Positions 1-64,000 of a DNA stretch of 64,000 nucleotides are shown here, piece by piece. The notes under the pieces are model-generated. The model saw only the letters and a program-made list of their open reading frames with translations. It was not told where the DNA came from and searched no databases. Position 1 is the first letter of the stretch, and every line of letters begins with the position of its first letter. Source of the stretch: a phage. The position numbers were made by a program, and so were the translations under genes. Where the stretch lies: the NCBI GenBank assembly GCA_014686905.1, contig GCA_014686905.1_4093.1. The stretch is one strand, 5' to 3'.

Positions 1-200
<200 letters not shown>

Positions 201-208
201 GAATTTAA

Positions 209-610
209 ATGAAAAAGAATGACTTGATCAAAATGCTTCAAGAAATTGACGGCAATCCAGAGATTGTTATTTGGAATGGATACGTCGATGATTATATGAA
301 CATCGAAAAAGGCTTGACTAAAATCACTCTAGTCAAAGAAACCGAACAGTTTCTTCAGGGTGCATTAGAGCACGAATGGTGTGAACGTAACAATACATTC
401 GACATTCCAGAAGACCAACGAACCAAGATTGCAGAACGTGCTAAAGAACTGCATAAGAAACGCGAATACGATTTCCAGAACCCATATGTCACTGAAGACG
501 AATTCAATCGCTGGTACGGTAAAAAGAAATTGACAAAGTATGTCCTTTCACCTAAACTACGTGGTAAGACTTCACTTGGTGTATTCAACGCCGCAGACTT
601 AAACTACTAG
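209..610 (+). CDS. hypothetical protein (133 aa)
   Basis: ORF from track; N-terminus MKKNDLIKMLQ paralogous to next gene. Confidence 0.6.
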   Translation: MKKNDLIKMLQEIDGNPEIVIWNGYVDDYMNIEKGLTKITLVKETEQFLQGALEHEWCERNNTFDIPEDQRTKIAERAKELHKKREYDFQNPYVTEDEFNRWYGKKKLTKYVLSPKLRGKTSLGVFNAADLNY

Positions 611-619
611 CGGGTATTA

Positions 620-984
<365 letters not shown>

Positions 985-985
985 T

Positions 986-1023
<38 letters not shown>

Positions 1024-1042
1024 AGAGGTACTTCGAGTATGC

Positions 1043-1170
<128 letters not shown>

Positions 1171-1172
1171 TA

Positions 1173-1229
<57 letters not shown>

Positions 1230-1230
1230 A

Positions 1231-1262
<32 letters not shown>

Positions 1263-1314
1263 TACCAAGCAGCTTGAAGAACTTTGTAGTGCTGCACCTA
1301 TGCCGACTCTTGGC

Positions 1315-1415
<101 letters not shown>

Positions 1416-1427
1416 TATCTTACTTCT

Positions 1428-1517
<90 letters not shown>

Positions 1518-1523
1518 TACACT

Positions 1524-1949
1524 ATGACATACAACATTGTTAAAATGGTGAACTATGTATTAAAAAACAACGCATGGTCACTGCATGATGTACAATTAGA
1601 AGATATTGGTGAAGTTAGAGTATTTTGCTATGATCCAGATTTGAATCAAACCACAGATTTGAGTAAATGTTTTAATATTTTTCTTGGTTATGAATTCAAT
1701 AATCATTTTTATTCATTTGATGTGTATTTTGAAAAAGTTATATTCAGAAGTTATGAATGTGATAATGAAGATTATGATTATGATGATGAATCAATTGAAT
1801 TGAATGTTAACGATATTGATACTGAAGAAAAATTCTTCCAGTACTGCCTCCTTAACGACATATTAGGATTAACATTTGAGGACATTAAAGCTATACTTAA
1901 AGTTCAAAAGTTGATTCCAGAAGAGGTACTAAATCCATTAAATGACTAG
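1524..1949 (+). CDS. hypothetical protein (141 aa); member of C-terminal FQY..D..GLT family
   Basis: ORF from track; C-terminal motif FFQYCLLNDILGLTFEDIKAIL shared with 3 neighbours. Confidence 0.6.
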   Translation: MTYNIVKMVNYVLKNNAWSLHDVQLEDIGEVRVFCYDPDLNQTTDLSKCFNIFLGYEFNNHFYSFDVYFEKVIFRSYECDNEDYDYDDESIELNVNDIDTEEKFFQYCLLNDILGLTFEDIKAILKVQKLIPEEVLNPLND

Positions 1950-2307
1950 TCTAATAGTACGTATAATGCAAGATGTTTGTAATAACCTTTATACAGGCAA
2001 TTTTGACGATCCGAACATAAAAATATTATGTTATGATGGTTTTACAATGGTACATCCAGCCTATTCAAATAATATCTACGTAGCATATACAGGTGAAAAT
2101 CTATTATATCAATTTGATATATATAGTACAATGACAAAGATAATTTTGGATGCATCTAAACCAGCAATCTTTATTGCTTCTCATGATTACCATTACACTG
2201 AAGAATCACTATTTCAGTACTCAATGATTAATGACATTGGTGGGTTGACATTGGATGAGGTTAATGCTATACTAGCTGTCTCACGTTTGGTTAAAACCCA
2301 CAATTAG
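1942..2307 (+). CDS. hypothetical protein (121 aa); same family
   Basis: ORF; C-terminal LFQYSMINDIGGLTLDEVNAIL; start overlaps upstream stop. Confidence 0.6.
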   Translation: MTSLIVRIMQDVCNNLYTGNFDDPNIKILCYDGFTMVHPAYSNNIYVAYTGENLLYQFDIYSTMTKIILDASKPAIFIASHDYHYTEESLFQYSMINDIGGLTLDEVNAILAVSRLVKTHN

Positions 2308-2316
2308 GAGATTCAT

Positions 2317-2508
2317 ATGTTCTGGAATTTATTATGCTTGTTTGGTCGTACATTGGTTCTTGCTATTATTCATACACCTGGTATTCGTAATTATGTTTCT
2401 TATGAATTTAAGAAAAATTATCACAACGGTACTGAAGTTCGTACAACTAAGATGTGCAAAAACTTCAAGGTAGATGTTCCACCATTCAAGAAGTACGAGG
2501 ATGAATAA
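2317..2508 (+). CDS. hypothetical small protein (63 aa)
   Basis: ORF with AGGAG upstream; stop overlaps next start (ATGA). Confidence 0.45.
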   Translation: MFWNLLCLFGRTLVLAIIHTPGIRNYVSYEFKKNYHNGTEVRTTKMCKNFKVDVPPFKKYEDE

Positions 2509-2792
2509 TGGAATTCATTGTTGCACCTGATGAACTTAAAACATTCACGTTCAGAGATAATAACAATTATCCTTATACAAATCATTCATTGAATTCATTA
2601 CATGTTATTGCAATCATTGCATCTGAATACAGGGATAATCCATGTATTGATTTTAAAACCACTGATGGCGAATATACATGGGTGATCCCAAAAGATAAAT
2701 ATAGTTATCAAGGGGCAGTAGAAATTCGTGACTCGATTCTAAAACAAATCGAAGATGGAAATACTCATCCTAAACTAAACACTCAGTACTGA
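2508..2792 (+). CDS. hypothetical protein (94 aa)
   Basis: ORF, translationally coupled to upstream. Confidence 0.5.
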   Translation: MEFIVAPDELKTFTFRDNNNYPYTNHSLNSLHVIAIIASEYRDNPCIDFKTTDGEYTWVIPKDKYSYQGAVEIRDSILKQIEDGNTHPKLNTQY

Positions 2793-3017
2793 AATCGTTT
2801 AACCCGATAGCTTCTAGTCAGTACTGATTCCTCCTTATGTATAGAAGCTATCACTTTTTTACGTATAATGATATTACCCTCAAATTCATTATATTCGTTA
2901 CCCTCTAACAGTATCTTTTTATTCCTCTTGGATGCTGTAATTTAGAAGTTGACTTTTTAACTTCTACTGTGTTATACTTAAGGCTGATTCGATGAATCGG
3001 CCTTTTTTCTTATATAG

Positions 3018-3446
3018 GTGAATGCAATGAGTTATTTGTTTACTTTAATTGATAAGTATGTTGACATTGTATACCGTCAAGTTTGTAGTGATACGTTTGA
3101 AACAAAAAATCCAATTAGAGATGGCATTTTTGATGTTGTCGTTGGATCATTTTTGAATGGATACACCGAGACATTATACAACAGTAATAATATTTTTATT
3201 TCAGTTCAATCCAGACATACATCAGACTATGCTGTTAGCATTGATATTTGGGAAAATAATATAGAAATAGATATAACGGAACATACTAACATTTGTGTTG
3301 ATGATACATTTAATCAATTAACTGAAGAAATGTACTTGCAGTTGAATTTTGTACATGATCTTACAAATATCAGTTATGATACATTAAGGAAAATATGTTT
3401 TCTTAGTGGGGTGATCCGTAGTAATATGAGTAAGGATAGGAAGTGA
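3018..3446 (+). CDS. hypothetical protein (142 aa); FQ..D..GLT-family member
   Basis: ORF; C-terminal LQLNFVHDLTNISYDTLRKICFLSGVIRS resembles family motif. Confidence 0.6.
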   Translation: MNAMSYLFTLIDKYVDIVYRQVCSDTFETKNPIRDGIFDVVVGSFLNGYTETLYNSNNIFISVQSRHTSDYAVSIDIWENNIEIDITEHTNICVDDTFNQLTEEMYLQLNFVHDLTNISYDTLRKICFLSGVIRSNMSKDRK

Positions 3447-3447
3447 A

Positions 3448-3864
3448 ATGTTAAAAATTCCACCTAAGTCGTTAACACATCTTATTGAATGTGGTGTAAT
3501 ATTTTCCGAAGGTGATACCTCATCATACACATTGGTCGATGAACCTTATAATTTTTCATACCAATCTTATAAAAATAATTCTAAAATTTCTTGTAGATAT
3601 GCTGAAAACATATTAATAGATGTTTCGTTACATAATGTTCCGAAATTTTACATTGATATCTTTGGTGATTCTTTGACAATTCGAACATATGATTATTTTA
3701 TTAACAAAGACCTCTTGAATCTTCCAATTGAACATGATAGTATAGATTCAGAACTTTTCTTTCAACTATCAACTGTTTATGATTTACAGGGTTTAACTGT
3801 TGAACAGTTGAATGGTATTTTTGAGATTTCACGAAACATACGAAGCAGGAACACAAATGTCTAA
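3448..3864 (+). CDS. hypothetical protein (138 aa); family member
   Basis: ORF; C-terminal FFQLSTVYDLQGLTVEQLNGIFEISRNIRS. Confidence 0.6.
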   Translation: MLKIPPKSLTHLIECGVIFSEGDTSSYTLVDEPYNFSYQSYKNNSKISCRYAENILIDVSLHNVPKFYIDIFGDSLTIRTYDYFINKDLLNLPIEHDSIDSELFFQLSTVYDLQGLTVEQLNGIFEISRNIRSRNTNV

Positions 3865-4267
3865 TATTTTAAATGAAAAAACAGTTGATGTTGCTATTGG
3901 CGTTCTTAACACCGCAACTTCATTTCAGAAGAAACACAGTGTTGTATACTTTGGTGAAGATTGTTGGCTGAACTATACTAATAATTCGTTTATAATTCGT
4001 GTAGAGGCTGATGATATTGGATTAACCGTTCAGGTAGGATATACCAAAACTGGTAAACAAATCACTGTCATTGTCGATAAACTTACGTCTTCTTTTTATG
4101 ATAGTATAAATGATTGTGAACACTATAGTTCAACATTTTATGATACCGAAGAAGAACATTTTATGGATAGTACTGTTAAAGAGTTAGCTATTCCATATAA
4201 TCTAATGAAAGCCGTGAGTGATTTAATTTTAAAATATAAAAAAATAGGAGTTACTAATGCAATTTAA
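3857..4267 (+). CDS. hypothetical protein
   Basis: ORF; likely start MSNILNEK at ~3857 (track ORF begins 3812). Confidence 0.5.
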   Translation: MSNILNEKTVDVAIGVLNTATSFQKKHSVVYFGEDCWLNYTNNSFIIRVEADDIGLTVQVGYTKTGKQITVIVDKLTSSFYDSINDCEHYSSTFYDTEEEHFMDSTVKELAIPYNLMKAVSDLILKYKKIGVTNAI

Positions 4268-4703
4268 TGGTAAAGTTTCCAAAGTAGGTTTGGTTTTTGA
4301 AAACTGTGAATTTGTTGATATTGATGTAAAGAATGTTTTATGGATGCATATTGCTGATGAGAAGACTCTTTGTAGCCGTTTTTCAAACGGACTGACAATT
4401 AGTACTGTTATCGGTGAGTTTGGTATTGCTTTACGCAGCAATACACCATCTGATTTCATGGATAACTCTACATTGTTGGAACGTTTGAAAATGCGTGACG
4501 TGACACACGTTTATCTTTATGATACTAACGGTGTTATTCAACGTTATGTAGTCGAATGGGCTGATTACAACCTTAATGGGCAATATTCAGTTAACCAGCG
4601 TGTTCAACTAACGCCCGGTGGAAATATTGTGTTTGTTAGTTCAACTGGCAAATTAATCAGTGTAGATGATAAAAACATTGACCTATTCACAGCATATAAC
4701 TAA
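4257..4703 (+). CDS. hypothetical protein (148 aa)
   Basis: ORF with AGGAG upstream. Confidence 0.6.
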   Translation: MQFNGKVSKVGLVFENCEFVDIDVKNVLWMHIADEKTLCSRFSNGLTISTVIGEFGIALRSNTPSDFMDNSTLLERLKMRDVTHVYLYDTNGVIQRYVVEWADYNLNGQYSVNQRVQLTPGGNIVFVSSTGKLISVDDKNIDLFTAYN

Positions 4704-4714
4704 TACGAGCTTCT

Positions 4715-5134
4715 ATGAAAACAATCAAAATTCATTTCAAAGACACTTGGACAGAAGTAAGTACTGGTAATATTCAGGATATTTTATATAGTACTGAAAC
4801 TATTCATGTTTATGATGAAGAAACTGCTGCCGAGCAGTTAAAAGTTTTGCATCGTAGTGTTGGTGAGCACACTGAATATGGAATTAAACATACTCGTGAA
4901 TTACTTAATACTAATCACATTGAAACCCGTAAAGCAAACTTATCAAAAGAAGAAATGTTTGATTTCATCCTGAACCATAAAGTTCATATTGAACCTGATG
5001 GGTCGATATGGGAGAACACTGCTGGACAAAAAGTGCTGAAAAAATATCATGTTTCTATTGATAATGTAAAAATGTCAGGGTATGATTTGGAAGATGCAAT
5101 TAATGAATATGTATCTAGGCAGAGGGCAAATTGA
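4715..5134 (+). CDS. hypothetical protein (139 aa)
   Basis: ORF in co-directional gene train. Confidence 0.6.
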   Translation: MKTIKIHFKDTWTEVSTGNIQDILYSTETIHVYDEETAAEQLKVLHRSVGEHTEYGIKHTRELLNTNHIETRKANLSKEEMFDFILNHKVHIEPDGSIWENTAGQKVLKKYHVSIDNVKMSGYDLEDAINEYVSRQRAN

Positions 5135-5505
5135 TGAGCTTGATCACATTTACAATTATTTGTTGCATTACTATTGTACTTTGTCGCCTGATTCATGTAT
5201 ACTCATATCATAAAGCGTTGCGAATCGAACAAGAGATTTACAACGAAAACCGAGAACCAGAACCAGTCAAGAAGCCACCTTCCCCTTATGGGTTGAAACG
5301 TGAGATGCATTCTCAAAGTAAAAAGTGGGGTTATGCAATTACTAAAAATGGCTACATCTACACTGCAAGTAATGGTTATTTTCAAATTCACCACGAATTA
5401 GAAGTGGCAGTTCAAATTTTGTGGGAGATGGAGGACATTGGTGGTTATGAGCGTACTAAGTTTGAATTCATATCAAATGATCCAGGAACTTCACGAGAAA
5501 CATGA
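5131..5505 (+). CDS. hypothetical protein (124 aa), N-terminal TM helix
   Basis: ORF, start overlaps upstream stop. Confidence 0.5.
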   Translation: MMSLITFTIICCITIVLCRLIHVYSYHKALRIEQEIYNENREPEPVKKPPSPYGLKREMHSQSKKWGYAITKNGYIYTASNGYFQIHHELEVAVQILWEMEDIGGYERTKFEFISNDPGTSRET

Positions 5506-5650
5506 TATAATTGTTGATGTGGAGAAGAAGGAAGTCGTTATGAAAACGCAAGCATATAGAATTTTAGAAGACTTCCATCTAAAAGCATTTATAATGAAGT
5601 TCTGTACAGATGAACATCTTACCGGACGAGTAATACGTAAGGAGTTGTAA

Positions 5651-5992
5651 ATGAACTTAAGTTCAACAATTCAGTACTTGAGCAGTAACTTCGAGAAAAT
5701 TATTTCTCGCGGTGGGATGATTGTACACCCAGAAACAGAGGAAATGTACATCATTGGATTTGATAAAAATTCTTATGATCAAGTACTTGTAATTTCCAAG
5801 TTAGAAAGTTATAATGAAGTTGTTCAGTTTTGCTGTACCGAATTTGGTATCTATATTAAAGACGCTGAAACTAATACAATTTCGCATTATTTTTATCACA
5901 CACTGATGGGTACTAAAGATTTCGGATTGAAGTTCAATGATTTAGTACAATGTCACTATATGTTTAAAACCTTCCCAGCTAGTGGGCACTAA
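5651..5992 (+). CDS. hypothetical protein (113 aa)
   Basis: ORF with GGAG upstream. Confidence 0.6.
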   Translation: MNLSSTIQYLSSNFEKIISRGGMIVHPETEEMYIIGFDKNSYDQVLVISKLESYNEVVQFCCTEFGIYIKDAETNTISHYFYHTLMGTKDFGLKFNDLVQCHYMFKTFPASGH

Positions 5993-6794
5993 GGAGTATA
6001 TCAATATGAGCAACATTTTCTTCAAAACTATTTCTTTCAAAAAAGCATCTTACTCCTACGCCTACGTTGATGGTAAAGTGCTTAATATTGTACTGGATGG
6101 TGTTGATGTACCAGTTGAATTTAAAACACATGAAGAAGCAGTTGAAGGTGCTAAAGAATTGAATTCAATTCTTAATGGTGAAGTAAGTCAAAAACAAAAT
6201 GTAAAATCTGATTTAGATGTACTTTTGGAAAAAATCAAAACTGGTGAAGTATTAGAAATTTTAGACAACTGTAATGAAAAACTTCGTAATGTAGTTAATA
6301 ATGTTCGTGACCAGATTCAAGAAAAAGCACTAGAGCAAGCATTCAAACATGTATCCAAGAATGCTGAATCTCGTATTGATGGTATGGTTAAAAATCTTGA
6401 TGATGTACTATCTCATCTCTTTACTAAAGAATACGAACAAGAAGTTGAAGAAGAACCAGTAAAAGAAACTAAAAAAGAAAAACGTAGCTTTGGCTCAGGT
6501 GATGATGTGTTTGGTTTTACGAATGTCCGAACAAGTGCAGATGAACCAAAAGAAATTAGTGAGATGCTCATTGGTGACATGACAACTAAGCAGCTTCGTA
6601 ATGAAATTGACAAGTTTGTAACTAGTTGTATCAAATCAGAACGTGCACAAAGTATGTTTAAAAGCATTAGTGAGAACTTTGGTCCAGAAGCAACTGAGCA
6701 GGCACTAACTGCATTTAAAGAATTGATTTATAATGTAGCCATTAGCAATCCAGATAAAACACTTGAAGAAGTTCTACGTGACAATTTCAAATAA
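5982..6794 (+). CDS. hypothetical acidic protein (270 aa)
   Basis: Long ORF, SD AAGGAG upstream, Glu/Lys-rich helical character. Confidence 0.65.
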   Translation: MGTKEYINMSNIFFKTISFKKASYSYAYVDGKVLNIVLDGVDVPVEFKTHEEAVEGAKELNSILNGEVSQKQNVKSDLDVLLEKIKTGEVLEILDNCNEKLRNVVNNVRDQIQEKALEQAFKHVSKNAESRIDGMVKNLDDVLSHLFTKEYEQEVEEEPVKETKKEKRSFGSGDDVFGFTNVRTSADEPKEISEMLIGDMTTKQLRNEIDKFVTSCIKSERAQSMFKSISENFGPEATEQALTAFKELIYNVAISNPDKTLEEVLRDNFK

Positions 6795-6808
6795 TTAGAT
6801 AAAATTAA

Positions 6809-6829
6809 AGCCACTACAATGTAGTGGCT
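6809..6829. terminator. bidirectional rho-independent terminator between convergent genes
   Basis: Hairpin AGCCACTAC-AAT-GTAGTGGCT flanked by A-run upstream and T-run downstream. Confidence 0.6.
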
Positions 6830-6836
6830 TTTTTTA

Positions 6837-7991
6837 TTATGCGTTGTAACCAACTATTACGACTGAGCAGTCAAGCGGTTCTACTACTTTAAGAATTACA
6901 TTATCATCTTCATCCACTTGTATTTCACTATGAACTACATGATTGTCTGAAGAATATAATTGAACTTGTGGTAGTGCTTTACCATGTTCAGTTACTGGAA
7001 CTGAGATAGAGTACATAGAGTCTTCACCGAGAACCCACTCACTTAAAGTATATTCTTTATGGAAAGGAGTAGTATGCAGTGTTTTTCCGATTATACTCAA
7101 AGAAACAGGTAAATTATCAGTTTGATACACAGTAATATTACCTTCTGCGTCTACAGAAAGATCTACACCAACTTGATATAAGTCACCACTGTATGCTTGA
7201 AGTGCTAAGTACTGTCCACGATCATGAACATCAAATGGAACAACCGCAGAAAATACACCTTCCGAAACAGGTTCAAATTGGGATAGAAGAACTGATGTAA
7301 CAAAATCAATATCCTCACCACTTTCAAGAACATCAAATTCCACCACTTTAGTGTTATAATATGGAGAAGTGAGCGTAGCAGTACCTTTCCCTGATTGTGT
7401 GATAACATCAACTGGAATTGTAAATGCATCATTAACAAATTGGGTAGTAAAGTATTCTGTCCCGTCTGGTAATACGATTGTTATTACCATACCGTTAGTA
7501 TCAATTTCTGAACCAGTGTTGAATAATTTACCACTAATTGAGTCATTACCAACAAATACTGGTGAAATGAGAATATTATCTATATCACGATCTATAATAC
7601 CACATTCAGGTGTATACATATGATACAAGGTTTGTGAACTACCTAAAATTGTTTTATGTAGCATAAATTTATATACAAATCCAGTATCAGTTTCTTGTGG
7701 CTCTTCAGAATATCCACGAACAAAGAAACAATTTTTATTAATTTCACTTAATAGTTGGTCATTAGTTTTATTGTAATTTAATAGATAACCTTTATTATCT
7801 TTAGTTGTTATTTGTACTTTACGATATATTATATTAGTTCTTGGATCAATTAAATCATATAATCTATGGCTTCTTTGGCGATAGATTCTAATATTTTTTA
7901 GTCTAGTTCCATCGTTGAGGATTGCACCATCAACAACATAACCACATTCACCAAACTTATAGTGTCCAGCCGCAGCAATTGACCTTGACAT
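6837..7991 (-). CDS. hypothetical protein (384 aa), possibly virion/structural
   Basis: Long - strand ORF; own promoter TATAAT plus GGAGGG immediately upstream on - strand (7992-8025). Confidence 0.65.
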   Translation of the reverse strand: MSRSIAAAGHYKFGECGYVVDGAILNDGTRLKNIRIYRQRSHRLYDLIDPRTNIIYRKVQITTKDNKGYLLNYNKTNDQLLSEINKNCFFVRGYSEEPQETDTGFVYKFMLHKTILGSSQTLYHMYTPECGIIDRDIDNILISPVFVGNDSISGKLFNTGSEIDTNGMVITIVLPDGTEYFTTQFVNDAFTIPVDVITQSGKGTATLTSPYYNTKVVEFDVLESGEDIDFVTSVLLSQFEPVSEGVFSAVVPFDVHDRGQYLALQAYSGDLYQVGVDLSVDAEGNITVYQTDNLPVSLSIIGKTLHTTPFHKEYTLSEWVLGEDSMYSISVPVTEHGKALPQVQLYSSDNHVVHSEIQVDEDDNVILKVVEPLDCSVVIVGYNA

Positions 7992-8107
7992 TTATCCCTC
8001 CATTGGTATAATTATTATAACGTATTTATTATGCATATCCAAAAAATGAGCTTGACTGGTGTATGATTTGGTGTTATCATGTAGTGAATGAATAATGAGG
8101 TGTTTTT

Positions 8108-8692
8108 ATGAATGTTATTGATAATAGATTAGTACTGAAAAATGGAAAAATGACTGTTAAGTTATATAAAGATGAAGCTGATTCTTTTATGGCAAAAGCG
8201 ATTGAAAAATCAGAACGATATAAACTTTTGGCTCCAGCCAGTAAATCGCCATATGGTTTTAATCATGCACATAGTCATTTTGTTGGTATGGTATGTGAGC
8301 ACGCATCTTTAGTACTTTTTAATGAAATTGAAAACAATACTGGTATTAAACTTAATATCGATCCAGCATTCCAAAATGAAGCACGTGACGGTGAATGTGA
8401 TATTAAGGTAAACAACCTTCGTATTGAAGTAAAAGGTATCAAGTATAAATCATGGACTGACTTTGGACCATGTGTTAGTACTCGACAGTTAAAAAATATC
8501 CAGAAAAAAGCTGACGTAATACTATGGGTATTGTATAATGAGAAAAAACAAGAGTTCACGTTTGAGGGATTCAACTATGTAAAAGATATTAGTTCTATCC
8601 CAGTTATCCTCACTGGTGTACCAGGGCGACCAATGATTGAAAATCACCCAGTACTCGGTATTATGAAACCACTACAGGAGTTACCATTGTGA
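8108..8692 (+). CDS. hypothetical protein (194 aa)
   Basis: ORF; TTGACT-N17-TATCAT promoter-like upstream. Confidence 0.6.
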   Translation: MNVIDNRLVLKNGKMTVKLYKDEADSFMAKAIEKSERYKLLAPASKSPYGFNHAHSHFVGMVCEHASLVLFNEIENNTGIKLNIDPAFQNEARDGECDIKVNNLRIEVKGIKYKSWTDFGPCVSTRQLKNIQKKADVILWVLYNEKKQEFTFEGFNYVKDISSIPVILTGVPGRPMIENHPVLGIMKPLQELPL

Positions 8693-8916
8693 TTACTGCA
8701 ACTGTATATCAAGATATCAATGAAGAATTTCATTCTAAAATTGCGTTCTTATCATTTCCTGTACTCCCAGCAGTTGGGTCAACGTTGAATCTTACCATTT
8801 GTGGTTTTGAGAAATATTATAAAGTACTAGATATTGAGTACTGTGCTGATGTATATTCATGTAATAGTGAAATTGCAATTCCAGTATCAATCGATATTAT
8901 TGTAAAAGAGGTTTGA
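8689..8916 (+). CDS. hypothetical protein (75 aa)
   Basis: ORF, overlapping coupling with neighbours. Confidence 0.5.
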   Translation: MITATVYQDINEEFHSKIAFLSFPVLPAVGSTLNLTICGFEKYYKVLDIEYCADVYSCNSEIAIPVSIDIIVKEV

Positions 8917-9374
8917 TTATGTTTAAGAATTTTATGGTTATCGTAGCAGTACTGTTTGGTACATCATGTTTCATTTCCCCAGTACACGCAGAAGAACAAC
9001 GTCAAACTATTAAAACTATTGGGACTGGTAAAACTCCCCCTAAACGTACTGCTGAAGAATACATGCCTGAAATGCGTGAACGTTATCGTCAGACATACAG
9101 GGAAAAACATGCTAATGATAAACCCATCAAGAAGCATAAATGGGAAGTTGTTAAATCTCCTTCATTTTGTGCTGGATATGCTAAAGTAAAGATTGAGCAG
9201 CACAAAAAACAGTACTATAAAGATATGTATTACTTCTATGACTCCAGAATTTCTGACACAGATATGATGGCAGGGAAGGTTGATAAAGAAGAATTTCTAC
9301 AAGGCTATGATATGATGGACGATGACAAAATCATGGAATGCGTTGAAGTGTATGAAAAATACAGAGGCTTCTGA
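8913..9374 (+). CDS. secreted hypothetical protein (153 aa)
   Basis: ORF; N-terminal signal peptide ending ...PVHA/EE. Confidence 0.6.
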   Translation: MIMFKNFMVIVAVLFGTSCFISPVHAEEQRQTIKTIGTGKTPPKRTAEEYMPEMRERYRQTYREKHANDKPIKKHKWEVVKSPSFCAGYAKVKIEQHKKQYYKDMYYFYDSRISDTDMMAGKVDKEEFLQGYDMMDDDKIMECVEVYEKYRGF

Positions 9375-9850
9375 TGTTAACAATAGTGTTGTTGGTAAGT
9401 CCATTTGTGTATTTTGTGCTGTATAATATTTTTAGTAATGCTAATCATTTTAAATATGCACAAACAATTGCAAAACATGAAGGATTTTGGAATTTTTTCC
9501 CAGCGTTACTATGCTCATATCTATACCATGAACGCTATTTCATTTTTCCTGAATATAAAAATTATGGTTATGATTCTAAAGTAAATGGTATAATTGAGTA
9601 CTGTATAAGAAATTATCTTAATAATAATGATAACGTCCAAGTAAGAATAGGAAATGGTAATATACCAAGAATAGTTTTCATACCTGATATACAAGACCCA
9701 ATATACTTATATCCATATGATTATAGTATTAGTGTAGGTTGTTCGATACATGGTAGTAAATCTATGTACGATTACTTTATCTTACCACCAACACAAATTA
9801 GATTAATAGAAAAATATTTGAGGGAAAAGTTTGACAACAAAGATTCTTAG
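9374..9850 (+). CDS. hypothetical protein (158 aa), N-terminal TM
   Basis: ORF from track. Confidence 0.55.
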   Translation: MLTIVLLVSPFVYFVLYNIFSNANHFKYAQTIAKHEGFWNFFPALLCSYLYHERYFIFPEYKNYGYDSKVNGIIEYCIRNYLNNNDNVQVRIGNGNIPRIVFIPDIQDPIYLYPYDYSISVGCSIHGSKSMYDYFILPPTQIRLIEKYLREKFDNKDS

Positions 9851-9891
9851 TATTATAATTAACACACCAAGTAACCCAAGGGGGATGGAAA

Positions 9892-10350
9892 ATGGATGTA
9901 TTAGCTACAAATTTCAAACGTAATGTTGAAGAGCGTGAAGGTTATTTTAGTATTAGTGAAGTTGTCGATGACAATTTTAAACAATACATTTTTAATAGTG
10001 CAATTAAATTAAAATGCACAAAGGATTCACCTGATCGTAGCTTTACTAAATGGATTGCATATTGGGAGGATTCACCAGTTGCAATTGAAATGACTGTGAT
10101 TACAACAGTACTTGAAACTGGTTACATCAAAGCCATTATAGTTGATAAGAAAGTCCGTACTCTTGATGAAATTAATCCATATCCAGCCCGAAATTCTAAA
10201 GTTTTTGGTGTGTTGGTTGATGGTAAATTTATGATAGAAAAAGATGCAAAGGAATATGTAATTAATAAACTTCAAACTACATCAGAAAAAAAGGAAGTAG
10301 TGGACCAAAACTCTGTTGATGCAATCAAAAAAGCATGGGGACTAAAGTAA
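9892..10350 (+). CDS. hypothetical protein (152 aa)
   Basis: ORF, SD GGGGGA upstream. Confidence 0.6.
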   Translation: MDVLATNFKRNVEEREGYFSISEVVDDNFKQYIFNSAIKLKCTKDSPDRSFTKWIAYWEDSPVAIEMTVITTVLETGYIKAIIVDKKVRTLDEINPYPARNSKVFGVLVDGKFMIEKDAKEYVINKLQTTSEKKEVVDQNSVDAIKKAWGLK

Positions 10351-10351
10351 T

Positions 10352-10774
10352 ATGTTCACACTAAGTAATGCAAAATATCTTTTTCTTATTAGTATTATTG
10401 GTTGGGTTATGGCTCCAGTGCTAAATGCACTGGGGTTTTCCGATGAACATAAACTTGTAAATGTTTCAGGTTTAATTCAGGGTATTTCATGGTATACATT
10501 AATTACATTTTCAGTGTGCATCAATACATTTGCCCGTGATTATCGACGTTTGTTATATCTGAAAGTATTTGGAACTACACGATATAGTTTTGTTTACACT
10601 TTCATTTTAGTACCGTGTATGTTATATGCATTTGTATTTGATTACTATACATATCTATGGGTATGTGGAACTATGTTTGTTATGTTGGAATACATCAGAA
10701 CTGTTCAAAACTCATATGCCGATGAGTTTCATGATCTAGAAGTTAAACGAAAATTAACGGAGCTAAACAAATGA
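10352..10774 (+). CDS. hypothetical membrane protein (140 aa)
   Basis: ORF with several hydrophobic segments. Confidence 0.55.
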   Translation: MFTLSNAKYLFLISIIGWVMAPVLNALGFSDEHKLVNVSGLIQGISWYTLITFSVCINTFARDYRRLLYLKVFGTTRYSFVYTFILVPCMLYAFVFDYYTYLWVCGTMFVMLEYIRTVQNSYADEFHDLEVKRKLTELNK

Positions 10775-11196
10775 GAGGCTATAATAAGATTTGTATTTTT
10801 GTATTTTTAGTTTGTGCATTCAATTCGTTTGGTTACTACTGTACAGAAAATAATATTTCATATGGTTTAAATCCTTTGTGGTTTACAATTTCTAATGTAG
10901 CACAAATTGGTATTGCTCTTATGTCTGCACTTATGTTCTGTTCAATTGTCACAATGGATACTGATCATGAAAGGCTTGTATTTCTCCGTGATACTGGAGA
11001 CGAACCTTACAGTAGATTAATTGTGTTGTATCCATTTATTGTTATTTTAGGTACTAACATCCAACTTGGGTCATTATCTAATAGTGTTACATCAGCAGCT
11101 ATTGCTATATTTGCATTCACATTTTTTATGGTACACAAATCAGTACTTAATTGGTATATCACAAAAATGGCAGAAGAAGGTACTAAAAATACTTGA
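10771..11196 (+). CDS. hypothetical membrane protein (141 aa)
   Basis: ORF with several hydrophobic segments. Confidence 0.55.
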   Translation: MRGYNKICIFVFLVCAFNSFGYYCTENNISYGLNPLWFTISNVAQIGIALMSALMFCSIVTMDTDHERLVFLRDTGDEPYSRLIVLYPFIVILGTNIQLGSLSNSVTSAAIAIFAFTFFMVHKSVLNWYITKMAEEGTKNT

Positions 11197-11255
11197 CATA
11201 ATTTAGTATGTTATATATAATTATTTTGTTAAAAACAAATTAGAGTAAGGAACTT

Positions 11256-11507
11256 ATGAACATCGATAAGGTCAAAGAACTTAGTGCTGCACTAATTAAG
11301 AATGAAGAAGTTTGTGAAGAACTTCGCAGTACTATCAAAGTTGAGTACGCACGACTCCAAGGTATGCTTCAAGAATCAGAATGGGTAGTAACTAAATCTA
11401 TCGAAGCAATCTATAAGGATATTGAATCCCTTTTCAACAAGAAAAGTAAGATTGAATCTGATTCATATAACAAACGTAAAGAGTTATCTACTGCACTTGG
11501 TATCTAA
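11256..11507 (+). CDS. hypothetical protein (83 aa)
   Basis: ORF, SD AAGGA upstream. Confidence 0.5.
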   Translation: MNIDKVKELSAALIKNEEVCEELRSTIKVEYARLQGMLQESEWVVTKSIEAIYKDIESLFNKKSKIESDSYNKRKELSTALGI

Positions 11508-11581
11508 AAGTATTTTACATAACAAATAATATGGAGTACAATGTGCTCCTAATTTAATTATCAGCTAAAAAGGAAAACATT

Positions 11582-11842
11582 ATGAAATCTATTCTCGTTG
11601 CAGTTAACCTGGTTGCTTCCCCATCTTTCAACTTCAAACAAGTTGTTGCTGATAATCTGAAGAAGATCTGTCCAAACGCTGAATTGACTTTCTGTGTATT
11701 TGATTCAGAAAAAGTAACTAAAGTTGATCTAAACTATCTTTTGAACGAAGTACAAAGCGTTTCTGGTGAAAGTAACTTAAAAGTTCTTCATGAGATTGCA
11801 GAAGATTATGATGACACTCTAGTAATTTCGGAGAAATTCTAA
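11582..11842 (+). CDS. hypothetical protein (86 aa)
   Basis: ORF, SD AGGAAA upstream. Confidence 0.5.
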   Translation: MKSILVAVNLVASPSFNFKQVVADNLKKICPNAELTFCVFDSEKVTKVDLNYLLNEVQSVSGESNLKVLHEIAEDYDDTLVISEKF

Positions 11843-11847
11843 ATCAA

Positions 11848-12267
11848 ATGATTACATTCATTCAGTACTTAATCATTAAATTTTTTGGCTATTATACGAT
11901 TGAGGGCAAAGCTACGCTTGCACATAAAATCTTTGTAGCATTATGTACGGGTGATTATGACGTATTGAATAAGTACTGTAAATCTAAAGAATGTATTGAT
12001 ATAATGGCACTTCGTATCTATGAGTGCCGATCCAATAGATACAATTTTTACCAGTACAGATTTGATAAAGAAGAATTTGATAGCATCAAAATGCTAAAGA
12101 ATTTATGTAACAATAAAAAGAATATGCATATATCAGAATTTGTTGCTTTGTATTTTTATTTAAAAAGTTCATTGTATATGAACACGATGCAAAGATTCGA
12201 TACTAGAATTAATGTATTCACCGATAAAGAATTTTATATATACGATAAATTCTTAGATAAGGTTTAA
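11848..12267 (+). CDS. hypothetical protein (139 aa)
   Basis: ORF from track. Confidence 0.5.
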   Translation: MITFIQYLIIKFFGYYTIEGKATLAHKIFVALCTGDYDVLNKYCKSKECIDIMALRIYECRSNRYNFYQYRFDKEEFDSIKMLKNLCNNKKNMHISEFVALYFYLKSSLYMNTMQRFDTRINVFTDKEFYIYDKFLDKV

Positions 12268-12268
12268 T

Positions 12269-12766
12269 ATGACAACTGTTTATATTGATAAACGATTAAA
12301 TTTATTGATTACCGATTCTAGAGTTACGTCAACTATACCACGAAACTTATTTGGTTTTTTCCCACTAAGACCAAAATATCAATATGGAGTTGTTAATCAA
12401 AAAACTTTATATGTACATGACCGTTTATTCAGTGCTAGTGGGTCAGTAAGTGAAATTGATAAAGTACTGGATTGGTTAATTAATAAAGTACCAGTTATAC
12501 CTGACAGAAAGTTAAGTTGCCATTGTGTGCTTCTTTCTAAAGATTATGTTATTCATATGATTTTAACTAAAGGAAAGTTTATTAAAAAACTTGAATATCT
12601 ACATGAAGACTACACTTTCTTTATGGGAAGTGGTGGAGAATACATGCTAGATGCTGCTATTCATGAAGAACATACAACTTTATATGATAAAGTGTTTAGT
12701 ACTTTCATGGATGTGCATAACCATGATTGCTTCACAGATGATAATATTAATGTATATCGATTTTGA
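12269..12766 (+). CDS. hypothetical protein (165 aa)
   Basis: ORF from track. Confidence 0.55.
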   Translation: MTTVYIDKRLNLLITDSRVTSTIPRNLFGFFPLRPKYQYGVVNQKTLYVHDRLFSASGSVSEIDKVLDWLINKVPVIPDRKLSCHCVLLSKDYVIHMILTKGKFIKKLEYLHEDYTFFMGSGGEYMLDAAIHEEHTTLYDKVFSTFMDVHNHDCFTDDNINVYRF

Positions 12767-12787
12767 TTTCGTCATTAGGAGATGTAA

Positions 12788-13753
12788 GTGAAAAAGCTTG
12801 ATTTAAATACAATTGCCGAAGAAGTTCTGGATGAATGTTTTGCTAATGAAGAAGTCAACACACTAGAAGCCTTAGATTTCGTTGAAGATAAAGATGAAAA
12901 TGAAGGTAAAGTACAAAGCAGTTTCAAATATAATATTACACTTAAGCGACCACCAAATGTTTCCAATGAAGATCTAATTCGTGATATTCAAGCTGGTATC
13001 AATATAAAGAAAAACACTGAACTGTTAGTTCGTTACAATTATGGACTTATTATTGATGTAGCAAGTAAATGTACTTGTTATATCCCATTTGAAGATAAGA
13101 TTTCATATGGTGTTGAGGGGTTCATGAGAGCACTAAAAACCTTTGATCTTAATAAGAATGTTAAGTTCATTACCTATGCTTCTTCTAGTATTTACATGAC
13201 AGTTTATAACGAAAGTTCTGACGCTAACTATATGGTACACTTCCCACGTTATATGAGTGTTCATAAGATCAAAGTAAAAAGATTCTGCCAGGAATATATG
13301 CGTAAACATGGTGTTCGCCCAACTCCTGAAATAATCTCAGAGGGTACTGGGATTGAGATTCAGCATGTTAATAACTGTTTGTTATTTCAAAGCGAATACA
13401 CTTCTCTGGATGCACCATTAGACGGTGTTACCGATGGTACACTAGGTGACATTATTCATTCACCTGCTTCTGATTTTAACCTCAATGTTGATAGTATTCG
13501 TGCACCTTTACGTTATGCTATCAATGAACTGACTAACGAATTGAGTACTAAAGAACGTGAGATTATCCAGCGTGTTCATGGTCTAGGTGAATATGAACCT
13601 GAAACGCTTCGTGAGATTGCTGATAATGGTTTTGTTGATGATAATGGAAAATATGTTAAATCCCGTTCATCAATACACCGAAAGTACAGTGAAGCTATGC
13701 AAAAGCTTAAGAAGTTAGTACTTGCAAAAGGGTACGAATACGAAGATTTCTAA
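12788..13753 (+). CDS. sigma-70 family RNA polymerase sigma factor (321 aa, GTG start)
   Basis: Region 2/3-like FITYASSSIYMTV...HFPRYMSVHKIKVKRFCQEYMRKHGVRPTPEII, region 4-like LSTKEREIIQRVHGLGEYEPETLREIA...SRSSIHRKYSEAMQKLKK; SD AGGAG 6 nt upstream. Confidence 0.8.
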   Translation: MKKLDLNTIAEEVLDECFANEEVNTLEALDFVEDKDENEGKVQSSFKYNITLKRPPNVSNEDLIRDIQAGINIKKNTELLVRYNYGLIIDVASKCTCYIPFEDKISYGVEGFMRALKTFDLNKNVKFITYASSSIYMTVYNESSDANYMVHFPRYMSVHKIKVKRFCQEYMRKHGVRPTPEIISEGTGIEIQHVNNCLLFQSEYTSLDAPLDGVTDGTLGDIIHSPASDFNLNVDSIRAPLRYAINELTNELSTKEREIIQRVHGLGEYEPETLREIADNGFVDDNGKYVKSRSSIHRKYSEAMQKLKKLVLAKGYEYEDF

Positions 13754-13761
13754 AGAACAAG

Positions 13762-13787
13762 GGTTGGCTTATGCCAACCTTTTTTTA
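13762..13787 (+). terminator. rho-independent terminator
   Basis: Hairpin GGTTGGC-TTAT-GCCAACC followed by T7. Confidence 0.65.
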
Positions 13788-13789
13788 TG

Positions 13790-14404
13790 GGATGAAGTAA
13801 AAGTTTGTGATATAATTATCTTGTACAATTCTGTTGGCATGATATTCATGTACCTGATCCACTCGAAAACGTAGAGGGCAGTTGAGCAGTCCGACAGTGC
13901 GAACAGCAAAAGAAACCCGTTAGATGTGGGCATAGTTTGAACCCCTCACGGCAATGCGGCTGTATAAAGAACCACGTTAGGATAGCTGGTGGTTCCTTGA
14001 TAGACATATAAGGATAACACCTTACGAATTATCTAAGGGAGAGTTATCGAATTTTGTACAGGAAAGTTGCGTCCAAAATTTGAGTACTCACATTAAGTAT
14101 TTGATTGCATAGATACTTAATGAAGATACACTATGTTTAAAAGTGTAGACCGTCATATGAAACTGAAGTAGAGAGAAACAGGATGACCCGCTTTCGCACT
14201 CGTTATGAGTAATCTTCAATGCAATAGCTCTGATACCATCAGCGTCAAATTTCCCTCCTTGTGGGGGGGAAGAAAAATCCCTTCCTCAAATCCCGTCAAT
14301 ATTAAAAGTCCTTGACAGTTATTAATCATTCGCGTAGAATACGTAGTATTAGAAGCGAACAGACATCTCGAAGAGATGGATGATTAACCATTAAGGAATA
14401 TCCA
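13790..14404. other. ORF-free, GC-richer structured region (candidate ncRNA or regulatory region)
   Basis: No ORF of 60 aa or more on either strand; several perfect hairpins (e.g. CATTAAGTAT...ATACTTAATG, GAACCAC...GTGGTTC). Confidence 0.25.
14313..14340 (+). promoter_or_regulatory. sigma70-like promoter TTGACA-N16-TAGAAT
   Basis: Consensus -35 and near-consensus -10, ~65 nt upstream of ATG 14405. Confidence 0.4.
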
Positions 14405-14614
14405 ATGAATTCAGTAATCTTTTTAGTAGTAGCTCTTTCCATGCAAAGCGGTGTACAAATCACTCCAATGAATTCCATGAATCAATGTATTTCTGTTCGT
14501 GATAGTACCTACGAACAGGTCAATAAAAATATCTGGATGTCTATTAACAAAGAACAGATGTGGTGTTATAACAGTAATACAAAAGTTAAACTGTTTGTTG
14601 GTGAGAAAGAATAA
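14405..14614 (+). CDS. hypothetical small protein (69 aa), signal-like N-terminus
   Basis: ORF, SD AAGGAA upstream. Confidence 0.4.
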   Translation: MNSVIFLVVALSMQSGVQITPMNSMNQCISVRDSTYEQVNKNIWMSINKEQMWCYNSNTKVKLFVGEKE

Positions 14615-14691
14615 TAGTTGACATATAAGAAGTACTAGAGTATACTTTCTATATTGAGTTCTAAAATAAAACATTAATTAAGAGGTTTATC

Positions 14692-14874
14692 ATGCAAATT
14701 ATCATTCTTATTGTTGGTATTATGCTGGGTGTGTATGGTCATAGTTGGATGCAGGAGAAGTTTCCTAATACACGTCCTGACTATTGCAGTTCTAATGTAT
14801 TCCAGAATGGTGAGAAACCAAAGGAAAGCATTGGTAAAAAGCTGGATAAAGTACTTGATGTGATCAATGAATAA
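14692..14874 (+). CDS. hypothetical small membrane protein (60 aa)
   Basis: ORF, SD AGAGG upstream. Confidence 0.4.
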   Translation: MQIIILIVGIMLGVYGHSWMQEKFPNTRPDYCSSNVFQNGEKPKESIGKKLDKVLDVINE

Positions 14875-15085
14875 GGGCCATAAAATGTTTAAACCGAATT
14901 CCAATGTTGGAAAGAAAGTTCAATTACTTGAGGATGTATCCACTCTGAGTGGCATTTTCCCAAGAGGTCACATCATGACTATTATTGCCGAAACATCCCG
15001 TGGGTGGGATTTGGAAGATGCTGATGGTAATCGCATCCTTGAGGCTGGATTCTATGGTCATCGTGAATATAAAATCATTGATTAA
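14867..15085 (+). CDS. hypothetical protein (72 aa)
   Basis: ORF overlapping upstream stop. Confidence 0.45.
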   Translation: MNKGHKMFKPNSNVGKKVQLLEDVSTLSGIFPRGHIMTIIAETSRGWDLEDADGNRILEAGFYGHREYKIID

Positions 15086-15181
15086 GGATACAACATGACT
15101 TTAGAGATTGTCTTTGGTATTGTTAGCTTAGTCGTCTGTGTGGGTTGGTTTGGGTATCTGATGATTTTTGGTGATTAATAC

Positions 15182-15209
15182 TTGACATAAGATATCAGTA
15201 CTGTATAAT
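15182..15209 (+). promoter_or_regulatory. sigma70-like promoter TTGACA-N16-TATAAT with CAGTACTG in spacer
   Basis: TTGACA 15182-15187, TGTATAAT 15202-15209, followed by conserved GTTTATATCAAA. Confidence 0.55.
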
Positions 15210-15239
15210 GTTTATATCAAACGAAATCCACTTTAACAA

Positions 15240-15533
15240 ATGATAGGAAATATTATGTCTTTTTCTAAAGAAGAACGTGACCTTATTAAAAAAGCAATCT
15301 GGTTTTATGCTAATGAAGGGAAGTGCGATGAAGAAAAAGCACGTGAACTGTGTAATATCTTTGAGAAGAAACAAGATCTAAAAGTGTATCGTATCCGTGA
15401 TTTGGATGAAGGGGATCGTATTGTCCTAGCTGAAACAAAAGAAGAAGCAGAACAAATCTTCACTGATAAAAACGAAAATCCACATTGGATGGAAGAAGTC
15501 TGTGATGTTAAAAAAGGTACTTATATCGATTGA
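15240..15533 (+). CDS. hypothetical protein (97 aa)
   Basis: ORF downstream of promoter 15182. Confidence 0.55.
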   Translation: MIGNIMSFSKEERDLIKKAIWFYANEGKCDEEKARELCNIFEKKQDLKVYRIRDLDEGDRIVLAETKEEAEQIFTDKNENPHWMEEVCDVKKGTYID

Positions 15534-15558
15534 CAGTACTGAATAATAGCAGTATAAT
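15530..15558 (+). promoter_or_regulatory. sigma70-like promoter TTGACA-N17-TATAAT
   Basis: TTGACA 15530-15535, TATAAT 15553-15558, same GTTTATATCAAA downstream box; leader hairpin GCAGTGA...TCACTGC. Confidence 0.55.
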
Positions 15559-15651
15559 GTTTATATCAAAGGGAATGCAGTGAAAGGAAAGACAGCATAA
15601 TCGTACTCGTCACTGCGTTTCCACCCTTTTAAATTAATTAAGGAATTAACT

Positions 15652-15960
15652 ATGTTTCAAACTAACACTCAAGGTTTTGTAATCATCGATTTGAATCAAA
15701 ACAGCGGTTATTGGATGAAACCTACTGACGCATGTATGCAGTTTGATTTCTTAGGTTACAGAATTAGTGTAAGTACTGGTGCTTCTGTACTGAGGGGTGG
15801 TTGTATCGTTGAACATCTGGTAACTGATCCAGAAGGTCGTGAGTATGAAATCGCAGGTTCAGTACAAGATGCCATTATGTTTGTATGTCAGCGTGAAATG
15901 AATGGTTCGAACTCAAATGCACTGACTCATGCTCTTTCTCAAGAAGTGGAGGTTCGTTAA
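15652..15960 (+). CDS. hypothetical protein (102 aa)
   Basis: ORF, SD AAGGAA upstream. Confidence 0.55.
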   Translation: MFQTNTQGFVIIDLNQNSGYWMKPTDACMQFDFLGYRISVSTGASVLRGGCIVEHLVTDPEGREYEIAGSVQDAIMFVCQREMNGSNSNALTHALSQEVEVR

Positions 15961-16211
15961 TGAAATACATTGTAGCAGTACTCGTCGCATTTTTACTCAC
16001 TGCATGTGATGCTTCAACCAAAGAACGCACAAGTGATTTTGAACTCCCTACTGAATTAAAAGAAGCAGGATGTAAGATTTATCGTATGCAACAGGAAGGT
16101 GCTGGTGCAACGTTGTATACAGTTTATTGTCCTAATGCAAACACCAGTACTGGATACACTAGCGGAAAAACACGAATCAACACTTCAGTGATTAATGGAG
16201 TACAACAATGA
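15960..16211 (+). CDS. putative lipoprotein (83 aa)
   Basis: Signal peptide with lipobox LLTAC. Confidence 0.55.
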   Translation: MKYIVAVLVAFLLTACDASTKERTSDFELPTELKEAGCKIYRMQQEGAGATLYTVYCPNANTSTGYTSGKTRINTSVINGVQQ

Positions 16212-16576
16212 GCCTTGATACAACCCGTGCAACAGATTTATTCACTCGTCTGAATGATGAAGAATATCTTGCTGAAATAAAGTACAAGCTTGAAAAACTG
16301 GCTCGAAGTGCTGAAGTAATTGAAGTTAAAGGTCATTTACCAATGGATCAATTCCATACGTTCAAAGAAGATATGGTTTATTATCCAAATGAAATTTGGA
16401 TTGAGTGGGAACATTGGACTAACAAAACTCTACGCATTGAAGGTTATTGTGTGAATTATGAATCTGAACCTGGTGATGTTACAAAAACTCTCTCCATTTG
16501 GTGTACAAAAACACATGAACTCGTTGAGGTGAATTTGAATTATATGAAAGGTTTCCGTTGGGGTGATGTTCAATGA
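16208..16576 (+). CDS. hypothetical protein (122 aa)
   Basis: ORF, overlapping coupling. Confidence 0.6.
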   Translation: MSLDTTRATDLFTRLNDEEYLAEIKYKLEKLARSAEVIEVKGHLPMDQFHTFKEDMVYYPNEIWIEWEHWTNKTLRIEGYCVNYESEPGDVTKTLSIWCTKTHELVEVNLNYMKGFRWGDVQ

Positions 16577-16848
16577 TTAAAAAACTATTGACAGTTGTCT
16601 TTGTATTCTGTACAATGTTTCTTACAGCATGTAATGATGACGGCAGGTTTAGTGCAAAAGACTTAGTTCGTCAGGATTGTACATTCACAGGTAAGTCTTT
16701 TATTAACGAGTATGAAATATGCACACAATCAGGTCGTATCTGTGGTGGTTGGGAAAAACGTCAGGAGCGATTGTATGTATATGAATGCCCTGGTCATCTC
16801 AACAAAGTACTGAGCACTCACAAACTTGTTTATGATAAGGTTGAATAA
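16573..16848 (+). CDS. putative lipoprotein (91 aa)
   Basis: Signal peptide with lipobox FLTAC. Confidence 0.55.
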   Translation: MIKKLLTVVFVFCTMFLTACNDDGRFSAKDLVRQDCTFTGKSFINEYEICTQSGRICGGWEKRQERLYVYECPGHLNKVLSTHKLVYDKVE

Positions 16849-17063
16849 TGACTACCAATGAAATGATGCAGGTCATCTGGGATAAAGGTTGCGATCTTAA
16901 AATCACCAGTACTGATGTTCGTGTATTCAAAACTGAATATATGGAGTACTTGGACCTTGATACTTATAATAATATTGTATCAATTGAACACAAAGGTGCA
17001 GTACTGGAAACAATTGACGTAGTACTGAAGAAAGCTACCGACCTATTAGGAGCGGCAGTGTGA
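16848..17063 (+). CDS. hypothetical protein (71 aa)
   Basis: ORF, overlapping coupling. Confidence 0.5.
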   Translation: MTTNEMMQVIWDKGCDLKITSTDVRVFKTEYMEYLDLDTYNNIVSIEHKGAVLETIDVVLKKATDLLGAAV

Positions 17064-17216
17064 ATAACAAAGAGTGGGAAGAGTACCGTAAGAAGTGCAG
17101 GGAGTTTGATAAAGAACTAACTGGTACAGTGAATGCAGTAATGTGGGTATCTGTAATTATTGCAGTTCTTGCGTTGGGTGCTATTATTATTAATAAATTA
17201 TTCTAAGGCGAATATC

Positions 17217-17417
17217 ATGTTTACTTTATATCTCGCAGTAGTTCTCACCAATGGTGAAATCACTCGTACTATTGGTGAAGGTGTATATAAAACACCAGAC
17301 CAGTGCTACTCTGCTACTCATTGGCCTCGCGATAGTGGGGATGAAACTCGCACTGAATTCAAATGCATGAAAGTAAAAGGTGATTTTGTTAACCTTAAGG
17401 TTATCGAGGCGAAATAA
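17217..17417 (+). CDS. hypothetical small secreted protein
   Basis: Probable start MFTLYLAV within track ORF 17160..17417. Confidence 0.4.
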   Translation: MFTLYLAVVLTNGEITRTIGEGVYKTPDQCYSATHWPRDSGDETRTEFKCMKVKGDFVNLKVIEAK

Positions 17418-17932
17418 TGGATATTAATGAGTTGTTGATCTTATTGTTTAATCGTGGAAATGATGTAAGACGTTCTGAATATCAAGACAAAATTCACATT
17501 GAAACTGATAAATGTTATGGTAAAACAACTCATGAGATTTTGAAGCCAAATGGCAAACGATATGCCGATGTATGTTTTCATGAACGAAGTGATGGTAGTG
17601 AAATAATCAGTACTGAAATTGTGTTTTATGATAGATCCTCGGCAGGTTCGTATGAAATAGAACTTATATATTGTCCTGGTTCAGAAACACACAATAAACG
17701 TCAGATATTATATGATGTTTATTCACCTCCAGGTGTAGCTGAATATTTTGTTATTGATTACAGTACTGAAGAAAGTGTGTTTCAACAGAGCTTGATTCAT
17801 AACTTCCAGTTGAATGATCCAAATGTACCAAAGTTGTTCAAACTACTCGATACTATCGATGTTGATTTTGAATTTGTTATGTGCATTAGAACTTCCTTGA
17901 TCGATGAATTTATGGAACTACTTAATATATGA
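17417..17932 (+). CDS. hypothetical protein (171 aa)
   Basis: ORF, overlapping coupling. Confidence 0.6.
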   Translation: MDINELLILLFNRGNDVRRSEYQDKIHIETDKCYGKTTHEILKPNGKRYADVCFHERSDGSEIISTEIVFYDRSSAGSYEIELIYCPGSETHNKRQILYDVYSPPGVAEYFVIDYSTEESVFQQSLIHNFQLNDPNVPKLFKLLDTIDVDFEFVMCIRTSLIDEFMELLNI

Positions 17933-18150
17933 ATCGTTACTACATTGTGTATGAGCATGTATCTGAGTTTAATAATGTACGTGGTTATAAGAAAGAAGTA
18001 CAGAAGATTGATGTATTTGTTCGTGCATTAAGTCCAACACATGCACTATTTAAATTGTTTGATGAAGTAACTAAGTACAACACACCAAAAACACAACGCT
18101 ATATTGAAACAGTACATAGTGTAATACTCACTGAATATGATGGAGAATGA
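17929..18150 (+). CDS. hypothetical protein (73 aa)
   Basis: ORF from track. Confidence 0.5.
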   Translation: MNRYYIVYEHVSEFNNVRGYKKEVQKIDVFVRALSPTHALFKLFDEVTKYNTPKTQRYIETVHSVILTEYDGE

Positions 18151-18153
18151 CAA

Positions 18154-18372
18154 ATGAATTTATATCTAGTTGAAGGGTCAGTACAAGTATCCAAGCAAGA
18201 CGGAGAAGGGTATCGTTTTTCACATGTAGAATATTTTAAGTACGTAGTAAAGGCCGATGGTCAGTACGACGCAGAAATTCAGGTTGAAGAATCATTCCGT
18301 AAGAAGAATGATATTGGTAAATTTGAATACCAAGACTTACAATTCACTGTATGGCCTAGCATTAATGACTAA
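18154..18372 (+). CDS. hypothetical protein (72 aa)
   Basis: ORF from track. Confidence 0.5.
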   Translation: MNLYLVEGSVQVSKQDGEGYRFSHVEYFKYVVKADGQYDAEIQVEESFRKKNDIGKFEYQDLQFTVWPSIND

Positions 18373-18612
18373 GATGTGGTGGTGTCATGGTGTCTACAAT
18401 GTCTATGAATATGGTAGATTCAAAATGAGCAGCACCTATGCCAGACGTGTTAATGCGAACAACCAAGTTGATGCTGCTTGTGAGATCATTGAGTGGTATG
18501 CTGAGTTCAATGCACCTGACTATATGTACGAAATAGTTACAATAAATGTTGTACAAATCGATACATCTTTGATACAATAACCACATCAAAAAAATTGCAT
18601 CTGAGGATACTT

Positions 18613-19275
18613 ATGTTAGTTAATCTTAATTTCATCACTTCACCTGACTGGGCATTACGTGGAGTTTCTTTAAACTTCAAGGAAACTATGTTTGACTACA
18701 TTGGTGAGTGTACATTGGTAAATGCAACTTTTGATCCAAATCATCCGTTTTGGGCTGAAATTCATGATCCAAATGTAAACAACAATACATCTGTTATGAC
18801 TATTGTCCAGACTAAACATGCAGGTATCCTTGCAGGTTATCGACCTGCACATGCAATTGAACACTTCACTGATTACGATGTCGTGGATGAATACCCAATG
18901 ATCCATGAAGATGGAAGTCTATACACATCTGAAGACTTCCGTGCTATCTTTAATAGTACTGATGATATTCTACCAAGTGGACGTCCACGTCCTGAGTCTT
19001 ATCTTATGCATCCATCTTATGGTGTAGCAGATACGCTTGAACAGATTATGAATAAGTACAAGAACCTAATTGAAGGTCCAGAAGAAATTGTCCTGTGCTA
19101 TCACCCAGTACTGAAGTCTGAACAACCAAAGGATGGTGGATGGCGTTGGCATAAGAATGGTGAGTATATCGGTACTAAACGAAGTAAAGAACGTTTTGAG
19201 TACTTGTATGATGAGCCAGATGTTGATGTGGTTTTGTGTTATAATTTTATTAAGGTGAAAAAGAAATGTATCTAG
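18613..19275 (+). CDS. hypothetical protein (~220 aa)
   Basis: ORF; start MLVNLNF with SD GAGGA 6 nt upstream. Confidence 0.6.
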   Translation: MLVNLNFITSPDWALRGVSLNFKETMFDYIGECTLVNATFDPNHPFWAEIHDPNVNNNTSVMTIVQTKHAGILAGYRPAHAIEHFTDYDVVDEYPMIHEDGSLYTSEDFRAIFNSTDDILPSGRPRPESYLMHPSYGVADTLEQIMNKYKNLIEGPEEIVLCYHPVLKSEQPKDGGWRWHKNGEYIGTKRSKERFEYLYDEPDVDVVLCYNFIKVKKKCI

Positions 19276-19508
19276 TACTAAGTTTTGTTGTTGCACTATT
19301 GTTTATGTTCTATCCTACACTAGTGGCATTAGCCACTAGACGAACGATGGTAGATCTCACTACTGTATTCTTGCTAAACGTGGCATTAGTACTGGTTTCT
19401 ATTATCATTCCAGTGAGCTTTACAGTTATTGATATTATTTCGGTATTACTCTTCGTGTTAAGTTATCTTATGCTTATTGAAGAAACAAATGTTGACAAAC
19501 GTTCGTAG
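19266..19508 (+). CDS. hypothetical membrane protein (80 aa)
   Basis: Two hydrophobic segments. Confidence 0.5.
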   Translation: MYLVLSFVVALLFMFYPTLVALATRRTMVDLTTVFLLNVALVLVSIIIPVSFTVIDIISVLLFVLSYLMLIEETNVDKRS

Positions 19509-19566
19509 TACTGTATAATGGTTCCTGTAGTCTGAAACTTAACACTTAAACTTGAGGTAAAAAAAT

Positions 19567-19893
19567 ATGCTATCAGTACTAATTTCAATTCCGTCTTTAA
19601 TTCTGATTTGGCTTCTGGTTTACGAATGCTTCATTACTGATGATAATGATAAAAAAGAGTTCTCTGAGTTGTTTATGCTTGATTCACCGATTGTGCGTAT
19701 TTTCTATGCAGTCGTTGTGGTTTCAGTAATTGTATGGGTTTTGAGTTTTATCTTCCCACTCGGTGCAGTAGTTAAAACTTTGGATTTAGTTGAGAACTTT
19801 GTTGCAATTATGTGGCTAATCAAAGCACTATTTGCAGGAAATGTTAAAATTTGGATTGATATTATCAAATTCAAGTTCACGAATAAGATGTAA
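19567..19893 (+). CDS. hypothetical membrane protein (108 aa)
   Basis: Hydrophobic segments, SD GAGG upstream. Confidence 0.55.
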   Translation: MLSVLISIPSLILIWLLVYECFITDDNDKKEFSELFMLDSPIVRIFYAVVVVSVIVWVLSFIFPLGAVVKTLDLVENFVAIMWLIKALFAGNVKIWIDIIKFKFTNKM

Positions 19894-19971
19894 CAGTGAA
19901 AATATCTCTATAGTATTAAATACTTCTGTACATATATATAGTACAGAAGTATTTCTCGTTAGAGGTTTGTT

Positions 19972-20331
19972 ATGAAGAGTTATATAAAATTAATAGCACT
20001 TGTGTGTGCATTATTTTCATGTTTTAGTTATGGTGCAGCAGCAGAAACATATTGTCGTAGTACTAAGGGAACGTGGCATGTATTGACTAACGACCCTAGA
20101 AATGGTAAAAATATAGTTGTTGATGGTGTGATTTATCGTTTTAAAGTAGAAAGTATTATCGGTAATAAAAAAATCTCGACTTATAGAGATGATTCTGGTA
20201 CATTAGCAAACGTAATATTAATTGTAGACCCAAGAACTGGTAATGGTGATATCTATATAGTAATTTACTTGGACTCATCGGTACGCCGTGACCTAGATAT
20301 AGATAAATTGAACTTACACTGTGAAATATAG
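19972..20331 (+). CDS. secreted hypothetical protein (119 aa)
   Basis: Signal peptide ...SYGAAA/ET. Confidence 0.55.
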   Translation: MKSYIKLIALVCALFSCFSYGAAAETYCRSTKGTWHVLTNDPRNGKNIVVDGVIYRFKVESIIGNKKISTYRDDSGTLANVILIVDPRTGNGDIYIVIYLDSSVRRDLDIDKLNLHCEI

Positions 20332-20341
20332 GACTTAAAAA

Positions 20342-20719
20342 ATGGTAAACACTATTTTACTTTTGTTGTTGAATATTCCAATTATTCTGTCTTTTTTAAT
20401 TTCTATTTTTATGGCAGGATATTGTTTAGTTGCAGTAATTCATTTCATTTTAACAAACAAATATGTCCTAATTTCTAAGCTTGATTCTATTTTTGCTTGC
20501 GATTCGATTGCTTATAACTTGTGGTTAATTTGTTCTTGCATTATGGGAGTAACTTTCCTTCTGTATGTATTTGATGTCCTTGACCAAAAGTTCGTATACA
20601 TCAGTACTGGATTGGCTCTTTATCCTGCTACGTGGTACTTGATTTACGTTGGTGATATATGGTATAGTACTTATAAAGAATATCAGTACAAGAAATCACT
20701 TAACGTTGGAGGAAAATAA
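20342..20719 (+). CDS. hypothetical membrane protein (125 aa)
   Basis: Multiple TM-like segments. Confidence 0.55.
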   Translation: MVNTILLLLLNIPIILSFLISIFMAGYCLVAVIHFILTNKYVLISKLDSIFACDSIAYNLWLICSCIMGVTFLLYVFDVLDQKFVYISTGLALYPATWYLIYVGDIWYSTYKEYQYKKSLNVGGK

Positions 20720-20721
20720 TC

Positions 20722-21072
20722 ATGAAAATTATTTTATTTTTTGTATGTATGTTAATGTGTGGATTGTCATATGCTGAACCATTGGAAGGTTTAGTTTGTA
20801 CCGATGGTAATATTAAACATATCTATCAAGGTGATAGTGACGATCGAGATATTGTATATATTGATGGACAATCATATACGTTTGTTAAAGAGCATACAGT
20901 AGGCGACATTAGCTTCACTGAGTTTTCTAACGACACAGACCCTAACTTCTTAGCGTTTATTGAAGTAGATGTATATGAAGATAGTAATGGTACACAATAT
21001 GCTAAATTAGTTATGATGCGTCGTGGTGCTAAAGAAACTAGTTTTGGTGGCTTGTGTAAATATAAGGATTGA
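20722..21072 (+). CDS. secreted hypothetical protein (116 aa)
   Basis: Signal peptide ...LSYA/EP; loosely paralogous to 19972..20331. Confidence 0.55.
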   Translation: MKIILFFVCMLMCGLSYAEPLEGLVCTDGNIKHIYQGDSDDRDIVYIDGQSYTFVKEHTVGDISFTEFSNDTDPNFLAFIEVDVYEDSNGTQYAKLVMMRRGAKETSFGGLCKYKD

Positions 21073-21076
21073 TATT

Positions 21077-21268
21077 ATGTTGATTTATCAAGGTGATAAT
21101 ATTCGTGTTATGCAGCATCCCTACTTACAAATCTTTGATGTGCAGCAGTATATGGAAGGTGATGACCCAAGAACCTATGGTCGTAAGTATGATTACTTCA
21201 CTGTAAAGCAGTGTAACAATATTAACGAAGTACGACAATTAGTTCAAGAACTTCAAAACAAAGGTTGA
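21077..21268 (+). CDS. hypothetical protein (63 aa)
   Basis: Start MLIYQGDN with SD AAGGA; track ORF starts 21023. Confidence 0.45.
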   Translation: MLIYQGDNIRVMQHPYLQIFDVQQYMEGDDPRTYGRKYDYFTVKQCNNINEVRQLVQELQNKG

Positions 21269-21294
21269 CTTCGGTCAGCCTTTTTTGTTATAAT
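21263..21294 (+). terminator. terminator-promoter cassette (UUCG hairpin whose 5' arm is the -35 box)
   Basis: GGTTGACTTCGGTCAGCC + T6, then TATAAT 18 nt after TTGACT. Confidence 0.65.
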
Positions 21295-21322
21295 TCTCTT
21301 AATAAATTAGAGGATTTTAATT

Positions 21323-21763
21323 ATGTATGTATATCGTTTTGAACTTAAATTTAGTTACATTGAACCTAACTTAGATCCTGCACGAACTGTAGGTCCGTTT
21401 GCACGGTATTCAACCAGATACAGTACTAAAAATGGATTTGACCGTTTGCTCATGACTACACCTTCTCAATTCCAACCTGAACCAACTGAGGATGGGATCT
21501 ATTCAATCAAAAGTGGATGGGTATTTGGCTGTCAAAGTTTGAAAGATTTGTTCAGATTCTTCACTATGGACTTAGGTAAATTGCATCGTGCTGGGTTTGC
21601 TATATCTGTATATGAAGTTCCAGACCACCATGTAGACATTGGTCGTAATCAGGTTCAGTACTATTGCGGTAGTGCTAAATTAGTTCGTATCATGTCAGTT
21701 AAGGAAGCAAAGGATGAGTTCCGACAAAGTAAAAGAGAAACACATGAGGTAATATATGGATAA
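21323..21763 (+). CDS. hypothetical protein (146 aa)
   Basis: ORF downstream of cassette, SD AGAGGA. Confidence 0.6.
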   Translation: MYVYRFELKFSYIEPNLDPARTVGPFARYSTRYSTKNGFDRLLMTTPSQFQPEPTEDGIYSIKSGWVFGCQSLKDLFRFFTMDLGKLHRAGFAISVYEVPDHHVDIGRNQVQYYCGSAKLVRIMSVKEAKDEFRQSKRETHEVIYG

Positions 21764-22100
21764 AACTCAAATAGAATTAAAGAAATTTGTTTCATTCTAT
21801 CTTCCTGATGACCCACGTAATTCACAAAAAGATATTGAATATTATAATATCCTATCTAAACAGTTAATGATAAAGTTTCAACAGTGTTTAACTATATTCA
21901 ATACAGATGGAAGACGTAGATACCGAATCGTTTCAATGAATGATGAAAACGCAAATTTCTTTGATTACGATGTGGTTTTTAGAGCATATAATGATGATCG
22001 TATAAAATTAAATTATGATCAAATTATACTTGACCTGAATGTTATATGTGTTATAATCACTCACGTAGCCGAACTTAATGGTTTTAAAGAATGGTATTGA
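21756..22100 (+). CDS. hypothetical protein (114 aa)
   Basis: ORF from track. Confidence 0.55.
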   Translation: MDKTQIELKKFVSFYLPDDPRNSQKDIEYYNILSKQLMIKFQQCLTIFNTDGRRRYRIVSMNDENANFFDYDVVFRAYNDDRIKLNYDQIILDLNVICVIITHVAELNGFKEWY

Positions 22101-22114
22101 ATAAAGGATAACAT

Positions 22115-22381
22115 ATGAAGCTTAAATTACAATATAATGGATTTACTTTACGTAATGATACTGAATTTATTAATCGTTCTCCTGGTGCTGAACTGTTTTT
22201 ACGAGAGATGAACATTCCTTTCATCATTACTACAGTGGGCGACCGTGAAGTTCTACAATACGCAGAGCATCCGATCATTGATGTTCCTTGGTACTCTGAG
22301 CATATGTACATGGATATGGCACGTCGCTACAACTGTAAGTTCGTAGTTGAAGGTGATAAAATTACAGTCGAATTTAAATAA
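22115..22381 (+). CDS. hypothetical protein (88 aa)
   Basis: ORF, SD AAAGGA. Confidence 0.55.
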   Translation: MKLKLQYNGFTLRNDTEFINRSPGAELFLREMNIPFIITTVGDREVLQYAEHPIIDVPWYSEHMYMDMARRYNCKFVVEGDKITVEFK

Positions 22382-22392
22382 GGTAAATTAAA

Positions 22393-22686
22393 ATGATCAG
22401 TACTTCAGTTAATGAAAGCATCGTCGCTGACGTAGAAATGGTTAAAGAATGTGCAGATGAAACTCTTCGTGATATGTACATTAATGATTTAATTACTGAA
22501 TACGGTAGTCGTGGTGTACACGAATTTATTCGTTTAAGTGGAGAGTTGATGAAAAATCGAATTCGTATGAAGCTTAACGTACATCCAAAAGCATGGGCAT
22601 TTACATTAAAATACGCAGAAGATATTGTTAATTTACGTCGAACTGAAGCATATGAACGTTTACACAATGGTATGTTAGATAAATGA
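22393..22686 (+). CDS. hypothetical protein (97 aa)
   Basis: ORF from track. Confidence 0.55.
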   Translation: MISTSVNESIVADVEMVKECADETLRDMYINDLITEYGSRGVHEFIRLSGELMKNRIRMKLNVHPKAWAFTLKYAEDIVNLRRTEAYERLHNGMLDK

Positions 22687-22738
22687 TTGTAAAATAGGAA
22701 TTCTTAAATGAATTCCTTTTTGTTTATAAGGTATTGTA

Positions 22739-22960
22739 ATGAAATATATAGTACTTGTACTGATATTATTCAGTACTGTTGTAAGTGCTAAACAAAAAGA
22801 ATATGTTAAATGTATAAATTATGAAGAGAAATATGTTGAAACATATAAAAAAAGTATAATTAAAAACGTTTCGATTACTAACAGAGCAACAATCATTGTA
22901 CTTAAAAATGGGTTAATTATGCTATATAAACCACACGTTAAATGTGAAATTATTAATTGA
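22739..22960 (+). CDS. secreted hypothetical protein (73 aa)
   Basis: Signal peptide ...VVSA/KQ. Confidence 0.5.
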   Translation: MKYIVLVLILFSTVVSAKQKEYVKCINYEEKYVETYKKSIIKNVSITNRATIIVLKNGLIMLYKPHVKCEIIN

Positions 22961-22967
22961 GGAAATT

Positions 22968-23540
22968 ATGAATCGTAAAGGTCGTTTTAAAGTATCAAAA
23001 AAGAACAAAAGTTCTAGGTTTAAACCTATTGTTTTAACAGTTAAATCTAACAAAGAATTAACTGCACTTAGTAAAAAGATAATTTCATCTAAGATTGAAG
23101 TATCATACGTAAATTCATTAAAATATATGAATGTCAAACCACTGGACCAACTCATTTCACTTATATTTGAACGTAATGATTTTGAGATATCAGTAGATGA
23201 TTATAGAGCCTATAATGCTGGTTTCATTAATGTTACTTGTAATAAAAAACTAACTGAGTTGGAAAATTTGTCATGTATAATAAATCTAGATAAAGGTGTT
23301 GTGAAGTACCATTTTGTACATTTCACTAATATCAATAATGGAATGGGTGTACAATCCAGACCTATAGTACCTACATGTGATGTTACTAAATTAGCAAAGC
23401 TCAATGATGAAGAATATTTTCAAGAAAGTATTGTGACTGAGCATTTAGATGATATAATAGCTACTTACAAAGAGTGCATATGGGTTTTGAATGCTATAAA
23501 GCCTAAATTGTGTTTAATGAATATTGTTCGTGATTTATGA
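22968..23540 (+). CDS. hypothetical protein (~190 aa)
   Basis: Start MNRKGRFK with SD GAGGA. Confidence 0.55.
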   Translation: MNRKGRFKVSKKNKSSRFKPIVLTVKSNKELTALSKKIISSKIEVSYVNSLKYMNVKPLDQLISLIFERNDFEISVDDYRAYNAGFINVTCNKKLTELENLSCIINLDKGVVKYHFVHFTNINNGMGVQSRPIVPTCDVTKLAKLNDEEYFQESIVTEHLDDIIATYKECIWVLNAIKPKLCLMNIVRDL

Positions 23541-23553
23541 ATGGGGAATCGTA

Positions 23554-23997
23554 ATGAGTTGGGTAAATGTTAATAGTATTGAACTTAACGAACAAGATAT
23601 TTTTGCATTTGTAAATTTAACCAATAATACAGTACTAAAAGGGCGTTTGTTCAGTGCGAGTGATGGATATAAATGGATCTCTTTGATGGATGATAGTGGT
23701 GTGATTTATAATGTAATGCAATTACCCCAATGGGTATATAGTAACACTGCTGACGATGTTCTTGCCGCAGTTATGCGTGAGTTTGAAAAACTCCCAGGTG
23801 GTGATATCAAAAACAAAGTTTTTAATGCAGAACGTAAAAATTATACAGCACAGCAATTGGAATCCCTTGCCATTGCTGCTTATCAAGCTGCTATTAAGAA
23901 GCCAGAGTGCGTTATTCTTAAGTATGTACCAGACTTAAAACTTACGTTGGAAGACATGGATGCATTCATTTTTACATCTGAACTTGATCAGTACTAA
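23554..23997 (+). CDS. hypothetical protein (~147 aa)
   Basis: Probable start MSWVNVN within track ORF 23524..23997. Confidence 0.5.
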   Translation: MSWVNVNSIELNEQDIFAFVNLTNNTVLKGRLFSASDGYKWISLMDDSGVIYNVMQLPQWVYSNTADDVLAAVMREFEKLPGGDIKNKVFNAERKNYTAQQLESLAIAAYQAAIKKPECVILKYVPDLKLTLEDMDAFIFTSELDQY

Positions 23998-24112
23998 TTT
24001 AACTTTGGGACAACCATTCTTATTATGATATAATGTTTTATGTCATTCGATATAAATGACAACGGAACTATAAATATTATAGTAAAATTTATCTCTTATA
24101 GGAGTTATAAAA

Positions 24113-24496
24113 ATGGTTGATAAATGGAATAAGAAAGATCCATCACATGATGTTGATATTTCTGGTCTAGACAATGCACATAAGCACAAGTATCTAGATT
24201 CACTAGGTCTTCTAAAACCAGACCAAAGTCTTGCACATGATCGTCCATCCCGTGAAAAAGCATTTAGCCTAGAATCACTAGGTCATGAGCTTAATCGTGT
24301 GTTTGAGGATCACCCAATCTATGTACGTGATATTATCGAGAAACTTAAAGTAACTCCTAAAGAGCACTTTAAAGCAACAGTACACTCTGCATTCCGTGCA
24401 TTGCATGATTCTCTCAAGAAAACTCACAATCTTCGTAAAATTCATGATGAAATCGTGAATGCAATCGAAAGTGAAAAACATAAGTTCAAGAAGTAA
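24113..24496 (+). CDS. hypothetical protein (127 aa)
   Basis: ORF, SD AGGAG. Confidence 0.6.
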   Translation: MVDKWNKKDPSHDVDISGLDNAHKHKYLDSLGLLKPDQSLAHDRPSREKAFSLESLGHELNRVFEDHPIYVRDIIEKLKVTPKEHFKATVHSAFRALHDSLKKTHNLRKIHDEIVNAIESEKHKFKK

Positions 24497-24503
24497 TAAA
24501 AAG

Positions 24504-24536
24504 GGGTTGACTAAGGTCAGCCCTTTGTTGTATCAT
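24504..24536 (+). terminator. terminator-promoter cassette (variant loop TAAG, weaker -10 TATCAT)
   Basis: GGGTTGACTAAGGTCAGCCC + T-rich. Confidence 0.5.
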
Positions 24537-24565
24537 AACTTCTCAATATAACTGAGGTATCATAT

Positions 24566-24679
24566 ATGCAAGGTTTGAAATTTGTAGTTGCTGCACTCAT
24601 CGCCGCAGTACTGGTTGGTGGTGTATTCTATGTAGTGGATCAAAAAGTAAATCCACCTGCACAAGAACAATCTAAGTAA
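24566..24679 (+). CDS. small hydrophobic peptide (37 aa)
   Basis: MQGLKFVVAALIAAVLVGGVFYVV..., SD GAGGT upstream; below track threshold. Confidence 0.4.
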   Translation: MQGLKFVVAALIAAVLVGGVFYVVDQKVNPPAQEQSK

Positions 24680-24687
24680 CAAAATAA

Positions 24688-24719
24688 GGTTGACTTCGGT
24701 CAGCCTTTTCTTTATACTA
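24688..24719 (+). terminator. terminator-promoter cassette
   Basis: GGTTGACTTCGGTCAGCC + T-run, -10 TATACT 18 nt after TTGACT. Confidence 0.6.
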
Positions 24720-24741
24720 TAAATATAGACATAGAGAAAAA

Positions 24742-26295
24742 ATGAAATCTATGGAGAGAAATCAAATGCCAAGTAATTTTACTGATAAAAATGGTGGTAA
24801 CATGGCTGGTCACTCTGATAAATGGAGTGAACGCAACCGCCGTCCAAATAGTTATCAAGCAGGTCAAGGTTCACGTGGGTCACGTAATCAAGGAACTGGT
24901 CTAGCTGGTAAAGCAAACGCAGAAGCAGGTGAAGTTAAGAGTACTGAGAACATGACTGAGCTAGAAAAGCTACGTTATGTTAATTCATTGGGACTTCTTA
25001 ATGCTACACAAAAACAACGCCTAGCTGATATGGAACGTGAAGAAAAAGAAAAGTCTTCTCCTGCGAAAGAAGAACCAAAACAAGAAGCACCAAAGGCGGT
25101 TAACCCTGTCAAAGAATTGTCTGATAAGTTAGGTAAGATTTTTGCTAATAAACCACAACTTATCCAAGGTATTGTGAAAGAATTGCAATCTGTACCTAAA
25201 GAAGAATTAAAAGTCAAAGCACAAGCTGTACTTGATGCAATGAGTGGAAATACCAGTACTGAACCAACTGAAGTATTCAGTACTATAATGCGTGCACTTG
25301 AAGGTAAACCACAGGGTGACGAGACTGCACAAGAGGAAGTAAGTCTTGAAAGCGTACTTAAAACATTTGATAGTATTGGTAAAGAAGACCGTGCTAATGC
25401 TCAACAAGTTAAGAATGTACTAGCTAAGTTAGAAAACCGTCTGGAAGGTAAAGACGATAAGATTAAATTAGTATCTGATGCAGTTAACGATGCACTTAAA
25501 TCTTACGTACAAGGTGAAAAGAGTCGTTTTGTAACTGCAATGGATGCTGCATTCAATACTATGAAAAAGTATGAAGCTGATCATGGTGAGAAGGTTACAC
25601 GAGATGGTTATCTGATGCGTGATGATGAAGAAGGTGCAGTTGACCAGAAAGATGCTGAAACATCTCATGATGATTTACCTGATACTGTTGATATGGATGG
25701 TTACATTCATCGTCCAGAAATGGGAGAGTTTGGTTCTGACAAAGAAGGATTTGAACATGCAATGGCAGTGTACAAAGCTCTCGTGGACAATCCAGATTAT
25801 GCCAACCGATTTGTAGATGAGTTTGATAGTGCATGGAACAACTACAAAGACAAAGGTTATGACTTCCCTGCTGAGGCAGCATTCTTTGAACTTGGTAAAC
25901 TATTAGCTAAACATGGAATTGATGTAGGTTCTAAAGATGGTACTGATACTGATGGCATGGAAGCAGAATTGGCTAAAGATCGTGAAATGAACGACAACTC
26001 CATTCATGAACTCCAAAAGCTAATGATGTGGATATCCGATATTGGTAAAAAAGCTGGTGCTGATAATAAGAGTATCAACAAAAACATTAGTTGGATTAAA
26101 AGTAATGTTGGTAAAAATGCTCGTAAACTACAAAAAGCATGGACTGATTTAGTAAATGGTGCTGATGATGTTGACATTGAATCACCTGAAGCATACGAAT
26201 ATGCATTAACTACTCTTGATAATTCCTTTAAAGATTACGATAACGGTAACGTAACTCATTGGGAAAAGGACATCATGAGCAAATACGGTAAATGA
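24742..26295 (+). CDS. large acidic hypothetical protein (517 aa)
   Basis: Longest ORF in window; Glu/Asp/Lys-rich; alternative start 24751. Confidence 0.65.
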   Translation: MKSMERNQMPSNFTDKNGGNMAGHSDKWSERNRRPNSYQAGQGSRGSRNQGTGLAGKANAEAGEVKSTENMTELEKLRYVNSLGLLNATQKQRLADMEREEKEKSSPAKEEPKQEAPKAVNPVKELSDKLGKIFANKPQLIQGIVKELQSVPKEELKVKAQAVLDAMSGNTSTEPTEVFSTIMRALEGKPQGDETAQEEVSLESVLKTFDSIGKEDRANAQQVKNVLAKLENRLEGKDDKIKLVSDAVNDALKSYVQGEKSRFVTAMDAAFNTMKKYEADHGEKVTRDGYLMRDDEEGAVDQKDAETSHDDLPDTVDMDGYIHRPEMGEFGSDKEGFEHAMAVYKALVDNPDYANRFVDEFDSAWNNYKDKGYDFPAEAAFFELGKLLAKHGIDVGSKDGTDTDGMEAELAKDREMNDNSIHELQKLMMWISDIGKKAGADNKSINKNISWIKSNVGKNARKLQKAWTDLVNGADDVDIESPEAYEYALTTLDNSFKDYDNGNVTHWEKDIMSKYGK

Positions 26296-26305
26296 TAAAA
26301 CTAAA

Positions 26306-26337
26306 GGTTGACTTCGGTCAGCCTTTTTTTGTAAATA
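26306..26337 (+). terminator. terminator-promoter cassette
   Basis: GGTTGACTTCGGTCAGCC + T7; -10-like TAAATA. Confidence 0.6.
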
Positions 26338-26365
26338 CAAAAGAGGAATTAAGAAGAGGATTACA

Positions 26366-26617
26366 ATGAAAAAATATATTATATTTGGAATTGTATTATT
26401 TTCCAGTACTGCTTATGGTGCAGATTATCATTGCTCCGTAGCAAGGCAGGATTTCAGAAATGGGGAGTTCTATACTACCTCATACACAAAAGGAATAATA
26501 CACGACACCGACAGAACTATTGGATTTAATGCGTTTGACAACAAAGATTCATATACTTCAGGTATACTATCTGAGCGTAAGACGGATGTACTCGGAATAG
26601 AAAAAGAGTTTCGGTGA
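26366..26617 (+). CDS. secreted hypothetical protein (83 aa)
   Basis: Signal peptide ...TAYG/AD. Confidence 0.55.
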   Translation: MKKYIIFGIVLFSSTAYGADYHCSVARQDFRNGEFYTTSYTKGIIHDTDRTIGFNAFDNKDSYTSGILSERKTDVLGIEKEFR

Positions 26618-26621
26618 TTCC

Positions 26622-26945
26622 GTGGCAATGTGTAATGACATTGAAAGTACTAAAAAAATTTATTATAATAATGAAATAAATTATCGTTTTCATAATTTAA
26701 CCACAAATAAAAGTTTACTATTTTACAATTGTAAAGAAGTAAAACTCCCACCAGACAATAGCTGTAACCCAACAAACCCATCACCAGCACAATGTAATAC
26801 TCCAACTGAATCTGATACCAATAAAAAAGACAAAGATAAAAAAGAAGACAAAAAACCATTAAAAGATAAAAGGAAAGATAAAAAACCTAATCCTTTTAAA
26901 AATAATAAACCAGCACAACCCGATATGACGTGTAAAATAAAATAA
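26622..26945 (+). CDS. hypothetical Lys/Pro-rich protein (107 aa)
   Basis: ORF; low-complexity KDKDKKEDKK tail. Confidence 0.45.
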   Translation: MAMCNDIESTKKIYYNNEINYRFHNLTTNKSLLFYNCKEVKLPPDNSCNPTNPSPAQCNTPTESDTNKKDKDKKEDKKPLKDKRKDKKPNPFKNNKPAQPDMTCKIK

Positions 26946-26954
26946 GGATATATA

Positions 26955-27374
26955 ATGAAAAAGATTTTTTTAAGTATTATTTTAGTACTTCTTAGTTTTA
27001 ATGTATATGCAGCAGATGCTAAACAGGTTGCTAATACAGTAAAAGATGTTATAGTAGACAATGCTCCTACCTTAGAGGAAATTGGGGTAAAAACTTGTGA
27101 TATTGTAATATATAATTTAGTTAATGATGAACGAGTTATGTTGAATACGTATGAACAAGTAGTCCCATTGGTTGAATCTGGTGATGCTTTTAGCTTTACA
27201 TATAAAGTTAAATTAACAGGAGGGGTTGAAGTTAATCTTGACATTGATACCGCTTCAGTACTAAAAGATAAACTAGGATATGTGTTCAATCGTATTCGTG
27301 AAGAAGGTCATCTTAAGTATGTTTATGAAAGTAAAATACTAAAACGTGCAATAGTTATAGAAAACTGTAAATGA
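26955..27374 (+). CDS. secreted hypothetical protein (139 aa)
   Basis: Signal peptide ...NVYA/AD. Confidence 0.6.
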   Translation: MKKIFLSIILVLLSFNVYAADAKQVANTVKDVIVDNAPTLEEIGVKTCDIVIYNLVNDERVMLNTYEQVVPLVESGDAFSFTYKVKLTGGVEVNLDIDTASVLKDKLGYVFNRIREEGHLKYVYESKILKRAIVIENCK

Positions 27375-27383
27375 TAATAAAAG

Positions 27384-27415
27384 GGTTGACTTCGGTCAGC
27401 CTTTTTTGTTATGAT
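27384..27415 (+). terminator. terminator-promoter cassette
   Basis: GGTTGACTTCGGTCAGCC + T6, -10 TATGAT. Confidence 0.6.
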
Positions 27416-27443
27416 GTTGATATTAACTACAGAGGATAAAGTA

Positions 27444-28085
27444 ATGACTAAGCAAGAAATATTCAAAACTTTAATTGACATTTTGCGTCCATCAAAAACT
27501 CGTTGTGCGATGGAGTTTGATATTCCTTATGCTGAACGCGTAATCTTTCCACAAGTTAAAGCTGCTGGACTTACTTTGCTTGGAATGGGGATGTACTCTG
27601 TAGTAGTTGAACATAAAAACTATCCTGGACGTGCATTTAAAGTAACCACTTCCCGCTGGGATGGTTTTCGTGCTTATGCAAAGTACTGCATTGAAAACGC
27701 AGGAACCAAGTTTCTTCCAGTGATCTACAGTGCCAACGAACAAGGAAACTTTGGATGGTATGAGATGGACAAGTACTATCCTATAATTAAACAAAAAAAT
27801 AATTATGATGACTTTGTTAGTACTAAAATTGGAGATTTGTATTCGTATGCACATGCTGGTCAGTACGCAACTTCAGTGAATGATATGCGTGGAAATTCTG
27901 AAGAGATTGCTATTGCAACGGTCGCTGCTAACATCATGAAAGAGTTTCACGGGCGTTTTGTACCAGACATTCATTCAAGTAATGTGATGATGGATAAAGA
28001 TGGGAATGTATTCATTACTGATCCTCTTTCGTGTGATGTGCGTAGAGAAATACCAATTACTGAAGAAGATCCAGTTTTTTATTGA
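27444..28085 (+). CDS. protein-kinase-like protein (~213 aa)
   Basis: AFKV (beta3 Lys), DIHSSN (DxxxxN catalytic loop), ITDP (DFG-like); start MTKQEIF with SD GAGGA. Confidence 0.5.
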   Translation: MTKQEIFKTLIDILRPSKTRCAMEFDIPYAERVIFPQVKAAGLTLLGMGMYSVVVEHKNYPGRAFKVTTSRWDGFRAYAKYCIENAGTKFLPVIYSANEQGNFGWYEMDKYYPIIKQKNNYDDFVSTKIGDLYSYAHAGQYATSVNDMRGNSEEIAIATVAANIMKEFHGRFVPDIHSSNVMMDKDGNVFITDPLSCDVRREIPITEEDPVFY

Positions 28086-28146
28086 CAGAACTGATGTTCT
28101 GATGTATTCTTAATAAACCATAAAAATTGCGGTAAAGGATAAAATC

Positions 28147-28428
28147 ATGCGTTCATTTGAAAACTTAATAGGTAAGCATCTTTTATCTGAAATTGATGCA
28201 GACGTTAAAGAATTATCCAAATCAAAAAGTTACATTCATTTGGATGAACTGTTTGTTAAGTACGGTGAGATTGGTTTTAAGTCATTATTTGTTTTTACTA
28301 TGAAAGTACATAGTTTAAAGTACTTCGATTTGAGTGCTAAAGATGGTGAACCGAATCTATATTACATGTATTACCTTAAGAACAAAGATGAAGCTAATAC
28401 ATTACTCTCTGAATATATATTGGGGTAA
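28147..28428 (+). CDS. hypothetical protein (93 aa)
   Basis: ORF, SD AAAGGA. Confidence 0.55.
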   Translation: MRSFENLIGKHLLSEIDADVKELSKSKSYIHLDELFVKYGEIGFKSLFVFTMKVHSLKYFDLSAKDGEPNLYYMYYLKNKDEANTLLSEYILG

Positions 28429-28430
28429 AA

Positions 28431-28769
28431 ATGGAACAATATTTTGAATTAATAAACAAAGTATCATTTTATGTAGTATCTTTGGTTTGGGTGTATTATA
28501 TGTTTTGCTACATTATTGCATTCTTCCGATACACTACTTTATATGAACGTATCTACTATGATGCCCCAATTTCATTCTTGATGTTTTGTGCATGTACGTG
28601 GGGAATATTAGAAGTACTGATATGTGGGTATAGTACTGATGAATTAAATCTGGTATCGGTCTTGACTGGGTTTTCATTTGTTGTTATGATAGCTGCCGTT
28701 CCAGTATGGTTGTTCTTTGGACTAGTTCATCGCATTGATATATGGCGTTCTAATATCCCTGAAAAGTAA
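28431..28769 (+). CDS. small membrane protein, YFK-family member
   Basis: TM segments; C-terminal ...RSNIPEK. Confidence 0.55.
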   Translation: MEQYFELINKVSFYVVSLVWVYYMFCYIIAFFRYTTLYERIYYDAPISFLMFCACTWGILEVLICGYSTDELNLVSVLTGFSFVVMIAAVPVWLFFGLVHRIDIWRSNIPEK

Positions 28770-28772
28770 GGA

Positions 28773-29120
28773 TTGGTAATGATTTATTACACTAACATGT
28801 TTGCCTATGCTGTTGCTTGCATTTACATTGTTTACTTCTTATTCGGTGGAGTACTGTGCTTCTTTAAGTACAAAACGTTGTTCAACCGAATGTACCCAAA
28901 TCATCCAATTGTAGTTGTACTTTTGATTCTTTCAGTTTCTCAAATAATCGTTGAAACTACAATGGGTATCAGTAGTGTACATTATAGTTTTGGCACTATA
29001 GTAATTATTACTATGCTTATTGCATACATTTTAGTACTTGGATATGGTATCTTTGGTAATATTAGTATGAAAATGTATCATCGAATTAAAACATTACGTG
29101 ATAATCTACCGGAGCGTTGA
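28773..29120 (+). CDS. small membrane protein, family member
   Basis: TM segments; FFKYK; C-terminal ...RDNLPER. Confidence 0.55.
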   Translation: MVMIYYTNMFAYAVACIYIVYFLFGGVLCFFKYKTLFNRMYPNHPIVVVLLILSVSQIIVETTMGISSVHYSFGTIVIITMLIAYILVLGYGIFGNISMKMYHRIKTLRDNLPER

Positions 29121-29121
29121 T

Positions 29122-29466
29122 ATGTATAATTTGAACCTAATCTCATATATTATAACAACACTGTTTACATTCTATGCCTTTGTTGGTATAATCCTACTGT
29201 ACTTTAAATTTTATAAAGTGTTTAACCGTTTCTATCCTTCAATGGAGAATGAGTTTTTCTTTGTGTTGTACGTAGGTTACACATTAATGGCTACATGTTT
29301 CACTGTAGCCGATGGTGTCATCGGCATTAAAACTGATTCCCCAAATGGTAGTACGCTGGTTGCATTTATTCTTACTGGATTCCTTGCAACTTATATTGCC
29401 TTCATTACAACATGGTCAGTGGTTGAATTTCTCTTGCGACTACGAAAGAATATGCCGAATCGATAG
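29122..29466 (+). CDS. small membrane protein, family member
   Basis: Start MYNLNLIS with SD GGAG; YFKFYK; C-terminal ...RKNMPNR. Confidence 0.55.
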   Translation: MYNLNLISYIITTLFTFYAFVGIILLYFKFYKVFNRFYPSMENEFFFVLYVGYTLMATCFTVADGVIGIKTDSPNGSTLVAFILTGFLATYIAFITTWSVVEFLLRLRKNMPNR

Positions 29467-29475
29467 GAGACAAAT

Positions 29476-29730
29476 ATGTTTGCGTTGCGTAATAAAAACA
29501 CTAAAGAATTATTATGTATTGATACCGTATGGGATTGTGCGGGGTCAACTACAGTTCTTGAAGAAGGAACTGGATATTGCGTGTTTGTTGTACATGATAG
29601 GAATGAACTCGAATTATTACTTGCTGAGTTCAATGCTGGTGGTAATCCTAACAGTACTGAATACCCTGAGATTATCAATCCAGCACCACCAGGCTCTTAT
29701 GAAATTCTACAACTGTGGGAGTTGAAGTAA
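29476..29730 (+). CDS. hypothetical protein (84 aa)
   Basis: ORF, SD AGGAGA. Confidence 0.55.
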   Translation: MFALRNKNTKELLCIDTVWDCAGSTTVLEEGTGYCVFVVHDRNELELLLAEFNAGGNPNSTEYPEIINPAPPGSYEILQLWELK

Positions 29731-30110
29731 TGCGACAAATGTACAAAGTAACCGAGCTAAACAAGCGTCTGGTTAAACAATCTATGTTTGAGGATAAAGA
29801 GTCTTACTATAACTTTAAACGTGCAGTAGAGGCTTCTATCCACATTCAGAAGCTTAAAGAACGTGGTTGTATTATTCTGGAAAATGGTTCGGAAGTTGTA
29901 ACGGATGACTTTAGTGTAGCGTTTGATGTTTCACCTGACGGGACGCTATCAATGCCCCGCTTAGGAACTGGAAACATGACTGTTTGGGTTGGCTTCACTA
30001 TGGGGAATGTACCTGGTACTGTGTACGTAGATGATGCAGAATTGAAAGACAGTTTCAAAAACTTATCTTATCTTGAACCACAATACGCACATGAAATGAA
30101 TTTATTTTGA
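29730..30110 (+). CDS. hypothetical protein (~126 aa)
   Basis: Start MRQMYKV with SD GGGAG. Confidence 0.55.
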   Translation: MRQMYKVTELNKRLVKQSMFEDKESYYNFKRAVEASIHIQKLKERGCIILENGSEVVTDDFSVAFDVSPDGTLSMPRLGTGNMTVWVGFTMGNVPGTVYVDDAELKDSFKNLSYLEPQYAHEMNLF

Positions 30111-30112
30111 GT

Positions 30113-30139
30113 TGACAAACACATTCAGTACTGTATAAT
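30113..30139 (+). promoter_or_regulatory. sigma70-like promoter TTGACA-N15-TATAAT with CAGTACTG spacer
   Basis: TTGACA 30113-30118, TGTATAAT 30132-30139. Confidence 0.5.
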
Positions 30140-30186
30140 GCTTATCAAGGGGATGAACTTCTCATCCCTACAATCGAGGAACTACC

Positions 30187-30741
30187 ATGATTACTTTTAA
30201 GAAAACTGCTAACCACATCCATGAAATCTACATTAACGGTCACAAAGCTGGCCTTCTTCGTTTACTCGCCCATCACCCTGATGCTACCGTATCTGATAAT
30301 GAACCTAAAGATTGGCGTGTCTTTTTCTTTGGAAAGTACAGTGATTTTCAAGTATCAAACCTGAAGAACATTCGTTCAGTATGCACGTTAAATGAAATTA
30401 AAGAAAAGTTAGCACAAGCATTGAAAACTAATCCAGATGGTGTTCTTCCACCTGATAACTTTGTAGAGAAAGGTTATGCCTTAGCTCATTTCAAAGATGG
30501 TACTATTCAATCTATCAGTACTGAATATGAATATCATTGGACTGAGTACTTCACTTATGGTTCGAGTAATACATTGATGGATTCACGTAGTAAATTGGAA
30601 GAAGTACTGACTCGTATGAATGAACGCGAGCGTCAGTTATATGACAAACCAGAAATGTGGAGTTCAACTTACATTGACCGTATTGACTATGTTATTATGA
30701 CTCCAATCTTTGACACTGCTTACTATGATTCTTTGAAATAA
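30187..30741 (+). CDS. hypothetical protein (184 aa)
   Basis: ORF, SD GAGGAA. Confidence 0.6.
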   Translation: MITFKKTANHIHEIYINGHKAGLLRLLAHHPDATVSDNEPKDWRVFFFGKYSDFQVSNLKNIRSVCTLNEIKEKLAQALKTNPDGVLPPDNFVEKGYALAHFKDGTIQSISTEYEYHWTEYFTYGSSNTLMDSRSKLEEVLTRMNERERQLYDKPEMWSSTYIDRIDYVIMTPIFDTAYYDSLK

Positions 30742-30752
30742 GGATAACTTAT

Positions 30753-30929
30753 ATGAAACTACGTACTCGTAATCGACTGATGGATGCACTGTACCATGAA
30801 CAGCTTTCACTGAATGAAGTGAAGCGTCAGTTAATGTACACATATCAGTTTCCCGCTCGCATTGCAAAACAACGTGCTAAAGAATTGCTGAAAGAAGCAG
30901 TCGAGTACTGGGAATCTGATTCGTACTAA
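30753..30929 (+). CDS. hypothetical small protein (58 aa)
   Basis: MKLRTRNRLMDALYHEQ..., SD AAGGA; below track threshold. Confidence 0.4.
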   Translation: MKLRTRNRLMDALYHEQLSLNEVKRQLMYTYQFPARIAKQRAKELLKEAVEYWESDSY

Positions 30930-30968
30930 TATTACGTGATATGTCACGTTAATTAAGTGAGGCGATAA

Positions 30969-31220
30969 ATGAAAATATTATTAGTTCTAATACTACTAAT
31001 AGTTTTACCATTTACTTTAGTATCCCCTGGACTTGCATGGAATGTATTTGTGTACTTAGTATGTACTATTGTAGTAAATGGTATCTTGTTCTTAGTTCTA
31101 TTCATAAATGGAATAGGACACGGTGGAGGATGGACCAGTACTGCTGATATTGTACATAAAACCACTATGTCTTTATTTGTAATGTGGAATTTATTCTGGA
31201 CTTGGTTTGTGTTCTTCTAA
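30969..31220 (+). CDS. hypothetical membrane protein (83 aa)
   Basis: Hydrophobic throughout, SD GAGG. Confidence 0.5.
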   Translation: MKILLVLILLIVLPFTLVSPGLAWNVFVYLVCTIVVNGILFLVLFINGIGHGGGWTSTADIVHKTTMSLFVMWNLFWTWFVFF

Positions 31221-31228
31221 TTAAAAAT

Positions 31229-31600
31229 ATGAATATAGATTTGAAAGGTGCAACACGAACTGTTATCCTCATTGGGGAATATGCTATCAAGATTCCAACC
31301 TTTAAAAGTTGGAAGCTATTCTTAACAGGGATGATAGCTAACCTCAATGAACGTTCGTGGATGCAGTACTCCAATCGTAGTGATAGTAGTATCTGTCCTA
31401 CGTTGTGGTCATCATGTACTGGACTAGTAACTGTACAGAAACGTTGTAAGCCAGTTCAACATAGGGGTTTATTTTGGGTGGAGTTGTGTGCTTTAGCATT
31501 GAATTCAGAGTTAAGTACTGACTTCTTCTATTCAGATGCGAAGCCAGAAAACTTTGGGTATCTGGGTGGTAAGTTAGTTAAACTTGATTATGGAGATTAA
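31229..31600 (+). CDS. mini protein-kinase-like protein (~124 aa)
   Basis: EYAIKIP (beta3 Lys), DAKPENFGY (HRDxKPxN-like catalytic loop), KLDYGD (DFG-like). Confidence 0.5.
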   Translation: MNIDLKGATRTVILIGEYAIKIPTFKSWKLFLTGMIANLNERSWMQYSNRSDSSICPTLWSSCTGLVTVQKRCKPVQHRGLFWVELCALALNSELSTDFFYSDAKPENFGYLGGKLVKLDYGD

Positions 31601-31601
31601 T

Positions 31602-31871
31602 ATGTACGCACTGTATAATAAAGAAAAGAAACGATTTGCTAAGGTTGAAATTTCGATTGATACATTTGATATGTTGGAGTACTGTATTGTAACTGACCTA
31701 TATGCTAACTTGTATTACGTTCTTGATGACGTATCAGTACTGCAACGATTGCTTGAGAATTCCAAAAGTCAATGCCAGGGCATCCATGATGGTTCATCTT
31801 ATGAAACACCTGAGTGTTCCTACGGCTATCTGGACGGGTATGAGATTGTGAAGTTGGGGAACATTGAATAA
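31602..31871 (+). CDS. hypothetical protein (~89 aa)
   Basis: Start MYALYNKEK within track ORF 31584..31871. Confidence 0.5.
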   Translation: MYALYNKEKKRFAKVEISIDTFDMLEYCIVTDLYANLYYVLDDVSVLQRLLENSKSQCQGIHDGSSYETPECSYGYLDGYEIVKLGNIE

Positions 31872-31877
31872 AGAAAA

Positions 31878-31910
31878 GGGTTGACTTCGGTCAGCCCTTT
31901 TTGCTATAAT
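31878..31910 (+). terminator. terminator-promoter cassette (consensus copy)
   Basis: GGGTTGACTTCGGTCAGCCC + T5, TATAAT 18 nt after TTGACT, then ATTATTTCATCAA box. Confidence 0.7.
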
Positions 31911-31938
31911 TATTTCATCAAGACGAGAGGATGAATAC

Positions 31939-32454
31939 ATGACACGCATTAACTTAGTACACGTTAAAGAACTTGCTGACCAACATCTGATGGCTGAATA
32001 TCGTGAACTCCCACGTGTATTTGGTGCTGTACAAAAACACGTTCAAGCACGTAAGCGTGTACGTGATTTCAAAATTAACAGTACTTATCTGTTAGGTTCA
32101 GGTCATGTGACATTCTTTTACGACAAGTTGCTGTACTTACAGAAGCGTCATATCGATATTGTTAACGAATGTTTGCGTCGTGGTATGAAGATTCAAAACA
32201 CTGAAGTAAACGACATTAGCGGCTTCCCTGCTGAGTTTTGTAATGACTACGTACCAACGGAGTCAGAGATTAAAATGTCTCGTGATCGTTTGATTGAGAA
32301 GCTCCAGATGAAGCCTACGTGGTATAAGTTTACTGATGTTGAATGTCCACAGTACGTTAAAGATATGCAGAACGTAAGTAGTAAGAACGAATCTAGTACT
32401 GATATGTTCGACGAAATTGAAGAACAAATCAAAGATGAAATGAATAATTATTAA
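31939..32454 (+). CDS. denV: pyrimidine-dimer DNA glycosylase / endonuclease V (T4 DenV-like)
   Basis: N-terminus [35 protein letters not shown]...KRVRDFKI and ...[10 protein letters not shown]...PTWYK match my recollection of T4 endonuclease V, including catalytic Thr2. Confidence 0.85.
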
Positions 32455-32492
32455 AGGAAAGGGTTGACTTCGGTTACACAAAGGAACATAAC

Positions 32493-32687
32493 ATGTTATT
32501 AGTATATTCAAAGCGTTTCTGGATTTCTTTTATTGTACTATCGCTAATCGGCTTCGGTTTGAGTATACTCTTTTCGTGGGATGAATTGGGTACATGGTAT
32601 TATGAAGTCCCGTGGTACATGAAGATAGCTCCTTGTTATGCGGCATTGTTCGTGTCATTCCTTATTGTTGTCTTCAGCGAGGATTAG
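32493..32687 (+). CDS. hypothetical small membrane protein (64 aa)
   Basis: Two TM-like segments; preceded by degenerate cassette copy 32459-32478. Confidence 0.45.
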   Translation: MLLVYSKRFWISFIVLSLIGFGLSILFSWDELGTWYYEVPWYMKIAPCYAALFVSFLIVVFSED

Positions 32688-32793
32688 TTGATGTAGTATG
32701 TGCTACACCAAAGTATTTGGATATTTTAGATATAAACATTGACACCTGTTCTATCTTTCTGTATTATGTACATCACCAAATGAGGAATACAAC

Positions 32794-33153
32794 ATGGCAT
32801 CTTTAAGTGAAATCGCAGAATACAACCCACTAACAATCTCAACAATTCAACGTACAAAAACTTTTTATTTCCGTCCTGCTGATGGATGGAAACGTGGAAT
32901 GAATGGTGACTATCGAGTACTGGAAGATTCACTAATCGAGCGTATCAACTCTGAACTACAGAAGTATGAAGGTGTTAAAGTTGTGCGTTCAACTTCTCGT
33001 TATTTTGAGTACTACATTGAGTCTTCAACTGTAAATGAAAACTCATCATTCTCGGTGGACAACACTGATATTCTTCGTAATGCTGTTGGTCTTTTATGCA
33101 GGATTGCAGAAGAAATTGGATTAACTATCACCACAATGAGTGAGTTAGAATAA
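32794..33153 (+). CDS. hypothetical protein (119 aa)
   Basis: ORF, SD GAGGAA. Confidence 0.55.
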   Translation: MASLSEIAEYNPLTISTIQRTKTFYFRPADGWKRGMNGDYRVLEDSLIERINSELQKYEGVKVVRSTSRYFEYYIESSTVNENSSFSVDNTDILRNAVGLLCRIAEEIGLTITTMSELE

Positions 33154-33159
33154 CATAAA

Positions 33160-33192
33160 GGGTTGACTTCGGTCAGCCCTTTTTGCTATAAT
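33160..33192 (+). terminator. terminator-promoter cassette
   Basis: GGGTTGACTTCGGTCAGCCC + T5 + TATAAT + ATTATTTCATCAA. Confidence 0.7.
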
Positions 33193-33218
33193 TATTTCAT
33201 CAACACAAGAGGTAACAA

Positions 33219-33455
33219 ATGAAACTATCTTTTATACGATTAGCTGAATTCTTCGGTACTGATGTAATTACTTTACAACAAATTGCAGATAATACTTCAT
33301 TAAGTACACAAGAAGTACTTGACTTAGATGTAATTCAGTGCGATAATACTTCCATCGATTTCAAAGAAGGTCTTGTCGAAAAAGATAAGATTAAAGCTAA
33401 GATTAATGGTGCTGGGCGGGTTCAGTACTGGAAAGGAGTATTAAGTAATGTTTGA
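33219..33455 (+). CDS. hypothetical protein (78 aa)
   Basis: ORF, SD AGAGGT. Confidence 0.5.
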   Translation: MKLSFIRLAEFFGTDVITLQQIADNTSLSTQEVLDLDVIQCDNTSIDFKEGLVEKDKIKAKINGAGRVQYWKGVLSNV

Positions 33456-34566
33456 ACAGTATTATTTAAATGAAGATGGTGAAAAAGTTTATTTTCATGA
33501 AGAACTTGGTATGCGTTTTGAATGGATGAAGCCTGAAGATATAAAAAGGGTTTCAAAAGGACTCACTGCTAAGGATCATGTTGATGACATAGAAGCAAAA
33601 TTAAAAAACAAAGATATTGACAATATTACTATTATTGGATTATCAGTTAAATCATCACGTGAGTTTGGTAAAAACGGAAATAGTAATAACAATTTACTGA
33701 TTATGTATAATGGGGTATTGTATGATAATTATAAAATAACTGGTTTAAAAACAAAGCTTGAAAAAATAACAAACAATAAATTCAAGCCATCATTTACCTA
33801 TACAGATGAAAATTATTATTACTATGTAACCAAATTGGGTTCTCTTGAGGAAAGAGGATGCTATATATATGAAAATGAACATTTAGACAATGGGATAATG
33901 TCATATATTAAATTCACATATTCCGATGGATTTACACAACCACGAAGAATAAATGATATAATTACAAAAACATCAATGAACGTTAGATATTTTATAACAC
34001 CTGAAATGCGTGAAACAATTGCTAACACACGCTGTAATGAACTAGGATATACATTAAAAGAAGTTTACAAGAAATCAAATGGTCGTTATTATGTAAAATA
34101 TATATGTGATAAAGGACACGAGTGTAATCAAGACTATTATGCGTTTACTAGTAAACAAGCACAAAAGTGTGGATGCTGTTCCCAATTAGAAACACACTCA
34201 TTTGGTCATAATGATTGTAAAGAGTTTTTGAGAGGAATGTTTGTTACTGAAAGAGAGAAAACATTTCCTGATTTAAAAAATAAATCAAAACTTCCATATG
34301 ATTTTTATATTCGTGATATTAATACGTTATTTGAATATGATGGTAGTAATCACTTTGAAGAACGTGAATCAGGATGGGGAAACGGACTTATGAGGAAAAA
34401 ACACGATAAAATCAAAACAGAATACGCAATAAAAAATGGATATAACTTCATTCGTATTGCGTATTATGAAGACCATATTGGAGCATTGAAATCTTTCCTT
34501 AAACTCATTGAAGAGAATCCAGGAAAGCAAATCGTGCAGATCTATGGTGAAGTACAAATTATCTAA
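33448..34566 (+). CDS. putative endonuclease-like protein with Cys cluster (372 aa)
   Basis: CDKGHECNQ...CGCCS Zn-finger-like cluster, then PYDFYIRDINTLFEYDGSNHFEE resembling a restriction-endonuclease-like core. Confidence 0.45.
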   Translation: MFEQYYLNEDGEKVYFHEELGMRFEWMKPEDIKRVSKGLTAKDHVDDIEAKLKNKDIDNITIIGLSVKSSREFGKNGNSNNNLLIMYNGVLYDNYKITGLKTKLEKITNNKFKPSFTYTDENYYYYVTKLGSLEERGCYIYENEHLDNGIMSYIKFTYSDGFTQPRRINDIITKTSMNVRYFITPEMRETIANTRCNELGYTLKEVYKKSNGRYYVKYICDKGHECNQDYYAFTSKQAQKCGCCSQLETHSFGHNDCKEFLRGMFVTEREKTFPDLKNKSKLPYDFYIRDINTLFEYDGSNHFEERESGWGNGLMRKKHDKIKTEYAIKNGYNFIRIAYYEDHIGALKSFLKLIEENPGKQIVQIYGEVQII

Positions 34567-34574
34567 AACAAAAG

Positions 34575-34606
34575 GGTTGACTTCGGTCAGCCCTTTTTGC
34601 TATAAT
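34575..34606 (+). terminator. terminator-promoter cassette
   Basis: GGGTTGACTTCGGTCAGCCC + T5 + TATAAT + ATTATTTCATCAA. Confidence 0.7.
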
Positions 34607-34634
34607 TATTTCATCAACTGATGAGGATAACGAA

Positions 34635-35405
34635 ATGACCAGAGAAGCACGTAGCATTCAAATCCAGAAAAACTTCAACTCCATGATGGTTGCTCTTGAG
34701 TGTTTGCTCGACGATAGCAGTACTGTAAAAAGTATGGTTGTCAGTGGTGCTCCTGGTGTTGGTAAGACTTACACCCTGTCTAAACGCCTCCAGAAAGCTC
34801 ATGACGCAGCAGAATGGAACGTAGCTACTATCAGTGGTAAGATGACTACACTGGCTCTGTACGAAGTTCTGTACAAGAATCGTCACAGCACCAACGTGTT
34901 AGTACTGGATGATATGGACAGCATCTTTGATTCTGAAGACGGTATGAACCTGCTCAAAGCTGTTTTGGATAGTGGTAAGCGTACTGTATCTTATATGACT
35001 AGCTCTAAGTACTTGAGCACTAACGGCATTCCTAATAGCTTTGATTTTAATGGTCGCATCGTATTCATTACTAACAAAGATTTAGCGTTAGATGCTAAAG
35101 CTAAAACTAAAATGTCTGCTCATTATGCTGCTCTTATGTCTCGTTCTGTGTACGTGGATTTACAGATTCAGACTAAAAGTGATATCATGATTCATATTGA
35201 AAATGTAATGACTAAGACTAATATTCTTGCATCTAAAGGTGTTAACAGTAACGGCAGTAAAGCAATTCTGAACTGGATGTTAAAACATGAAGATAATCTT
35301 CGTGCACCATCCCTGCGTATGCCTTTGTTGATTTCAGCAGTATATAACAACAATCCGTATGATTGGGAAGAACAATGTGAAAACTTGTTCCTTGAGAAAA
35401 TCTAA
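34635..35405 (+). CDS. P-loop NTPase / AAA-type ATPase (256 aa)
   Basis: Walker A GAPGVGKT, Walker B VLVLDDMD. Confidence 0.7.
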   Translation: MTREARSIQIQKNFNSMMVALECLLDDSSTVKSMVVSGAPGVGKTYTLSKRLQKAHDAAEWNVATISGKMTTLALYEVLYKNRHSTNVLVLDDMDSIFDSEDGMNLLKAVLDSGKRTVSYMTSSKYLSTNGIPNSFDFNGRIVFITNKDLALDAKAKTKMSAHYAALMSRSVYVDLQIQTKSDIMIHIENVMTKTNILASKGVNSNGSKAILNWMLKHEDNLRAPSLRMPLLISAVYNNNPYDWEEQCENLFLEKI

Positions 35406-35472
35406 TTACATATGTTGACAGTACTACCATAGTGTAGTACTATAACTTAATATTCACCACCGGAGATACGAT

Positions 35473-35814
35473 ATGCTTGAGTTTTTTAATTCAGATACAA
35501 TGCTTGGTATCACGCTAATTTACATGTTTGTATTTTTGTGTTATCATTCAATTGTAATTAGTCTGTGGTATTTTAAAAGGAAAATTGTTTTTAAATTGTA
35601 TTCGGATGATAATGTAGTCTTAGTTTTATATAGTATTATCCAAGGTGGGTTTATTTTATTTGGTGTGATGACATATGCGATTTACATGTTACAAATTGAT
35701 AATACACCACACATTACACAATATCTTGTGTTTTCAGGTCTAATCGTGTGGTTGTTGGTGTGTAGCATATACTTTATTATTAAAGCTCGTGATAGAATTA
35801 AAGGGGATTTCTAA
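35473..35814 (+). CDS. small membrane protein, YFK-family
   Basis: TM helices, WYFKRKIVFKLY, C-terminal RDRIKGDF. Confidence 0.55.
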   Translation: MLEFFNSDTMLGITLIYMFVFLCYHSIVISLWYFKRKIVFKLYSDDNVVLVLYSIIQGGFILFGVMTYAIYMLQIDNTPHITQYLVFSGLIVWLLVCSIYFIIKARDRIKGDF

Positions 35815-36152
35815 TGTTAACATTCTTTAAGTCAGATACAATGCTTAGTATTACTTTGATTTATCTTTTTGGTTTTTTCTTTTATCATGCACTGGTTGTA
35901 GTACTATGGTATTTTAAAAAGAAAATTGTTTTTAAACTGTATCCAGTGAGGAATTCATCACTAGTTCTTTACACAATTGTTCAAGGTTTGTTTGCAATTG
36001 TTGGTCTTATGGCACACTTAATTTATTGTGCTAATCCTCACTTGAACTCAATCTCACAATATATTGTATTCTTTGGGTTGTTCATTTGGTTAGGTGTATA
36101 CTTAATCCATCTCATTATTCATGGTAGAGATAAAATTCGCGGAGACTTCTAA
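35814..36152 (+). CDS. small membrane protein, YFK-family
   Basis: Close paralog of 35473 (WYFKKKIVFKLY ... RDKIRGDF). Confidence 0.55.
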   Translation: MLTFFKSDTMLSITLIYLFGFFFYHALVVVLWYFKKKIVFKLYPVRNSSLVLYTIVQGLFAIVGLMAHLIYCANPHLNSISQYIVFFGLFIWLGVYLIHLIIHGRDKIRGDF

Positions 36153-36499
36153 TGTTTGAAGCTTATCTTGAGTTTTTAAGGAGTAGTCCAGTTGCACATT
36201 CACTTGCAGGGATTATTCTAACAACTTATGTATCATTTTGGGTAGTTATGTTTCTAGGATGGTATTTTAAACGACAATTCTATAAACGTAATGGTGAAGA
36301 TTTTATGAATTCTGTCATTAATCAATCGTTGTTTGCATCAACATTGATTGCATGTATTGTAGCAACACTCACAGGAAAGGTACTACCAGCTTTTTCCGCA
36401 GTTTACGGCACACTTGGGATGATATGTTTAACTTTTATATTGACCATTAAAATTTGTTGTGTTATGATTGAACTTCGAAATAAGATACCGGAGGAATGA
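36152..36499 (+). CDS. small membrane protein, YFK-family
   Basis: WYFKRQFYKR, C-terminal ELRNKIPEE. Confidence 0.55.
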   Translation: MFEAYLEFLRSSPVAHSLAGIILTTYVSFWVVMFLGWYFKRQFYKRNGEDFMNSVINQSLFASTLIACIVATLTGKVLPAFSAVYGTLGMICLTFILTIKICCVMIELRNKIPEE

Positions 36500-36834
36500 T
36501 GGAGTACTTTATTGATTTACTGCCGTGGTATATGAAAGTTAGTACCATGTACTATATTATTAGTGCTGGATTCTACTTTCTGATGTGGTTCTTTAAACGA
36601 CCAATTTCAGTATTCATCGCTGATAACATGCTGCAATTAAAATTACACGCATGGTTTGGTCTGGCGATGATTATGCCTATTATTCACTACTCAATGATTA
36701 GTAGAGGTTTCCGTTCTAATGGTGAACCAATTGTATTAGTATTCTATTGGGGTTCAACTATTGCATATGTAAGTTTGTTGTTGTTCCCAGTCGTTCATAA
36801 GTTACGTGCTAAAGTTCCTGATGCGAGGTACTAA
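36496..36834 (+). CDS. small membrane protein, YFK-family
   Basis: WFFKRPISVF, C-terminal LRAKVPDARY. Confidence 0.55.
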   Translation: MMEYFIDLLPWYMKVSTMYYIISAGFYFLMWFFKRPISVFIADNMLQLKLHAWFGLAMIMPIIHYSMISRGFRSNGEPIVLVFYWGSTIAYVSLLLFPVVHKLRAKVPDARY

Positions 36835-37148
36835 TGGATATAGTAACATTGATTTACACGTTGTATTCATTCTATTTCATTATGTGTTGGGTTGGATTTT
36901 TATTTGTACTCAAGATGTTTGATTATGTTGAAAAACAGATAAAAGAATTTTGTATTCCTTTTATCGGTTCAACCATTATTAGTGTTTCTTGTGTGTATTT
37001 TTTGGTTTTTGATCCACCAGATAACACTGCAATGATTGACTTGATGTTACTACCAACAACTGTTACTTTTTTATGTAGTCTGATGCCGCCGATTAGCCGT
37101 GGACTAACAGAATTTAGACGCAATCAAAAGCGTAAACGAGGGATGTAA
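36834..37148 (+). CDS. small membrane protein (104 aa)
   Basis: TM helices, basic C-terminal tail. Confidence 0.5.
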   Translation: MDIVTLIYTLYSFYFIMCWVGFLFVLKMFDYVEKQIKEFCIPFIGSTIISVSCVYFLVFDPPDNTAMIDLMLLPTTVTFLCSLMPPISRGLTEFRRNQKRKRGM

Positions 37149-37516
37149 TGGAAATTGCTCTTATTATCTTAACTGCTATGTTGTTTATTAGTACTGTGGT
37201 TATAATTGGTAAATTCTTTTGTGTATCATTTTTAGAAACGGTATACGATGAAATTGCTGATGATTATGAACTACAAGCCGGATTTTTCATTACGTATTGG
37301 CTTAGTTTATTTTGTCTAGTCATTGCTTGGATTTTACATATCTTTAAATGGGGTATGGTAGACGGTGATCCTATTATGGCAATTATTGTTCTAGTGTTTG
37401 GTATCCTTGGTGGTGCAGTGCATAATCTAATGGTTATCTGGCAAACTGTTCAATATGTTTTGGTTCCCTATTTCGAAAAGATGCACAGTACAATTAAAAA
37501 ACGTAAACGAGGTTAG
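37148..37516 (+). CDS. small membrane protein (122 aa)
   Basis: TM helices, basic tail IKKRKRG. Confidence 0.5.
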   Translation: MEIALIILTAMLFISTVVIIGKFFCVSFLETVYDEIADDYELQAGFFITYWLSLFCLVIAWILHIFKWGMVDGDPIMAIIVLVFGILGGAVHNLMVIWQTVQYVLVPYFEKMHSTIKKRKRG

Positions 37517-37517
37517 T

Positions 37518-37880
37518 ATGAACGGGATAGAATTATCTTTCGTTGGTCAATTACTAGTAATGGCGTATACATTTATCTTCTCACTGAATGCATTCGTGTG
37601 CATTGGGAAGTACTTCCATAAGCGACCATTATCAAATATATATGATGTAATCCAAAAGAGATATAGTCCAGCATATACTGTGTTGGGTACAGTATTCAAT
37701 TTTGGTTTTATTGTATTAATAATTGGACTGTTCACATCCTCTTTGAATACAATAACCTTCGGTCTTATGATATGTTCATTGGTATTAGCCGTAATTATAT
37801 GTTGTTTAGTACTGCACCTTGTGGTACTATTGTATATAAAGATCTCTGAAATCCACCAACGTTTGGGTATGAGGAAATAA
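37518..37880 (+). CDS. small membrane protein (~120 aa)
   Basis: Start MNGIELSF with SD GAGG; TM helices. Confidence 0.5.
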   Translation: MNGIELSFVGQLLVMAYTFIFSLNAFVCIGKYFHKRPLSNIYDVIQKRYSPAYTVLGTVFNFGFIVLIIGLFTSSLNTITFGLMICSLVLAVIICCLVLHLVVLLYIKISEIHQRLGMRK

Positions 37881-37881
37881 T

Positions 37882-38253
37882 ATGAGTTACCGTGAGATAT
37901 TTTCCATTATTTCAATTATTATGTTCAGTACTGGAACACTGGTATGGTTATTATACTTCTTCTGTATTAATCCAGTGTATAATATGTTATGTAATATTAA
38001 ATCAAGTGCCGGATATATCACTTTTATGGTCTTTATGGGATATTATTGTCTAAGCATTTTAGGTGTTGTTTTGGTTGTTATATTTGATGTGGGACCAAAT
38101 AGTGATGGTATGGAAATACATGAATTAATAACCATGTTTGGATGTATGATACCAACAGCACTACTGTTTGTAGCTACTGGTAGTGGATTGATAAAATTAT
38201 ATAATTATTTAAAATCCATTCATAATTCCATTCATAATAAGCGTATGTCATAA
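37882..38253 (+). CDS. small membrane protein (123 aa)
   Basis: TM helices, SD GAGGAA. Confidence 0.5.
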   Translation: MSYREIFSIISIIMFSTGTLVWLLYFFCINPVYNMLCNIKSSAGYITFMVFMGYYCLSILGVVLVVIFDVGPNSDGMEIHELITMFGCMIPTALLFVATGSGLIKLYNYLKSIHNSIHNKRMS

Positions 38254-38258
38254 TAAAA

Positions 38259-38283
38259 ATCCAGTACTATTAAGTACTGGATT
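38259..38283 (+). terminator. perfect hairpin (possible terminator or processing site)
   Basis: AATCCAGTACT-ATTA-AGTACTGGATT; no clear T-run. Confidence 0.35.
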
Positions 38284-38294
38284 AATAAGGAGTT

Positions 38295-38957
38295 ATGATG
38301 AAAACAAAATTAGGTTTGTTTTATAAAAATTATTTCGTTAAACAGCGTAAATTTATAAAAAAATATTTCTCTGGTGAGAAGTCTAGTCCTATAATTTTTA
38401 AAAGACCAAGTTATAATACTTACTTAGCTGGTGCTAAACAGTCTAAGAAATTTATTACTCTTTTAAATAAAAACAAAATTAAAGCTTCTTATGTTGAAAC
38501 GAGAAGAAACTCATCAATAACTCCTGGTGATTTTATTGAGTACGGATGTTTCAATATTAAGTACAATGATAATACATACTTTATGGATATTGATTGTAAT
38601 ACATCCAATCTTTTTAACATTGTAGTAAATCCATTAAAACAATATAATGTTTATGGTGATTCTATTATCAAATTAATCAAAAACAAAGATAGCTTTGATT
38701 TTGAAATAAATGTTTTAGATGATAATTTTGACGAAGTACCAGTAAACCCTGAAATCTGTGATATTTTAAACAGTTTAAAAGGTAGTACCTACAATATATC
38801 ATCTGATTTAATGTTTCAGTACTCATTAATCCATAAAGATATTGAAAAGTATATTGAATGCTCCAAAATTTTGAATTATCTTTACGATGAATTTAAAAAG
38901 AGTTCTAAAATAACTGCATACACTTTGTACAATATTCCTAAAATGGTGAATCTTTGA
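38295..38957 (+). CDS. hypothetical protein (220 aa)
   Basis: ORF, SD AAGGAG; 3' end converges on the RCC1 array. Confidence 0.55.
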   Translation: MMKTKLGLFYKNYFVKQRKFIKKYFSGEKSSPIIFKRPSYNTYLAGAKQSKKFITLLNKNKIKASYVETRRNSSITPGDFIEYGCFNIKYNDNTYFMDIDCNTSNLFNIVVNPLKQYNVYGDSIIKLIKNKDSFDFEINVLDDNFDEVPVNPEICDILNSLKGSTYNISSDLMFQYSLIHKDIEKYIECSKILNYLYDEFKKSSKITAYTLYNIPKMVNL

Positions 38958-40090
38958 CAAATACAGTACTGGCAACTCCACCGTCTGTAATATATTGTCC
39001 AGTACTGTAAATTTGTATACCATCGGTTAAGTAAGTTCTGTATAAAGTTGCTGTAACATATACGTTATTCATATTCATCTCTATTGGTAGTACACATTTG
39101 GTATAGGCCGACACATCTGTTTGTGTACCTATACCCAATTGACCTGCGTTATCGCCTGTGTTATAACCAGTTGCGTAAACACCTAATGAAGTTATAATAT
39201 GATTAGAAAAATATGAATAACCCACACTGCTTCTTATTATATCACCTGGTGCTTGTGTTGTTTGTCTTAACGAAATATATGTTTGTGATGTAGAACCATT
39301 TGCTAACTGACCAAAGTACTGTCCACCACCATGATATGCAAATAATTTATTAGTACTATTATTACTTGCTATAGCAAAAGCGAAGTAACTTGAGTTTGTT
39401 GTATAATCTTTCACCGTATAGGTATTAGTTATTTGAGAACATAACGTGTACTTTGAATATAACGTCATGTCGGTTGTACCTACGCCTGATATTGCACCAG
39501 TATAATACAATCTCCCATCGGTTCCAATAAATCCTTGCATAAGAAAATTTGCCAGTATTTTGGATGGTGTTACTCCAGTAGGTACTGTTCCTTGTACAAA
39601 TGATGAAAGTGAATCGGTACTTCTACCATTTCCCAGTTGTCCATAACTACCATAACCAGTATTCCATATCGTGTTGTCTGTACATAATACGCTTAATGCA
39701 CCTGCACTAACTGCAATTTGTTTTATTGTTTTTCCTAGGGCTGTTATTCTATCAAACACTATCTTTGCAGAAGCCCACGTAGTAGACTTATCAGTTGATA
39801 AACCCAATGATGCACCATTCCCAGCGTACCACATCGTATTATCTTTCTTTTTTATTAAAGTTGACTCATACCCGCACCCATATATCTTCTACGTTTGTAT
39901 TGCATAAAACCCATTGGGTCTGTGTTATAATATTACCTATACCCATTTGCCCAAACTCTTGAGAGCCTCTACTGTATAGTGTCCCGTCTGACATAAGGGC
40001 AAAAACTGTCGTATCAGATGAAGATATTTTGGTAACAGTAGGGGGTAGGTTCTTTTTTGATGATGTGATAATTCTTCCAAAGGGTAGCAT
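38938..40090 (-). pseudogene. RCC1-like repeat protein, paralog 1, interrupted by frameshift near 39870-39890
   Basis: N-part starts MLPFGRII and stops at 39866; RCC1-like body continues in another frame (track ORF 38938..39834); indel in a C-run. Confidence 0.6.
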
Positions 40091-40162
40091 TGTATCCTCC
40101 AAATGTAAATCGTTATTATATTTAGGACAAAAAAATGCCAGTACAAGGCACTGGCATAAAAT

Positions 40163-41332
40163 CTAAGCAGAAGGCATATCCTTCATTTTAATAAATGAAA
40201 ATTGTGTACCAGTATTTGTGGTTTGATCAGTAAAATATGAATTACTACCAGCCCAGTACAATTCATTATTAACTATACAATATATAACAGAACTCGAACT
40301 CTGTGAATACACACGACTTATATTTGATGGTTCTACTCCAGTACTGAACTGAACCGAACCCAACTGTGAACTTGGTATCACATCAGTTGGTCTACCTAAA
40401 CCATTAACACCAGCCCCACCACCACATGTATATACCCCAGTACTATCAGTTGATATATTAACATAACCATTTCCGGCATTTTCAAATAGTATTTCACTGG
40501 GAACAACACCAAATCCAGTAAGATCTATTTTCCTGAATGTAGTGTAAACAGTAGAACCACCAACACCTCTTCCACCATAATCATTAGAACCAGCCATATA
40601 GATACTATATCCAGAACTTCCTAAACATAATAACTGTACGTTGTCATATAATATTTGCATAGATATAACGTTATCAGGAATACTCAATACCGTAAAAGTA
40701 GTTAAAGAAGAACTTCCAATATTACTACCAACCGATGTTCCACATCTGTAGTACTTACCGCCTTTTATATAATGGAACGATGAACCGCCTAACTTATGTG
40801 CTCCTATTGTACTTACCCCAGTATCTATAAGAATGGGAGATACAACTTTGTTATTAACACCTAACTCAGATCTACTGTTCATACCGAACCCATATAAACG
40901 ACCATCTAACATCAATATTAGTGTACTACCGGAAGTACCCGCTGACGTAAATTCTATATTCTTTATTTGCGACACGTCAATACCTACAAATAATGAAGTT
41001 ACTTCAGTCCAGTTAACATATGAACCACTAGCCCCAAAATATCCACCCATGTATAGACCTGCACAATATAATTTATTATCAACAGTCTTTATTAATGTAC
41101 CGGATACACACGCCCAAAAATCATCAACTTCATAGGGTACATGTACCCAACCACCTAATACATCACTAGCATCCCCTGTACCTAATTTATAGTTCGAACC
41201 AGAACCACGCATGTACATATTCCCTGTACTATAAAGTAATCCGACATGTAATTGACTACCATCCAATTTCTTTATTTCAGGAAGAGTTGGTTTAATATTT
41301 CCGTACTTTAACATTCTTCCAAAAGGTAACAT
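40163..41332 (-). CDS. RCC1-like repeat (beta-propeller) protein, paralog 2
   Basis: MLPFGRMLKYGNI leader; G-x-N-x-x-GxLG repeats (GFGMNSRSELGVNN); SD GGAGAA. Confidence 0.75.
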   Translation of the reverse strand: MLPFGRMLKYGNIKPTLPEIKKLDGSQLHVGLLYSTGNMYMRGSGSNYKLGTGDASDVLGGWVHVPYEVDDFWACVSGTLIKTVDNKLYCAGLYMGGYFGASGSYVNWTEVTSLFVGIDVSQIKNIEFTSAGTSGSTLILMLDGRLYGFGMNSRSELGVNNKVVSPILIDTGVSTIGAHKLGGSSFHYIKGGKYYRCGTSVGSNIGSSSLTTFTVLSIPDNVISMQILYDNVQLLCLGSSGYSIYMAGSNDYGGRGVGGSTVYTTFRKIDLTGFGVVPSEILFENAGNGYVNISTDSTGVYTCGGGAGVNGLGRPTDVIPSSQLGSVQFSTGVEPSNISRVYSQSSSSVIYCIVNNELYWAGSNSYFTDQTTNTGTQFSFIKMKDMPSA

Positions 41333-41342
41333 AATTTTCTCC

Positions 41343-42522
41343 TTAAATTGGTGGCAATTGGTATTCAGTTAAAGTCCATGTACCAACAACTGTCCCTACT
41401 GGAGACATACCAGTGTAGTATAATTTGCCATTCACATATGCAAATAATGCATTGTCATTCGCAGCAACCAACGATGTTGACGGATCATAAACTACAGAAT
41501 TTGGAAATTGTGCTTGGACGAAAATTGAAGCATTATTAGATGAATTGTTACCAAGCTGTCCATAATTATTATACCCTGTTCCAAAAATACGACTTCCATT
41601 TCTATATAATAATCCCCTAGGATTTTGTGAATATGTTTGTATAAATTCAAAATCGGAAACATTAGTTAATTGTAAATAAGTACTTTGTGGCGTTAAAGAT
41701 ATCTTATTAGTATTAGATAGAACACCATTTCCTAATTGTCCGTGAATTTTGTGACCCTACACCATATAGCGGATAAGTATTATCTACATTAAGAACTATA
41801 CCCAACATATTGTTATATGAAATTATATCAACGGGGTACTGGCCTGTAGGAAAACTATACTTTGTCCAACTCGTCAAAGTATCAGTAGCAGAACCAGTTA
41901 ACAATGTACCAGTACTAGTTTTACCACATCTCCATGCTGAATTATCATTTTTAATTATCCAAGTTGGACTATTGAAAAATGAACTAACCTTTTTAACATT
42001 AATATTAACCTGTGTAAATGATGTAAGTGTAGATGAACTACTACCCAACTCATAGGTTGAATTATCACCTATTGCGTAAAGAACACTATCATTTGTTAGT
42101 AAAAACATATTACGAACATTTGGATATATCTCCTTGATATTATCCACATTAAAACCTGAAAAATAAGACGTACAATCAACAAATGTAGTACTTTGAACTG
42201 CACTAGATGTACCAGTCCAAAGGTTCCAACCTGCATAATAAAATTTATTATCATTGGTCTGAACTAAGCTATATGAAGCATTCCTTGTGCACCAAAAATT
42301 TTTCACATTTTGCATTAAGCGAACCCATTTGGTCTGTGTCGTTGTATTTCCAAGACCGAATATACCAGCATTGTTACCGCCAATACCCCACAAATCACCG
42401 TTCTTATACAGAATCATCAATGTGTTGTTGGTAAAAGCCGATGGTGCTTGCATTTTAATTACACTAGATTCATATATAGGTGCAATATTCCCGTACTTTA
42501 ACATTCTTCCAAAAGGTAACAT
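41343..42522 (-). pseudogene. RCC1-like repeat protein, paralog 3, frameshifted near 41740-41760
   Basis: N-part (track 41713..42600, true start MLPFGRML at 42522) ends ...RTIRKWCSI; body continues in shifted frame (HGQLGNG..., GTGYNNYGQLGNN) to stop at 41343. Confidence 0.6.
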
Positions 42523-42603
42523 AATTCCTCCTTTATTCATTATACTATATTTAATACAAATAAGAAAGCCAGCACTCTGTACTGGCTTTTTGATATACAT
42601 ACT

Positions 42604-43791
42604 TCATATACCCAATTTAATTGGCTCATATTGAAATAGTGTAGGATTGGAGTCAGGGTAGTTCACCACTTCTGTTCCTGGATATGCACCATACCCGTTG
42701 AATGCACCTGAACCATATACTATACCATCGGTGCTAATTAATGCAGAATAATTGTTTCCCATACCAACTGACAGTACTGTCATTGTTGATGTACCTTCTG
42801 GTAGGTTTATAACCTGCTCTCTGAAACTATTACCAGAAGCTGTTGGAACACTAAATCCTAATCTGCCATTGCTACTATTAGTAGAGCCAGTTGCATAACG
42901 TGTACCTGTACTCAAATCCTGAATCCAACACGATGGTCCTTGACCCTCTGGATCAGTCCAGTATCTAAAATTAGCACTATCGTATGTAAAGGGAAGAACT
43001 GCTAATCTGTTAGTTCCCTGGGAACCTGAAGTATACGTCAATCCATACAATGAAGTAAGCAAACCACGAACATATAATCCAGTACTCTTGGTGTATAACA
43101 ATGAGCCTCCTGAACCATCTGAATTGATTGAAAGGATATCAGTATCACCTATATTTGTGAATACCTTAATATCAGATGACCCCGATGTTAATCCATAATT
43201 ACCACAGAACCAAGCTGTGTTATCGTTCTTTAACACAACAACTGTTTCATAAGAACAGGTTACCACATCTTTACAGTTAGTATTGATTTGTACAAATTCA
43301 CCAATCTTCCCAGTTAGGGTATTATTACCAAACTGTCCACGGTTATTTGAACCCATAGCATATAATATTCCAGTACTATTCAATGCGTATATTGTACTAG
43401 TTCCTGGTGTTTCACGGCGTGTAATTGCAATCTTTGTAATAGTTCCTAATGTGCTGAAAAATGAACTCACATCAACGAAACTTGTTTGTGAACCTAATCC
43501 AAATTGACTTAAATTCCCCGCCGCCATATATCTTCCATCATTCATTAGACATATAGTATATGCTGGATGACAGTATATCATAGCTACATTTATAAGAACT
43601 AAGCTAGGCACTCCACCAACAATCGAAGTGGTTGGTGTACCAAAACGATACTCATTGTTTGACCCATATGCAAATAACTTACCATCAGTAGTTAAAAATA
43701 AATGCCCTAATCCATAAGTATTAATCTTGCGGATACCAGCGGGTGGTGGTATCTTATTCCCGTACTTTAACATTCTCCCAAAAGGTAACAT
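42604..43791 (-). CDS. RCC1-like repeat protein, paralog 4
   Basis: MLPFGRMLKYGNK leader; AMGSNNRGQFGNN, AYGSNNEYRFG repeats. Confidence 0.75.
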   Translation of the reverse strand: MLPFGRMLKYGNKIPPPAGIRKINTYGLGHLFLTTDGKLFAYGSNNEYRFGTPTTSIVGGVPSLVLINVAMIYCHPAYTICLMNDGRYMAAGNLSQFGLGSQTSFVDVSSFFSTLGTITKIAITRRETPGTSTIYALNSTGILYAMGSNNRGQFGNNTLTGKIGEFVQINTNCKDVVTCSYETVVVLKNDNTAWFCGNYGLTSGSSDIKVFTNIGDTDILSINSDGSGGSLLYTKSTGLYVRGLLTSLYGLTYTSGSQGTNRLAVLPFTYDSANFRYWTDPEGQGPSCWIQDLSTGTRYATGSTNSSNGRLGFSVPTASGNSFREQVINLPEGTSTMTVLSVGMGNNYSALISTDGIVYGSGAFNGYGAYPGTEVVNYPDSNPTLFQYEPIKLGI

Positions 43792-43799
43792 ATTCCCTC

Positions 43800-44975
43800 C
43801 TATTCCGGTAAAATCATTTTCTTCATTTTAACTTGTTGTGTACCTGCACTCTGTTCCTGGAACATAGAACCACTACCACACCAGTAAACCTCATTTGTCC
43901 CCACTAATGCGTATAACACACCGGAACCCCCCTGCTCTGCAAAAGCATTAACATCAAGTGCAGTATCTGAATCCTCAAATAGTACTGGATAGTACGCCGT
44001 TCTAGGTGTCGATGCAGTGATTTCTCTACCAAGAGCAACACCATTACCACATGTATACAATTTACCACCCTGTGTCATCGCAATCATATGAGAATTAATA
44101 CAAGAATTATTCAGTGATGCCGCATCTGGTACAATACCATAAATTGGAGGTGTAGCACTAAATGGACTCATTATTATACTGGTATCTCCATAACCAATAC
44201 CTAACGTATAATCGGTATTCGTCCCAGCACTATACACTCTAATAGTACCATTATATGATGTCAGTACTGAAGTCGCATTTGTAGTACATGCAATCCCTAG
44301 TACGGTTCCTGTGATATCTGTACTTACCGTAAATGTAGATAAAACAGAAGAGCTTGTTCCTAGGTTGTAGCGAGCATTACTCCCACATCTGTAGTACTGA
44401 CCATTTTTCACATAATGTAACGCCGCCGCACGGTCTGTGCCAGCAATTAAAGTAACACCTGTGTCAATCTTAAGTGCAGTTGATTGGATTCCAGAAACGC
44501 CTAATACACCACCACCATTACGACCTATACCATATAAGTCCCCGTTGCTTAACAAAATTAATATAGCACCATTGGAAATTGTAGTCTCAGTATAAGCTAT
44601 GTTTTGTATAGTACTAAGTGCAGGTATTGAGGATAAATTAGATGTAATATTAGTCCATCCAGGTACGCTCGCTGCAACTACACCAACATAACCCAATTGT
44701 CCAGCTAAGTATAATTCACCACTTGTAGTAAGTATAATAGTCGCGTAAGTTAAGCACCAAACATCAGCAACGCTATATTGGCACTTAACCCAACCATTCT
44801 GTACGAATCCAGTACTGTCATTTCCTAACTTATACTCACCACCATTCCCACGTAGATATAAATTTCCATTATCGAATAACATCCCAACGTGACTAATGGA
44901 AGTACTAATTTTCTTCACACCAGCACGTTTGGGTATAGTATTCCCGTACTTTACCATTCTTCCAAAAGGTAACAT
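43800..44975 (-). CDS. RCC1-like repeat protein, paralog 5
   Basis: MLPFGRMVKYGNT leader; YGIGRNGGGVLGVSG repeats. Confidence 0.75.
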   Translation of the reverse strand: MLPFGRMVKYGNTIPKRAGVKKISTSISHVGMLFDNGNLYLRGNGGEYKLGNDSTGFVQNGWVKCQYSVADVWCLTYATIILTTSGELYLAGQLGYVGVVAASVPGWTNITSNLSSIPALSTIQNIAYTETTISNGAILILLSNGDLYGIGRNGGGVLGVSGIQSTALKIDTGVTLIAGTDRAAALHYVKNGQYYRCGSNARYNLGTSSSVLSTFTVSTDITGTVLGIACTTNATSVLTSYNGTIRVYSAGTNTDYTLGIGYGDTSIIMSPFSATPPIYGIVPDAASLNNSCINSHMIAMTQGGKLYTCGNGVALGREITASTPRTAYYPVLFEDSDTALDVNAFAEQGGSGVLYALVGTNEVYWCGSGSMFQEQSAGTQQVKMKKMILPE

Positions 44976-45045
44976 ACTTCCCTCCTTTATTCATTATACT
45001 ATATTTAATCAAAAAGAAAAGCCAGTACTCTGTACTGGCATAATT

Positions 45046-46188
45046 TCAATAAACATCCCAAGGTAATGGTGTCTTCCTAAATCCATACCTGGTTGTGGTT
45101 GCACCATCACCAGCAATGTATCTACCGATGCCACATTGGTATAACTCCGTACTACTACATATAGCACCACCAATAGTACCACTACTCCACTGAATTATAT
45201 TAGAATATGTTATTGGCAAATCACTACATTTAGTATATACACCAACGGTAGCAGCACCACTAATACCACCAAACATACTTCGGTTAGCACCAGTATAATA
45301 TATACCATCTGGACTCATAAATGCAGAGGTGTAAGTTGTACTACAATCCACTGGACTTCTTATAGTATTAAGATCGCCTGGGTATGTTCTAGCAGCATAT
45401 ACGTAAACATTACCATCAGTAGTAATACCATTGCCCAACTGACCACTGTTCTGACCACCACACGTAACTAACGATGCAGAACCAGAAACAATTGCAGTAG
45501 CATTATACGAAGTACCCATTGCAATAGAAGCACCAGACAATAGTTTTGGGGTAACGATAGCTGTTGTATTACCCTGGCCTAATTCACCATTTGTGTTTCG
45601 TCCCCATGCGTATATAGAAGTCGTATCCAATCGACATAGTACTGAACCATAACTAAACGTATATCGCATGTCATTTACAGCAGAAGGCAAATTAACCTTA
45701 GTTGCAACACTAATAACACCACCAGTAACACCACTGTTTGCGTTCATGTTACGACCATATGCATATAAAGAACCATCTGAAGTTTTAATATGCATCATAC
45801 CATCTGTGCAATATAATGCATCGATGCTATCCACCGCAACCGGACCCATACTGGCAGTTATATCGGTCCACCCAAGAGTAGTAGTACTAGAAATTAAGTT
45901 ATTTCCTGCGTAAAGGATTCTATTATTATTAGTAACTACCACTGTATATCTAGCAGTAACTCCAATTAATCGAACATCAGTATATATCTTAGACCACGCA
46001 CCTAGTGAATTGGTATTTGCATCCAAAAAGCCTAACTGCCCATCTGTATTGTATCCAATACCCCATGCATCACCTGCACTGTCCAATAACACTTCATGTG
46101 AAAAGCCAATCTTAAAATCTTTTATTGTAGGAACTACTGGAACTGGTGCAATATTCCCGTACTTAACCATTCTTGCAAAAGGTAACAT
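45046..46188 (-). CDS. RCC1-like repeat protein, paralog 6
   Basis: MLPFARMVKYGNI leader; WGIGYNTDGQLGF, YAWGRNTNGELGQGN, CGGQNSGQLGNG. Confidence 0.8.
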   Translation of the reverse strand: MLPFARMVKYGNIAPVPVVPTIKDFKIGFSHEVLLDSAGDAWGIGYNTDGQLGFLDANTNSLGAWSKIYTDVRLIGVTARYTVVVTNNNRILYAGNNLISSTTTLGWTDITASMGPVAVDSIDALYCTDGMMHIKTSDGSLYAYGRNMNANSGVTGGVISVATKVNLPSAVNDMRYTFSYGSVLCRLDTTSIYAWGRNTNGELGQGNTTAIVTPKLLSGASIAMGTSYNATAIVSGSASLVTCGGQNSGQLGNGITTDGNVYVYAARTYPGDLNTIRSPVDCSTTYTSAFMSPDGIYYTGANRSMFGGISGAATVGVYTKCSDLPITYSNIIQWSSGTIGGAICSSTELYQCGIGRYIAGDGATTTRYGFRKTPLPWDVY

Positions 46189-46194
46189 AATTCC

Positions 46195-46253
46195 CCTCCT
46201 TATTCATTATACTATATTTAATACAAATAAGAAAGCCAGTATCAAGTACTGGC
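46195..46253 (-). promoter_or_regulatory. representative module: upstream terminator hairpin + -35-less promoter + SD
   Basis: On - strand: GCCAGTACTTGATACTGGC hairpin, T-rich, TTAAATATAGTATAATGAATAAGGAGG, then ATG; repeated before most paralogs. Confidence 0.5.
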
Positions 46254-46260
46254 CTATATT

Positions 46261-46929
46261 TTAGACTGAATTGTTAGGATAATATCTCCCACGTCCCCAT
46301 ATTATTCGCACAGCACCACCACTACCAGCACCACCATTATATGAACCATCGTATCTACCGCCAATACCATTAGCACCTTGAACAATGATACCAGTACCAC
46401 CACCCGTACCAATGAACGAGGTATTATAGAATGCACCACCACCACCGCCGCCGCCAGCACCATTTTCACCAGTGATTGCATCTCCGTTACCACCTTTACC
46501 AGTGTAGCCACCAGCACCACCACCAATGACTGCACCACCACTTACACCAGCGTTGCCCCCATTACCACCACCATCATTAATAGCGTTAGCAGCTTTCCCA
46601 CCTAGTCCACCAACCCTATATTCACCAGTGAAGCTAACACATAGTTTTTCAGTTCCACGATATAAACCGTTTTCAACTGCTGTAGTAGTGTTGGGATGTG
46701 TAAGAGAAACACTTAAGTACTCACCACTAGTAACCGGAATATTATTACGCCACGATAAGCCGCCACCAGCACCACGTTGACCACCCGGCGAAATAACACA
46801 TACTGATATTTCGGTAACGCCAGCAGGAACTGTAAATTGTGTTGTTCCTATTGTCGTGATTAATTGTTCACCATCTGGCTTATATTCAATTTTATTCCCG
46901 TACTTTACCATTCTTCCAAAAGGTAACAT
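46261..46929 (-). CDS. Gly-rich protein sharing the MLPFGRM leader (paralog 7, divergent body)
   Basis: MLPFGRMVKYGNK leader, then Gly-rich low-complexity body (GGNGGNAGVSGGAVIGGGAGG...). Confidence 0.7.
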   Translation of the reverse strand: MLPFGRMVKYGNKIEYKPDGEQLITTIGTTQFTVPAGVTEISVCVISPGGQRGAGGGLSWRNNIPVTSGEYLSVSLTHPNTTTAVENGLYRGTEKLCVSFTGEYRVGGLGGKAANAINDGGGNGGNAGVSGGAVIGGGAGGYTGKGGNGDAITGENGAGGGGGGGAFYNTSFIGTGGGTGIIVQGANGIGGRYDGSYNGGAGSGGAVRIIWGRGRYYPNNSV

Positions 46930-47000
46930 ACTTCCTCCTTTATTCATTATACTATATTTAATACAAATAAGAAAGCCAGTACTTTGTACTGGCGAAATTA

Positions 47001-48191
47001 TTACAATTGTCTAGGTGTATCCAGAACATATCTATTTGTACTAGGTCCACCATCATCATACGTTCCGGTTGAATATATATTTTTCATATCAGCAGTTAGA
47101 AAAGTACGATACGAACCGCGATATATTTTTATTTTATCATACATAGAATATGATATTTCTGCTGGCATTGGACATATAGTAAATCTACCAATAGTAACAT
47201 TAGAACCAACACCTAATGTACCAGCATAACCACTCGCATTTAAACCAGTTGCATATACACCTGTACTCGTAACTAGTATACTAGATTGTGCTGCATATCC
47301 AGTATGGATTGAATAATAAGTTCCTGATGGTAATGTAGTACTATTATTCCCTAATACTGCTAGTGCTGTACTATTCGTAGTGTTATTACCCCATGCCCCA
47401 TTATTAGCGTTACCACCTACTAGGAACTGACGTGCTCCTGTACTTGGATTCTCTACTAAAGCACTGACAGCACCAATTGAACAACCAGTATATTGTAATG
47501 TTTTTGTATATGTGGTACTTGGCTTATACAAAGTATATTCATTAAATGGTGTCCATGTGGTACTAGTACTTATGCCAGATGTACTACCACCAATATATAA
47601 ATTATTTTGTGTATCAAAAAACATTACACAGTAATTTGTTGACTGTATTTGTGCAATATCTACATCTGGTGTTACCGCTTTAACAAATGAACCATCTGAT
47701 ATTTGATAAGTAGTTCCTGTACCATCTGCGAATTGTCTAGCACTATTCCACCCTGTACTCCATATTGTATTATTATCCATTAAGAAAGTAAACCACGTAG
47801 TACCTGCATACATCTGTTTAATTGAAGTACTTGAACTTTGTGTGTACAAATTTTCAATATATTGGTTATAACTTAAAAATGATGTAGTACTAGTTTCTAA
47901 ACCAATATGACTACCATATCCACAATAAAAATAATTTAAGTCCTTATCTTGAACTAACAAAGTTCCTTGTGTCATCCAGCAATCTTTGACATTTTCTCTA
48001 ATTAATGTCCACGACCTTACTGCATTATTATTTCCTCTACCAAACTTCCCAAAACTATTACTGCCTCGTGCGTATAGTTGACCATCAGTATAAAGTACAA
48101 CAACATCAGTATCAGTTGGTATTATTTTCTTAATTTGTAGTGGTACAGGCACAATATTCCCATAATTCATCATTCTTGCAAAAGGTAACAT
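47001..48191 (-). CDS. RCC1-like repeat protein, paralog 8
   Basis: MLPFARMMNYGNI leader; YARGSNSFGKFGRGNNN. Confidence 0.75.
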   Translation of the reverse strand: MLPFARMMNYGNIVPVPLQIKKIIPTDTDVVVLYTDGQLYARGSNSFGKFGRGNNNAVRSWTLIRENVKDCWMTQGTLLVQDKDLNYFYCGYGSHIGLETSTTSFLSYNQYIENLYTQSSSTSIKQMYAGTTWFTFLMDNNTIWSTGWNSARQFADGTGTTYQISDGSFVKAVTPDVDIAQIQSTNYCVMFFDTQNNLYIGGSTSGISTSTTWTPFNEYTLYKPSTTYTKTLQYTGCSIGAVSALVENPSTGARQFLVGGNANNGAWGNNTTNSTALAVLGNNSTTLPSGTYYSIHTGYAAQSSILVTSTGVYATGLNASGYAGTLGVGSNVTIGRFTICPMPAEISYSMYDKIKIYRGSYRTFLTADMKNIYSTGTYDDGGPSTNRYVLDTPRQL

Positions 48192-48244
48192 AATTCCCTC
48201 CTTTATTCATTATACTATATTTAATACAAATAAGAATGCCAGTA

Positions 48245-49432
48245 TCAAGTACTGGCATTGATTGTTGGAAGTGGGAACTCTTTCATGACAGATGAACTAC
48301 TTGCTGAAATATTATCAGGGGATTTCCCCGCGTAGTATAATTTATTATTAATGTACATATACAACGTTGCATCGTTCCCAGCTACAAGTGATTCACTTTT
48401 CTTAAAATTAACACCATCAGGTAAAATTGCTTCAACAAATGAACCAGAATTAATTGTACTGTTATTTGCCAATTGACCATTGTTATTATAACCAGTACTA
48501 TAAATTTTACCAGAGCTATAATATACCAGGCCACGGGATGAGATGTTTTCAATTCGAATGAATTCACTATCATCTGGAACGGTTTTCGATAACGTTGGCG
48601 TTAATTTATAACCCCCTGCTGTAGTATTATTACCCAACTGACCATCAGCTTGATAGCCCATTGTATACATAGGACATGATTCTGGTGTACCTTTAGTTAT
48701 AATACCAATATAACTCGCACTACAAAAAACGTCTATAGCTTCGGTAACAGGTGTGCCCTTATATTGAACCCAAGGAAATATATATGTGTTTTGAACTCCA
48801 TTTCCCAACGTTCCATGAGATGTTGTCCCAGTACGCCATATTGTATTATCTAGTTTAATAATCCAGTTAGAGGGTGTGATGGATGAACAGAATTTTTTAA
48901 CATTATCGACTAAAAATGTAAATTTATTAAAATATGATGCAGTGTTTAAACCAAACTTTGAATTTTTATTATCACCTAACAAATATAAACTATTATCAGT
49001 ACCTAAAATCAAAGCATAATCAAGACCTACATATATCTCTTTGATTTTTGAAATACCAAATTGTGTAAAATAACTCGTACATTCAGTGAATGTTGTTACA
49101 GTATTTGTTGTATTATTACCTAGCCATTTATCTAAACCACTATAAAAGAATCTATCATCATTTGTTCGTATTAGACAAAACCCATTCCCTGTACTGCACC
49201 AAAAATCTTTAACATTGCTATATATTTTTGTCCATTCAGTAACCTGTGTAGTATTCCCTAACCCAAAAATTCCACCATTCTGAAGACCCATAGCCCACAC
49301 TGATCCATTTACATCCAGCAGCATTGTGCATGTAAATGAATAACCAACTGCTGGGGTGACTAATTTAGTAAAATTGGGAACATATGGAATGACTTTATTC
49401 CCGTACTTAACCATTCTTGTAAAAGGTAACAT
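48245..49432 (-). CDS. RCC1-like repeat protein, paralog 9
   Basis: MLPFTRMVKYGNK leader (track ORF extends upstream through promoter); MGYQADGQLGNN, YSTGYNNNGQLANN. Confidence 0.75.
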   Translation of the reverse strand: MLPFTRMVKYGNKVIPYVPNFTKLVTPAVGYSFTCTMLLDVNGSVWAMGLQNGGIFGLGNTTQVTEWTKIYSNVKDFWCSTGNGFCLIRTNDDRFFYSGLDKWLGNNTTNTVTTFTECTSYFTQFGISKIKEIYVGLDYALILGTDNSLYLLGDNKNSKFGLNTASYFNKFTFLVDNVKKFCSSITPSNWIIKLDNTIWRTGTTSHGTLGNGVQNTYIFPWVQYKGTPVTEAIDVFCSASYIGIITKGTPESCPMYTMGYQADGQLGNNTTAGGYKLTPTLSKTVPDDSEFIRIENISSRGLVYYSSGKIYSTGYNNNGQLANNSTINSGSFVEAILPDGVNFKKSESLVAGNDATLYMYINNKLYYAGKSPDNISASSSSVMKEFPLPTINAST

Positions 49433-49502
49433 AATTCCTCCTTTATTCATTATACTATATTTAATCAAAAAATAAAAACCAGTATCAAGTACTGGCTTTA
49501 AT

Positions 49503-50651
49503 TCATTGTATAAATGACATATCAACTTCGGTATATCTTGTAGTGTACTGCCCAGAACTTCCACCCATTACTAGATTGGAAAAACCAGTATAAAATAACT
49601 TCCCTTCATCTGTGAGAATCAAACTACCGATGTTATTCAGTACTAAACTGTAAGAACTATTAAAATTTTCATAAGACTTGGTATAATAGAACTGATTTGT
49701 AAGATTACCAACACCCAATTGCCCACCAGTGTTAACCCCAGATGCAAATATTGTAGTCCCAAATCTGAGAATATGTGAAGCCATATTACCAACACAACAG
49801 TATATATTCTGTACATCCGAATTCAATAAAGTTGGTGTTGTGTATTGCTTAAGTGTTGTGCCTGTGCCGAATTCATTACCATATGATACTCCATATTGTG
49901 TACCACAAGCGTACAATTTATTATCATCTTTAATAAAAAATGTACTCTGATAACTTACATCGACATCTATAACATTAGTCTGTATTCTAACAACACCAGT
50001 ACTAGCAGTTTGATTGCCTGTCCCTAACTGATAGTAAGTGTTAATACCACAACCCCATAATGTATTATCTTCTTTTAGGTATATGTTACCAACAGCTTTT
50101 TTTACCGATGATATGGCTTCAATCTTAACAAAGGCGTTAAATGAATTTGTATTTGTGCCATTACCAAAAGATGATCTGGTTGATGTGCTGTTTGTTCCGC
50201 AGCAATATAAAGTACCATCAGTTGTTATCAAATTCACTTTAAGATCACTGTAACTACTCATGTATTTTATATCAGAAACATTAATACCACTGGATGTTAT
50301 CCATGAAGTACAATCTGTCCACGTGTTATAATATGCACCTGAACCAGAAAACGCACTCGGACTTCCAGTTATAAACACTTTTCCAGTACCGTCTTCTTCA
50401 TATAATTGACAACCACTACTGTTATTTTCCAAAAGGACTCTTTTAACATTAGTCGCACTAAGAATAAATTTACTCGACGCTACACCAGTTCCAGTACCCT
50501 GACTGACTGCCGCTGATGCATACAAATTTTTCGTGTATGTATCATGAAAATACATAGCACTACCGCCGGAATATATTTTAAAACGTGTACTAGGATCAGG
50601 CGGGTTAGGTGCAATATTTCCGTACTTAATCATTCTTCCAAAAGGTAACAT
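49503..50651 (-). CDS. RCC1-like repeat protein, paralog 10
   Basis: MLPFGRMIKYGNI leader; WGCGINTYYQLGTGNQ, FASGVNTGGQLGVGN. Confidence 0.8.
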   Translation of the reverse strand: MLPFGRMIKYGNIAPNPPDPSTRFKIYSGGSAMYFHDTYTKNLYASAAVSQGTGTGVASSKFILSATNVKRVLLENNSSGCQLYEEDGTGKVFITGSPSAFSGSGAYYNTWTDCTSWITSSGINVSDIKYMSSYSDLKVNLITTDGTLYCCGTNSTSTRSSFGNGTNTNSFNAFVKIEAISSVKKAVGNIYLKEDNTLWGCGINTYYQLGTGNQTASTGVVRIQTNVIDVDVSYQSTFFIKDDNKLYACGTQYGVSYGNEFGTGTTLKQYTTPTLLNSDVQNIYCCVGNMASHILRFGTTIFASGVNTGGQLGVGNLTNQFYYTKSYENFNSSYSLVLNNIGSLILTDEGKLFYTGFSNLVMGGSSGQYTTRYTEVDMSFIQ

Positions 50652-50722
50652 ATTTCCCTCCTTTATTCATTATAGTATATTTAATACAAATAAGAATGCC
50701 AGTATCAAGCACTGGCATTATG

Positions 50723-51832
50723 TTATTTTGGTAAATCAATTTTAGTAAAGACTGCAACATCCTCGATTGCACCTGGAATGGCGTAATACGATCCAGTACT
50801 ATACACATCTCCATTTTTGGTTAATATCGATGTCAAACCATCACTAAAAAGAACATCTCTAATCTCACTAACTTCAACGGGTAATTGTAAATTGGTAGCA
50901 CTATATATAGCACCAGTTTGAGAATTGTTTAATCCCAAACCACGGTTCGCCCCAACACCCTTCTGATATGTACTAGTAATTACCATTTGTGTAGCAGTAT
51001 TTAATGCAGGTGAATTCGTCATAAACAACGGAGAACTATTAGGCAAAGTACTTACAGGAACTGCACGGAATGTAGTCGTACCTGAACTAAGAAAGTTTGG
51101 AGTTTGACCACATACGAAATATGATGTACCATTATAGTAATTTAATGCATTACCACCAATGGCTGCATCGATTACACCAGAACTACGCAATCCCCAAGTG
51201 TTAATTTGTGTTTGGTTCCCCGTACCATGCTGCCCACTACTATTCCATCCAGAACTATATAGCTTATTATCTAATGTAAGATACATACTATCATTCGCAT
51301 TGGTCATTACTTTACGAACGTTCGTAGCACATTGAGTTAATGTATAAATTGATGATGAACCAATACCCAAAGAACCACGATATCCATTATCTCCTGCACC
51401 ATAGAGTACTGAATTAGTGCTAAGTACAAATATTAAACCATTTGTACATACAATATTAGCAATTTCACTTACTGGTATAGCATTGGTAAACCAATTAGTC
51501 CTTTCAACTAATACAGTACTGTAAGAAGTAGTCGTAGAAGATGAGAACCAGTACGTTTGACCTGATGTCCATATAGTATTATCATTTTTAATAATAACAA
51601 GTGTACGATCACCCACGAAAAAATTAGAAACATCTGCACTTACTAATATCCATGAAGATACCGTGTTGGTATTACCATTTCCAGATTCACCACCTTGATT
51701 TCTACCTATGTAATATAAATCATGTGAATCAGTCAATAAGAATTGACCTTGTGTAGAAGCACCAACTTTAATTATATTTTTAGGACCAGGTACAATATTT
51801 CCGTACTTAACCATTCTTCCAAAAGGTAACAT
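50723..51832 (-). CDS. RCC1-like repeat protein, paralog 11
   Basis: MLPFGRMVKYGNI leader; LYSSGWNSSGQHGTGNQ, YGAGDNGYRGSLGIG. Confidence 0.75.
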   Translation of the reverse strand: MLPFGRMVKYGNIVPGPKNIIKVGASTQGQFLLTDSHDLYYIGRNQGGESGNGNTNTVSSWILVSADVSNFFVGDRTLVIIKNDNTIWTSGQTYWFSSSTTTSYSTVLVERTNWFTNAIPVSEIANIVCTNGLIFVLSTNSVLYGAGDNGYRGSLGIGSSSIYTLTQCATNVRKVMTNANDSMYLTLDNKLYSSGWNSSGQHGTGNQTQINTWGLRSSGVIDAAIGGNALNYYNGTSYFVCGQTPNFLSSGTTTFRAVPVSTLPNSSPLFMTNSPALNTATQMVITSTYQKGVGANRGLGLNNSQTGAIYSATNLQLPVEVSEIRDVLFSDGLTSILTKNGDVYSTGSYYAIPGAIEDVAVFTKIDLPK

Positions 51833-51905
51833 AAATCCCTCCTTATTCATTATACTATATTTAATACAAAAAAGAAAAGCCAGCATCAAGTACTGGCATA
51901 TCAAA

Positions 51906-53054
51906 TCACTGCAAAAATGACATATCGACTTCGGTATAATTAAGAACGTTCTGTCCAGCAATACCTCCCATTACTACAATTGAAGCCCCACAATAATATA
52001 ACTTCGAAGTGTCAGTAAGTATAAGTGAACCAGATGGGGTGCGTACCAAATTACACGAAGTATTAAACGAAGTATATGAAGGGGTATAAGAGTACTGATT
52101 AATATTATTACCAACACCTAATTGACCAGACGAGTTGCTTCCAGATGCATAAAGTACTTCATCACCTTTAACTATATGTGACGCCATGTTACCAACACAA
52201 GTATATAAACTATAAACTCCTGAACTCAATAATGTTGGAGTTTTGTATTGTATATCTGTAGATGAAGAAGTACCACCTGTGCCAAATTCGTTCCCGTATT
52301 GTGCACCGAACTGTTTACCACATGCGTACAAATTATTATCTGATTTAATAAAAAATGTACTCTGATAACTTACATCAAAATCTATAACATCCGAAGCAAT
52401 CATCGTCACCCCAGTAATAGAAGTTTGATTACCTGTACCTAACTGATAGTAATAGTTAAAACCACAACCCCATAAAGTATTATCTTCTTTTAGGTATATG
52501 TTACCAACTGCCTTTTTAACCGAAGTTATAGTATCTACCCTTTTGAATGTGTTAAAAGAATTAATGTTTGTACCATCACCAAATGATGATAGGTTAGAGT
52601 TATTGTTAGCTCCACAACAATACAATGTACCATCGTTTGTTATCAAATTTACCTTCATATCATTAAAACTACTCATGTATTTTATATCAGAAACATTAAT
52701 ACCACCTGATGTTATCCACGTAGTACATTCCGTCCACAAAGTTTTTCTATCAGTTACACCAGTGAATGCCTTCGTGTTACCAGTGATAAAAACTTTTCCA
52801 GTACCTTTCTCTTCATACAATTGACAATCACTACTGTTATTTTCCAATAGAACTCGTTTAACATTCTCCGCACTAAGAATAAATTTACTCGACGAAACAC
52901 CTGTTCCAGTACCCCAATTCGTCGCAGAAGATGCATACAACTTATCAGTATAAGTATCATGAAGATACATGGAATCACTGGAATATATTTTAAAACGTCC
53001 ATCATCACCAGGGGCAATATTCCCGTACTTAATCATTCTAACAAAAGGTAACAT
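51906..53054 (-). CDS. RCC1-like repeat protein, paralog 12 (close duplicate of paralog 10)
   Basis: MLPFVRMIKYGNI leader; long blocks near-identical to 49503..50651. Confidence 0.8.
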   Translation of the reverse strand: MLPFVRMIKYGNIAPGDDGRFKIYSSDSMYLHDTYTDKLYASSATNWGTGTGVSSSKFILSAENVKRVLLENNSSDCQLYEEKGTGKVFITGNTKAFTGVTDRKTLWTECTTWITSGGINVSDIKYMSSFNDMKVNLITNDGTLYCCGANNNSNLSSFGDGTNINSFNTFKRVDTITSVKKAVGNIYLKEDNTLWGCGFNYYYQLGTGNQTSITGVTMIASDVIDFDVSYQSTFFIKSDNNLYACGKQFGAQYGNEFGTGGTSSSTDIQYKTPTLLSSGVYSLYTCVGNMASHIVKGDEVLYASGSNSSGQLGVGNNINQYSYTPSYTSFNTSCNLVRTPSGSLILTDTSKLYYCGASIVVMGGIAGQNVLNYTEVDMSFLQ

Positions 53055-53102
53055 ATTTCCCTCCTTATTCATTATATCATATTTACCCCATAAAGAAAAC
53101 CC

Positions 53103-53131
53103 TTGACATCCTTTCAGTACTGGTGTACTAT
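53103..53131 (+). promoter_or_regulatory. sigma70-like promoter TTGACA-N17-TACTAT for small-ORF array
   Basis: TTGACA 53103-53108, TACTAT 53126-53131, SD AAGGAG before ATG 53157; divergent from RCC1 array. Confidence 0.5.
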
Positions 53132-53156
53132 AGAAGGAATATAAGGAGAACTACAC

Positions 53157-53384
53157 ATGACAAATACTCTTAAGCACTACCTCAATACTCTAAATGAACT
53201 AGAGTACGGGGAATTTCTCGCGGATAGTTCGTGGCTAATTGAGCTAAAAAATTATAATAGTCCAGGATGCACCCTTATGATGAACAATGCAATTGATACC
53301 CTCATTGTGAGTATTTTACACAGCAACATCTGCGGGGATAGCAATAAACAATTATCAAAAATCTTAGTACTGCTATCTATATGA
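53157..53384 (+). CDS. small-ORF array member 1 (75 aa)
   Basis: First ORF of head-to-tail array; hydrophobic C-terminus ILVLLSI. Confidence 0.5.
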   Translation: MTNTLKHYLNTLNELEYGEFLADSSWLIELKNYNSPGCTLMMNNAIDTLIVSILHSNICGDSNKQLSKILVLLSI

Positions 53385-53584
53385 ACATTGAACAGTACTA
53401 CATCGATGCACTACCAACAAAAGGTCTACGAGAAAGCCTACTGTATACACAAAATACTTTTATACACTACAAACGTTGTCCTAAACTCCTGAACTCGTAC
53501 AGGAGTAATATCATAAGAAATGCTTTACAAGGGGCAGAAAGTATGCAATACTATTATATCCTTGCCCTTTTAATCGAGTACTAA
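53381..53584 (+). CDS. small-ORF array member (67 aa)
   Basis: MNIEQYYIDALP...ILALLIEY; start overlaps upstream stop. Confidence 0.55.
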   Translation: MNIEQYYIDALPTKGLRESLLYTQNTFIHYKRCPKLLNSYRSNIIRNALQGAESMQYYYILALLIEY

Positions 53585-53585
53585 T

Positions 53586-53795
53586 ATGAATACTGAACAT
53601 AAAGAATTCTACACCAAATACCTTAGCAACGAAGAACAATTGTTTCTAAGGAGTGTATCACCTGTAAGTACCAATACTCACTTCGGTAGAGATTGCTTTA
53701 ATAATTGTATACGTAGTACTCTAGAAGCAATCGAATGCAATAACAAAAATATTATGTACTCAGGTTTAATAGGACTAATCTACTTCTATGAATAA
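53586..53795 (+). CDS. small-ORF array member (69 aa)
   Basis: MNTEHKEFYTKYLS...IGLIYFYE. Confidence 0.55.
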   Translation: MNTEHKEFYTKYLSNEEQLFLRSVSPVSTNTHFGRDCFNNCIRSTLEAIECNNKNIMYSGLIGLIYFYE

Positions 53796-53982
53796 TCATA
53801 AAGATTTCTATGGTAGTAAACTACACAAGCAAGACCAGCTATCATTCTCTTTAGCACCACCTATGAGAAAGGATAATCTATATTACAATTACGATTTCAG
53901 GATGGCGACACGTTATGCAATAGAACATCAGTTCCCTGAAACTAAGTACCGCTCTATCCTGAACCTCATCTTTAAGTTCTAA
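53788..53982 (+). CDS. small-ORF array member (64 aa)
   Basis: MNNHKDFYGSKL...LNLIFKF. Confidence 0.55.
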   Translation: MNNHKDFYGSKLHKQDQLSFSLAPPMRKDNLYYNYDFRMATRYAIEHQFPETKYRSILNLIFKF

Positions 53983-54034
53983 AAGGTGCAACAGGAACCG
54001 AGTACTTTAATATAGTAAGGCTAATTACATTATA

Positions 54035-54220
54035 ATGAATCATATAAGCTACTACTACCAACAACTATCCGACAGAGACAAGTACAGTCACAACTCCCAT
54101 GTGTGGTACTACAAACGCGGCAGTATAAGAGACAAACAACATTACTTCTGTATTTCTATTAAAGAAGCACTGACAACTAAGTACACGTACCGAGCAGTAC
54201 TGAAACTTATTGAAATGTAA
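54035..54220 (+). CDS. small-ORF array member (61 aa)
   Basis: MNHISYYYQQL...VLKLIEM. Confidence 0.5.
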   Translation: MNHISYYYQQLSDRDKYSHNSHVWYYKRGSIRDKQHYFCISIKEALTTKYTYRAVLKLIEM

Positions 54221-54228
54221 GGAAGAAA

Positions 54229-54411
54229 ATGAACATAGAATTCTATTTAACTAAACTACAACACGCCGAAAGATTCAACTTCAATAAGTTCAATATTTTC
54301 TACAATTGCGGGAACAAAAAAGATAAACACACCTTCCTATATGTCGTCACAAGAGATGCACAAAACGAAAAGTACACATACAGAGAAGTAATGAAACTAA
54401 TCGCTATTTAA
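54229..54411 (+). CDS. small-ORF array member (60 aa)
   Basis: MNIEFYLTKLQ...VMKLIAI. Confidence 0.5.
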   Translation: MNIEFYLTKLQHAERFNFNKFNIFYNCGNKKDKHTFLYVVTRDAQNEKYTYREVMKLIAI

Positions 54412-54419
54412 GGAATACT

Positions 54420-54599
54420 ATGCAACAATTCTATAGAGAACGTATAACCATAAAAGACCGTTTCATGTACGACACCTTCGTGAAGTACTACAAACTAGGA
54501 ACAAAAAGTACTAAAAATATTAATCTCAATAGCTGCATTTATGCTGTACTAACACAAGATAATCCCTACAGGGAAATCCTCGCCCTGGCATCTATATAA
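54420..54599 (+). CDS. small-ORF array member (59 aa)
   Basis: MQQFYRERITIK...ILALASI; below track threshold, found by reading. Confidence 0.45.
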   Translation: MQQFYRERITIKDRFMYDTFVKYYKLGTKSTKNINLNSCIYAVLTQDNPYREILALASI

Positions 54600-54609
54600 A
54601 GGAAACCAA

Positions 54610-55281
54610 ATGAAACTTAATGCACACAGCAAACAATACCTTAAGCACTTTAAGTACCTCAATAGTATTCAGGCAGAATCAGTTACATCTGCATATACGT
54701 ATCACCCGAATGTACTAAAGAAACGAAATAAAAAGGAAAAATCCAGTACAAATGGAGTTAACGTATCAAAGAACCTTGAATTGTACATGAAGAAAAATAA
54801 TATAGCTGTTCATTATATGAATATCTATAATACTGATTTAAAAGTATTGAGTACTAATACGAGCACAAAGGTACTAAAGAACGCATCCTTCATCATCAAT
54901 ATGCAGTTGGATAATACCCCGTGCACTTTAATGCTATACTTCGGGAATACATACTTCTTCGGGAATTGTAACACCTCCCACGATGTCAATACAGCACAAT
55001 TCCAAATGGGTGGCATATACAATATGGGTTCAAAAAAAGTACACGAGAATATGCACTTCTGGCAAGCACAACGTACAGAAGAAACTAAATCAATTGTAGA
55101 TTTCCTCAAAGAACTAGAACACAAAGAACTACAGGAAGAAGAACTATTCATGTACAGTACTGTAATCGATAATCCAGTACTCTATAAAAACGCGTACAAT
55201 CTGACAAAACATGTACAGGAAATTATCAGTACTAATAAGAAAATGCATCACCTCATTACGTATATTACAAACTATGTATAA
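54610..55281 (+). CDS. hypothetical protein (223 aa) embedded in small-ORF array
   Basis: Long ORF; stop overlaps start of next small ORF. Confidence 0.55.
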   Translation: MKLNAHSKQYLKHFKYLNSIQAESVTSAYTYHPNVLKKRNKKEKSSTNGVNVSKNLELYMKKNNIAVHYMNIYNTDLKVLSTNTSTKVLKNASFIINMQLDNTPCTLMLYFGNTYFFGNCNTSHDVNTAQFQMGGIYNMGSKKVHENMHFWQAQRTEETKSIVDFLKELEHKELQEEELFMYSTVIDNPVLYKNAYNLTKHVQEIISTNKKMHHLITYITNYV

Positions 55282-55456
55282 AGAATACTACCAAGAACAT
55301 CTCCCAATGCATCTCCAACACCTTGTACCCAAAGAACCAATAGGAATAAAAGATCACGCAAAAATAATGTTCCAACAATGTACTAAGTACACGCTCATAT
55401 ACGATGATAATCCATATATGCTGTACTACGTAGTAATGCTAACATTCAGGTACTAA
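55274..55456 (+). CDS. small-ORF array member (60 aa)
   Basis: MYKEYYQEHLPMHLQHLVP...VVMLTFRY. Confidence 0.55.
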   Translation: MYKEYYQEHLPMHLQHLVPKEPIGIKDHAKIMFQQCTKYTLIYDDNPYMLYYVVMLTFRY

Positions 55457-55457
55457 T

Positions 55458-55637
55458 ATGCACAAACATAAAGAATTCTACCTCTCGTACCTTAATTCCG
55501 ATATAGTAACATCCAATACCTTCAGTACTAAAATTATCTATAATGAATTAATAAAAGAATGTATTAAAGGTGCTATTAACCCTAAAGATACGTATGACTT
55601 GTACTATGCAGTACTAACCCTTGTTTTCACGAAATAA
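55458..55637 (+). CDS. small-ORF array member (59 aa)
   Basis: MHKHKEFYLSYL...AVLTLVFTK; TAATATG junction. Confidence 0.5.
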   Translation: MHKHKEFYLSYLNSDIVTSNTFSTKIIYNELIKECIKGAINPKDTYDLYYAVLTLVFTK

Positions 55638-55645
55638 CACATAAT

Positions 55646-55837
55646 ATGAATAACCACAAAGAATACTACATAGAGAAACTCCCAATGTATCTCCAACACC
55701 TTGTACCAAACGTTGCATTGGGTATAGAAAAAAACTACGAAAAAGACTACTTCATTCAGTGCACTAAATCCTCGATATATATTGACGACTATAATCGAGT
55801 ACTGTATCACATCCTTTTACTAATATATAGGTACTAA
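55646..55837 (+). CDS. small-ORF array member (63 aa)
   Basis: MNNHKEYYIEKLPMYLQHLVP...ILLLIYRY. Confidence 0.6.
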   Translation: MNNHKEYYIEKLPMYLQHLVPNVALGIEKNYEKDYFIQCTKSSIYIDDYNRVLYHILLLIYRY

Positions 55838-55838
55838 T

Positions 55839-56021
55839 ATGCACAAAGAATACTACACACAATTTCTCCCCAGCATTTTTGAACACTACGCCAGATATAA
55901 AGTCCCTCTGGATAACGATTTGGCAGTACTGGGATTCAATAACTGCATAGAACGAAGTATAGAAAATAGTAGTAGTTATGACCAGCTATATAACACTATC
56001 CTACTTATATTCAGGTACTAA
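55839..56021 (+). CDS. small-ORF array member (60 aa)
   Basis: MHKEYYTQFLP...ILLIFRY; TAATATG junction. Confidence 0.6.
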   Translation: MHKEYYTQFLPSIFEHYARYKVPLDNDLAVLGFNNCIERSIENSSSYDQLYNTILLIFRY

Positions 56022-56022
56022 C

Positions 56023-56211
56023 ATGCATAAAGAATACTACACAAAATATTTCCCAATGTACCTCAGAACTAATCTATTAGATAAACCTCGCGGTATCAAT
56101 GCACAAAATGATAAAGTGTATTTTACTATGTGCACTAAAGCATGTATACTAGATTTTGACAGCTACCATCGAGTACTGTATCATACCCTGTACCTAGCTT
56201 TCGTATTCTAA
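56023..56211 (+). CDS. small-ORF array member (62 aa)
   Basis: MHKEYYTKYFPMYL...LYLAFVF. Confidence 0.55.
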   Translation: MHKEYYTKYFPMYLRTNLLDKPRGINAQNDKVYFTMCTKACILDFDSYHRVLYHTLYLAFVF

Positions 56212-56220
56212 GAGAACAAT

Positions 56221-56406
56221 ATGCATAAAGAATTCTACTTAAGCCACCTCGATCTAAACTCCCAAATGCTTATACCACAAATCCCAATAGATATCAAGGA
56301 TAAGAAAAATACCGAACAATTCATTTACCATACACAGTGTGCGATCACCCCAAATTACATTCCATATGAATTGTACTACATTCTCGCCCTAATATATAGG
56401 TACTAA
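56221..56406 (+). CDS. small-ORF array member (61 aa)
   Basis: MHKEFYLSHL...ILALIYRY. Confidence 0.6.
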   Translation: MHKEFYLSHLDLNSQMLIPQIPIDIKDKKNTEQFIYHTQCAITPNYIPYELYYILALIYRY

Positions 56407-56407
56407 T

Positions 56408-56593
56408 ATGCATAGAGAATACTACACACAATTTGTTAAAGGGAACTACAAACATGCCGTACCCAGAACCCCTTTAAATTTTCATGACCCAAGTACTATA
56501 TTCTTGTTTAATGACGCAATACGTACAGTACTCAATACTAAAGATGAAGATGTGCAGTACGTATTCTTACTATTACTTATATACAGACACTAA
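56408..56593 (+). CDS. small-ORF array member (61 aa)
   Basis: MHREYYTQFV...LLLLIYRH. Confidence 0.6.
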   Translation: MHREYYTQFVKGNYKHAVPRTPLNFHDPSTIFLFNDAIRTVLNTKDEDVQYVFLLLLIYRH

Positions 56594-56598
56594 CTAAT

Positions 56599-56808
56599 AT
56601 GAATAAAGAACATAAAGAATTCTACTCCAAATACATAAGCCCCTCAGAACAAATGTTTCTAAGGACTACACCACCTTTAAGTACTAATACATATTTCGGC
56701 AGAGTATGCTACAATAATTGTATTCAAATGACTTTAAACGCAAACGAAGATGATAACAGTACTAACCTGTACTCAGGTATCATAGGTATACTATTCCTGT
56801 ATGAATAA
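56599..56808 (+). CDS. small-ORF array member (69 aa)
   Basis: MNKEHKEFYSKYIS...IGILFLYE (close to 53586 member). Confidence 0.6.
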   Translation: MNKEHKEFYSKYISPSEQMFLRTTPPLSTNTYFGRVCYNNCIQMTLNANEDDNSTNLYSGIIGILFLYE

Positions 56809-56989
56809 TTACAAAGACTTCTATTTGAATACACTACCTACTGTACTTTCTCTAAGTGCTCAATGTAAAATCCCGCTGGATAATGCTTACGCCAGATATA
56901 GCTATTCCATAACTGTTAATCGATGTATAGAGAATCATTGCAGTACTAACCAGTACTATAACATAATCCTACTTATATTCAGGTACTAA
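56801..56989 (+). CDS. small-ORF array member (62 aa)
   Basis: MNNYKDFYLNTLP...IILLIFRY. Confidence 0.6.
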   Translation: MNNYKDFYLNTLPTVLSLSAQCKIPLDNAYARYSYSITVNRCIENHCSTNQYYNIILLIFRY

Positions 56990-56990
56990 T

Positions 56991-57173
56991 ATGAATAAAG
57001 AACATAAAGAATTCTATATACGAAAACTAACATTCGTCCCCGTAAGAATATATAAAGAATGCGACCCAAGATTATACCTATGGCACTTCAATGAGTGCAT
57101 AAAAGATTCTATATACCCTAAGAACTACAAAGAACAATTGTGCTCAGTACTAACACTAGTACTATCATATTAA
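56991..57173 (+). CDS. small-ORF array member (60 aa)
   Basis: MNKEHKEFYIRKL...VLTLVLSY. Confidence 0.55.
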   Translation: MNKEHKEFYIRKLTFVPVRIYKECDPRLYLWHFNECIKDSIYPKNYKEQLCSVLTLVLSY

Positions 57174-57188
57174 TTAATAGAGAATACT

Positions 57189-57380
57189 ATGTATAAAAAC
57201 TTCTATATAAGTAAACTAAAAGAAAATGAACAAGTATGGATTAGATCTATAATTCCACTGGCATTTAATAGATATGCATTTAACAGATGTACCGAGATTG
57301 CTATAGACCCTTATAATATTAAAGAGAATGTACAGTATAATCAGTACTACTATATCTTAATGCTTATATATAGGAAGTAA
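57189..57380 (+). CDS. small-ORF array member (63 aa), last unit
   Basis: MYKNFYISKL...YILMLIYRK. Confidence 0.55.
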   Translation: MYKNFYISKLKENEQVWIRSIIPLAFNRYAFNRCTEIAIDPYNIKENVQYNQYYYILMLIYRK

Positions 57381-58429
57381 TTAAACACAAGTAGACAGGG
57401 GAAGCTCCTAGTGAACAACCTTTATGTACAGGCGAATTGTTAAAATTCAGCCTGGACAAATGCGATCACTAGGATTCTCCCCAGGCTAAACCCCGTAATC
57501 ATAGGTAGTCATAAGTAATCATATATAAACATTTATATGAGCACCGTAGAATCACAGAATGATTATATATGATTCAGTACTGATTAGTATAGACAAGAAT
57601 GCTCAAGAATGCACGGGAAGGATTCAGTACTGATATGCCACTAAGTAGGCAGAGGAAGTCTGCCGTACTTTTTAGTTTCCAAGCTCCTTTTCCATTTTTC
57701 AAATTACATCAAATGTAATCAAAAGTAATCACGCAATGATTAGTACTGAATTATTACTTTCACCTTAATTTCAATTACCCCTTTACCCTTCGGGGTAAAA
57801 TTCAATTACCCCTTGAGGCTCCAGCAAAAAGTTGGTTAGTACTCCATCCTAAATCTCGATCCTAAAAATTTTGGAGTACCTATGAAATAAAAGTTGGATC
57901 TTCGAAAGTTGAAATTTACGTTGGGACGTTTATGATTTGTGGGATATAATGATGTTTGTAGTCGGGTAGTTCTCAAGAATATCAGTACTGAATAATGAAA
58001 GAAAGCTATTGACATTATGATTCAGTACTGTATAATGTTCTACATAGAGAGATGAGTTGCTGCGAACAATTCATTTACTCTATCTCCTGTCGTGAGACAG
58101 TACAGAAAAGATAGTTCCTCCTGTGGTGGTACATCTTTTTGAACCTCATATGAAAATCGTAATAACAGTACTGATATTAACAGAATGGTGTCAGTACTGA
58201 TTTTAATCTAAAGCATTATGCCACCAGCTTGTGCTGGTGGATTCCCTCTAACAGTATTCAGTACTACATGATGGTCTTCATCCTCCTAGGGTAACATAGT
58301 GAGGGCTATGATGGCAGTACTGAATACTCCCTTTCAAAAGATAGATCTATGGTATAGTACTGACGGATTTTGGGTGTAGTTACCCTGGATGGATTTTGGG
58401 CGTAGATATGTCTAGCCCTCCAGAAGTCT

Positions 58430-58545
58430 GGAAGTAAAGATGGCTATCCATCTAGACGGCTAAACGGCTAGATGGCTGGATGGCTAGACGTTTGGACGGC
58501 TAAACGGCTAGATGGTTACACGTCTGGAAGTATAGACGGCTAAAT
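58430..58545. repeat. iteron-like short direct repeats
   Basis: GACGGCTAAACGGCTAGATGG twice plus partial third copy; GTCTGGAAGTA twice. Confidence 0.6.
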
Positions 58546-59158
58546 CAAAATTTTATTTTGTTTTTCCAATAGTTCCCCTACCGCGTGGGGATAGTTTCCC
58601 CGCAGTATCTGGCGTTAGATTTTTCTGAATCTGGAATCATTATCTTATAAACTGGGGGCAATGTCAACGACCTGGACGGATATTTTTAAAAATTTTTTCA
58701 GTACTGAATTTTGGGCGTAACTATGCACCCGGTGGGCTTGAGTCTTTCTCGACTTGATGGAACTATTATACAGTACTGGAAAAATAAAGCAATACCCTGG
58801 ATGAAAAAAGTTTTAATTAATTTGCTTGCCATCCTGGGCCGGACTATGGTACTATATTTCAGTACTGAGAAAGTGCGTTTACCTGCTAGGGTGCGGGAGT
58901 GTATCCTTTTTTTATATCTTGAATTTTGGACGGATCTTCCCACCCCCTGGGGTATCCGCTTTCTCGCGTCTATGTAGTAATTATACGCTTTTTCAGGATC
59001 AAGTCAATACCTAAAAACAAAATAATTGAAAATAATTTAACGCGTTTAAACGGCCCGTAACGCCCTGGAATGATTAGAATGGTGCAAATGTATAGCTTAG
59101 GTGTATTAATGCGTTAGAATGCGTCTGAGGCCGTTTTATGGGGTGTAGTAGTGATTTG

Positions 59159-59251
59159 GTTGATTCAGTACTGAATAATAGTACTCCTATATAGAAAGAT
59201 AGTTCCCCTGGATTGATTCAGTACTGAATAATAGTACTCCTATATAGAAAG
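59159..59251. repeat. ~38-bp direct repeat, two copies
   Basis: TTGATTCAGTACTGAATAATAGTACTCCTATATAGAAAGA twice, separated by ~15 bp. Confidence 0.7.
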
Positions 59252-59283
59252 AAAACTATTTTAAAAGTATTTGTAGAAAGTAC

Positions 59284-59343
59284 TTGCACCGTACTGATAA
59301 AAGCGTATAATGTTTTACATCGAGAGCGGGAACACTTCCCGCT
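59284..59343 (+). promoter_or_regulatory. PeSL-like cassette: promoter + 5' stem-loop
   Basis: TTGCAC-N16-TATAAT, GTTTTACAT, stem AGCGGGAA-CAC-TTCCCGCT. Confidence 0.6.
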
Positions 59344-59366
59344 ACACTTTAAGAGAGATTAATACG

Positions 59367-59729
59367 ATGGCAACTCAAATCACCAAAATTATTGCTAACC
59401 TGGTTAACTTCCGCGACGAGATGAAAGATCTTCCGGCGGCGACGGTTAAAACTCACATTGACGCATACCGCGAACTGATTAAAATGCTGCCGCTTAAGCG
59501 TGAACAATACGCCGCTACCGTGATGCTTGATGCGATGATCCATAAGATGATCGCCAGTGATTTGACGATGGTTTATCAGTATATGGGCGAAAATTTCGCG
59601 GTGTGTAGTAAGCCAGTACCAGGGATGGCAACAACTGAGGAATTGCACGGCTTAAACTTAAAACAAGATGCATGGGATAATATGCCTCGTTTCCTGGTAT
59701 GGGCTGACAGTGGCAAAATTTACAAATAA
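59367..59729 (+). CDS. hypothetical protein (~120 aa)
   Basis: Start MATQITKI after SD AGAGAGA; GC-richer codon usage. Confidence 0.6.
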   Translation: MATQITKIIANLVNFRDEMKDLPAATVKTHIDAYRELIKMLPLKREQYAATVMLDAMIHKMIASDLTMVYQYMGENFAVCSKPVPGMATTEELHGLNLKQDAWDNMPRFLVWADSGKIYK

Positions 59730-59743
59730 GTTTAATAAAGTAC

Positions 59744-59802
59744 TTGCAAACTATGTTTAATGGCGTATAATGTTTTACATCAGGTGGGGAATAGTTCCCC
59801 AC
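59744..59802 (+). promoter_or_regulatory. PeSL-like cassette
   Basis: TTGCAA-N16-TATAAT, GTTTTACAT, stem GTGGGGAA-TAG-TTCCCCAC (covaries with other copies). Confidence 0.6.
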
Positions 59803-59824
59803 TATATAAGAGGATTAAAAAAAA

Positions 59825-60064
59825 ATGGCTAAATCAAAAATGTTCTTAGGTCACAAAAACAAAACTCATTGGAATGTAAGCCTGTGGATTAATAACGATG
59901 AGGGATTGTATCGGTTGGCCCTGGACTTTATTGCCGCCAATACTAATCGCAATGATGCGGCCCGTCATATGATGTTATTTTTAGAACAGACTGGACAAGA
60001 TAAAACACCGGACGGATTCAAATATAGCACTACTGCGATCCGTGCGGCGATGGTTGGAATGTAA
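59825..60064 (+). CDS. hypothetical protein (79 aa)
   Basis: ORF, SD AGAGGA. Confidence 0.55.
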   Translation: MAKSKMFLGHKNKTHWNVSLWINNDEGLYRLALDFIAANTNRNDAARHMMLFLEQTGQDKTPDGFKYSTTAIRAAMVGM

Positions 60065-60150
60065 TAGAATTTATTTAAAGTACTATCATTTTTTTGCGAT
60101 AGTACTTTATAATAGTGTTTTATTCATACACCAACGATAAGGGCAACAGC

Positions 60151-60417
60151 ATGAATATTAAGTATTTTGCGACGCGTGAACAAGCTCGGATCGCCGCACG
60201 CCAGGACGGGGCAACGTTTAAAGATATGGGAGCGGGATCGGCAAGTGGTGAACGTTGGGCCATTGTAAAGCGTAGTACGGCCAGATCATTACAGTACTGG
60301 TTAGCGGCCTTAAAAAGTCCCGATAGTGTATCGCGTCGAGTGGTAGAAATAAAGCTCGACCGAAAGGGCAACCGCGTGACCGTGTACCGTACTAAAAAGA
60401 TTGCAGTACTTGAATAA
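60151..60417 (+). CDS. hypothetical protein (~88 aa)
   Basis: Start MNIKYFATRE within track ORF 60115..60417. Confidence 0.55.
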   Translation: MNIKYFATREQARIAARQDGATFKDMGAGSASGERWAIVKRSTARSLQYWLAALKSPDSVSRRVVEIKLDRKGNRVTVYRTKKIAVLE

Positions 60418-60424
60418 AAAGTAC

Positions 60425-60483
60425 TTGCAAACTATGTTTAAAGGCGTATAATGTTTTACATCGAGAGCGGGAACTCTTCCCGC
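60425..60483 (+). promoter_or_regulatory. PeSL-like cassette
   Basis: TTGCAA-N16-TATAAT, GTTTTACAT, stem GCGGGAA-CTC-TTCCCGC. Confidence 0.6.
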
Positions 60484-60504
60484 CTATAACCTGGAGTAAT
60501 AAAA

Positions 60505-60735
60505 ATGACTAATATGTATATGACTGAAGTTAAAACCGTAAAAGATACTACCACGAATAAAACTACTTACTTACAGCGGATCTGTGGTGTATGGCAACGT
60601 ATCAGCAAATCAAAGTACTTTAAATTAACATCATATGCAAACCGTTCTGATTCATTCAGTACTGAAATAAAAGGTAATAAAGTACACCAATACGGCACTT
60701 ATTATTATTACAGCCTGGACGCGATTGCAGTATAA
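60505..60735 (+). CDS. hypothetical protein (76 aa)
   Basis: ORF, SD GGAG. Confidence 0.55.
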   Translation: MTNMYMTEVKTVKDTTTNKTTYLQRICGVWQRISKSKYFKLTSYANRSDSFSTEIKGNKVHQYGTYYYYSLDAIAV

Positions 60736-60984
60736 GCAGTTTACAAATCTTTACAATTGCCGGTATTGACTTATTTTGTCAGTACTGGCATAATGTATTC
60801 ATTGGCAGATAAGCCGTAGCCCATAGGGTGCGGGAGTGTATCTATAGAAAAATTAGTTTAGTATAGTTACAATTGTGCACCCGGTGGGTTAGCTGTTGTC
60901 ATGGGGTATATTATGCCAGTACTTGATAATGCTGTCAATACTTTTTTTTACTATCCAGTACAGAAAACTATTTTTAAAAAGTAC

Positions 60985-61053
60985 TTGCAAACTATGTTTA
61001 AAGGCGTATAATGTTTTACATCAGGACGGGGAACGAAATAAGTAACTTCCCGT
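60985..61053 (+). promoter_or_regulatory. PeSL-like cassette (longer loop)
   Basis: TTGCAA-N16-TATAAT, GTTTTACAT, stem ACGGGGA...TCCCGT; no ORF immediately downstream. Confidence 0.5.
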
Positions 61054-61103
61054 TAAGTAGCCCAGGAGTAAGGCACACGAAAAACTCCCCTGATAAAATA
61101 GTT

Positions 61104-61130
61104 TGACAAATGTTTTTAAAAGCGTATAAT
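61104..61130 (+). promoter_or_regulatory. sigma70-like promoter TTGACA-N15-TATAAT
   Basis: Directly upstream of gene 61163; tandem with cassette at 60985. Confidence 0.5.
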
Positions 61131-61162
61131 ACTTACATCAACTACTGAATGAGGGTTATAAA

Positions 61163-61774
61163 ATGAAAACTATCACTACTACTACTTTCGTTATGGATTT
61201 TTCTGAATTGAACGCAGAACAAAAAACGTCAGCTATCGAACTGGTTCGGGAACGTGAAAAAAACTCAAACGACAATTATTTTTCTGAAAGTGAAATTGAA
61301 TACTATAAAGAAACAGTACTACCGGAATATGGCATTAATGACGCTGAAATACAATTCAGTGGTTTTTGGTCCCAGGGTGACGGTGCATCAATCAGTACTG
61401 ACCACGTTGACGCAGTGAAGTTTTTACGCAAGGTTAGAGCGTTAACTAAGTATCGCTCAATCCGTCACCTGCTGAATGAAGATGATTTGGCGATGAGTGT
61501 AAAGCGTTCTCACTCCCACTACTCGCATGAGAATACTGTAAGCGGGTACATTGAATCGGCTTACACTGATTTAACCGCAAAACAAGAAACGTTAGTTAAT
61601 GAGCTTGAGGAACTACTCACTGATACTATTCGTGAATTGTCCCGTAAGTTGTACCGTGATTTAGAGAATGCATATGAGGATCAATTCACTACTGAAAACA
61701 TTACGGCACTGATTGAGGGTAACGAATATCAATTCAATGTTATTGATGGCGTAGTAGAATCAATCGAATATTAA
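61163..61774 (+). CDS. hypothetical protein (203 aa)
   Basis: ORF, SD GAGGG. Confidence 0.6.
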   Translation: MKTITTTTFVMDFSELNAEQKTSAIELVREREKNSNDNYFSESEIEYYKETVLPEYGINDAEIQFSGFWSQGDGASISTDHVDAVKFLRKVRALTKYRSIRHLLNEDDLAMSVKRSHSHYSHENTVSGYIESAYTDLTAKQETLVNELEELLTDTIRELSRKLYRDLENAYEDQFTTENITALIEGNEYQFNVIDGVVESIEY

Positions 61775-61784
61775 TTCAAAAAGT

Positions 61785-61844
61785 ACTGGACACTAAGCAA
61801 TAAAGGCGTATAATACTTTATATCGAGAGCGGGAATAGTTCCCG
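61785..61844 (+). promoter_or_regulatory. PeSL-like cassette
   Basis: TGGACA-N16-TATAAT, stem AGCGGGAA-TAG-TTCCCGCT. Confidence 0.55.
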
Positions 61845-61866
61845 CTACTAATGAGGAATACTACAA

Positions 61867-62031
61867 ATGAATACTTTTACCTTCGCTCAATTGAACGCCC
61901 TGGATGTATTGTCTGATGCTTTGCGGGATGCAACTGAAAGCGGTTTATTTGACAATGTTGACATTCACCCTGATGTAATTAATAATTTTTGTGATGCTAT
62001 CGCAGAAGTACTGGAAGATCTAAAAAAATAA
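61867..62031 (+). CDS. hypothetical small acidic protein (~54 aa)
   Basis: MNTFTFAQLNALDVL..., SD GAGGAA; coordinates +/-1. Confidence 0.45.
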   Translation: MNTFTFAQLNALDVLSDALRDATESGLFDNVDIHPDVINNFCDAIAEVLEDLKK

Positions 62032-62041
62032 TAGAAAGTAC

Positions 62042-62100
62042 TTGCAATTAGTTTTTAGTACTGTATAATAGTTTACATAGAGGGGAGAAATGGTTCTCCC
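62042..62100 (+). promoter_or_regulatory. PeSL-like cassette
   Basis: TTGCAA-N16-TATAAT (CAGTACTG spacer), stem GGGAGAA-ATGG-TTCTCCC. Confidence 0.55.
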
Positions 62101-62119
62101 TGGTAATGAGGAAAATAAA

Positions 62120-62341
62120 ATGGCTAATATCACTACTCTTTCTCAACTGGAAGCACTGGTTAAATCTATGCGGGAACATGCAGACAATATCGGCGTAAAA
62201 GATCCAGCCGTTTGCTTCTGCGACGAAATGAATGATGATACACTGGTAATAGCAGAAGTACAAGATATTTCTAACTATTCATCGCGTTACACTGGCGGCG
62301 TAGCAAATAAAGGTGACTTCTGTTTATACCTTACCAAATAA
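62120..62341 (+). CDS. hypothetical protein (~73 aa)
   Basis: Start MANITTLSQ after SD GAGGAA; the track ORF's ATG at 62090 lies in the stem-loop. Confidence 0.55.
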   Translation: MANITTLSQLEALVKSMREHADNIGVKDPAVCFCDEMNDDTLVIAEVQDISNYSSRYTGGVANKGDFCLYLTK

Positions 62342-62509
62342 CAACGCGGGGAGATAATAACTCCCCGTTACTTTTTCAGTACTGAATCATTTAATAGACG
62401 GATCTCGGCACCCTGTGGGTTAGTGACTGTATCGTCTTTATGTAGTAATTATGCCAGTACTGGATGCAGTTGTCAACAATTATTTTTCAAATACTTTTTA
62501 TTAAAATAC

Positions 62510-62564
62510 TTGCTATTAGTTTTTAAACGCGTATAATGTTTTGCATAGGGGGAGCGGTTCCCCC
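62510..62564 (+). promoter_or_regulatory. PeSL-like cassette
   Basis: TTGCTA-N16-TATAAT, GTTTTGCAT, stem GGGGGA-GCGGT-TCCCCC. Confidence 0.55.
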
Positions 62565-62585
62565 TGGTAACTAAGGAATAAGAAA

Positions 62586-62819
62586 ATGCTTGAACAAATC
62601 AAATCAACGTCTGCTAATGTAACGGGAACGGTATCACACTTTATTGGTGATGAATCGCGGGGCGTTCCCTATTGTGCTGTACATGTAAACACTGAGGGTA
62701 ACTACTGGTTTACGGTTTACGGATCATATTCATTTGGACGGCCAGGGCATCAAAAAATTCTGGATAAAGTACAACCAACGGGTAAAAATATCACTGCCGA
62801 AATGTTTTATAAAAACTAA
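62586..62819 (+). CDS. hypothetical protein (77 aa)
   Basis: ORF, SD AAGGAA. Confidence 0.55.
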   Translation: MLEQIKSTSANVTGTVSHFIGDESRGVPYCAVHVNTEGNYWFTVYGSYSFGRPGHQKILDKVQPTGKNITAEMFYKN

Positions 62820-62828
62820 TAAAATACT

Positions 62829-62886
62829 TGATAATAGTTTTTAGTACTGTATAATATTTTACATAGCACGGGGGAGCGGTTCCCCC
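62829..62886 (+). promoter_or_regulatory. PeSL-like cassette (stem-loop identical to 62510 copy)
   Basis: TTGATA-N15-TATAAT, stem GGGGGA-GCGGT-TCCCCC + CTGGTAACTAAGGA. Confidence 0.55.
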
Positions 62887-62906
62887 TGGTAACTAAGGAT
62901 AATCAA

Positions 62907-63206
62907 ATGAAAATTGCAATCATCGCCCTGGCTTTATCTGTTTCCTCTTTCTCTGTTAATGCGTCGTTAGATGTACCTAGTGAAAAATTCATTCAGTGCA
63001 CCGTAGCGATGACCGATGAAAGTACTGGCGAGATTGTTTTAAAGGATTTAGAGATCCAGCCAGAAGCATTTAAAAACGGCCCGTTCCATGAAGAAGACGA
63101 AAACGGTAGCACAACAATTTATTATGATGCAAGTACTAAACGCGGTTCGGTCACTGTAATGGATACAGAGAAAGTAACACACACAGGAGTAATTAACTGT
63201 TTATAA
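62907..63206 (+). CDS. secreted hypothetical protein (99 aa)
   Basis: Signal peptide ...SVNA/SLD. Confidence 0.6.
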   Translation: MKIAIIALALSVSSFSVNASLDVPSEKFIQCTVAMTDESTGEIVLKDLEIQPEAFKNGPFHEEDENGSTTIYYDASTKRGSVTVMDTEKVTHTGVINCL

Positions 63207-63212
63207 ATCACT

Positions 63213-63238
63213 AGCCCACTCATACAGTGGGCTTTTTT
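63213..63238 (+). terminator. rho-independent terminator
   Basis: AGCCCACT-CATA-CAGTGGGCT + T6. Confidence 0.65.
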
Positions 63239-63283
63239 ATTTTTGTAGTACTGCATACTTTGAAAATAGTTTTAAGAAAGTAG

Positions 63284-63311
63284 TTGACATTACCGCAGAA
63301 AAGCGTAGAAT
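63284..63311 (+). promoter_or_regulatory. sigma70-like promoter TTGACA-N16-TAGAAT
   Basis: Followed by GTATTACAT and long leader. Confidence 0.45.
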
Positions 63312-63434
63312 GTATTACATCAAGACGGGGAGCACTAAGTAGACCGCCAGTAAGTCGAACGAAAAACTGGACACGTCGAGAAAACTTTGATACACTATCT
63401 AACGTAAACTAAACTTTAATTGAGGAATTATATA

Positions 63435-63917
63435 ATGGCTAATGTAAAATCATTCATCAAAGCACTGGTAGCAAATGAAACTAACGTAGCGGCAGAGATC
63501 CTGGCAGAACTGGATAACGATACCATGAAAGCAGTACGCAACAATTTTAACATTGCGTACAGTGAAGCTAAAGAACTGCAAGCCAAAAAGGTAGCAGAAC
63601 TGGAAGAACAGAAAAAAGCCCGTGAAGCAGAACTACAAGCAACAATTGAAAGTATCCAGTCGGCGGTGTCTGGATTGGATCTGGAAGTGGTTGTTGAAAT
63701 GGCACATAAAGCCCTGGCGGTTAAGTACGGTGAAGATAAGCCGGAATCTAAGCCTAAAAAATGGATTCAGGAACGCGTAGCGGTAGTACTTGATAACGGT
63801 GAAGAACATTTGATTCCTGTACGCGGTAACTGCATTGCGGTAGTACTGGACGCTATCAAAGAAAGCGGTATGACTCGCGAGGAATGGATCGAAGCTCATC
63901 GCAAAGTTGAAGCATAA
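63435..63917 (+). CDS. hypothetical protein (~160 aa)
   Basis: Start MANVKSFIK after SD GAGGAA; helical Ala/Glu/Lys-rich. Confidence 0.6.
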   Translation: MANVKSFIKALVANETNVAAEILAELDNDTMKAVRNNFNIAYSEAKELQAKKVAELEEQKKAREAELQATIESIQSAVSGLDLEVVVEMAHKALAVKYGEDKPESKPKKWIQERVAVVLDNGEEHLIPVRGNCIAVVLDAIKESGMTREEWIEAHRKVEA

Positions 63918-63937
63918 CAATTAAAGTACTGAATCAA

Positions 63938-63966
63938 TAGCCCACCTTAAACAGTGGGCTTTTTTG
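63938..63966 (+). terminator. rho-independent terminator
   Basis: AGCCCAC-loop-GTGGGCT + T6. Confidence 0.6.
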
Positions 63967-64000
63967 TGTCTATAGTATTCCAGTCCACTAGCACCGCCTA

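Follow-up and report, generated by a model that had tools for sequence, protein, structure and literature searches.

We found that the plus strand of a jumbo-phage DNA carries, at positions 53157-57380, 18 paralogous open reading frames (ORFs) of 59-75 amino acids each, and comparison of their sequences indicates that they form a true paralog family that is very probably translated. The DNA analysed, a stretch of 64,000 nucleotides that we call the window, comes from an Asteriusvirus of the 121Q/PBECO4/slurp01 group, which infects E. coli. The explanation that we favour, with about an even chance of being right, is that this lineage has expanded a set of small, non-structural proteins that are made early and bind host targets, in host takeover or anti-defence.

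Array architecture, coding status and predicted fold

An earlier note on this DNA had described a head-to-tail array of 18 paralogous ORFs of about 60 amino acids, and the ORF list and a profile HMM confirmed this count; the HMM, built from the units, recovered exactly the 18 units and gave no other match in the 64-kb window. The array is nevertheless interrupted by an unrelated 223-aa ORF (54610-55281), which that note had missed. The start codons of two units were corrected (U08 to 55274 and U12 to 56023). The features are as follows.

53103..53131, plus strand: sigma-70-type promoter, TTGACA-17 nt-TACTAT, with the palindromic motif CAGTACTG in the spacer (53115-53122)
53143..53148, plus strand: Shine-Dalgarno AAGGAG, the array's only strong one, 8 nt before the U01 ATG; kept in all relatives examined
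53157..53384, plus strand: U01, 75 aa, most divergent family member (ORF list, HMM)
53381..53584, plus strand: U02, 67 aa, overlaps U01 via ATGA
53586..53795, plus strand: U03, 69 aa, recent duplicate of U15 (59% amino-acid, 75% nucleotide identity)
53788..53982, plus strand: U04, 64 aa, overlaps U03 by 8 nt
54035..54220, plus strand: U05, 61 aa, subfamily U05-U07, 52-nt gap before it
54229..54411, plus strand: U06, 60 aa, subfamily U05-U07, AAGGA Shine-Dalgarno-like site
54420..54599, plus strand: U07, 59 aa, subfamily U05-U07, AAGGA Shine-Dalgarno-like site
54610..55281, plus strand: ORF223, 223 aa, orphan (phrog_29152), embedded mid-array
55274..55456, plus strand: U08, 60 aa, start corrected, overlaps ORF223 by 8 nt
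55458..55637, plus strand: U09, 59 aa, TAATATG junction
55646..55837, plus strand: U10, 63 aa, reciprocal best hit of J09 in phage JNE01
55839..56021, plus strand: U11, 60 aa, unit used for structure prediction
56023..56211, plus strand: U12, 62 aa, start corrected, single-base junction TAACATG
56221..56406, plus strand: U13, 61 aa (ORF list, HMM)
56408..56593, plus strand: U14, 61 aa, TAATATG junction
56599..56808, plus strand: U15, 69 aa, duplicate of U03
56801..56989, plus strand: U16, 62 aa, overlaps U15 by 8 nt
56991..57173, plus strand: U17, 60 aa, TAATATG junction
57189..57380, plus strand: U18, 63 aa, final unit
57645..57672, plus strand: terminator-like hairpin with T-run, the first such site 3' of the array and a candidate operon end

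A survey of the junctions agreed with the near-absence of spacers and the stop/start overlaps that had been noticed before. Stop and start are separated by a single base at seven junctions (TAATATG six times, TAACATG once), U01 and U02 share the one ATGA overlap, and three junctions, including that from ORF223 to U08, overlap by 8 nt; the remaining gaps are mostly 5-15 nt, with one of 52 nt between U04 and U05. Amino-acid identity between pairs of units averages 22% and peaks at 59% (U03 and U15). Comparison of all 18 units also bore out the shared Tyr-rich N-terminus, M(N)HKE(F/Y)Y, in which one Tyr is invariant (18/18), and the hydrophobic aromatic C-terminus, ...Y..(I/L)L.LI(Y/F)RY, in which one Leu is present in 17/18. 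All units are Tyr-rich; some are basic, with a pI of up to 9.5, and half are acidic or neutral.

The earlier note had argued from the preserved frame that the units are translated, and two results support this argument. On the plus strand, 99% of the array region falls within 19 stretches of 59 or more codons that contain no stop, compared with a mean of 3.8 stretches and 18% coverage in 200 shuffles of the region (maxima 9 and 47%); the minus strand has four such stretches, covering 22%. Against five relatives, pooled dN/dS of the units was 0.33-0.51 in the annotated frame (Fisher p for a value below 1, 1e-4 to 4e-9), ~1.0-1.45 in four of the five remaining frames and 0.61-0.70 in the last of them, an antisense frame with common wobble positions. 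The ORFs are conserved, and selection on them is purifying but relaxed. The unit values are similar to that of ORF223, and the adjacent RCC1-like gene gave 0.14-0.41, a range from limited comparable stretches. By itself, a dN/dS of 0.33-0.51 does not point to an arms race. Orthologs differ at 0.21 amino acids per site in profile columns 21-32, compared with 0.10 in helix 4, and columns conserved among paralogs are also conserved among orthologs (Spearman 0.31, p = 0.013); family-wide, most of the conserved positions hold aromatic or hydrophobic residues, and variability peaks in the segment that links helices 2 and 3. Codon usage in the array is odd, which counts against our explanation.

That the region is a non-coding DNA- or RNA-level repeat with incidental open frames is, we think, very improbable. 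In its favour, the GC skew and third-position composition of the array are atypical of genes of the same genome, its AGTACT density is high (6.2 per kb), and most units have no Shine-Dalgarno site of their own. Against it stand the ORF coverage far above that of shuffles in AT-rich sequence, the frame-specific dN/dS below 1, indels between genomes that comprise whole units with frames preserved, the confident fold prediction for U11, and a search of Rfam that returned no match for the region.

Structure prediction was carried out for this single unit. The AF2 model of U11 (pLDDT 87.4, pTM 0.69) has helices at residues 2-7, 12-18, 27-41 and 46-59, so that U11 is predicted with confidence to fold as a small four-helix domain. 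In BFVD, the model of a 98%-identical protein matches it well (TM-score 0.93), and that of a 30%-identical 121Q paralog fits it badly (TM-score 0.46). We found no sequence or fold relative of U11 beyond its family, and the units lack transmembrane segments (the highest Kyte-Doolittle mean over 19 residues is 1.18) and CxxC motifs.

ORF223 sits inside the array in every genome examined. It has no demonstrable kinship with the units (hhalign probability against the family, 0.2%), and its AF2 model is poor (pLDDT 43). Its dN/dS was ~0.5 against four relatives and 1.30 against slurp01, the latter on very few substitutions.

Promoter, translation signals and the AGTACT motif

The -35 box, the -10 box and the spacing of the promoter at 53103-53131 are conserved in slurp01, JP4, BF17, TH47, SP27 and the distant JNE01; in JNE01 the form TTGACA-17-TACTAT/TACAAT and the AAGGAG are kept despite protein identity down to 25-58%. 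A scan of the region found 27 promoter-like sites where 32 were expected, no excess over chance, and we call the promoter because it is conserved across the genus, not because of the scan. The promoter proposed at 53103 is therefore retained, but that it is the single one cannot be demonstrated, since promoter-like sites also occur inside the array (~55781-55810 and ~56156-56184). The T4-type late motif, TATAAATA, does not occur near the array. In the related phage CBB, clusters of RpoD-like promoters precede short hypothetical ORFs, regarded by the authors of that study as early host-takeover genes (PMC5259590). Literature searches found no Asteriusvirus transcriptome or infected-cell proteome.

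A strong Shine-Dalgarno site is found at U01 only, and five units use an AGGT formed from the Arg-Tyr-stop codons of the preceding unit (AGG TAC TAA). Together with the junctions, at which genes overlap or lie one base apart, this makes most later genes look translationally coupled. Host RNA polymerase would transcribe the array early into a polycistronic mRNA, from which most units would be translated by coupling to the preceding one.

The array promoter belongs to a class in the window, TTGACA-N8-CAGTACTG-TATAAT, in which the palindrome lies between the -35 and -10 boxes, as it does in many other promoters; a cluster of the palindrome lies directly downstream of the array. These placements, the basic pI of some Tyr-rich units, and the proposal that the ~35-copy zinc-ribbon expansion of phage G encodes transcription factors (PMC7824862) would suit phage self-regulation, in which the products are small DNA- or RNA-polymerase-binding factors that recognize AGTACT/CAGTACTG, a motif pervading the genome and its promoters, or that modulate host or phage sigma factors and so time the shift out of early transcription. 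We regard such a role as quite unlikely. We found no helix-turn-helix, zinc-ribbon or other DNA-binding signature in the units and no fold match to AsiA-like or other polymerase binders; the acidic or neutral half of the units fits poorly, and one invariant DNA motif would not need 18 diverged paralogs. Moreover, other genera carry the motif at high density without the family in the regions examined.

Distribution and turnover across Asteriusvirus

An exhaustive profile search of 1.84 billion proteins returned 34 clusters, all of 41-75 aa, and the GenBank matches all lie in 34-36 Escherichia or Salmonella jumbo phages, where they are deposited as hypothetical proteins. By these searches, no member of the family occurs outside the Asteriusvirus jumbo phages that infect E. 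coli and Salmonella. The PHROG 11711 profile matched 13 of the 19 sequences scanned (E-values down to 5e-28); five of the 18 true units fell short of the 0.01 threshold, and the nineteenth sequence, taken from the C-terminal end of ORF223, matched phrog_29152 instead. The family is thus already catalogued in PHROG, in an entry that carries no function, and Hua et al. 2017 (PMC5646251) mentioned that 121Q carries similar genes in a tandem array, the genes being unspecified. With the genes deposited in ~36 phage genomes and grouped as PHROG 11711, the statement that no such phage system had been described was too strong: the array's existence is already in databases. We read the region as a lineage-specific multigene family produced by repeated tandem duplication.

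Copy number is 16-22 per genome and varies even between close relatives, and these comparisons point to a family that evolves by birth and death. U02 is 49% identical to its JNE01 counterpart J02 and 24% to its best paralog within the window; the values for U14 are 56% (J14) and 38%, and U07 is 58% identical to J06, which likewise sits just before ORF223. These three units are far closer to their positional counterparts in JNE01 than to any paralog in the window. J01 is the reciprocal best hit of U01, yet at 25% identity it is barely over the within-window background. Judged from such identities, some collinear paralog lineages predate the genus's deepest sampled split; other units are lineage-specific expansions.

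Turnover of this kind could also come from genome filler, that is, near-neutral tandem duplicates that accumulated after capsid enlargement and are translated, but individually do little or nothing. Hua et al. see tandem duplication as one way in which jumbo genomes expand and point to an array in 121Q (PMC5646251); the relaxed selection, the gain and loss of whole units between close relatives and the lack of a homolog with an assigned function among the profile and sequence matches agree with it. We nevertheless consider it unlikely. dN/dS is significantly below 1 in the coding frame only, all units of the window and of most relatives still have full-length ORFs, with dS reaching ~0.2 (in TH47, an unverified record, two units are shortened), and several paralog lineages have stayed in the same order since the JNE01 split, across which ORF223 is just 40% identical. 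Also, the promoter and its Shine-Dalgarno site are strictly conserved, and the conserved positions are common to paralogs and orthologs.

Role of the products and comparison with known systems

On the minus strand, head to head with the mini-protein array, lies an array of 12-14 RCC1-like paralogs (38938-53072). Both are lineage-specific tandem expansions in the same genomes, adjacent and divergently oriented, and the RCC1-like ("DNA condensation protein") array has been noted in the literature (PMC5259590, PMC7247149). RCC1-like proteins, however, are ~380-aa beta-propellers with Pfam matches that are detected in virions and occur in several Rak2-like genera, whereas the mini-proteins are ~60-aa orphans, predicted to be helical, not detected in virions and confined to Asteriusvirus.

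This neighbourhood bears on the earlier suggestion that the units are stoichiometric subunits of a structure. They could be subunits or chaperones (of an inner body or decoration) or partners of the RCC1-like virion proteins, 8 of 11 of which were found in the phAPEC6 virion (PMC7247149), and the components of the inner body are not yet assigned in 121Q and phAPEC6 (PMC5646251; PMC7247149); coupled translation, which the junctions suggest, would equalise amounts. However, none of the 62 proteins in the published phAPEC6 virion proteome is a mini-protein, although a 4.66-kDa protein was detected (PMC7247149); mass spectrometry of virions can miss small proteins. The promoter is of host sigma-70 type, not late type, and 16-22 copies between close relatives fit a fixed stoichiometry poorly. 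RCC1-like tandem arrays also occur in Salmonella phage Munch (at least nine copies) and Yersinia phage fHe-Yen9-03 (at least five), with no member of the mini-protein family in the flanking regions examined. The proteome and the promoter disfavour a virion component, the virion evidence having no bearing on an intracellular assembly outside the virion, and we judge an assembly or structural role as a whole improbable.

A role in anti-defence or host modulation would be compatible with all observations. The products, soluble and staying out of the virion, would be small proteins that bind host targets, and the paralogs may have diverged in binding specificity.

Similar architectures are known in large eukaryotic DNA viruses. 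The ASFV MGF genes and the amplified poxvirus K3L ("gene accordions") are tandem paralog arrays of strain-variable copy number that are thought to diversify host-interaction specificity, and a host-range role has been demonstrated for these multigene families. The likeness lies in tandem paralogs and copy-number variation; the proteins are unrelated. In phages, the SPO1 gp37-60 module and the terminal-repeat "tre" genes of Herelleviridae are clusters of small ORFs behind sigma-70 promoters, presumed to be early "host-takeover" genes. CBB_390-546 of phage CBB likewise comprises many small, tightly packed ORFs with host-type promoters that are presumed early and non-structural (PMC5259590). All these phage clusters consist mostly of unrelated genes, whereas 18 of the 19 genes of the array region are paralogs of one family, their early timing being inferred from the promoter only. 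The zinc-ribbon expansion of phage G (~35 copies), interpreted as a product of tandem duplication whose function is only guessed (Iyer et al. 2021, PMC7824862; Hua et al. 2017, PMC5646251), is also a case of a jumbo phage in which one very small protein has undergone large tandem or lineage-specific expansion; phage, host and family differ, and the units here have no CxxC pairs and, in the U11 model, an all-helical fold.

Make-up and coding status of the array

The earlier note described 18 paralogous ORFs of 59-75 aa on the + strand at 53157-57380 (units U01 to U18), and we counted the same 18 after correcting the start codons of U08 (to 55274) and U12 (to 56023). The units do follow head to tail as claimed, but the array is not uninterrupted; it is split after unit 7 by a longer ORF that was absent from that note:

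54610-55281, + strand, ORF223, a 223-aa orphan (phrog_29152) between U07 and U08

Stop-free stretches of at least 59 codons covered 99% of the + strand across the array, compared with 22% of the minus strand and a mean of 18% (maximum 47%) in 200 shuffles. Identity among the aligned units averaged 22% and reached 59% at most. The alignment displayed the Tyr-rich N-terminus and the hydrophobic aromatic C-terminus as first described, namely the motifs M(N)HKE(F/Y)Y, with one Tyr that is invariant in all 18 units, and Y..(I/L)L.LI(Y/F)RY, together with F..C(I/T)...(I/L) in helix 3 and a semi-conserved Pro. An HMM built from the units found no further member in the 64-kb window. Stop and start codons were separated by a single base at seven junctions (TAATATG six times, TAACATG once), an ATGA overlap occurred at one junction and 8-nt overlaps at three, and the remaining gaps were mostly 5-15 nt, with one of 52 nt.

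To measure selection, we matched every unit to its orthologs from five relatives (slurp01, JP4, SP27, BF17 and TH47), and the pooled Nei-Gojobori dN/dS was 0.33-0.49. Blastn-anchored alignments gave 0.33-0.51 in the annotated frame and 1.0-1.4 in the other two + frames; the minus frames gave 1.05-1.45, save the frame that shares wobble positions, which gave 0.61-0.70, as expected. By Fisher test, dN/dS in the array lay below 1 with p = 1e-4 to 4e-9. Constraint at the protein level, whose absence the earlier note had named as counting against its view, was thus present in the annotated frame, which supports the translation that the note had argued from the preserved reading frames. That the array is not coding is scarcely credible. 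The dN/dS of ORF223 was about 0.5 against four relatives and 1.30, on very few substitutions, against slurp01, and that of an adjacent RCC1-like gene was 0.14-0.41 over limited comparable stretches. Selection on the units is relaxed.

The coding strand of the array has C > G and A > T, a composition shared by no other gene block of the window, and the cumulative GC-skew minimum lies at the array end (~57.5 kb), not at the divergent promoter. The array and ORF223 differ sharply from the window's other genes in codon usage and strand composition: in the array, third-position C was 0.26 vs 0.12, TAC made up 63% of Tyr codons vs 33%, TTC stood at 74% vs 30%, and AGA plus AGG made up 67% of Arg codons vs 22%. 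We did not accept host-adapted high expression as the cause, because TAC, TTC and CAC are raised while the rare AGA and AGG codons dominate Arg and AAC is not raised. These numbers fit neither simple strand bias nor host-codon adaptation.

Distribution and history of the family

The array region (53100-57500) matched 36 GenBank phage records, all of them from jumbo phages (310-386 kb) of Escherichia or Salmonella. Of these, vB_Eco_slurp01 matched best (97%), ahead of JP4, 121Q, PBECO4, phAPEC6 and further members of the genus Asteriusvirus, and the mini-genes were labelled 'hypothetical protein' in every matching record. When the 18 units and the C-terminus of ORF223 were scanned against PHROGs, 13 of the 19 sequences matched PHROG 11711 (phrog_11711; function not known), with a best E-value of 5e-28; units outside these matches were joined to the family by the window-built HMM. 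A word-indexed profile search returned 35 family proteins. When 1.84 billion cluster representatives were searched exhaustively with a HMMER profile, 34 matched, in-family only and all of 41-75 aa, and among these representatives the family never occurred as a domain inside a larger protein. By tBLASTn the family was found in 34-36 Escherichia/Salmonella jumbo phages only. The units are a real paralog family under selection, confined to one genus.

Copy number by HMM was 18 in the window, 20 in slurp01, 21 in JP4, 22 in BF17, 19 in SP27 and 16 in TH47, an unverified record in which two units are shortened. JNE01, the most distant lineage, has about 16 units in the same architecture. U02, U07 and U14 were 49%, 58% and 56% identical to their positional counterparts in JNE01, far above any paralog within the window, and U01 and U10 had reciprocal best matches in JNE01 at the corresponding position. 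Lineage-specific expansions were seen in U03/U15 and in the U08/U10/U12/U13 group. The family thus shows the paralogy, tandem order, copy-number variation among strains and mixture of old and recent duplicates of a multigene family, and its history, as read from these comparisons, is one of birth-and-death evolution with some distinct paralogs long retained. This retention argues against the units being pure, near-neutral filler, an explanation that we consider quite unlikely; if it did hold, the array would support the growth of jumbo genomes by tandem duplication that fills an enlarged capsid.

Two-member paralog pairs of small + strand ORFs also lie at 1942-2307/3448-3864, 28431-28769/28773-29120 and 35473-35814/35814-36152. 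With these three further pairs, tandem duplication looks frequent in this stretch of the genome.

All genomes examined have ORF223 within the array, among them JNE01, where it is 40% identical. Both its termini look unit-like by eye. We asked whether it is a family member with an inserted domain and rejected this as unsupported, the hhalign probability being 0.2% and the AlphaFold2 model uninformative (pLDDT 43).

Adjacent to the mini-genes, and divergently oriented, is a second array, which brings the two together to about 30 genes:

38938-53072, minus strand, RCC1-like beta-propeller array of 12 long paralogs (~228-439 aa) and two short related ORFs

This array is already in the literature (PMC5259590), and eight of its 11 copies in phAPEC6 are virion proteins (PMC7247149). 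The 62 proteins of the phAPEC6 virion proteome, reported in a single study, include these eight RCC1-like paralogs and one 4.66-kDa protein, and none of the mini-proteins (PMC7247149, Table 1). Salmonella phage Munch and Yersinia phage fHe-Yen9-03 have similar RCC1-like tandem arrays, and the mini-protein family was absent from the flanking regions examined in both. Because RCC1-like arrays occur there without a flanking family member, we consider it unlikely that the RCC1-like array has the mini array as an obligate partner. A role of the mini-proteins in assembly or as partners is one to which we assign a low probability.

Expression signals and the downstream region

The sequence between the two arrays, and that after the last unit, contained the following signals:

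53103-53131, + strand, promoter TTGACA-17-TACTAT, in the 84-bp divergent intergenic region
8 nt upstream of the U01 ATG, + strand, Shine-Dalgarno sequence AAGGAG
57645-57672, terminator-like hairpin, the first downstream of the array

The promoter and AAGGAG were kept in six of six relatives examined, including JNE01, which has TTGACA-17-TACAAT and AAGGAG despite strongly diverged proteins. Judged by its sequence, then, the array has a conserved host-type promoter and one strong ribosome-binding site, and the promoter appears to be of the host sigma-70 type looked for in early host-takeover genes. In the related phage CBB, short hypothetical ORFs, which its authors regard as early host-takeover genes, have RpoD-like promoters clustered ahead of them (PMC5259590). 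We found no transcriptome or functional study of an Asteriusvirus in the literature. The T4-type late motif TATAAATA did not occur near the array and is depleted in the window (2 found vs 13.5 expected). Both copies (24069-24076 and 24718-24725) lie just upstream of the paralog-pair members 24113-24496 and 24742-26295, which are therefore likely late genes. The single promoter of the earlier note is not proven, as promoter-like sites also lie within U10 and U12.

The spacer of the array promoter contains CAGTACTG, a palindrome that sets apart one class of promoters of the window, TTGACA-N8-CAGTACTG-TATAAT (or G-CATAAT), with perfect TTGACA-N8-CAGTACTG-TATAAT copies at the cores 15196, 19506, 30126 and 58023:

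15196, 19506, 30126, 53115, 58023, 60780, 62056 and 62842, + strand, promoter-class palindrome cores
60917 and 62455, minus strand, promoter-class palindrome cores

In this class CAGTACTG fills the spacer beside the -10 box, which is the position of an operator; the array promoter is a variant in which the palindrome is displaced by 2-3 nt.

A strong Shine-Dalgarno site precedes U01 only. AAGGA is found at U06, U07 and ORF223, and five units are served by the AGGT that arises from the Arg-Tyr-stop codons (AGG TAC TAA) of the preceding unit, so part of the conservation of the C-terminal 'RY' may be a nucleotide-level constraint for re-initiation. Three units have a 3-nt match only, and seven, which overlap or abut the preceding gene, have none.

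It is unusual for a restriction-type palindrome to be in excess throughout a genome. AGTACT occurred 224 times in the window vs 22 expected, a tenfold excess that extends over all 2-kb bins, between genes and within genes in all three codon phases. It was just as dense in Rak2-like phages of other genera, with 49-52 copies in 7 kb (counted in Munch 1-7000 and fHe-Yen9-03 1-7000). With up to one mismatch, TCAGTACTGA was found 57 times in the window vs 2.7 expected. The AGTACT excess suggests that a phage protein binds or modifies this site.

The ~2 kb that follow the array (57381-59300) are ORF-poor, and are unannotated in slurp01 too. Roughly a dozen (T)TCAGTACTGA(A) copies, many of them without promoter context, lie here, as does a 53-bp tandem duplication (59160-59199/59213-59252); GC rises to 0.41 and GC skew flips sign at ~57.5 kb. 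Folding is unusually strong in the first 300 nt (z = -4.2), which include a long hairpin (57392-57488). Rfam scans of the window and of this non-coding region matched nothing in 57381-59300 and found one tRNA only:

1434-1507, tRNA-Thr (anticodon TGT), the sole tRNA found

Candidate roles for the region are those of a regulatory hub, a non-coding RNA locus and an origin.

Predicted fold and possible function

The AlphaFold2 model of U11, built from a 52-sequence family alignment, had a pLDDT of 87.4 and a pTM of 0.69, with predicted helices at residues 2-7, 12-18, 27-41 and 46-59. It superposed well on the BFVD model of a 98%-identical protein (TM-score 0.93) and poorly on that of a 30%-identical 121Q paralog (TM-score 0.46). 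The confident four-helix prediction therefore applies to U11 only. Searches of Pfam, NCBIfam and PADLOC gave no family at or near a curated threshold, only scattered single matches at E 0.01 or weaker; a sequence profile search of the PDB gave nothing at E up to 10, and no fold similarity was seen to solved small phage inhibitors (anti-CRISPRs, AsiA, Ocr/Arn-type mimics and similar).

The units are rich in Tyr (11% vs 5% in the window's other genes) and low in Gly, Val, Asp, Glu and Ala, with pI values of 5.0-9.5. A membrane role of the holin, spanin or superinfection-exclusion type was rejected, because no transmembrane segment or signal-like N-terminus was found: the Kyte-Doolittle mean over 19 residues peaks at 1.18, the N-termini are polar, and no stretch lacking Pro and charged or strongly polar residues is longer than 13. 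A zinc-binding role was rejected as well, as the units have 0-3 Cys each, one of them semi-conserved (10 of 18 units), and CxxC in none.

Orthologs varied most in the segment that joins helix 2 to helix 3 (0.21 per site) and least in helix 4 (0.10). Conservation across paralogs went with conservation across orthologs (Spearman 0.31, p = 0.013), and conserved positions were mostly aromatic or hydrophobic. Together these patterns suggest that the units are a conserved scaffold bearing a variable loop or surface.

We propose that the array would be transcribed early as a polycistronic mRNA, that its units would be translated by coupling, and that the products would be cytoplasmic, non-virion proteins acting as small binders whose specificity has diversified among the paralogs. 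We regard this combination as having about an even chance of being right. That the units instead regulate the phage's own programme seems very unlikely. A more specific form of the small-binder proposal, possible but unlikely, is a library in which each paralog, on a four-helix scaffold with a hypervariable loop or surface, would neutralise a different host factor early in infection. Its targets would be, for example, defence-system variants, or surface or stress pathways, and its size would grow and shrink by unequal crossing-over as hosts change. A variant in which the separately encoded units stack as a hetero-oligomeric alpha-solenoid is less likely.

Most jumbo-phage genes have no known function, and this coliphage group is now being proposed for therapy. 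The family accounts for 18 genes here (16-22 in relatives), or ~3.5 kb per genome. If its members are early host-directed binders, they would offer a natural panel of variants on one tiny scaffold for screens against the defence systems and essential proteins of E. coli, and a tractable case of birth, diversification and loss of accessory genes in a phage. Either way, the family is small, soluble and easily testable.

The earlier note knew of no described system with this architecture, which was too strong: the sequences are already deposited in GenBank and grouped in PHROGs, and lineage-specific tandem expansions in jumbo phages are known. This family is uncharacterised; our literature search found no description or analysis of it, just an unspecific sentence on a tandem array in 121Q (Hua et al. 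2017, PMC5646251). It differs from the zinc-ribbon expansions of phage G, which are recognised by two CxxC/CxxH pairs that the units lack. If the library reading were true, the array would be a phage counterpart, on an orphan fold, of the host-range multigene families of large eukaryotic viruses.

Follow-up and report, generated by a model that had tools for sequence, protein, structure and literature searches.

The DNA analysed here is a 64,000-nucleotide stretch of a phage genome (hereafter the window), in which a 1.9-kb region lies between the stop codon of the last gene of a small-ORF array (position 57380) and the first gene of a GC-richer block, whose ATG is at 59367. A preliminary description, made from the letters and their open reading frames, had called this region, the hub, ORF-poor, and comparison with relatives agrees. 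The other features that it named were likewise recovered at its coordinates, most of them above chance level. ORFs of at least 30 amino acids between 57381 and 59309 are only 31–88 amino acids long, overlap one another on both strands, and are each disrupted by stops or frameshifts in at least three of nine relatives. No conserved ORF was found in 57381–59366, searches of the hub ORFs against Pfam and PHROGs gave no match, and a tRNA/tmRNA scan found none in the hub. Neither an ORF preserved in relatives nor a family match, the two signs of a protein-coding gene that were considered, was thus seen in the hub. The flanking genes do match PHROG families. Five to eight 'hypothetical proteins' are placed in the hub by the automated annotation of several records; these are spurious calls.

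The first gene to the right has a promoter region at 59284–59369 (plus strand), in which a promoter (TTGCAC, 16 nt, TATAAT at 59306–59311) is followed by a 5' hairpin, GCGGGAA-cac-TTCCCGC, at 59326–59342, and the same promoter-plus-hairpin module is repeated at 59766, 60447, 61007 and 62532. Its product matches PHROG 7352, and a 363-nt form of the gene is annotated in most records.

A probable genome end within the hub

The source of the window is an Asteriusvirus, a member of the PBECO4/121Q/G17 group of jumbo coliphages, with the region being 90–98% identical to 42 Asteriusvirus records. In the G17 record, positions 1–20,668 are identical (100%) to the last 20,668 bp, which constitutes an exact direct terminal repeat (DTR), and the right end of this record, the edge of the DTR, maps by homology to window position 57643/57644. 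Position 1 of six further records (CRJP21, ELP-22, E9.1, fEgEco12, vB_Ec-M-J and BF17) is the homologue of 57644, and the vB_Ec-M-J record annotates its DTR at 1..21,525. The ends of fEgEco12 were determined by PhageTerm and restriction digests, and those of Sharanji, ELP-22 and E9.1 by PhageTerm (PMC13070987, PMC11465974, PMC11737134, PMC11895373); the G17 ends were set from read coverage (G17 paper). Published Asteriusvirus DTRs are 20,668–21,525 bp long and start at the homologue of 57644, and those of CBB and Kae01 indicate that DTRs of ~20–22 kb are general in the wider Rak2-like group. The terminus at 57644 is therefore placed by homology, from the DNA of seven relatives, and some of these records may simply follow the orientation of earlier ones, without independent mapping of their ends. 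The junction sequence at 57643/57644 is conserved among the relatives.

The preliminary description had offered a packaging signal as one function of the hub and named terminus analysis of packaged DNA as a check. The published ends of the relatives supply that analysis and strongly support a packaging terminus: in seven relatives, the end of the packaged DNA falls inside the hub. Based on these comparisons, we consider the hub to be, with a probability of about 85%, the concatemer-junction or terminal region of an Asteriusvirus, including a non-coding leader at the DTR edge. It would consist of 263 bp of unique DNA (57381–57643), the non-coding unique-side half of the concatemer junction, followed by the first 1.7 kb of the DTR (57644–59366, 1.72 kb), with 57644 on the plus strand as the first base of the DTR and the physical left end of the packaged DNA. 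In the virion, 57381–57643 immediately precedes the right-hand DTR copy. The leader is non-coding, lies ahead of the first early gene and is retained by every relative, and the DTR, ~20.7 kb in length, runs rightward beyond the end of the window. The scarcity of ORFs thereby gains an ordinary explanation, a physical genome end and the edge of a long repeat, and because the hub is, on this evidence, such a genome end, annotators should drop the 'hypothetical protein' calls made in it.

The G+C content steps from ~0.33 before 58000 to 0.39–0.41 after it, and the GC-richer block is the early-gene region of the DTR, comprising dozens of small genes with a promoter each. A mosaic junction had also been suggested for the hub; this is better understood as the DTR edge, and actual indel mosaicism is limited to the 263 bp of the unique side. 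A search for a motif common to both DTR boundaries of G17 found none, returning chance-level 9–14-mers only.

Predicted cut site and terminus-proximal elements

Comparison with Kae01, EJP2 and Hallingskeid revealed a cut-site signature directly 5' of the terminus (57625–57643), made up of the palindrome CAGTACTG, a spacer and CACTA. The window reads TTCAGTACTGATATGCCACTA/AGTAGG (the slash marks the cut), and phage Kae01, the ends of which come from PhageTerm, reads TTCAGTACTTACCCCCTTCCGCTA/TATCTTC; EJP2 and Hallingskeid also carry the CAGTACTG-spacer-CACTA arrangement. The length of the spacer varies among the nine aligned relatives, with a 9-bp insertion in UE-S1 and TH47. Kae01 and the window have the signature in common although the sequences on the DTR side are unrelated, and both ends begin with an inverted repeat. 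In the window this is AAGTAGGCAGA-ggaag-TCTGCCgTACTT followed by five Ts (57643–57673, plus strand; −13.6 kcal/mol, z = −2.9 for the fold of 57640–57680), with a stem of six pairs, four of them G-C, or of 10 pairs with the flanking AAGTA/TACTT, ahead of TTTTT. At the Kae01 end it is TATCTTCT-ctgtata-AGAAGATA, of unrelated sequence and without a T-run. Positions 57641–57660 are 98% conserved, and the right arm of the hairpin is degraded in phage A4. By pattern, this terminal hairpin (57644–57675) has the stem-loop and T-run of a Rho-independent terminator and was picked up by a terminator scan; in the window, its role may be no more than to end transcription of the upstream ORF array.

On the unique side, 57441–57540 is 88–99% conserved, and 57381–57440 and 57541–57620 are indel-rich among the relatives. 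The conserved part includes an inverted repeat, AGCCTGG ... CCAGGCT (57449–57487; 94–99% column identity in nine relatives), and GTAATCA-type repeats with a 10-bp period upstream of the cut (57495–57537; TRF period 10, 2.2–2.9 copies). A second set of 10-bp-period repeats, 3.3 copies of TCAAATGTAA (57699–57731; TRF, 94% conserved), is found in the DTR 55–88 nt from the end, and one repeat family (D7) is common to the 57495–57537 region and to 57708–57731, across the cut. The repeats at 57495–57537 are a candidate site for protein binding on one face of the helix; the protein may be the small terminase.

Further into the DTR, two copies of the direct repeat AAT(T/A)TCAATTACCCCTT (57767–57814, plus strand; family D11) surround a UUCG-loop hairpin, which folds in an alternative register at 57772–57804 (−9.5 kcal/mol, z = −2.5). 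This segment is probably dispensable, since insertions or deletions occur in it in ph0011, A4 and CMSTMSU. It is followed by an element of the form CTCCAGCAAAAAG ... AGTACTCC-ATCCTAAATCTCGATCCTAAAAATTTT-GGAGTACC (57819–57880; 94–99% conserved), which contains two ATCCTAAA units 13 bp apart within an 8-bp inverted repeat. A blastn search with 57381–58060 outside the genus found only this element and a promoter core at 57998–58051. The ATCCTAAA element is located at 86–127 from the PhageTerm end of Kae01 and at 54–120 of the XbC2 record, and is also present in Hallingskeid and EJP2. Both of its ATCC units are changed jointly to ATCG in UE-S1, ph0011 and A4. An RNA hairpin was considered for this element and rejected; as the inverted repeat does not covary cleanly in XbC2, a DNA site is the reading we prefer. 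The Hallingskeid record gave no terminus: its right end did not match that phage's own hub homologue, so a second repeat copy is missing from it.

Packaging may then proceed as follows. The terminase would cut concatemers after ...CACTA, at the foot of the short inverted repeat, and its recognition of the site would be aided by the phased repeats flanking the cut and by the ATCCTAAA element ~200 bp inside the repeat.

Promoters, candidate structured RNA and repeats of the leader

The preliminary description had remarked on dense CAGTACTG sites, and their density proved exceptional: 57381–59300 contains 12 where 1.36 are expected at the window's own rate (nine-fold; Poisson P = 2.4e-8), and other 1.92-kb stretches (starts scanned up to 55000) hold at most five each. 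The whole window contains 56, against 0.85 expected from shuffles. Both CAGTACTG and AGTACT, the latter ten-fold, are over-represented window-wide, genes included, so that CAGTACTG is confined neither to the hub nor to promoters. Nine CAGTACTG site-directions abut a WATAAT hexamer (less than one expected), five of them in the hub, and this layout of palindrome and promoter is also present in other genera. Sampled literature matches to the CAGTACTG string were unrelated. Most likely, CAGTACTG serves as the operator for a dimeric, phage-specified regulator of early transcription; placed against −10 hexamers, it offers a testable candidate operator for the early-to-middle switch.

The promoter core found by blastn includes P1 (58009–58036, plus strand; TTGACA, 16 nt, TATAAT), a perfect match to the sigma-70 consensus (12/12) that is 93–99% conserved. 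It reads inward, 366–393 nt from the genome end, CAGTACTG occupies the 3' half of its spacer, and its −10/start region, TATAATGTTCTACATAGAGAG, shares 91% identity with the corresponding region of the first early gene (family D15). Sigma-70-like matches are not in excess in the region (12 against 12.5 in shuffles), though one of them is this perfect 12/12 promoter. EJP2, Kae01, XbC2 and Hallingskeid have an inward consensus promoter at a similar distance from the end. Searches of the literature for transcriptome or promoter studies of Asteriusvirus found none.

Downstream of P1, an ORF-less structured region is a candidate small RNA or leader (58043–58241, plus strand; MFE −67.3 kcal/mol, z = −4.78). 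It forms five hairpins, including CUGUC-GUGA-GACAG, a stem followed by five Us at 58106–58140, a double-CAGTACTG hairpin at 58166–58199 and a perfect 8-bp-stem hairpin at 58222–58241 (−16.3 kcal/mol, z = −4.5 for the fold of 58216–58247). The last of these is kept in Kae01, has its loop flipped from TTGT to ACAA in ph0011 and TH47, and has a compensated closing pair in A4. Covariation over the region is modest, with six compensatory pairs against 1.8 in shuffles (1/500) and 93.9% of cells paired, and the fold is specific to the plus strand because of its G.U pairs. A 20-codon ORF at 58051 is not preserved, having been lost from JNE01 and carrying a frameshift in A4. The terminal, UUCG-loop and 8-bp-stem hairpins had all been listed in the preliminary description and were recovered where it had placed them (z = −2.9, −2.5 and −4.5, respectively). 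Its proposal of an ncRNA locus is plausible for the region downstream of P1: the consensus promoter, the structured ORF-less sequence and the covariation speak for it, but a search of both strands of 57000–59800 against Rfam 15 (E <= 1) gave no match. P1 would yield a structured non-coding RNA or a leader.

A different role for P1 would be in genome entry of the kind known from T7, with the hub end entering first, host RNA polymerase from P1 (~390 bp in) helping to pull in or express the rest of the genome, and the leader serving as a non-coding buffer. Every lineage examined does have an inward consensus sigma-70 promoter a few hundred base pairs from the end with no ORF behind it. However, the P1 transcript meets terminator-like hairpins within ~100–160 nt, and three further promoters point outward, and we regard this role as unlikely.

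Direct repeats of the form GGATTTTGGG(T/C)GTAG are found at 58364–58410 (families D9 and D16), with more copies at 58705 and 58918; Kae01 has homologous repeats at 645–690. They are followed by a tandem array of an 8-bp unit (58439–58544; consensus CTAGACGG, about 11–13 units, 11.4 copies at 58452–58542, with overlapping 40-bp-period arrays extending the tract to its full span; TRF periods 8, 32 and 40), in which copy number shifts among relatives in 8-bp steps (8- and 24-bp indels). EJP2 and XbC2 have a CTAGACGG-type unit, and Kae01 and Hallingskeid instead have a GAGAAT/ATTCTC array at the same relative position. Adjoining the array is an AT-rich stretch (58542–58572; 87% A+T, 98–99% conserved) and then a cross-genus block, CCTACCGCG-hairpin-GCAGTATC (58577–58609; −13.2 kcal/mol). 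Its flanks are near-invariant in five lineages (XbC2 has one mismatch in each), and its stem covaries (GGGGA/UCCCC, CGGAAT/ATTCCG, CTGGT/ACCAG and CAGGG/CCCTG). The promoter P_L1 (58639–58667, minus strand; TTGACA, 17 nt, GATAAT; 11/12 match) points to the hairpin block and, beyond it, to the AT-rich stretch and the array. Its hexamers can be aligned in all five lineages around a variable spacer.

These elements bear on a replication origin, which the preliminary description had proposed together with iterons and direct repeats. Repeats are indeed present, as the 8-bp array, the 10-bp-period sets and a 40-nt pair described below; the origin itself is without positive support, because the hub contains no DnaA boxes. 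The array and the AT-rich stretch could act as iterons and unwinding element, or P_L1 could prime replication through an R-loop as in T4, where origins of the oriF/oriG style combine a promoter and, shortly downstream of it, an unwinding element. The array directly abuts the AT-rich stretch, P_L1, which is retained in five lineages, is directed into this stretch from ~60–90 nt upstream, and the type of array differs by lineage at the same position, as if co-evolving with a binding protein. Against this, no recognisable initiator gene is adjacent, the 8-bp unit is short compared with the ~20 bp typical of plasmid and phage iterons, its copy number drifts freely, and each molecule would have two origins if one lay in the terminal repeat, of which there are two copies. 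An origin here is thus improbable. In the second half of the window, cumulative GC skew reaches its minimum at ~57–58 kb; we rejected this as evidence for an origin because gene content changes at the same place and the window, a 64-kb piece of a 350-kb genome, is too short.

The rest of the leader contains further transcription signals. A leftward unit at 58690–58804 (minus strand), in which CAGTACTG abuts TATAAT (58778 down to 58765), is a paralogue of a unit at 62372–62464; in the five-lineage alignment it is present in the window and EJP2, with no counterpart in Kae01, XbC2 or Hallingskeid. Converging on a second leftward promoter, P_L2, is a weak promoter in rightward orientation (58826–58914, plus strand; TTGCCA, 18 nt, TACTAT) with a terminator-like hairpin (58888–58907) and seven Ts behind it; in Kae01, the corresponding position is occupied by a rightward promoter of consensus sequence. 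P_L2 (TTGACT, 16 nt, TATAAT; 59007 down to 58980; 11/12) and its transcribed 5' segment, ACAUAGACGCGAGAAAGCGG..ACCCCAGGGGGUG with the distal arm CCGCACCCU, occupy 58887–59007 on the minus strand, with a paralogue at 62437. P_L2 has kept its −10 hexamer in the five lineages, albeit in weakened form in XbC2, together with the first ~40 nucleotides of its transcript and a −35-like TTGAC/TTGCG, whereas the spacer differs. An RNA structure for the P_L2 transcript is unsupported, as RNAalifold found one compensatory pair and the two arms in the window mismatch. A scan of IMG/VR for the P_L2 segment returned five stretches on four contigs only, too few to widen the comparison. Just ahead of the first gene's promoter, TTGATTCAGTACTGAATAATAGTACTCCTATATAGAAAGA is duplicated in tandem as two perfect 40-nt copies 53 bp apart (59160–59199 and 59213–59252; 59160–59252, plus strand, family D1). 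The first copy in EJP2 is without the segment AATAGTACTCCTATATAGAAAG, and conservation falls to 57–61% at 59181–59220. Several smaller direct-repeat families occur besides this pair. After injection, host RNA polymerase would use P1, P_L1 and P_L2, and then the individual promoters of the early genes.

The leader's elements occur in the same order in the Klebsiella phage fENko-Kae01, the Xanthomonas phage XbC2 and the Erwinia phage Hallingskeid, and in these lineages its hairpins covary and its promoter hexamers are conserved although the spacers between them vary. This conservation weighs against the reading of the hub as decayed coding DNA or a functionless recombination scar, with its hairpins and repeats due to the AGTACT bias and to ordinary terminators. 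The excess of AGTACT throughout the window, the indels of the unique side and the small ORFs called by automated annotation would suit such an origin. However, the DTR part of the hub aligns across the genus over 96–100% of its length at 84–96% identity (eight relatives), as well as the flanking genes do and with higher coverage than the upstream ORF array. Moreover, element order, covarying stems and promoter hexamers extend to other genera, and no ORF of the hub is conserved among the relatives. Decay is accordingly very improbable. Being kept as tightly as the neighbouring genes, and in at least three other lineages or genera, the leader is therefore a defined cis-acting target for study.

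Relation to known phage termini

In layout, the closest analogue of the leader is the untranslated Repeat Region 3 of phage T5. This untranslated block of 1.2 kb sits where the T5 DTR ends and extends 270 bp into unique DNA; it contains palindromes, inverted repeats and a 9-copy direct repeat, and is better conserved than the neighbouring ORFs (bioRxiv 10.1101/866236). The genes adjoining it are transcribed away from it, and the injection-stop locus iss has been proposed to lie there (bioRxiv 10.1101/866236). The hub likewise contains no translated gene, straddles a DTR boundary with 1.72 kb inside the repeat and 263 bp of unique DNA, has nested repeats and palindromes that are conserved among relatives, and is bordered by small early genes. 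Unlike Repeat Region 3, the hub has no pairs of DnaA boxes and no sequence similarity to T5, and it belongs to a jumbo myovirus of the T4 superfamily rather than to a siphovirus.

By analogy, the DTR might enter first from its hub-distal end, with the repeats and palindromes of the hub arresting transfer until DTR proteins have been made. The resemblance to Repeat Region 3, with conservation at least equal to that of the neighbours, and the dozens of small DTR genes with promoters of their own, which fit a host-takeover module, are consistent with this. However, the paired DnaA boxes that form the core of Davison's iss are absent: the hub contains no exact TTWTNCACA and, with at most one mismatch, three sites against 6.2 expected. 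In addition to the lack of similarity to T5, two-step injection is unreported for these myoviruses in the literature examined, and the scheme fails if the hub end enters first. We consider such a stop doubtful, slightly more so than either the origin or the T7-like role of P1. Even in T5, the role of iss is so far a model, and comparison with the hub may help with this long-standing question.

A broader proposal is that the leader constitutes a multi-genus terminal control region of Rak2-like jumbo phages, in which the array, the ATCCTAAA element, the convergent ncRNA promoters and the CAGTACTG operators together govern staged entry, with a T5-like pause, or the initiation of replication. This is speculative and rather unlikely as a whole; if true, it would be a cis-acting system new for any T4-superfamily phage.

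The DTRs of Asteriusvirus and Rak2-like phages (G17, fEgEco12, Sharanji, vB_Ec-M-J, CBB and fENko-Kae01) are of the same kind as that of the window, and those of Asteriusvirus members come from the same genus and start at the same base. The fEgEco12, G17 and Sharanji papers report the existence and length of the repeat only; the words 'promoter', 'non-coding' and 'intergenic' are absent from the fEgEco12 and Sharanji papers, and the CBB paper treats promoters genome-wide and does not cover the leader. How the leader is built and how far it is conserved across genera are thus worked out in the present analysis, with features at DTR ends being already known, for example, in T5 and T7. The leader is a target for studying the cutting, packaging, injection and first transcription of 350-kb genomes.

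Phage T7 cuts its concatemers at fixed sites into exact terminal repeats of 160 bp. Its promoters A1–A3 lie ~500–750 bp from the left end, transcription is used for genome entry, and a hairpin close to the boundary of the repeat has been suggested as an intermediate when the repeat is duplicated. The window phage would resemble T7 in its fixed ends, its inward host-type promoters before the first gene and its boundary hairpin, and differs in the length of the repeat (20.7 kb); to our knowledge, outward promoters, arrays and CAGTACTG-type palindromes are absent from T7. Phage SPO1 carries a host-takeover module in its terminal redundancy, consisting of many small early genes with a strong host-type promoter and a terminator. 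It has no sequence relationship with the window phage, and its likeness is to the genes of the DTR, not to the non-coding leader.

Coding status and position of the hub

The ORF-poor hub (57381–59300, up to 59366) has a 1.92-kb sequence with 90–98% identity to 42 phage records, all of them from jumbo Escherichia/Salmonella phages of the genus Asteriusvirus (PBECO4, 121Q, phAPEC6, G17 and others); its annotation is blank in several careful records and consists of 5–8 'hypothetical proteins' in automated ones. The last small ORF upstream stops at 57380, and from there to the first gene of the direct terminal repeat (DTR) there is nothing but overlapping ORFs of 31–88 aa. Alignment of the hub with nine relatives (77–99% identity) identified no conserved ORF: each is interrupted by stop codons or frameshifts in three or more relatives, unlike the flanking genes, which are open in most relatives. 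Searches with the hub ORFs against Pfam and PHROGs gave no match; the neighbouring genes match PHROG families. The observation in the preliminary description that the hub lacks a convincing gene and precedes a GC-richer block therefore stands: GC content steps from ~0.33 to 0.39–0.41 at 58 kb, and the block is the DTR, in which small genes follow one another, each under a separate promoter and commonly with a separate terminator as well.

Directly upstream of the junction lies a plus-strand tandem array (55211–57380, beginning near 53.9 kb) of about a dozen paralogues of 59–81 aa, many of them with MHKE(F/Y)Y at the N-terminus and LIYRY or LIFRY at the C-terminus, which match PHROG 11711 (unknown function) and vary strongly in copy number and content among relatives (coverage down to 17%). 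Repeated minus-strand genes of ~380 aa each (about 42400–53100), for which relatives carry the annotation RCC1, 'regulator of chromosome condensation' or 'DNA condensation protein', are each preceded by a near-identical module (GCCAGTACTTGATACTGGC hairpin, T-run, ...TATAATGAATAAGGAGG, then ATG). The sole tRNA in the window is a tRNA-Thr (TGT; 1434–1507).

The distance of ~19–21 kb between the region and one end of the 366–384-kb records was a first hint of a terminal repeat. The first 20,668 bp of the linear G17 record (MK327931, 370,817 bp) are 100% identical to its last 20,668 bp, and its right physical end maps between 57643 and 57644, with ...GATATGCCACTA before the cut and AGTAGGCAGAGGAAGTCTGCC... 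after it. Six more records start exactly at the homologue of 57644 (CRJP21, BAU.Micro_ELP-22, E9.1, fEgEco12, BF17 and vB_Ec-M-J, the last with a DTR annotated at 1..21,525). The ends of fEgEco12 (DTR 20,993 bp; PhageTerm and restriction digests; PMC13070987), G17 (read coverage; PMC6563267), Sharanji (DTR 20,668 bp; PhageTerm; PMC11895373), ELP-22 and E9.1 (both PhageTerm; PMC11465974, PMC11737134) rest on independent work. Together, the G17 repeat, the shared record starts and the published ends identify the hub as the concatemer junction. Homology to the relatives' mapped ends places the DTR boundary and the physical genome end in it, and the hub is shown to be non-coding and conserved; a packaging signal had been among the roles proposed, and the mapped ends of seven relatives' records do fall within the hub. 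In order, the junction consists of 263 unique base pairs, the base at which packaged DNA starts and a 1.72-kb non-coding leader, after which comes the first DTR gene with its ATG at 59367. A 139-aa form of this gene (59310–59729) is annotated in G17 and some other records; this start falls within the TATAAT that serves the gene as −10 hexamer (59306–59311), which leaves the 120-aa form from 59367 as the plausible gene model.

GenBank and the publications cited above already give the DTR with its coordinates. The leader anatomy, shared cut-site logic and cross-genus conservation are not described in the publications on fEgEco12, G17, Sharanji and CBB. The hub is a well-resolved new case of a known feature type, not a new kind.

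Elements around the cut

The unique side carries a conserved inverted repeat (57449–57487), 10-bp-period GTAATCA repeats (57495–57537), an indel-rich stretch and a conserved ATTCAGTACTG...GATATGCCACTA. On the DTR side, the terminal inverted repeat AAGTAGGCAGA/TCTGCCgTACTT plus a T5 tract comes first, followed by a second set of 10-bp-period repeats (57699–57731) and a probably dispensable repeat-and-UUCG hairpin. All three hairpins listed in the preliminary description fold better than shuffles, including the terminator-like one (57644–57675), the start of which is the terminus itself. The reported iterons and direct repeats are also real, consisting of an 8-bp array, the two repeats of 10-bp period and a 40-nt segment present in two perfect copies.

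In the Klebsiella phage fENko-Kae01 (Kae01), of another genus, a 19,736-bp DTR was set by PhageTerm and the junction reads ...TTCAGTACTTACCCCCTTCCGCTA before and TATCTTCTctgtataAGAAGATA... after the cut. Its DTR-side sequence is unrelated to that of the window, but the junction layout is alike, both lineages' ends being experimentally mapped: a CAGTACT palindrome is followed by a spacer, then by CTA and then by the cut, with an inverted repeat starting at the end. The Kae01-type version was also found in EJP2, a divergent Asteriusvirus, and Erwinia phage Hallingskeid. The proposed terminase cut falls behind CACTA and at the base of the inverted repeat; it would probably be guided by phased repeats close by and by the ATCCTAAA element. 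The leader would then probably supply the incoming DNA with its first promoters for host polymerase, and with regulatory palindromes. Since spacer length differs among relatives and the terminal hairpin arm is degraded in A4, both features are at most candidate recognition sites; no motif common to G17's two DTR boundaries was found.

Asteriusvirus termini seem to be of two unrelated sequence types, the PBECO4 type starting AGTAGGCAGAGG... and the EJP2 type TATCTTCTT...AAGAAGTAT (EJP2 2860–2935; Hallingskeid 2840–2900). EJP2 shares the latter with Kae01 and an Erwinia phage, which suggests an exchange of terminus cassettes.

Conservation of the leader and its possible roles

The DTR part of the leader aligned over 96–100% of its length in eight relatives (84–96% identity), comparable to the downstream genes and with coverage above that of the upstream array (17–97%). 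The leader is under constraint and older than the genus. An alignment of five lineages (window, EJP2, Kae01, Xanthomonas phage XbC2 and Hallingskeid) contained collinear islands, listed in the following. The first, CTCCAGCAAAAAG...AGTACTCCATCCTAAATCTCGATCCTAAAAATTTTGGAGTACC (57819–57880), is found 86–127 nt from the end in Kae01 and at 54–120 in the XbC2 record; within 57381–58060, only this island and a promoter core (57998–58051) had blastn matches outside the genus. Its two ATCC units switch jointly to ATCG in one Asteriusvirus clade, which fits a protein that would recognise each unit. The second is the perfect 8-bp-stem hairpin CCACCAGC-loop-GCTGGTGG (58222–58241), kept in Kae01 and with its closing pair compensated in A4; in ph0011 and TH47 the loop is reverse-complemented (TTGT to ACAA) on an unchanged stem, a pattern characteristic of a flipped hairpin or cruciform. 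TTTTGGGYGTA repeats form the third and a repeat array the fourth, with lineage-specific units (CTAGACGG in the window, EJP2 and XbC2; GAGAAT/ATTCTC in Kae01 and Hallingskeid) and a copy number that drifts by 8-bp steps within the genus. The fifth, CCTACCGCG-hairpin-GCAGTATC, has a covarying stem. The leftward promoters P_L1 (58639–58667) and P_L2 (59007 down to 58980) are the sixth and seventh; across the five lineages P_L2 retains its −10 hexamer (weakened in XbC2), a −35-like TTGAC/TTGCG and its first ~40 transcribed bases, with differing spacers.

A replication origin, as proposed earlier, is an improbable rival or additional role. The hub has the array, an AT-rich stretch and a promoter directed into both; it has no DnaA boxes, there is no initiator gene and skew evidence is unusable. 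Instead of or besides marking the genome end, the hub might serve as a T5-like injection stop: T5 Repeat Region 3 is an untranslated 1.2-kb block that extends into unique DNA by 270 bp, abounds in nested repeats and surpasses the ORFs near it in conservation (bioRxiv 10.1101/866236). The hub matches it in layout but lacks the DnaA-box pairs of T5, and we consider this role slightly more doubtful still than that of an origin. By analogy with T7, an entry leader is an equally improbable rival or additional role to the origin.

Palindromes, promoters and candidate RNAs

The palindrome CAGTACTG, reported earlier as dense in the hub, is the commonest 8-mer in the window (56 versus 0.85 expected from shuffles or 0.66 from base composition). 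Its density was confirmed, with 12 hub sites versus 1.36 at the window's own rate (P = 2.4e-8) and at most 5 in any other 1.92-kb stretch scanned (starts up to 55000). Across the whole window (1–64000), AGTACT (ScaI site) is ten-fold over-represented (224 versus 22 expected from base composition) and GTAC nearly three-fold (584 versus 206). The motif lies within genes as well, CAGTACTG included, so this is a genome-wide property. Phages do not usually over-represent a palindrome this strongly. CAGTACTG directly adjoins a WATAAT hexamer in nine site-directions (<1 expected), five of them in the hub, including the rightward promoter P1. This abutment and the same layout in promoters of Hallingskeid, XbC2 and Kae01 point to a promoter role; lying over the spacer beside the −10, CAGTACTG occupies the position expected of an operator for a dimeric regulator and is a candidate operator.

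P1 (58009–58036) is a perfect TTGACA-16-TATAAT, with the −10 and start region of bona fide early-gene promoters (repeat family D15). The 220 nt downstream (58043–58262, hairpins spanning 58043–58241) contain no conserved ORF and have a folding energy of −67.3 kcal/mol (z = −4.8). Among eight distinct relatives the fold has 6 compensated pairs versus 1.8 in shuffles, matched in 1/500 shuffles, and its G.U pairs work on the plus strand only. The stable fold, compensated pairs and lack of a conserved ORF make a small RNA or leader of 100–160 nt a plausible P1 transcript. The ncRNA locus proposed previously is thus plausible as a structured ORF-less region behind P1. No Rfam family matched there, and a literature search found no Asteriusvirus transcriptome. 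Only a single compensated pair was found for the P_L2 transcript, and this segment may therefore act either as RNA or as a DNA site.

The DTR early genes (59306, 59766, 60447, 61007, 62532) have near-identical promoters (AAAGTACTTGCAAACTATGTTTAAAGGCGTATAATGTTTTACATC), and their transcripts begin with a 5′ hairpin of the GGGAA...TTCCC type, which may be a signal for stabilising or processing the mRNA. The leftward promoter unit of the hub recurs at 62372–62480, where TTGACA-N17-CATAAT, its spacer again containing CAGTACTG, is followed by ACAUAAAGACG...CCCACAGGGUGCC. This copy ends in a terminator hairpin that is bidirectional (CGGGGAGATAATAACTCCCCG) and is thereby a candidate for a ~100-nt RNA, antisense or small, within the DTR.

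Follow-up and report, generated by a model that had tools for sequence, protein, structure and literature searches.

What binds a cluster of direct repeats that lies in gene-free DNA next to the end of a jumbo-phage genome, and what might the phage gain from it? We addressed this question for an array that has no second copy in the window, the term used here for the whole 64-kb stretch of phage DNA that was analyzed.

An array of 8-bp units in gene-free DNA

A first-pass annotation had placed the cluster at 58430-58545 and likened it to initiator-binding iterons. The repeats that it listed are all present, since GACGGCTAAACGGCTAGATGG occurs exactly twice (58455 and 58495, 40 bp apart), a third, partial copy at 58535 consists of its first 10 nt, and GTCTGGAAGTA occurs twice (58426 and 58522, 96 bp apart). 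Both are nevertheless composites of a shorter, 8-bp unit, of which the 21-mer GACGGCTAAACGGCTAGATGG represents 2.6 copies. The periodicity expected from a self-comparison is evident, since shifting 58422-58541 against itself by any multiple of 8 leaves a self-identity of 0.60-0.71, while 2000 shuffles gave 0.256 +/- 0.042 and a maximum of 0.41. Tandem Repeats Finder likewise reports a period of 8 with 11.4 copies of the unit CTAGACGG, together with super-periods of 32 and 40 bp. The array is thus real, but slightly larger than first described and built on a unit of 8 bp, not 21. As can be seen in Table 1, it comprises 15 head-to-tail units, which follow each other over 120 bp without any phase break, in the order AGAAGTCT GGAAGTAA AGATGGCT ATCCATCT AGACGGCT AAACGGCT AGATGGCT GGATGGCT (units 1-8) and AGACGTTT GGACGGCT AAACGGCT AGATGGTT ACACGTCT GGAAGTAT AGACGGCT (units 9-15). 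Twelve of the 15 units are distinct, and their consensus is AGAYGGCT, in a register shifted by 2 nt from the earlier reading; the near-palindrome in the array is formed by the unit ATCCATCT and the one preceding it. No ORF of at least 40 aa overlaps the array.

Table 1. Positions of the array and neighboring elements in the window, and of related arrays in other phages.
Sequence	Feature	Position	Strand	Remark
Window	Physical genome end (left), where the ~21-kb direct terminal repeat (DTR) begins, then directly a terminator-like hairpin	57644..57664	+	Placed by homology
Window	Sigma-70 promoter, perfect consensus (TTGACA-16-TATAAT, 12/12), directed at the array	58009..58036	+	CAGTACTG in spacer
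Window	Terminator-like hairpin, 14-bp stem from two CAGTACTG copies, then T-rich tail	58166..58199	+	
Window	Hairpin with arms equal to the E. coli Chi octamer in both orientations (CCACCAGC ttgt GCTGGTGG)	58221..58240	.	
Window	Two GGATTTTGGGYGTAG copies, 26 bp apart, directly upstream of the array	58365..58405	+	Related copies at 58706 and ~58920
Window	Array of 15 in-register head-to-tail 8-bp units	58422..58541	+	120 bp
Window	A/T-rich tract directly after the array	58542..58565	+	~24-25 bp
Window	Motif TTTTCCAATAGTTCCCCTACCGCG, directly after the array	58562..58585	+	Conserved in four jumbo-phage genera
Window	Promoter-like site TTGCCA-18-TACTAT and, ~35 nt later, terminator-like hairpin (58888-58907)	58826..58915	+	TTGACA in other genera
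Window	First ORF of the terminal repeat, 139 aa	59310..59729	+	No known domain; closes the gene-free leader
Asteriusvirus, several phages	Array, 8 to ~24 units			
XbC2 (jumbo, other genus)	Array, 2+4+8 boxes			One register
BF (jumbo, other genus)	Array, 2+4+4+3 boxes			One register
CBB (jumbo, other genus)	Array, 2+4+7 boxes			One register
Vibrio phage Pontus (Demerecviridae)	Array, 15 boxes			111.7 bits
Providencia phage PR1 (Demerecviridae)	Array, 9 boxes	9620-9691		88.5 bits; in 10,461-bp terminal repeat
Aeromonas phage AhSzq-1 (Demerecviridae)	Array, 28 boxes			221 bits
Vibrio phage VF16 (Demerecviridae)	Array, 5 boxes	~400 bp from inner end of repeat		7,427-bp repeat defined by PhageTerm
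Vibrio phage PVo5 (Demerecviridae)	Array, 8 boxes			
T5-like locus L011	DnaA boxes plus array	9511-9691		
T5-like locus L012	DnaA boxes plus array	10678-11023		
T5-like locus L006	DnaA boxes plus array	2841-3119		
T5-like locus L141	DnaA boxes plus array	6883-7029		
PGT2 (T7-like)	Array, 9 boxes	nt 38-109		Also a right-end copy
Klebsiella phage NNA-G4 (T7-like, Drulisvirus)	Array, 5 boxes	nt 1-40		In 255-bp repeat; right-end copy at 44313-44360
Pseudoalteromonas phage PH1 (unclassified)	~350 bp of GGACGTCT-type units	2372-2713		One intergenic gap

The units fit the metbox of the host methionine repressor

The host protein known to bind contiguous 8-bp repeats is MetJ. This methionine repressor is a ribbon-helix-helix protein, one dimer of which occupies each 8-bp metbox (consensus AGACGTCT), and neighboring dimers, with S-adenosylmethionine (SAM) as corepressor, are cooperative only at an exact 8-bp spacing (see PMC3228920). 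The array consensus AGAYGGCT is identical to the metbox at seven of eight positions. For scoring, we used the published half-metbox matrix and thresholds (Augustus & Spicer 2011; PMC3228920), by which a box has at least one-quarter of the consensus score (3.1 bits) and a site has at least two contiguous boxes and a total no lower than the consensus (12.58 bits). Both by the scores of its boxes and by their contiguous 8-bp spacing and total, 58438-58541 qualifies as a run of 13 contiguous metboxes, which sum to 97.8 bits, with a mean of 7.5 bits per box and single boxes of 3.8-10.7 bits, and two further units stand in register upstream of 58438. Because the same script recovers the E. coli metJ/metB and metF operators (31.2 and 24.9 bits, four boxes each), the strength per box can be equated with that of real operators, in an array about three times longer. 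The rest of the 64-kb window contains only one 2-box site in the matrix scan, 50 shuffled windows gave at most 21 bits and three boxes, and the probability that a random tandem 8-mer unit reaches the mean score of the array in any register is 0.009.

Unit frequencies pooled from eight phage lineages agree with the natural metbox matrix in one register only (r = 0.90), the other seven registers giving r = -0.28 to 0.03. Position 6 of the phage units is mostly T or G and never A, and T and G are also the commonest bases there in natural metboxes. However, G fills this position in 52% of the phage units vs 10% of natural metboxes, a consistent excess that could reflect a different binding protein instead of MetJ. 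The consensus in BF and PR1 is exactly the metbox consensus. As for conservation, 90% of single substitutions in the array lower the metbox score, and EJP2, the most divergent Asteriusvirus (69% identity), has kept 21 boxes. The 8-bp phase is exact over 8-28 units, split arrays stay in register, and the differences in array length between relatives are multiples of 8.

With the MetJ operators of E. coli and other gammaproteobacteria, the array therefore shares a contiguous head-to-tail 8-bp unit, CT/AG-type junctions, base preferences and scores per box. Natural operators consist of 2-5 metboxes, and the phage arrays differ from them in length, with 13-15 boxes here and up to 28 in AhSzq-1 vs 4 in metB/J and metF. 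They differ also in setting, since the array is found in a gene-free phage leader and not, as natural operators are, at the promoter of a methionine or SAM gene. We consider it somewhat probable (roughly 0.55) that this feature is a giant operator-like array for host MetJ, on which a SAM-dependent MetJ filament would assemble in terminal-repeat DNA. A metbox operator, in form, of such unprecedented length appears to be new for the terminal repeats of virulent phages: full-text searches of the library used here returned nothing in which MetJ or metboxes are connected to the terminal repeats or host factors of phages, and the genome papers of CBB, fEgEco12 and XbC2 contain no description of the array.

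The array lies close to a genome end and lacks the surroundings of iterons

By its 95-98% identity to the Asteriusvirus jumbo coliphages PBECO4, 121Q and G17, and to Escherichia and Salmonella phages in the same range, we assign the window to an Asteriusvirus jumbo coliphage. In alignments, base 1 of the terminus-starting records E9.1, ELP-22, CRJP21, fEgEco12 and BF17 coincides with window position 57644, and the annotated 21,525-bp DTR of vB_Ec-M-J starts at the equivalent point. Since the terminus-starting records place base 1 there, the array starts 778 bp inside the left DTR end, within a gene-free leader of 1.9 kb (57380-59310). A search of 57300-59400 against Rfam at E <= 1 yielded no RNA family. 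To our knowledge, the terminal biology of jumbo coliphages is essentially unstudied, and we know of no report of two-step injection in jumbo phages.

Directly before the terminal-repeat boundary, at least 10 paralogous ORFs of ~60 aa each (MHKEYY...LIYRY) stand in tandem at 55458-57380 on the + strand and further upstream. They lack Pfam matches, are annotated in G17 and 121Q as hypothetical proteins, and show a negative GC skew although they are on the + strand. On the other side of the leader, the ORF at 59825-60064 (79 aa) encodes a DUF7249 protein that shares 82% identity with gp3 of PGT2, a T7-like coliphage. This likeness suggests that early-region genes have recently passed between a jumbo myovirus and a podovirus, both of which carry the same type of array.

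Iterons are typically 17-22 bp long, phased by helical turns, and adjoin an initiator gene, DnaA boxes and an A/T-rich unwinding element. Like those of plasmids and phages (lambda ori, P1, pSC101), the array is a cluster of direct repeats suited to loading many copies of one protein, and if it were the iteron set of a replication origin, bound by an initiator, one might expect both the short A/T-rich tract that follows it and the minimum of cumulative GC skew near 57-57.5 kb. None of the hallmarks of iterons is found at the array, however. The units are contiguous with a period of 8 bp and not 17-22 bp in helical phase, no initiator-like gene is present (neighboring ORFs have no significant Pfam match except DUF7249), 57380-59310 contains no consensus DnaA box, and the only A/T tract measures ~24-25 bp. 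The array is, moreover, 0.8 kb inside the physical genome end and not at a known origin, and the same arrays occur at the tips of T7-like genomes and in the injection-stop region of T5-like phages, which are not origins (Davison, 10.1101/866236). Without an initiator gene or DnaA box nearby, the iteron reading fails, and we rate it as very improbable: the idea of a direct-repeat array serving as a protein-binding platform survives, while a replication initiator as its ligand does not, the units fitting the MetJ matrix. GC skew is ambiguous as evidence of an origin because its sign change mainly tracks gene strand. This change, at ~57.5 kb, coincides with the terminal-repeat boundary and follows a block of minus-strand ORFs (40000-54000) in an otherwise plus-strand window, which makes the skew negative up to that point.

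Arrays in the same register occur in unrelated phages

To find relatives of the array, we ran distant BLAST searches from three different arrays and then scanned the fetched loci with the matrix. In-phase arrays of 5-28 boxes in the same 8-bp register (Table 1) are found in four genera of jumbo phages, in Demerecviridae other than T5, in two T7-like genera and in Pseudoalteromonas phage PH1, which represents another lineage and another host order with MetJ. The genera include Asteriusvirus, Mimasvirus and Eneladusvirus among the jumbo phages and Ermolevavirus and Drulisvirus among the T7-like ones, and the Demerecviridae concerned are phages of Vibrio, Aeromonas and Providencia. In PH1, GGACGTCT recurs many times, mostly every 16 bp, in alternation with weaker metbox-like units.

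In every group, the array lies in gene-free DNA, either downstream of promoters or between convergent units, with a terminal-repeat boundary 0-780 bp away. Jumbo phages have this boundary at 650-780 bp, PR1 has it at 770 bp and T7-likes have it at 0-37 bp. Alignment shows that the whole layout of the leader, array included, has been kept in XbC2, Serratia phage BF and Pectobacterium phage CBB, which belong to different genera and in which the array is 647-684 bp from base 1. In T7-likes, the array occupies the tip of the repeat, that is, the junction of late and early regions in the concatemer, and in NNA-G4 the array is divided, in phase, by the annotated boundary of the terminal repeat, leaving one unit outside the repeat at the right-end copy. 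In T5-likes, it sits between the convergent pre-early and early units, in the equivalent of the T5 injection-stop region, and in those of Providencia, Aeromonas and Vibrio (loci L011, L012, L006 and L141 in Table 1) perfect DnaA boxes (TGTGGATAA) are found 60-160 bp to its left, which would bring sites for two host proteins together in this region.

No metbox array was detected in T5, its terminal repeat included, which also rules out direct-repeat D of T5 as a possible homologue, nor in phiKMV, whose host is Pseudomonas. The left-end motif TTCCCCCGTAGGCCC is common to phiKMV and PGT2, and in PGT2 the array directly follows it. Since T5 and phiKMV do without the array, it is not a core packaging signal; neither does it resemble a terminase recognition site of the pac or cos type, being 778 bp from the terminus and absent from these two phages. 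The terminal repeat of T7 is flanked by the SRL and SRR arrays, short imperfect repeats with a unit of ~7 bp and irregular spacing. These, too, are next to or inside a direct terminal repeat, but their unit is unlike the metbox.

It is scarcely credible that such arrays are functionless minisatellites created by replication slippage. Copy number does differ among close relatives (8 to ~24 units), and unequal exchange can keep a tandem array homogeneous even where no selection acts. Bacterial genomes, too, commonly contain perfect 8-bp microsatellites of similar unit, at least among the matches listed in a scan with RRAYGKCT x4, where (GAACGGCT)n, (GAATGGCT)n and (GGACGGCT)n were seen in 4-16 copies, frequently in unrelated bacteria (Gemmatimonadales, Anaerolineae, Burkholderia, Streptomyces). 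The units of the phage array, however, are degenerate, as expected from its 12 distinct units, yet phase is never lost; array and flanks are conserved across genera with little other DNA similarity; the consensus converges on one 8-mer in unrelated phages; and BLAST of 5,426 complete E. coli genomes and 72,556 plasmids gave no match to the array.

A host protein is the simplest common factor

MetJ homologues are confined to five orders (Enterobacterales, Pasteurellales, Vibrionales, Aeromonadales and Alteromonadales), and for the window the protein is available in the host, as E. coli K-12 encodes metJ. The BLAST matches of the three array queries are only in phages of Enterobacterales, Vibrionales, Aeromonadales and Alteromonadales, except for XbC2, which has an intact array and was isolated on Xanthomonas vesicatoria, from an order without MetJ. 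This exception is doubtful because the genome of XbC2 has 37.5% G+C vs ~65% in that host, and its relatives are enterobacterial phages. The correlation with hosts provides few independent contrasts, since Demerecviridae and Rak2-like jumbo phages infect only MetJ-bearing orders anyway.

Phages do not seem to bring a MetJ of their own. When E. coli MetJ was searched with tblastn against 50,697 phage records, no credible homologue was found; the three matches, at 99% identity or more, look bacterial (two Salmonella enterica contigs with metJ annotated and one unannotated 1.4-kb record). Nor is any neighboring protein common to all array-bearing families, the only shared one being DUF7249, in the window and PGT2. 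With no neighboring gene common to the three phage groups, a host protein is the simplest common factor, and the similar arrays in unrelated phages suggest that these phages recruit host MetJ.

A protein encoded by the phages themselves, either a small ribbon-helix-helix protein or one associated with the terminase, would be the alternative. It would mark the terminal repeat for packaging, end processing or segregation, and the likeness to metboxes would be coincidental or convergent. Such a binder could explain why the arrays are always inside terminal repeats and near a boundary, why the repeat boundary of NNA-G4 is in phase with the units, why position 6 is G-rich, unlike in natural metboxes, and why XbC2 has kept its array on a reported host without MetJ. 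There are also precedents for it, as the omega heptads of pSM19035 and the ParR sites in parC of plasmid R1 are long runs of 7-11 bp repeats, with an occasional inverted unit, that are coated cooperatively by omega and ParR, which like MetJ are ribbon-helix-helix dimers acting on short-repeat arrays. In contrast to the present case, however, omega and ParR are encoded beside their own sites, and no such gene was found near the array. The packaging machinery of the three phage groups is unrelated, the groups share no neighboring protein, and T5 and phiKMV, close relatives of array-bearing phages with homologous terminases, have no array. The distance to the cut site, besides, ranges from 0 to ~780 bp, and in T5-likes the array is 9.6 kb from the left end. 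Finally, the same 8-bp specificity would have to arise, or be transferred along with the protein, in very different phages of MetJ-bearing hosts. We therefore regard a phage-encoded binder as less probable than MetJ, though still a serious rival.

Possible roles of the array if MetJ coats it

If host MetJ is the ligand, an infected cell would contain a continuous SAM-dependent filament of ~13-15 MetJ dimers on each copy of the terminal repeat, hence two arrays per genome, each loaded cooperatively. As a tentative conjecture, we favor the view that on the DNA of the terminal repeat and the concatemer junction this filament would form a boundary element or protein barrier. RNA polymerase, or a different machine that tracks along DNA, would be stopped there on its way from the promoter 400 bp upstream or from across the junction. 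In this manner, the SAM status of the host would be coupled to an early step, either the transcription of the repeat or an entry of the genome in steps like that at the T5 injection-stop region. In a wider form that we regard as possible and equally tentative, unrelated virulent DTR phages (Rak2-like jumbo myoviruses, non-T5 Demerecviridae and some T7-like podoviruses) would each have acquired a MetJ super-operator whose filament acts as a barrier or checkpoint for genome entry, junction insulation or end processing. One common role related to the terminus is not obvious because the distance to the genome end varies by family, from 0 bp to 9.6 kb.

The main alternative role for a MetJ-bound array is that of a sink, in which replicating phage DNA would titrate the repressor, derepress the host methionine/SAM regulon and so supply methionine and SAM. 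The number of boxes, 13-28 per array vs 2-5 in natural operators, and the placement in a terminal repeat, which doubles the dose, would suit a sink, and SAM is a known target of phages, which by SAM lyases, for example, act on the MetJ regulon as well (PMC7877911). A sink, however, would have no need for a conserved place by the terminal-repeat boundary, beside DnaA boxes or in a gene-free leader. T5-like and T7-like phages, furthermore, shut off host expression and degrade host DNA early, so that they would gain little from derepressing the host, and we judge a sink unlikely.

For a barrier, the closest comparison is T5, whose left terminal repeat has untranslated repeat regions and a candidate injection-stop signal with DnaA boxes (Davison, bioRxiv 10.1101/866236). 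Both this region and the array are gene-free, dense in repeats, located in a long terminal repeat and composed of clustered sites, putative ones in the array, for a host DNA-binding protein, but the array lies 0.8 kb into its 21-kb repeat, counted from the left, whereas the T5 region is at the inner end of a 10-kb repeat. The paired DnaA boxes in inverted repeats that typify the T5 signal have no counterpart here, 57380-59310 being devoid of DnaA boxes, and metbox repeats and MetJ are not mentioned in the T5 study (10.1101/866236). In T5-like phages with an array, a MetJ filament may form part of the long-sought injection-stop signal, beside the DnaA boxes.

Should MetJ indeed coat these arrays, a core metabolic repressor would be a structural or regulatory DNA partner of at least three unrelated groups of lytic phages, and phage genome ends would be tied to the SAM level of the cell, a new way of reading the metabolic state of the host. 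In T5 relatives, the arrays would also supply a concrete candidate that can be tested as part of the undefined T5-type injection-stop region, and in jumbo coliphages they would open a first functional approach to the conserved leader, devoid of genes, in the ~20-kb terminal repeats. Should MetJ not bind, the arrays would still represent a conserved, phase-locked putative protein-binding element of phage termini.

Other elements of the leader

The consensus promoter nearest to the array (58009-58036) is ~370 bp from the genome end and ~400 bp upstream of the array, and alignment reveals a TTGAC..TAATAT-type counterpart at the equivalent place in XbC2, BF and CBB. A transcript starting from it would be a non-coding leader of at least 1.2 kb. 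The Chi hairpin at 58221-58240, ~580 bp from the genome end, is present in most Asteriusvirus relatives, is annotated as a terminator in G17 and could modulate RecBCD entering at the DNA end. Chi also occurs in both orientations (9865 and 10024) near the array of Providencia phage PR1. Immediately around the array, the element AATTTTGGGTGTA is also found upstream of it in BF and CBB, and the other jumbo genera have a T-rich tract at the place aligned with 58542-58565.

The palindrome CAGTACTG is found in 56 copies in the 64 kb vs 0.85 expected; half of these are intergenic, and they are dense at 57575-59226. Several are located in the spacer of consensus sigma-70 promoters (TTGACA-N8-9-CAGTACTG-TATAAT), while others form the arms of hairpins. 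The palindrome, which is similar, although not identical, to the core of the SlmA site, is probably recognized by a regulator of phage or host origin. Further downstream, 58826-58915 is possibly a small transcription unit or small RNA gene. Two paralogous modules, at 58703-58785 and 58918-58985, consist of GAATTTTGGRCG, a C-rich/G-rich hairpin, CTTTCTCG and TATTATAC, with no match in Rfam. The second of these is nearly unchanged in XbC2, BF and CBB, an unusually strong conservation for non-coding phage DNA.
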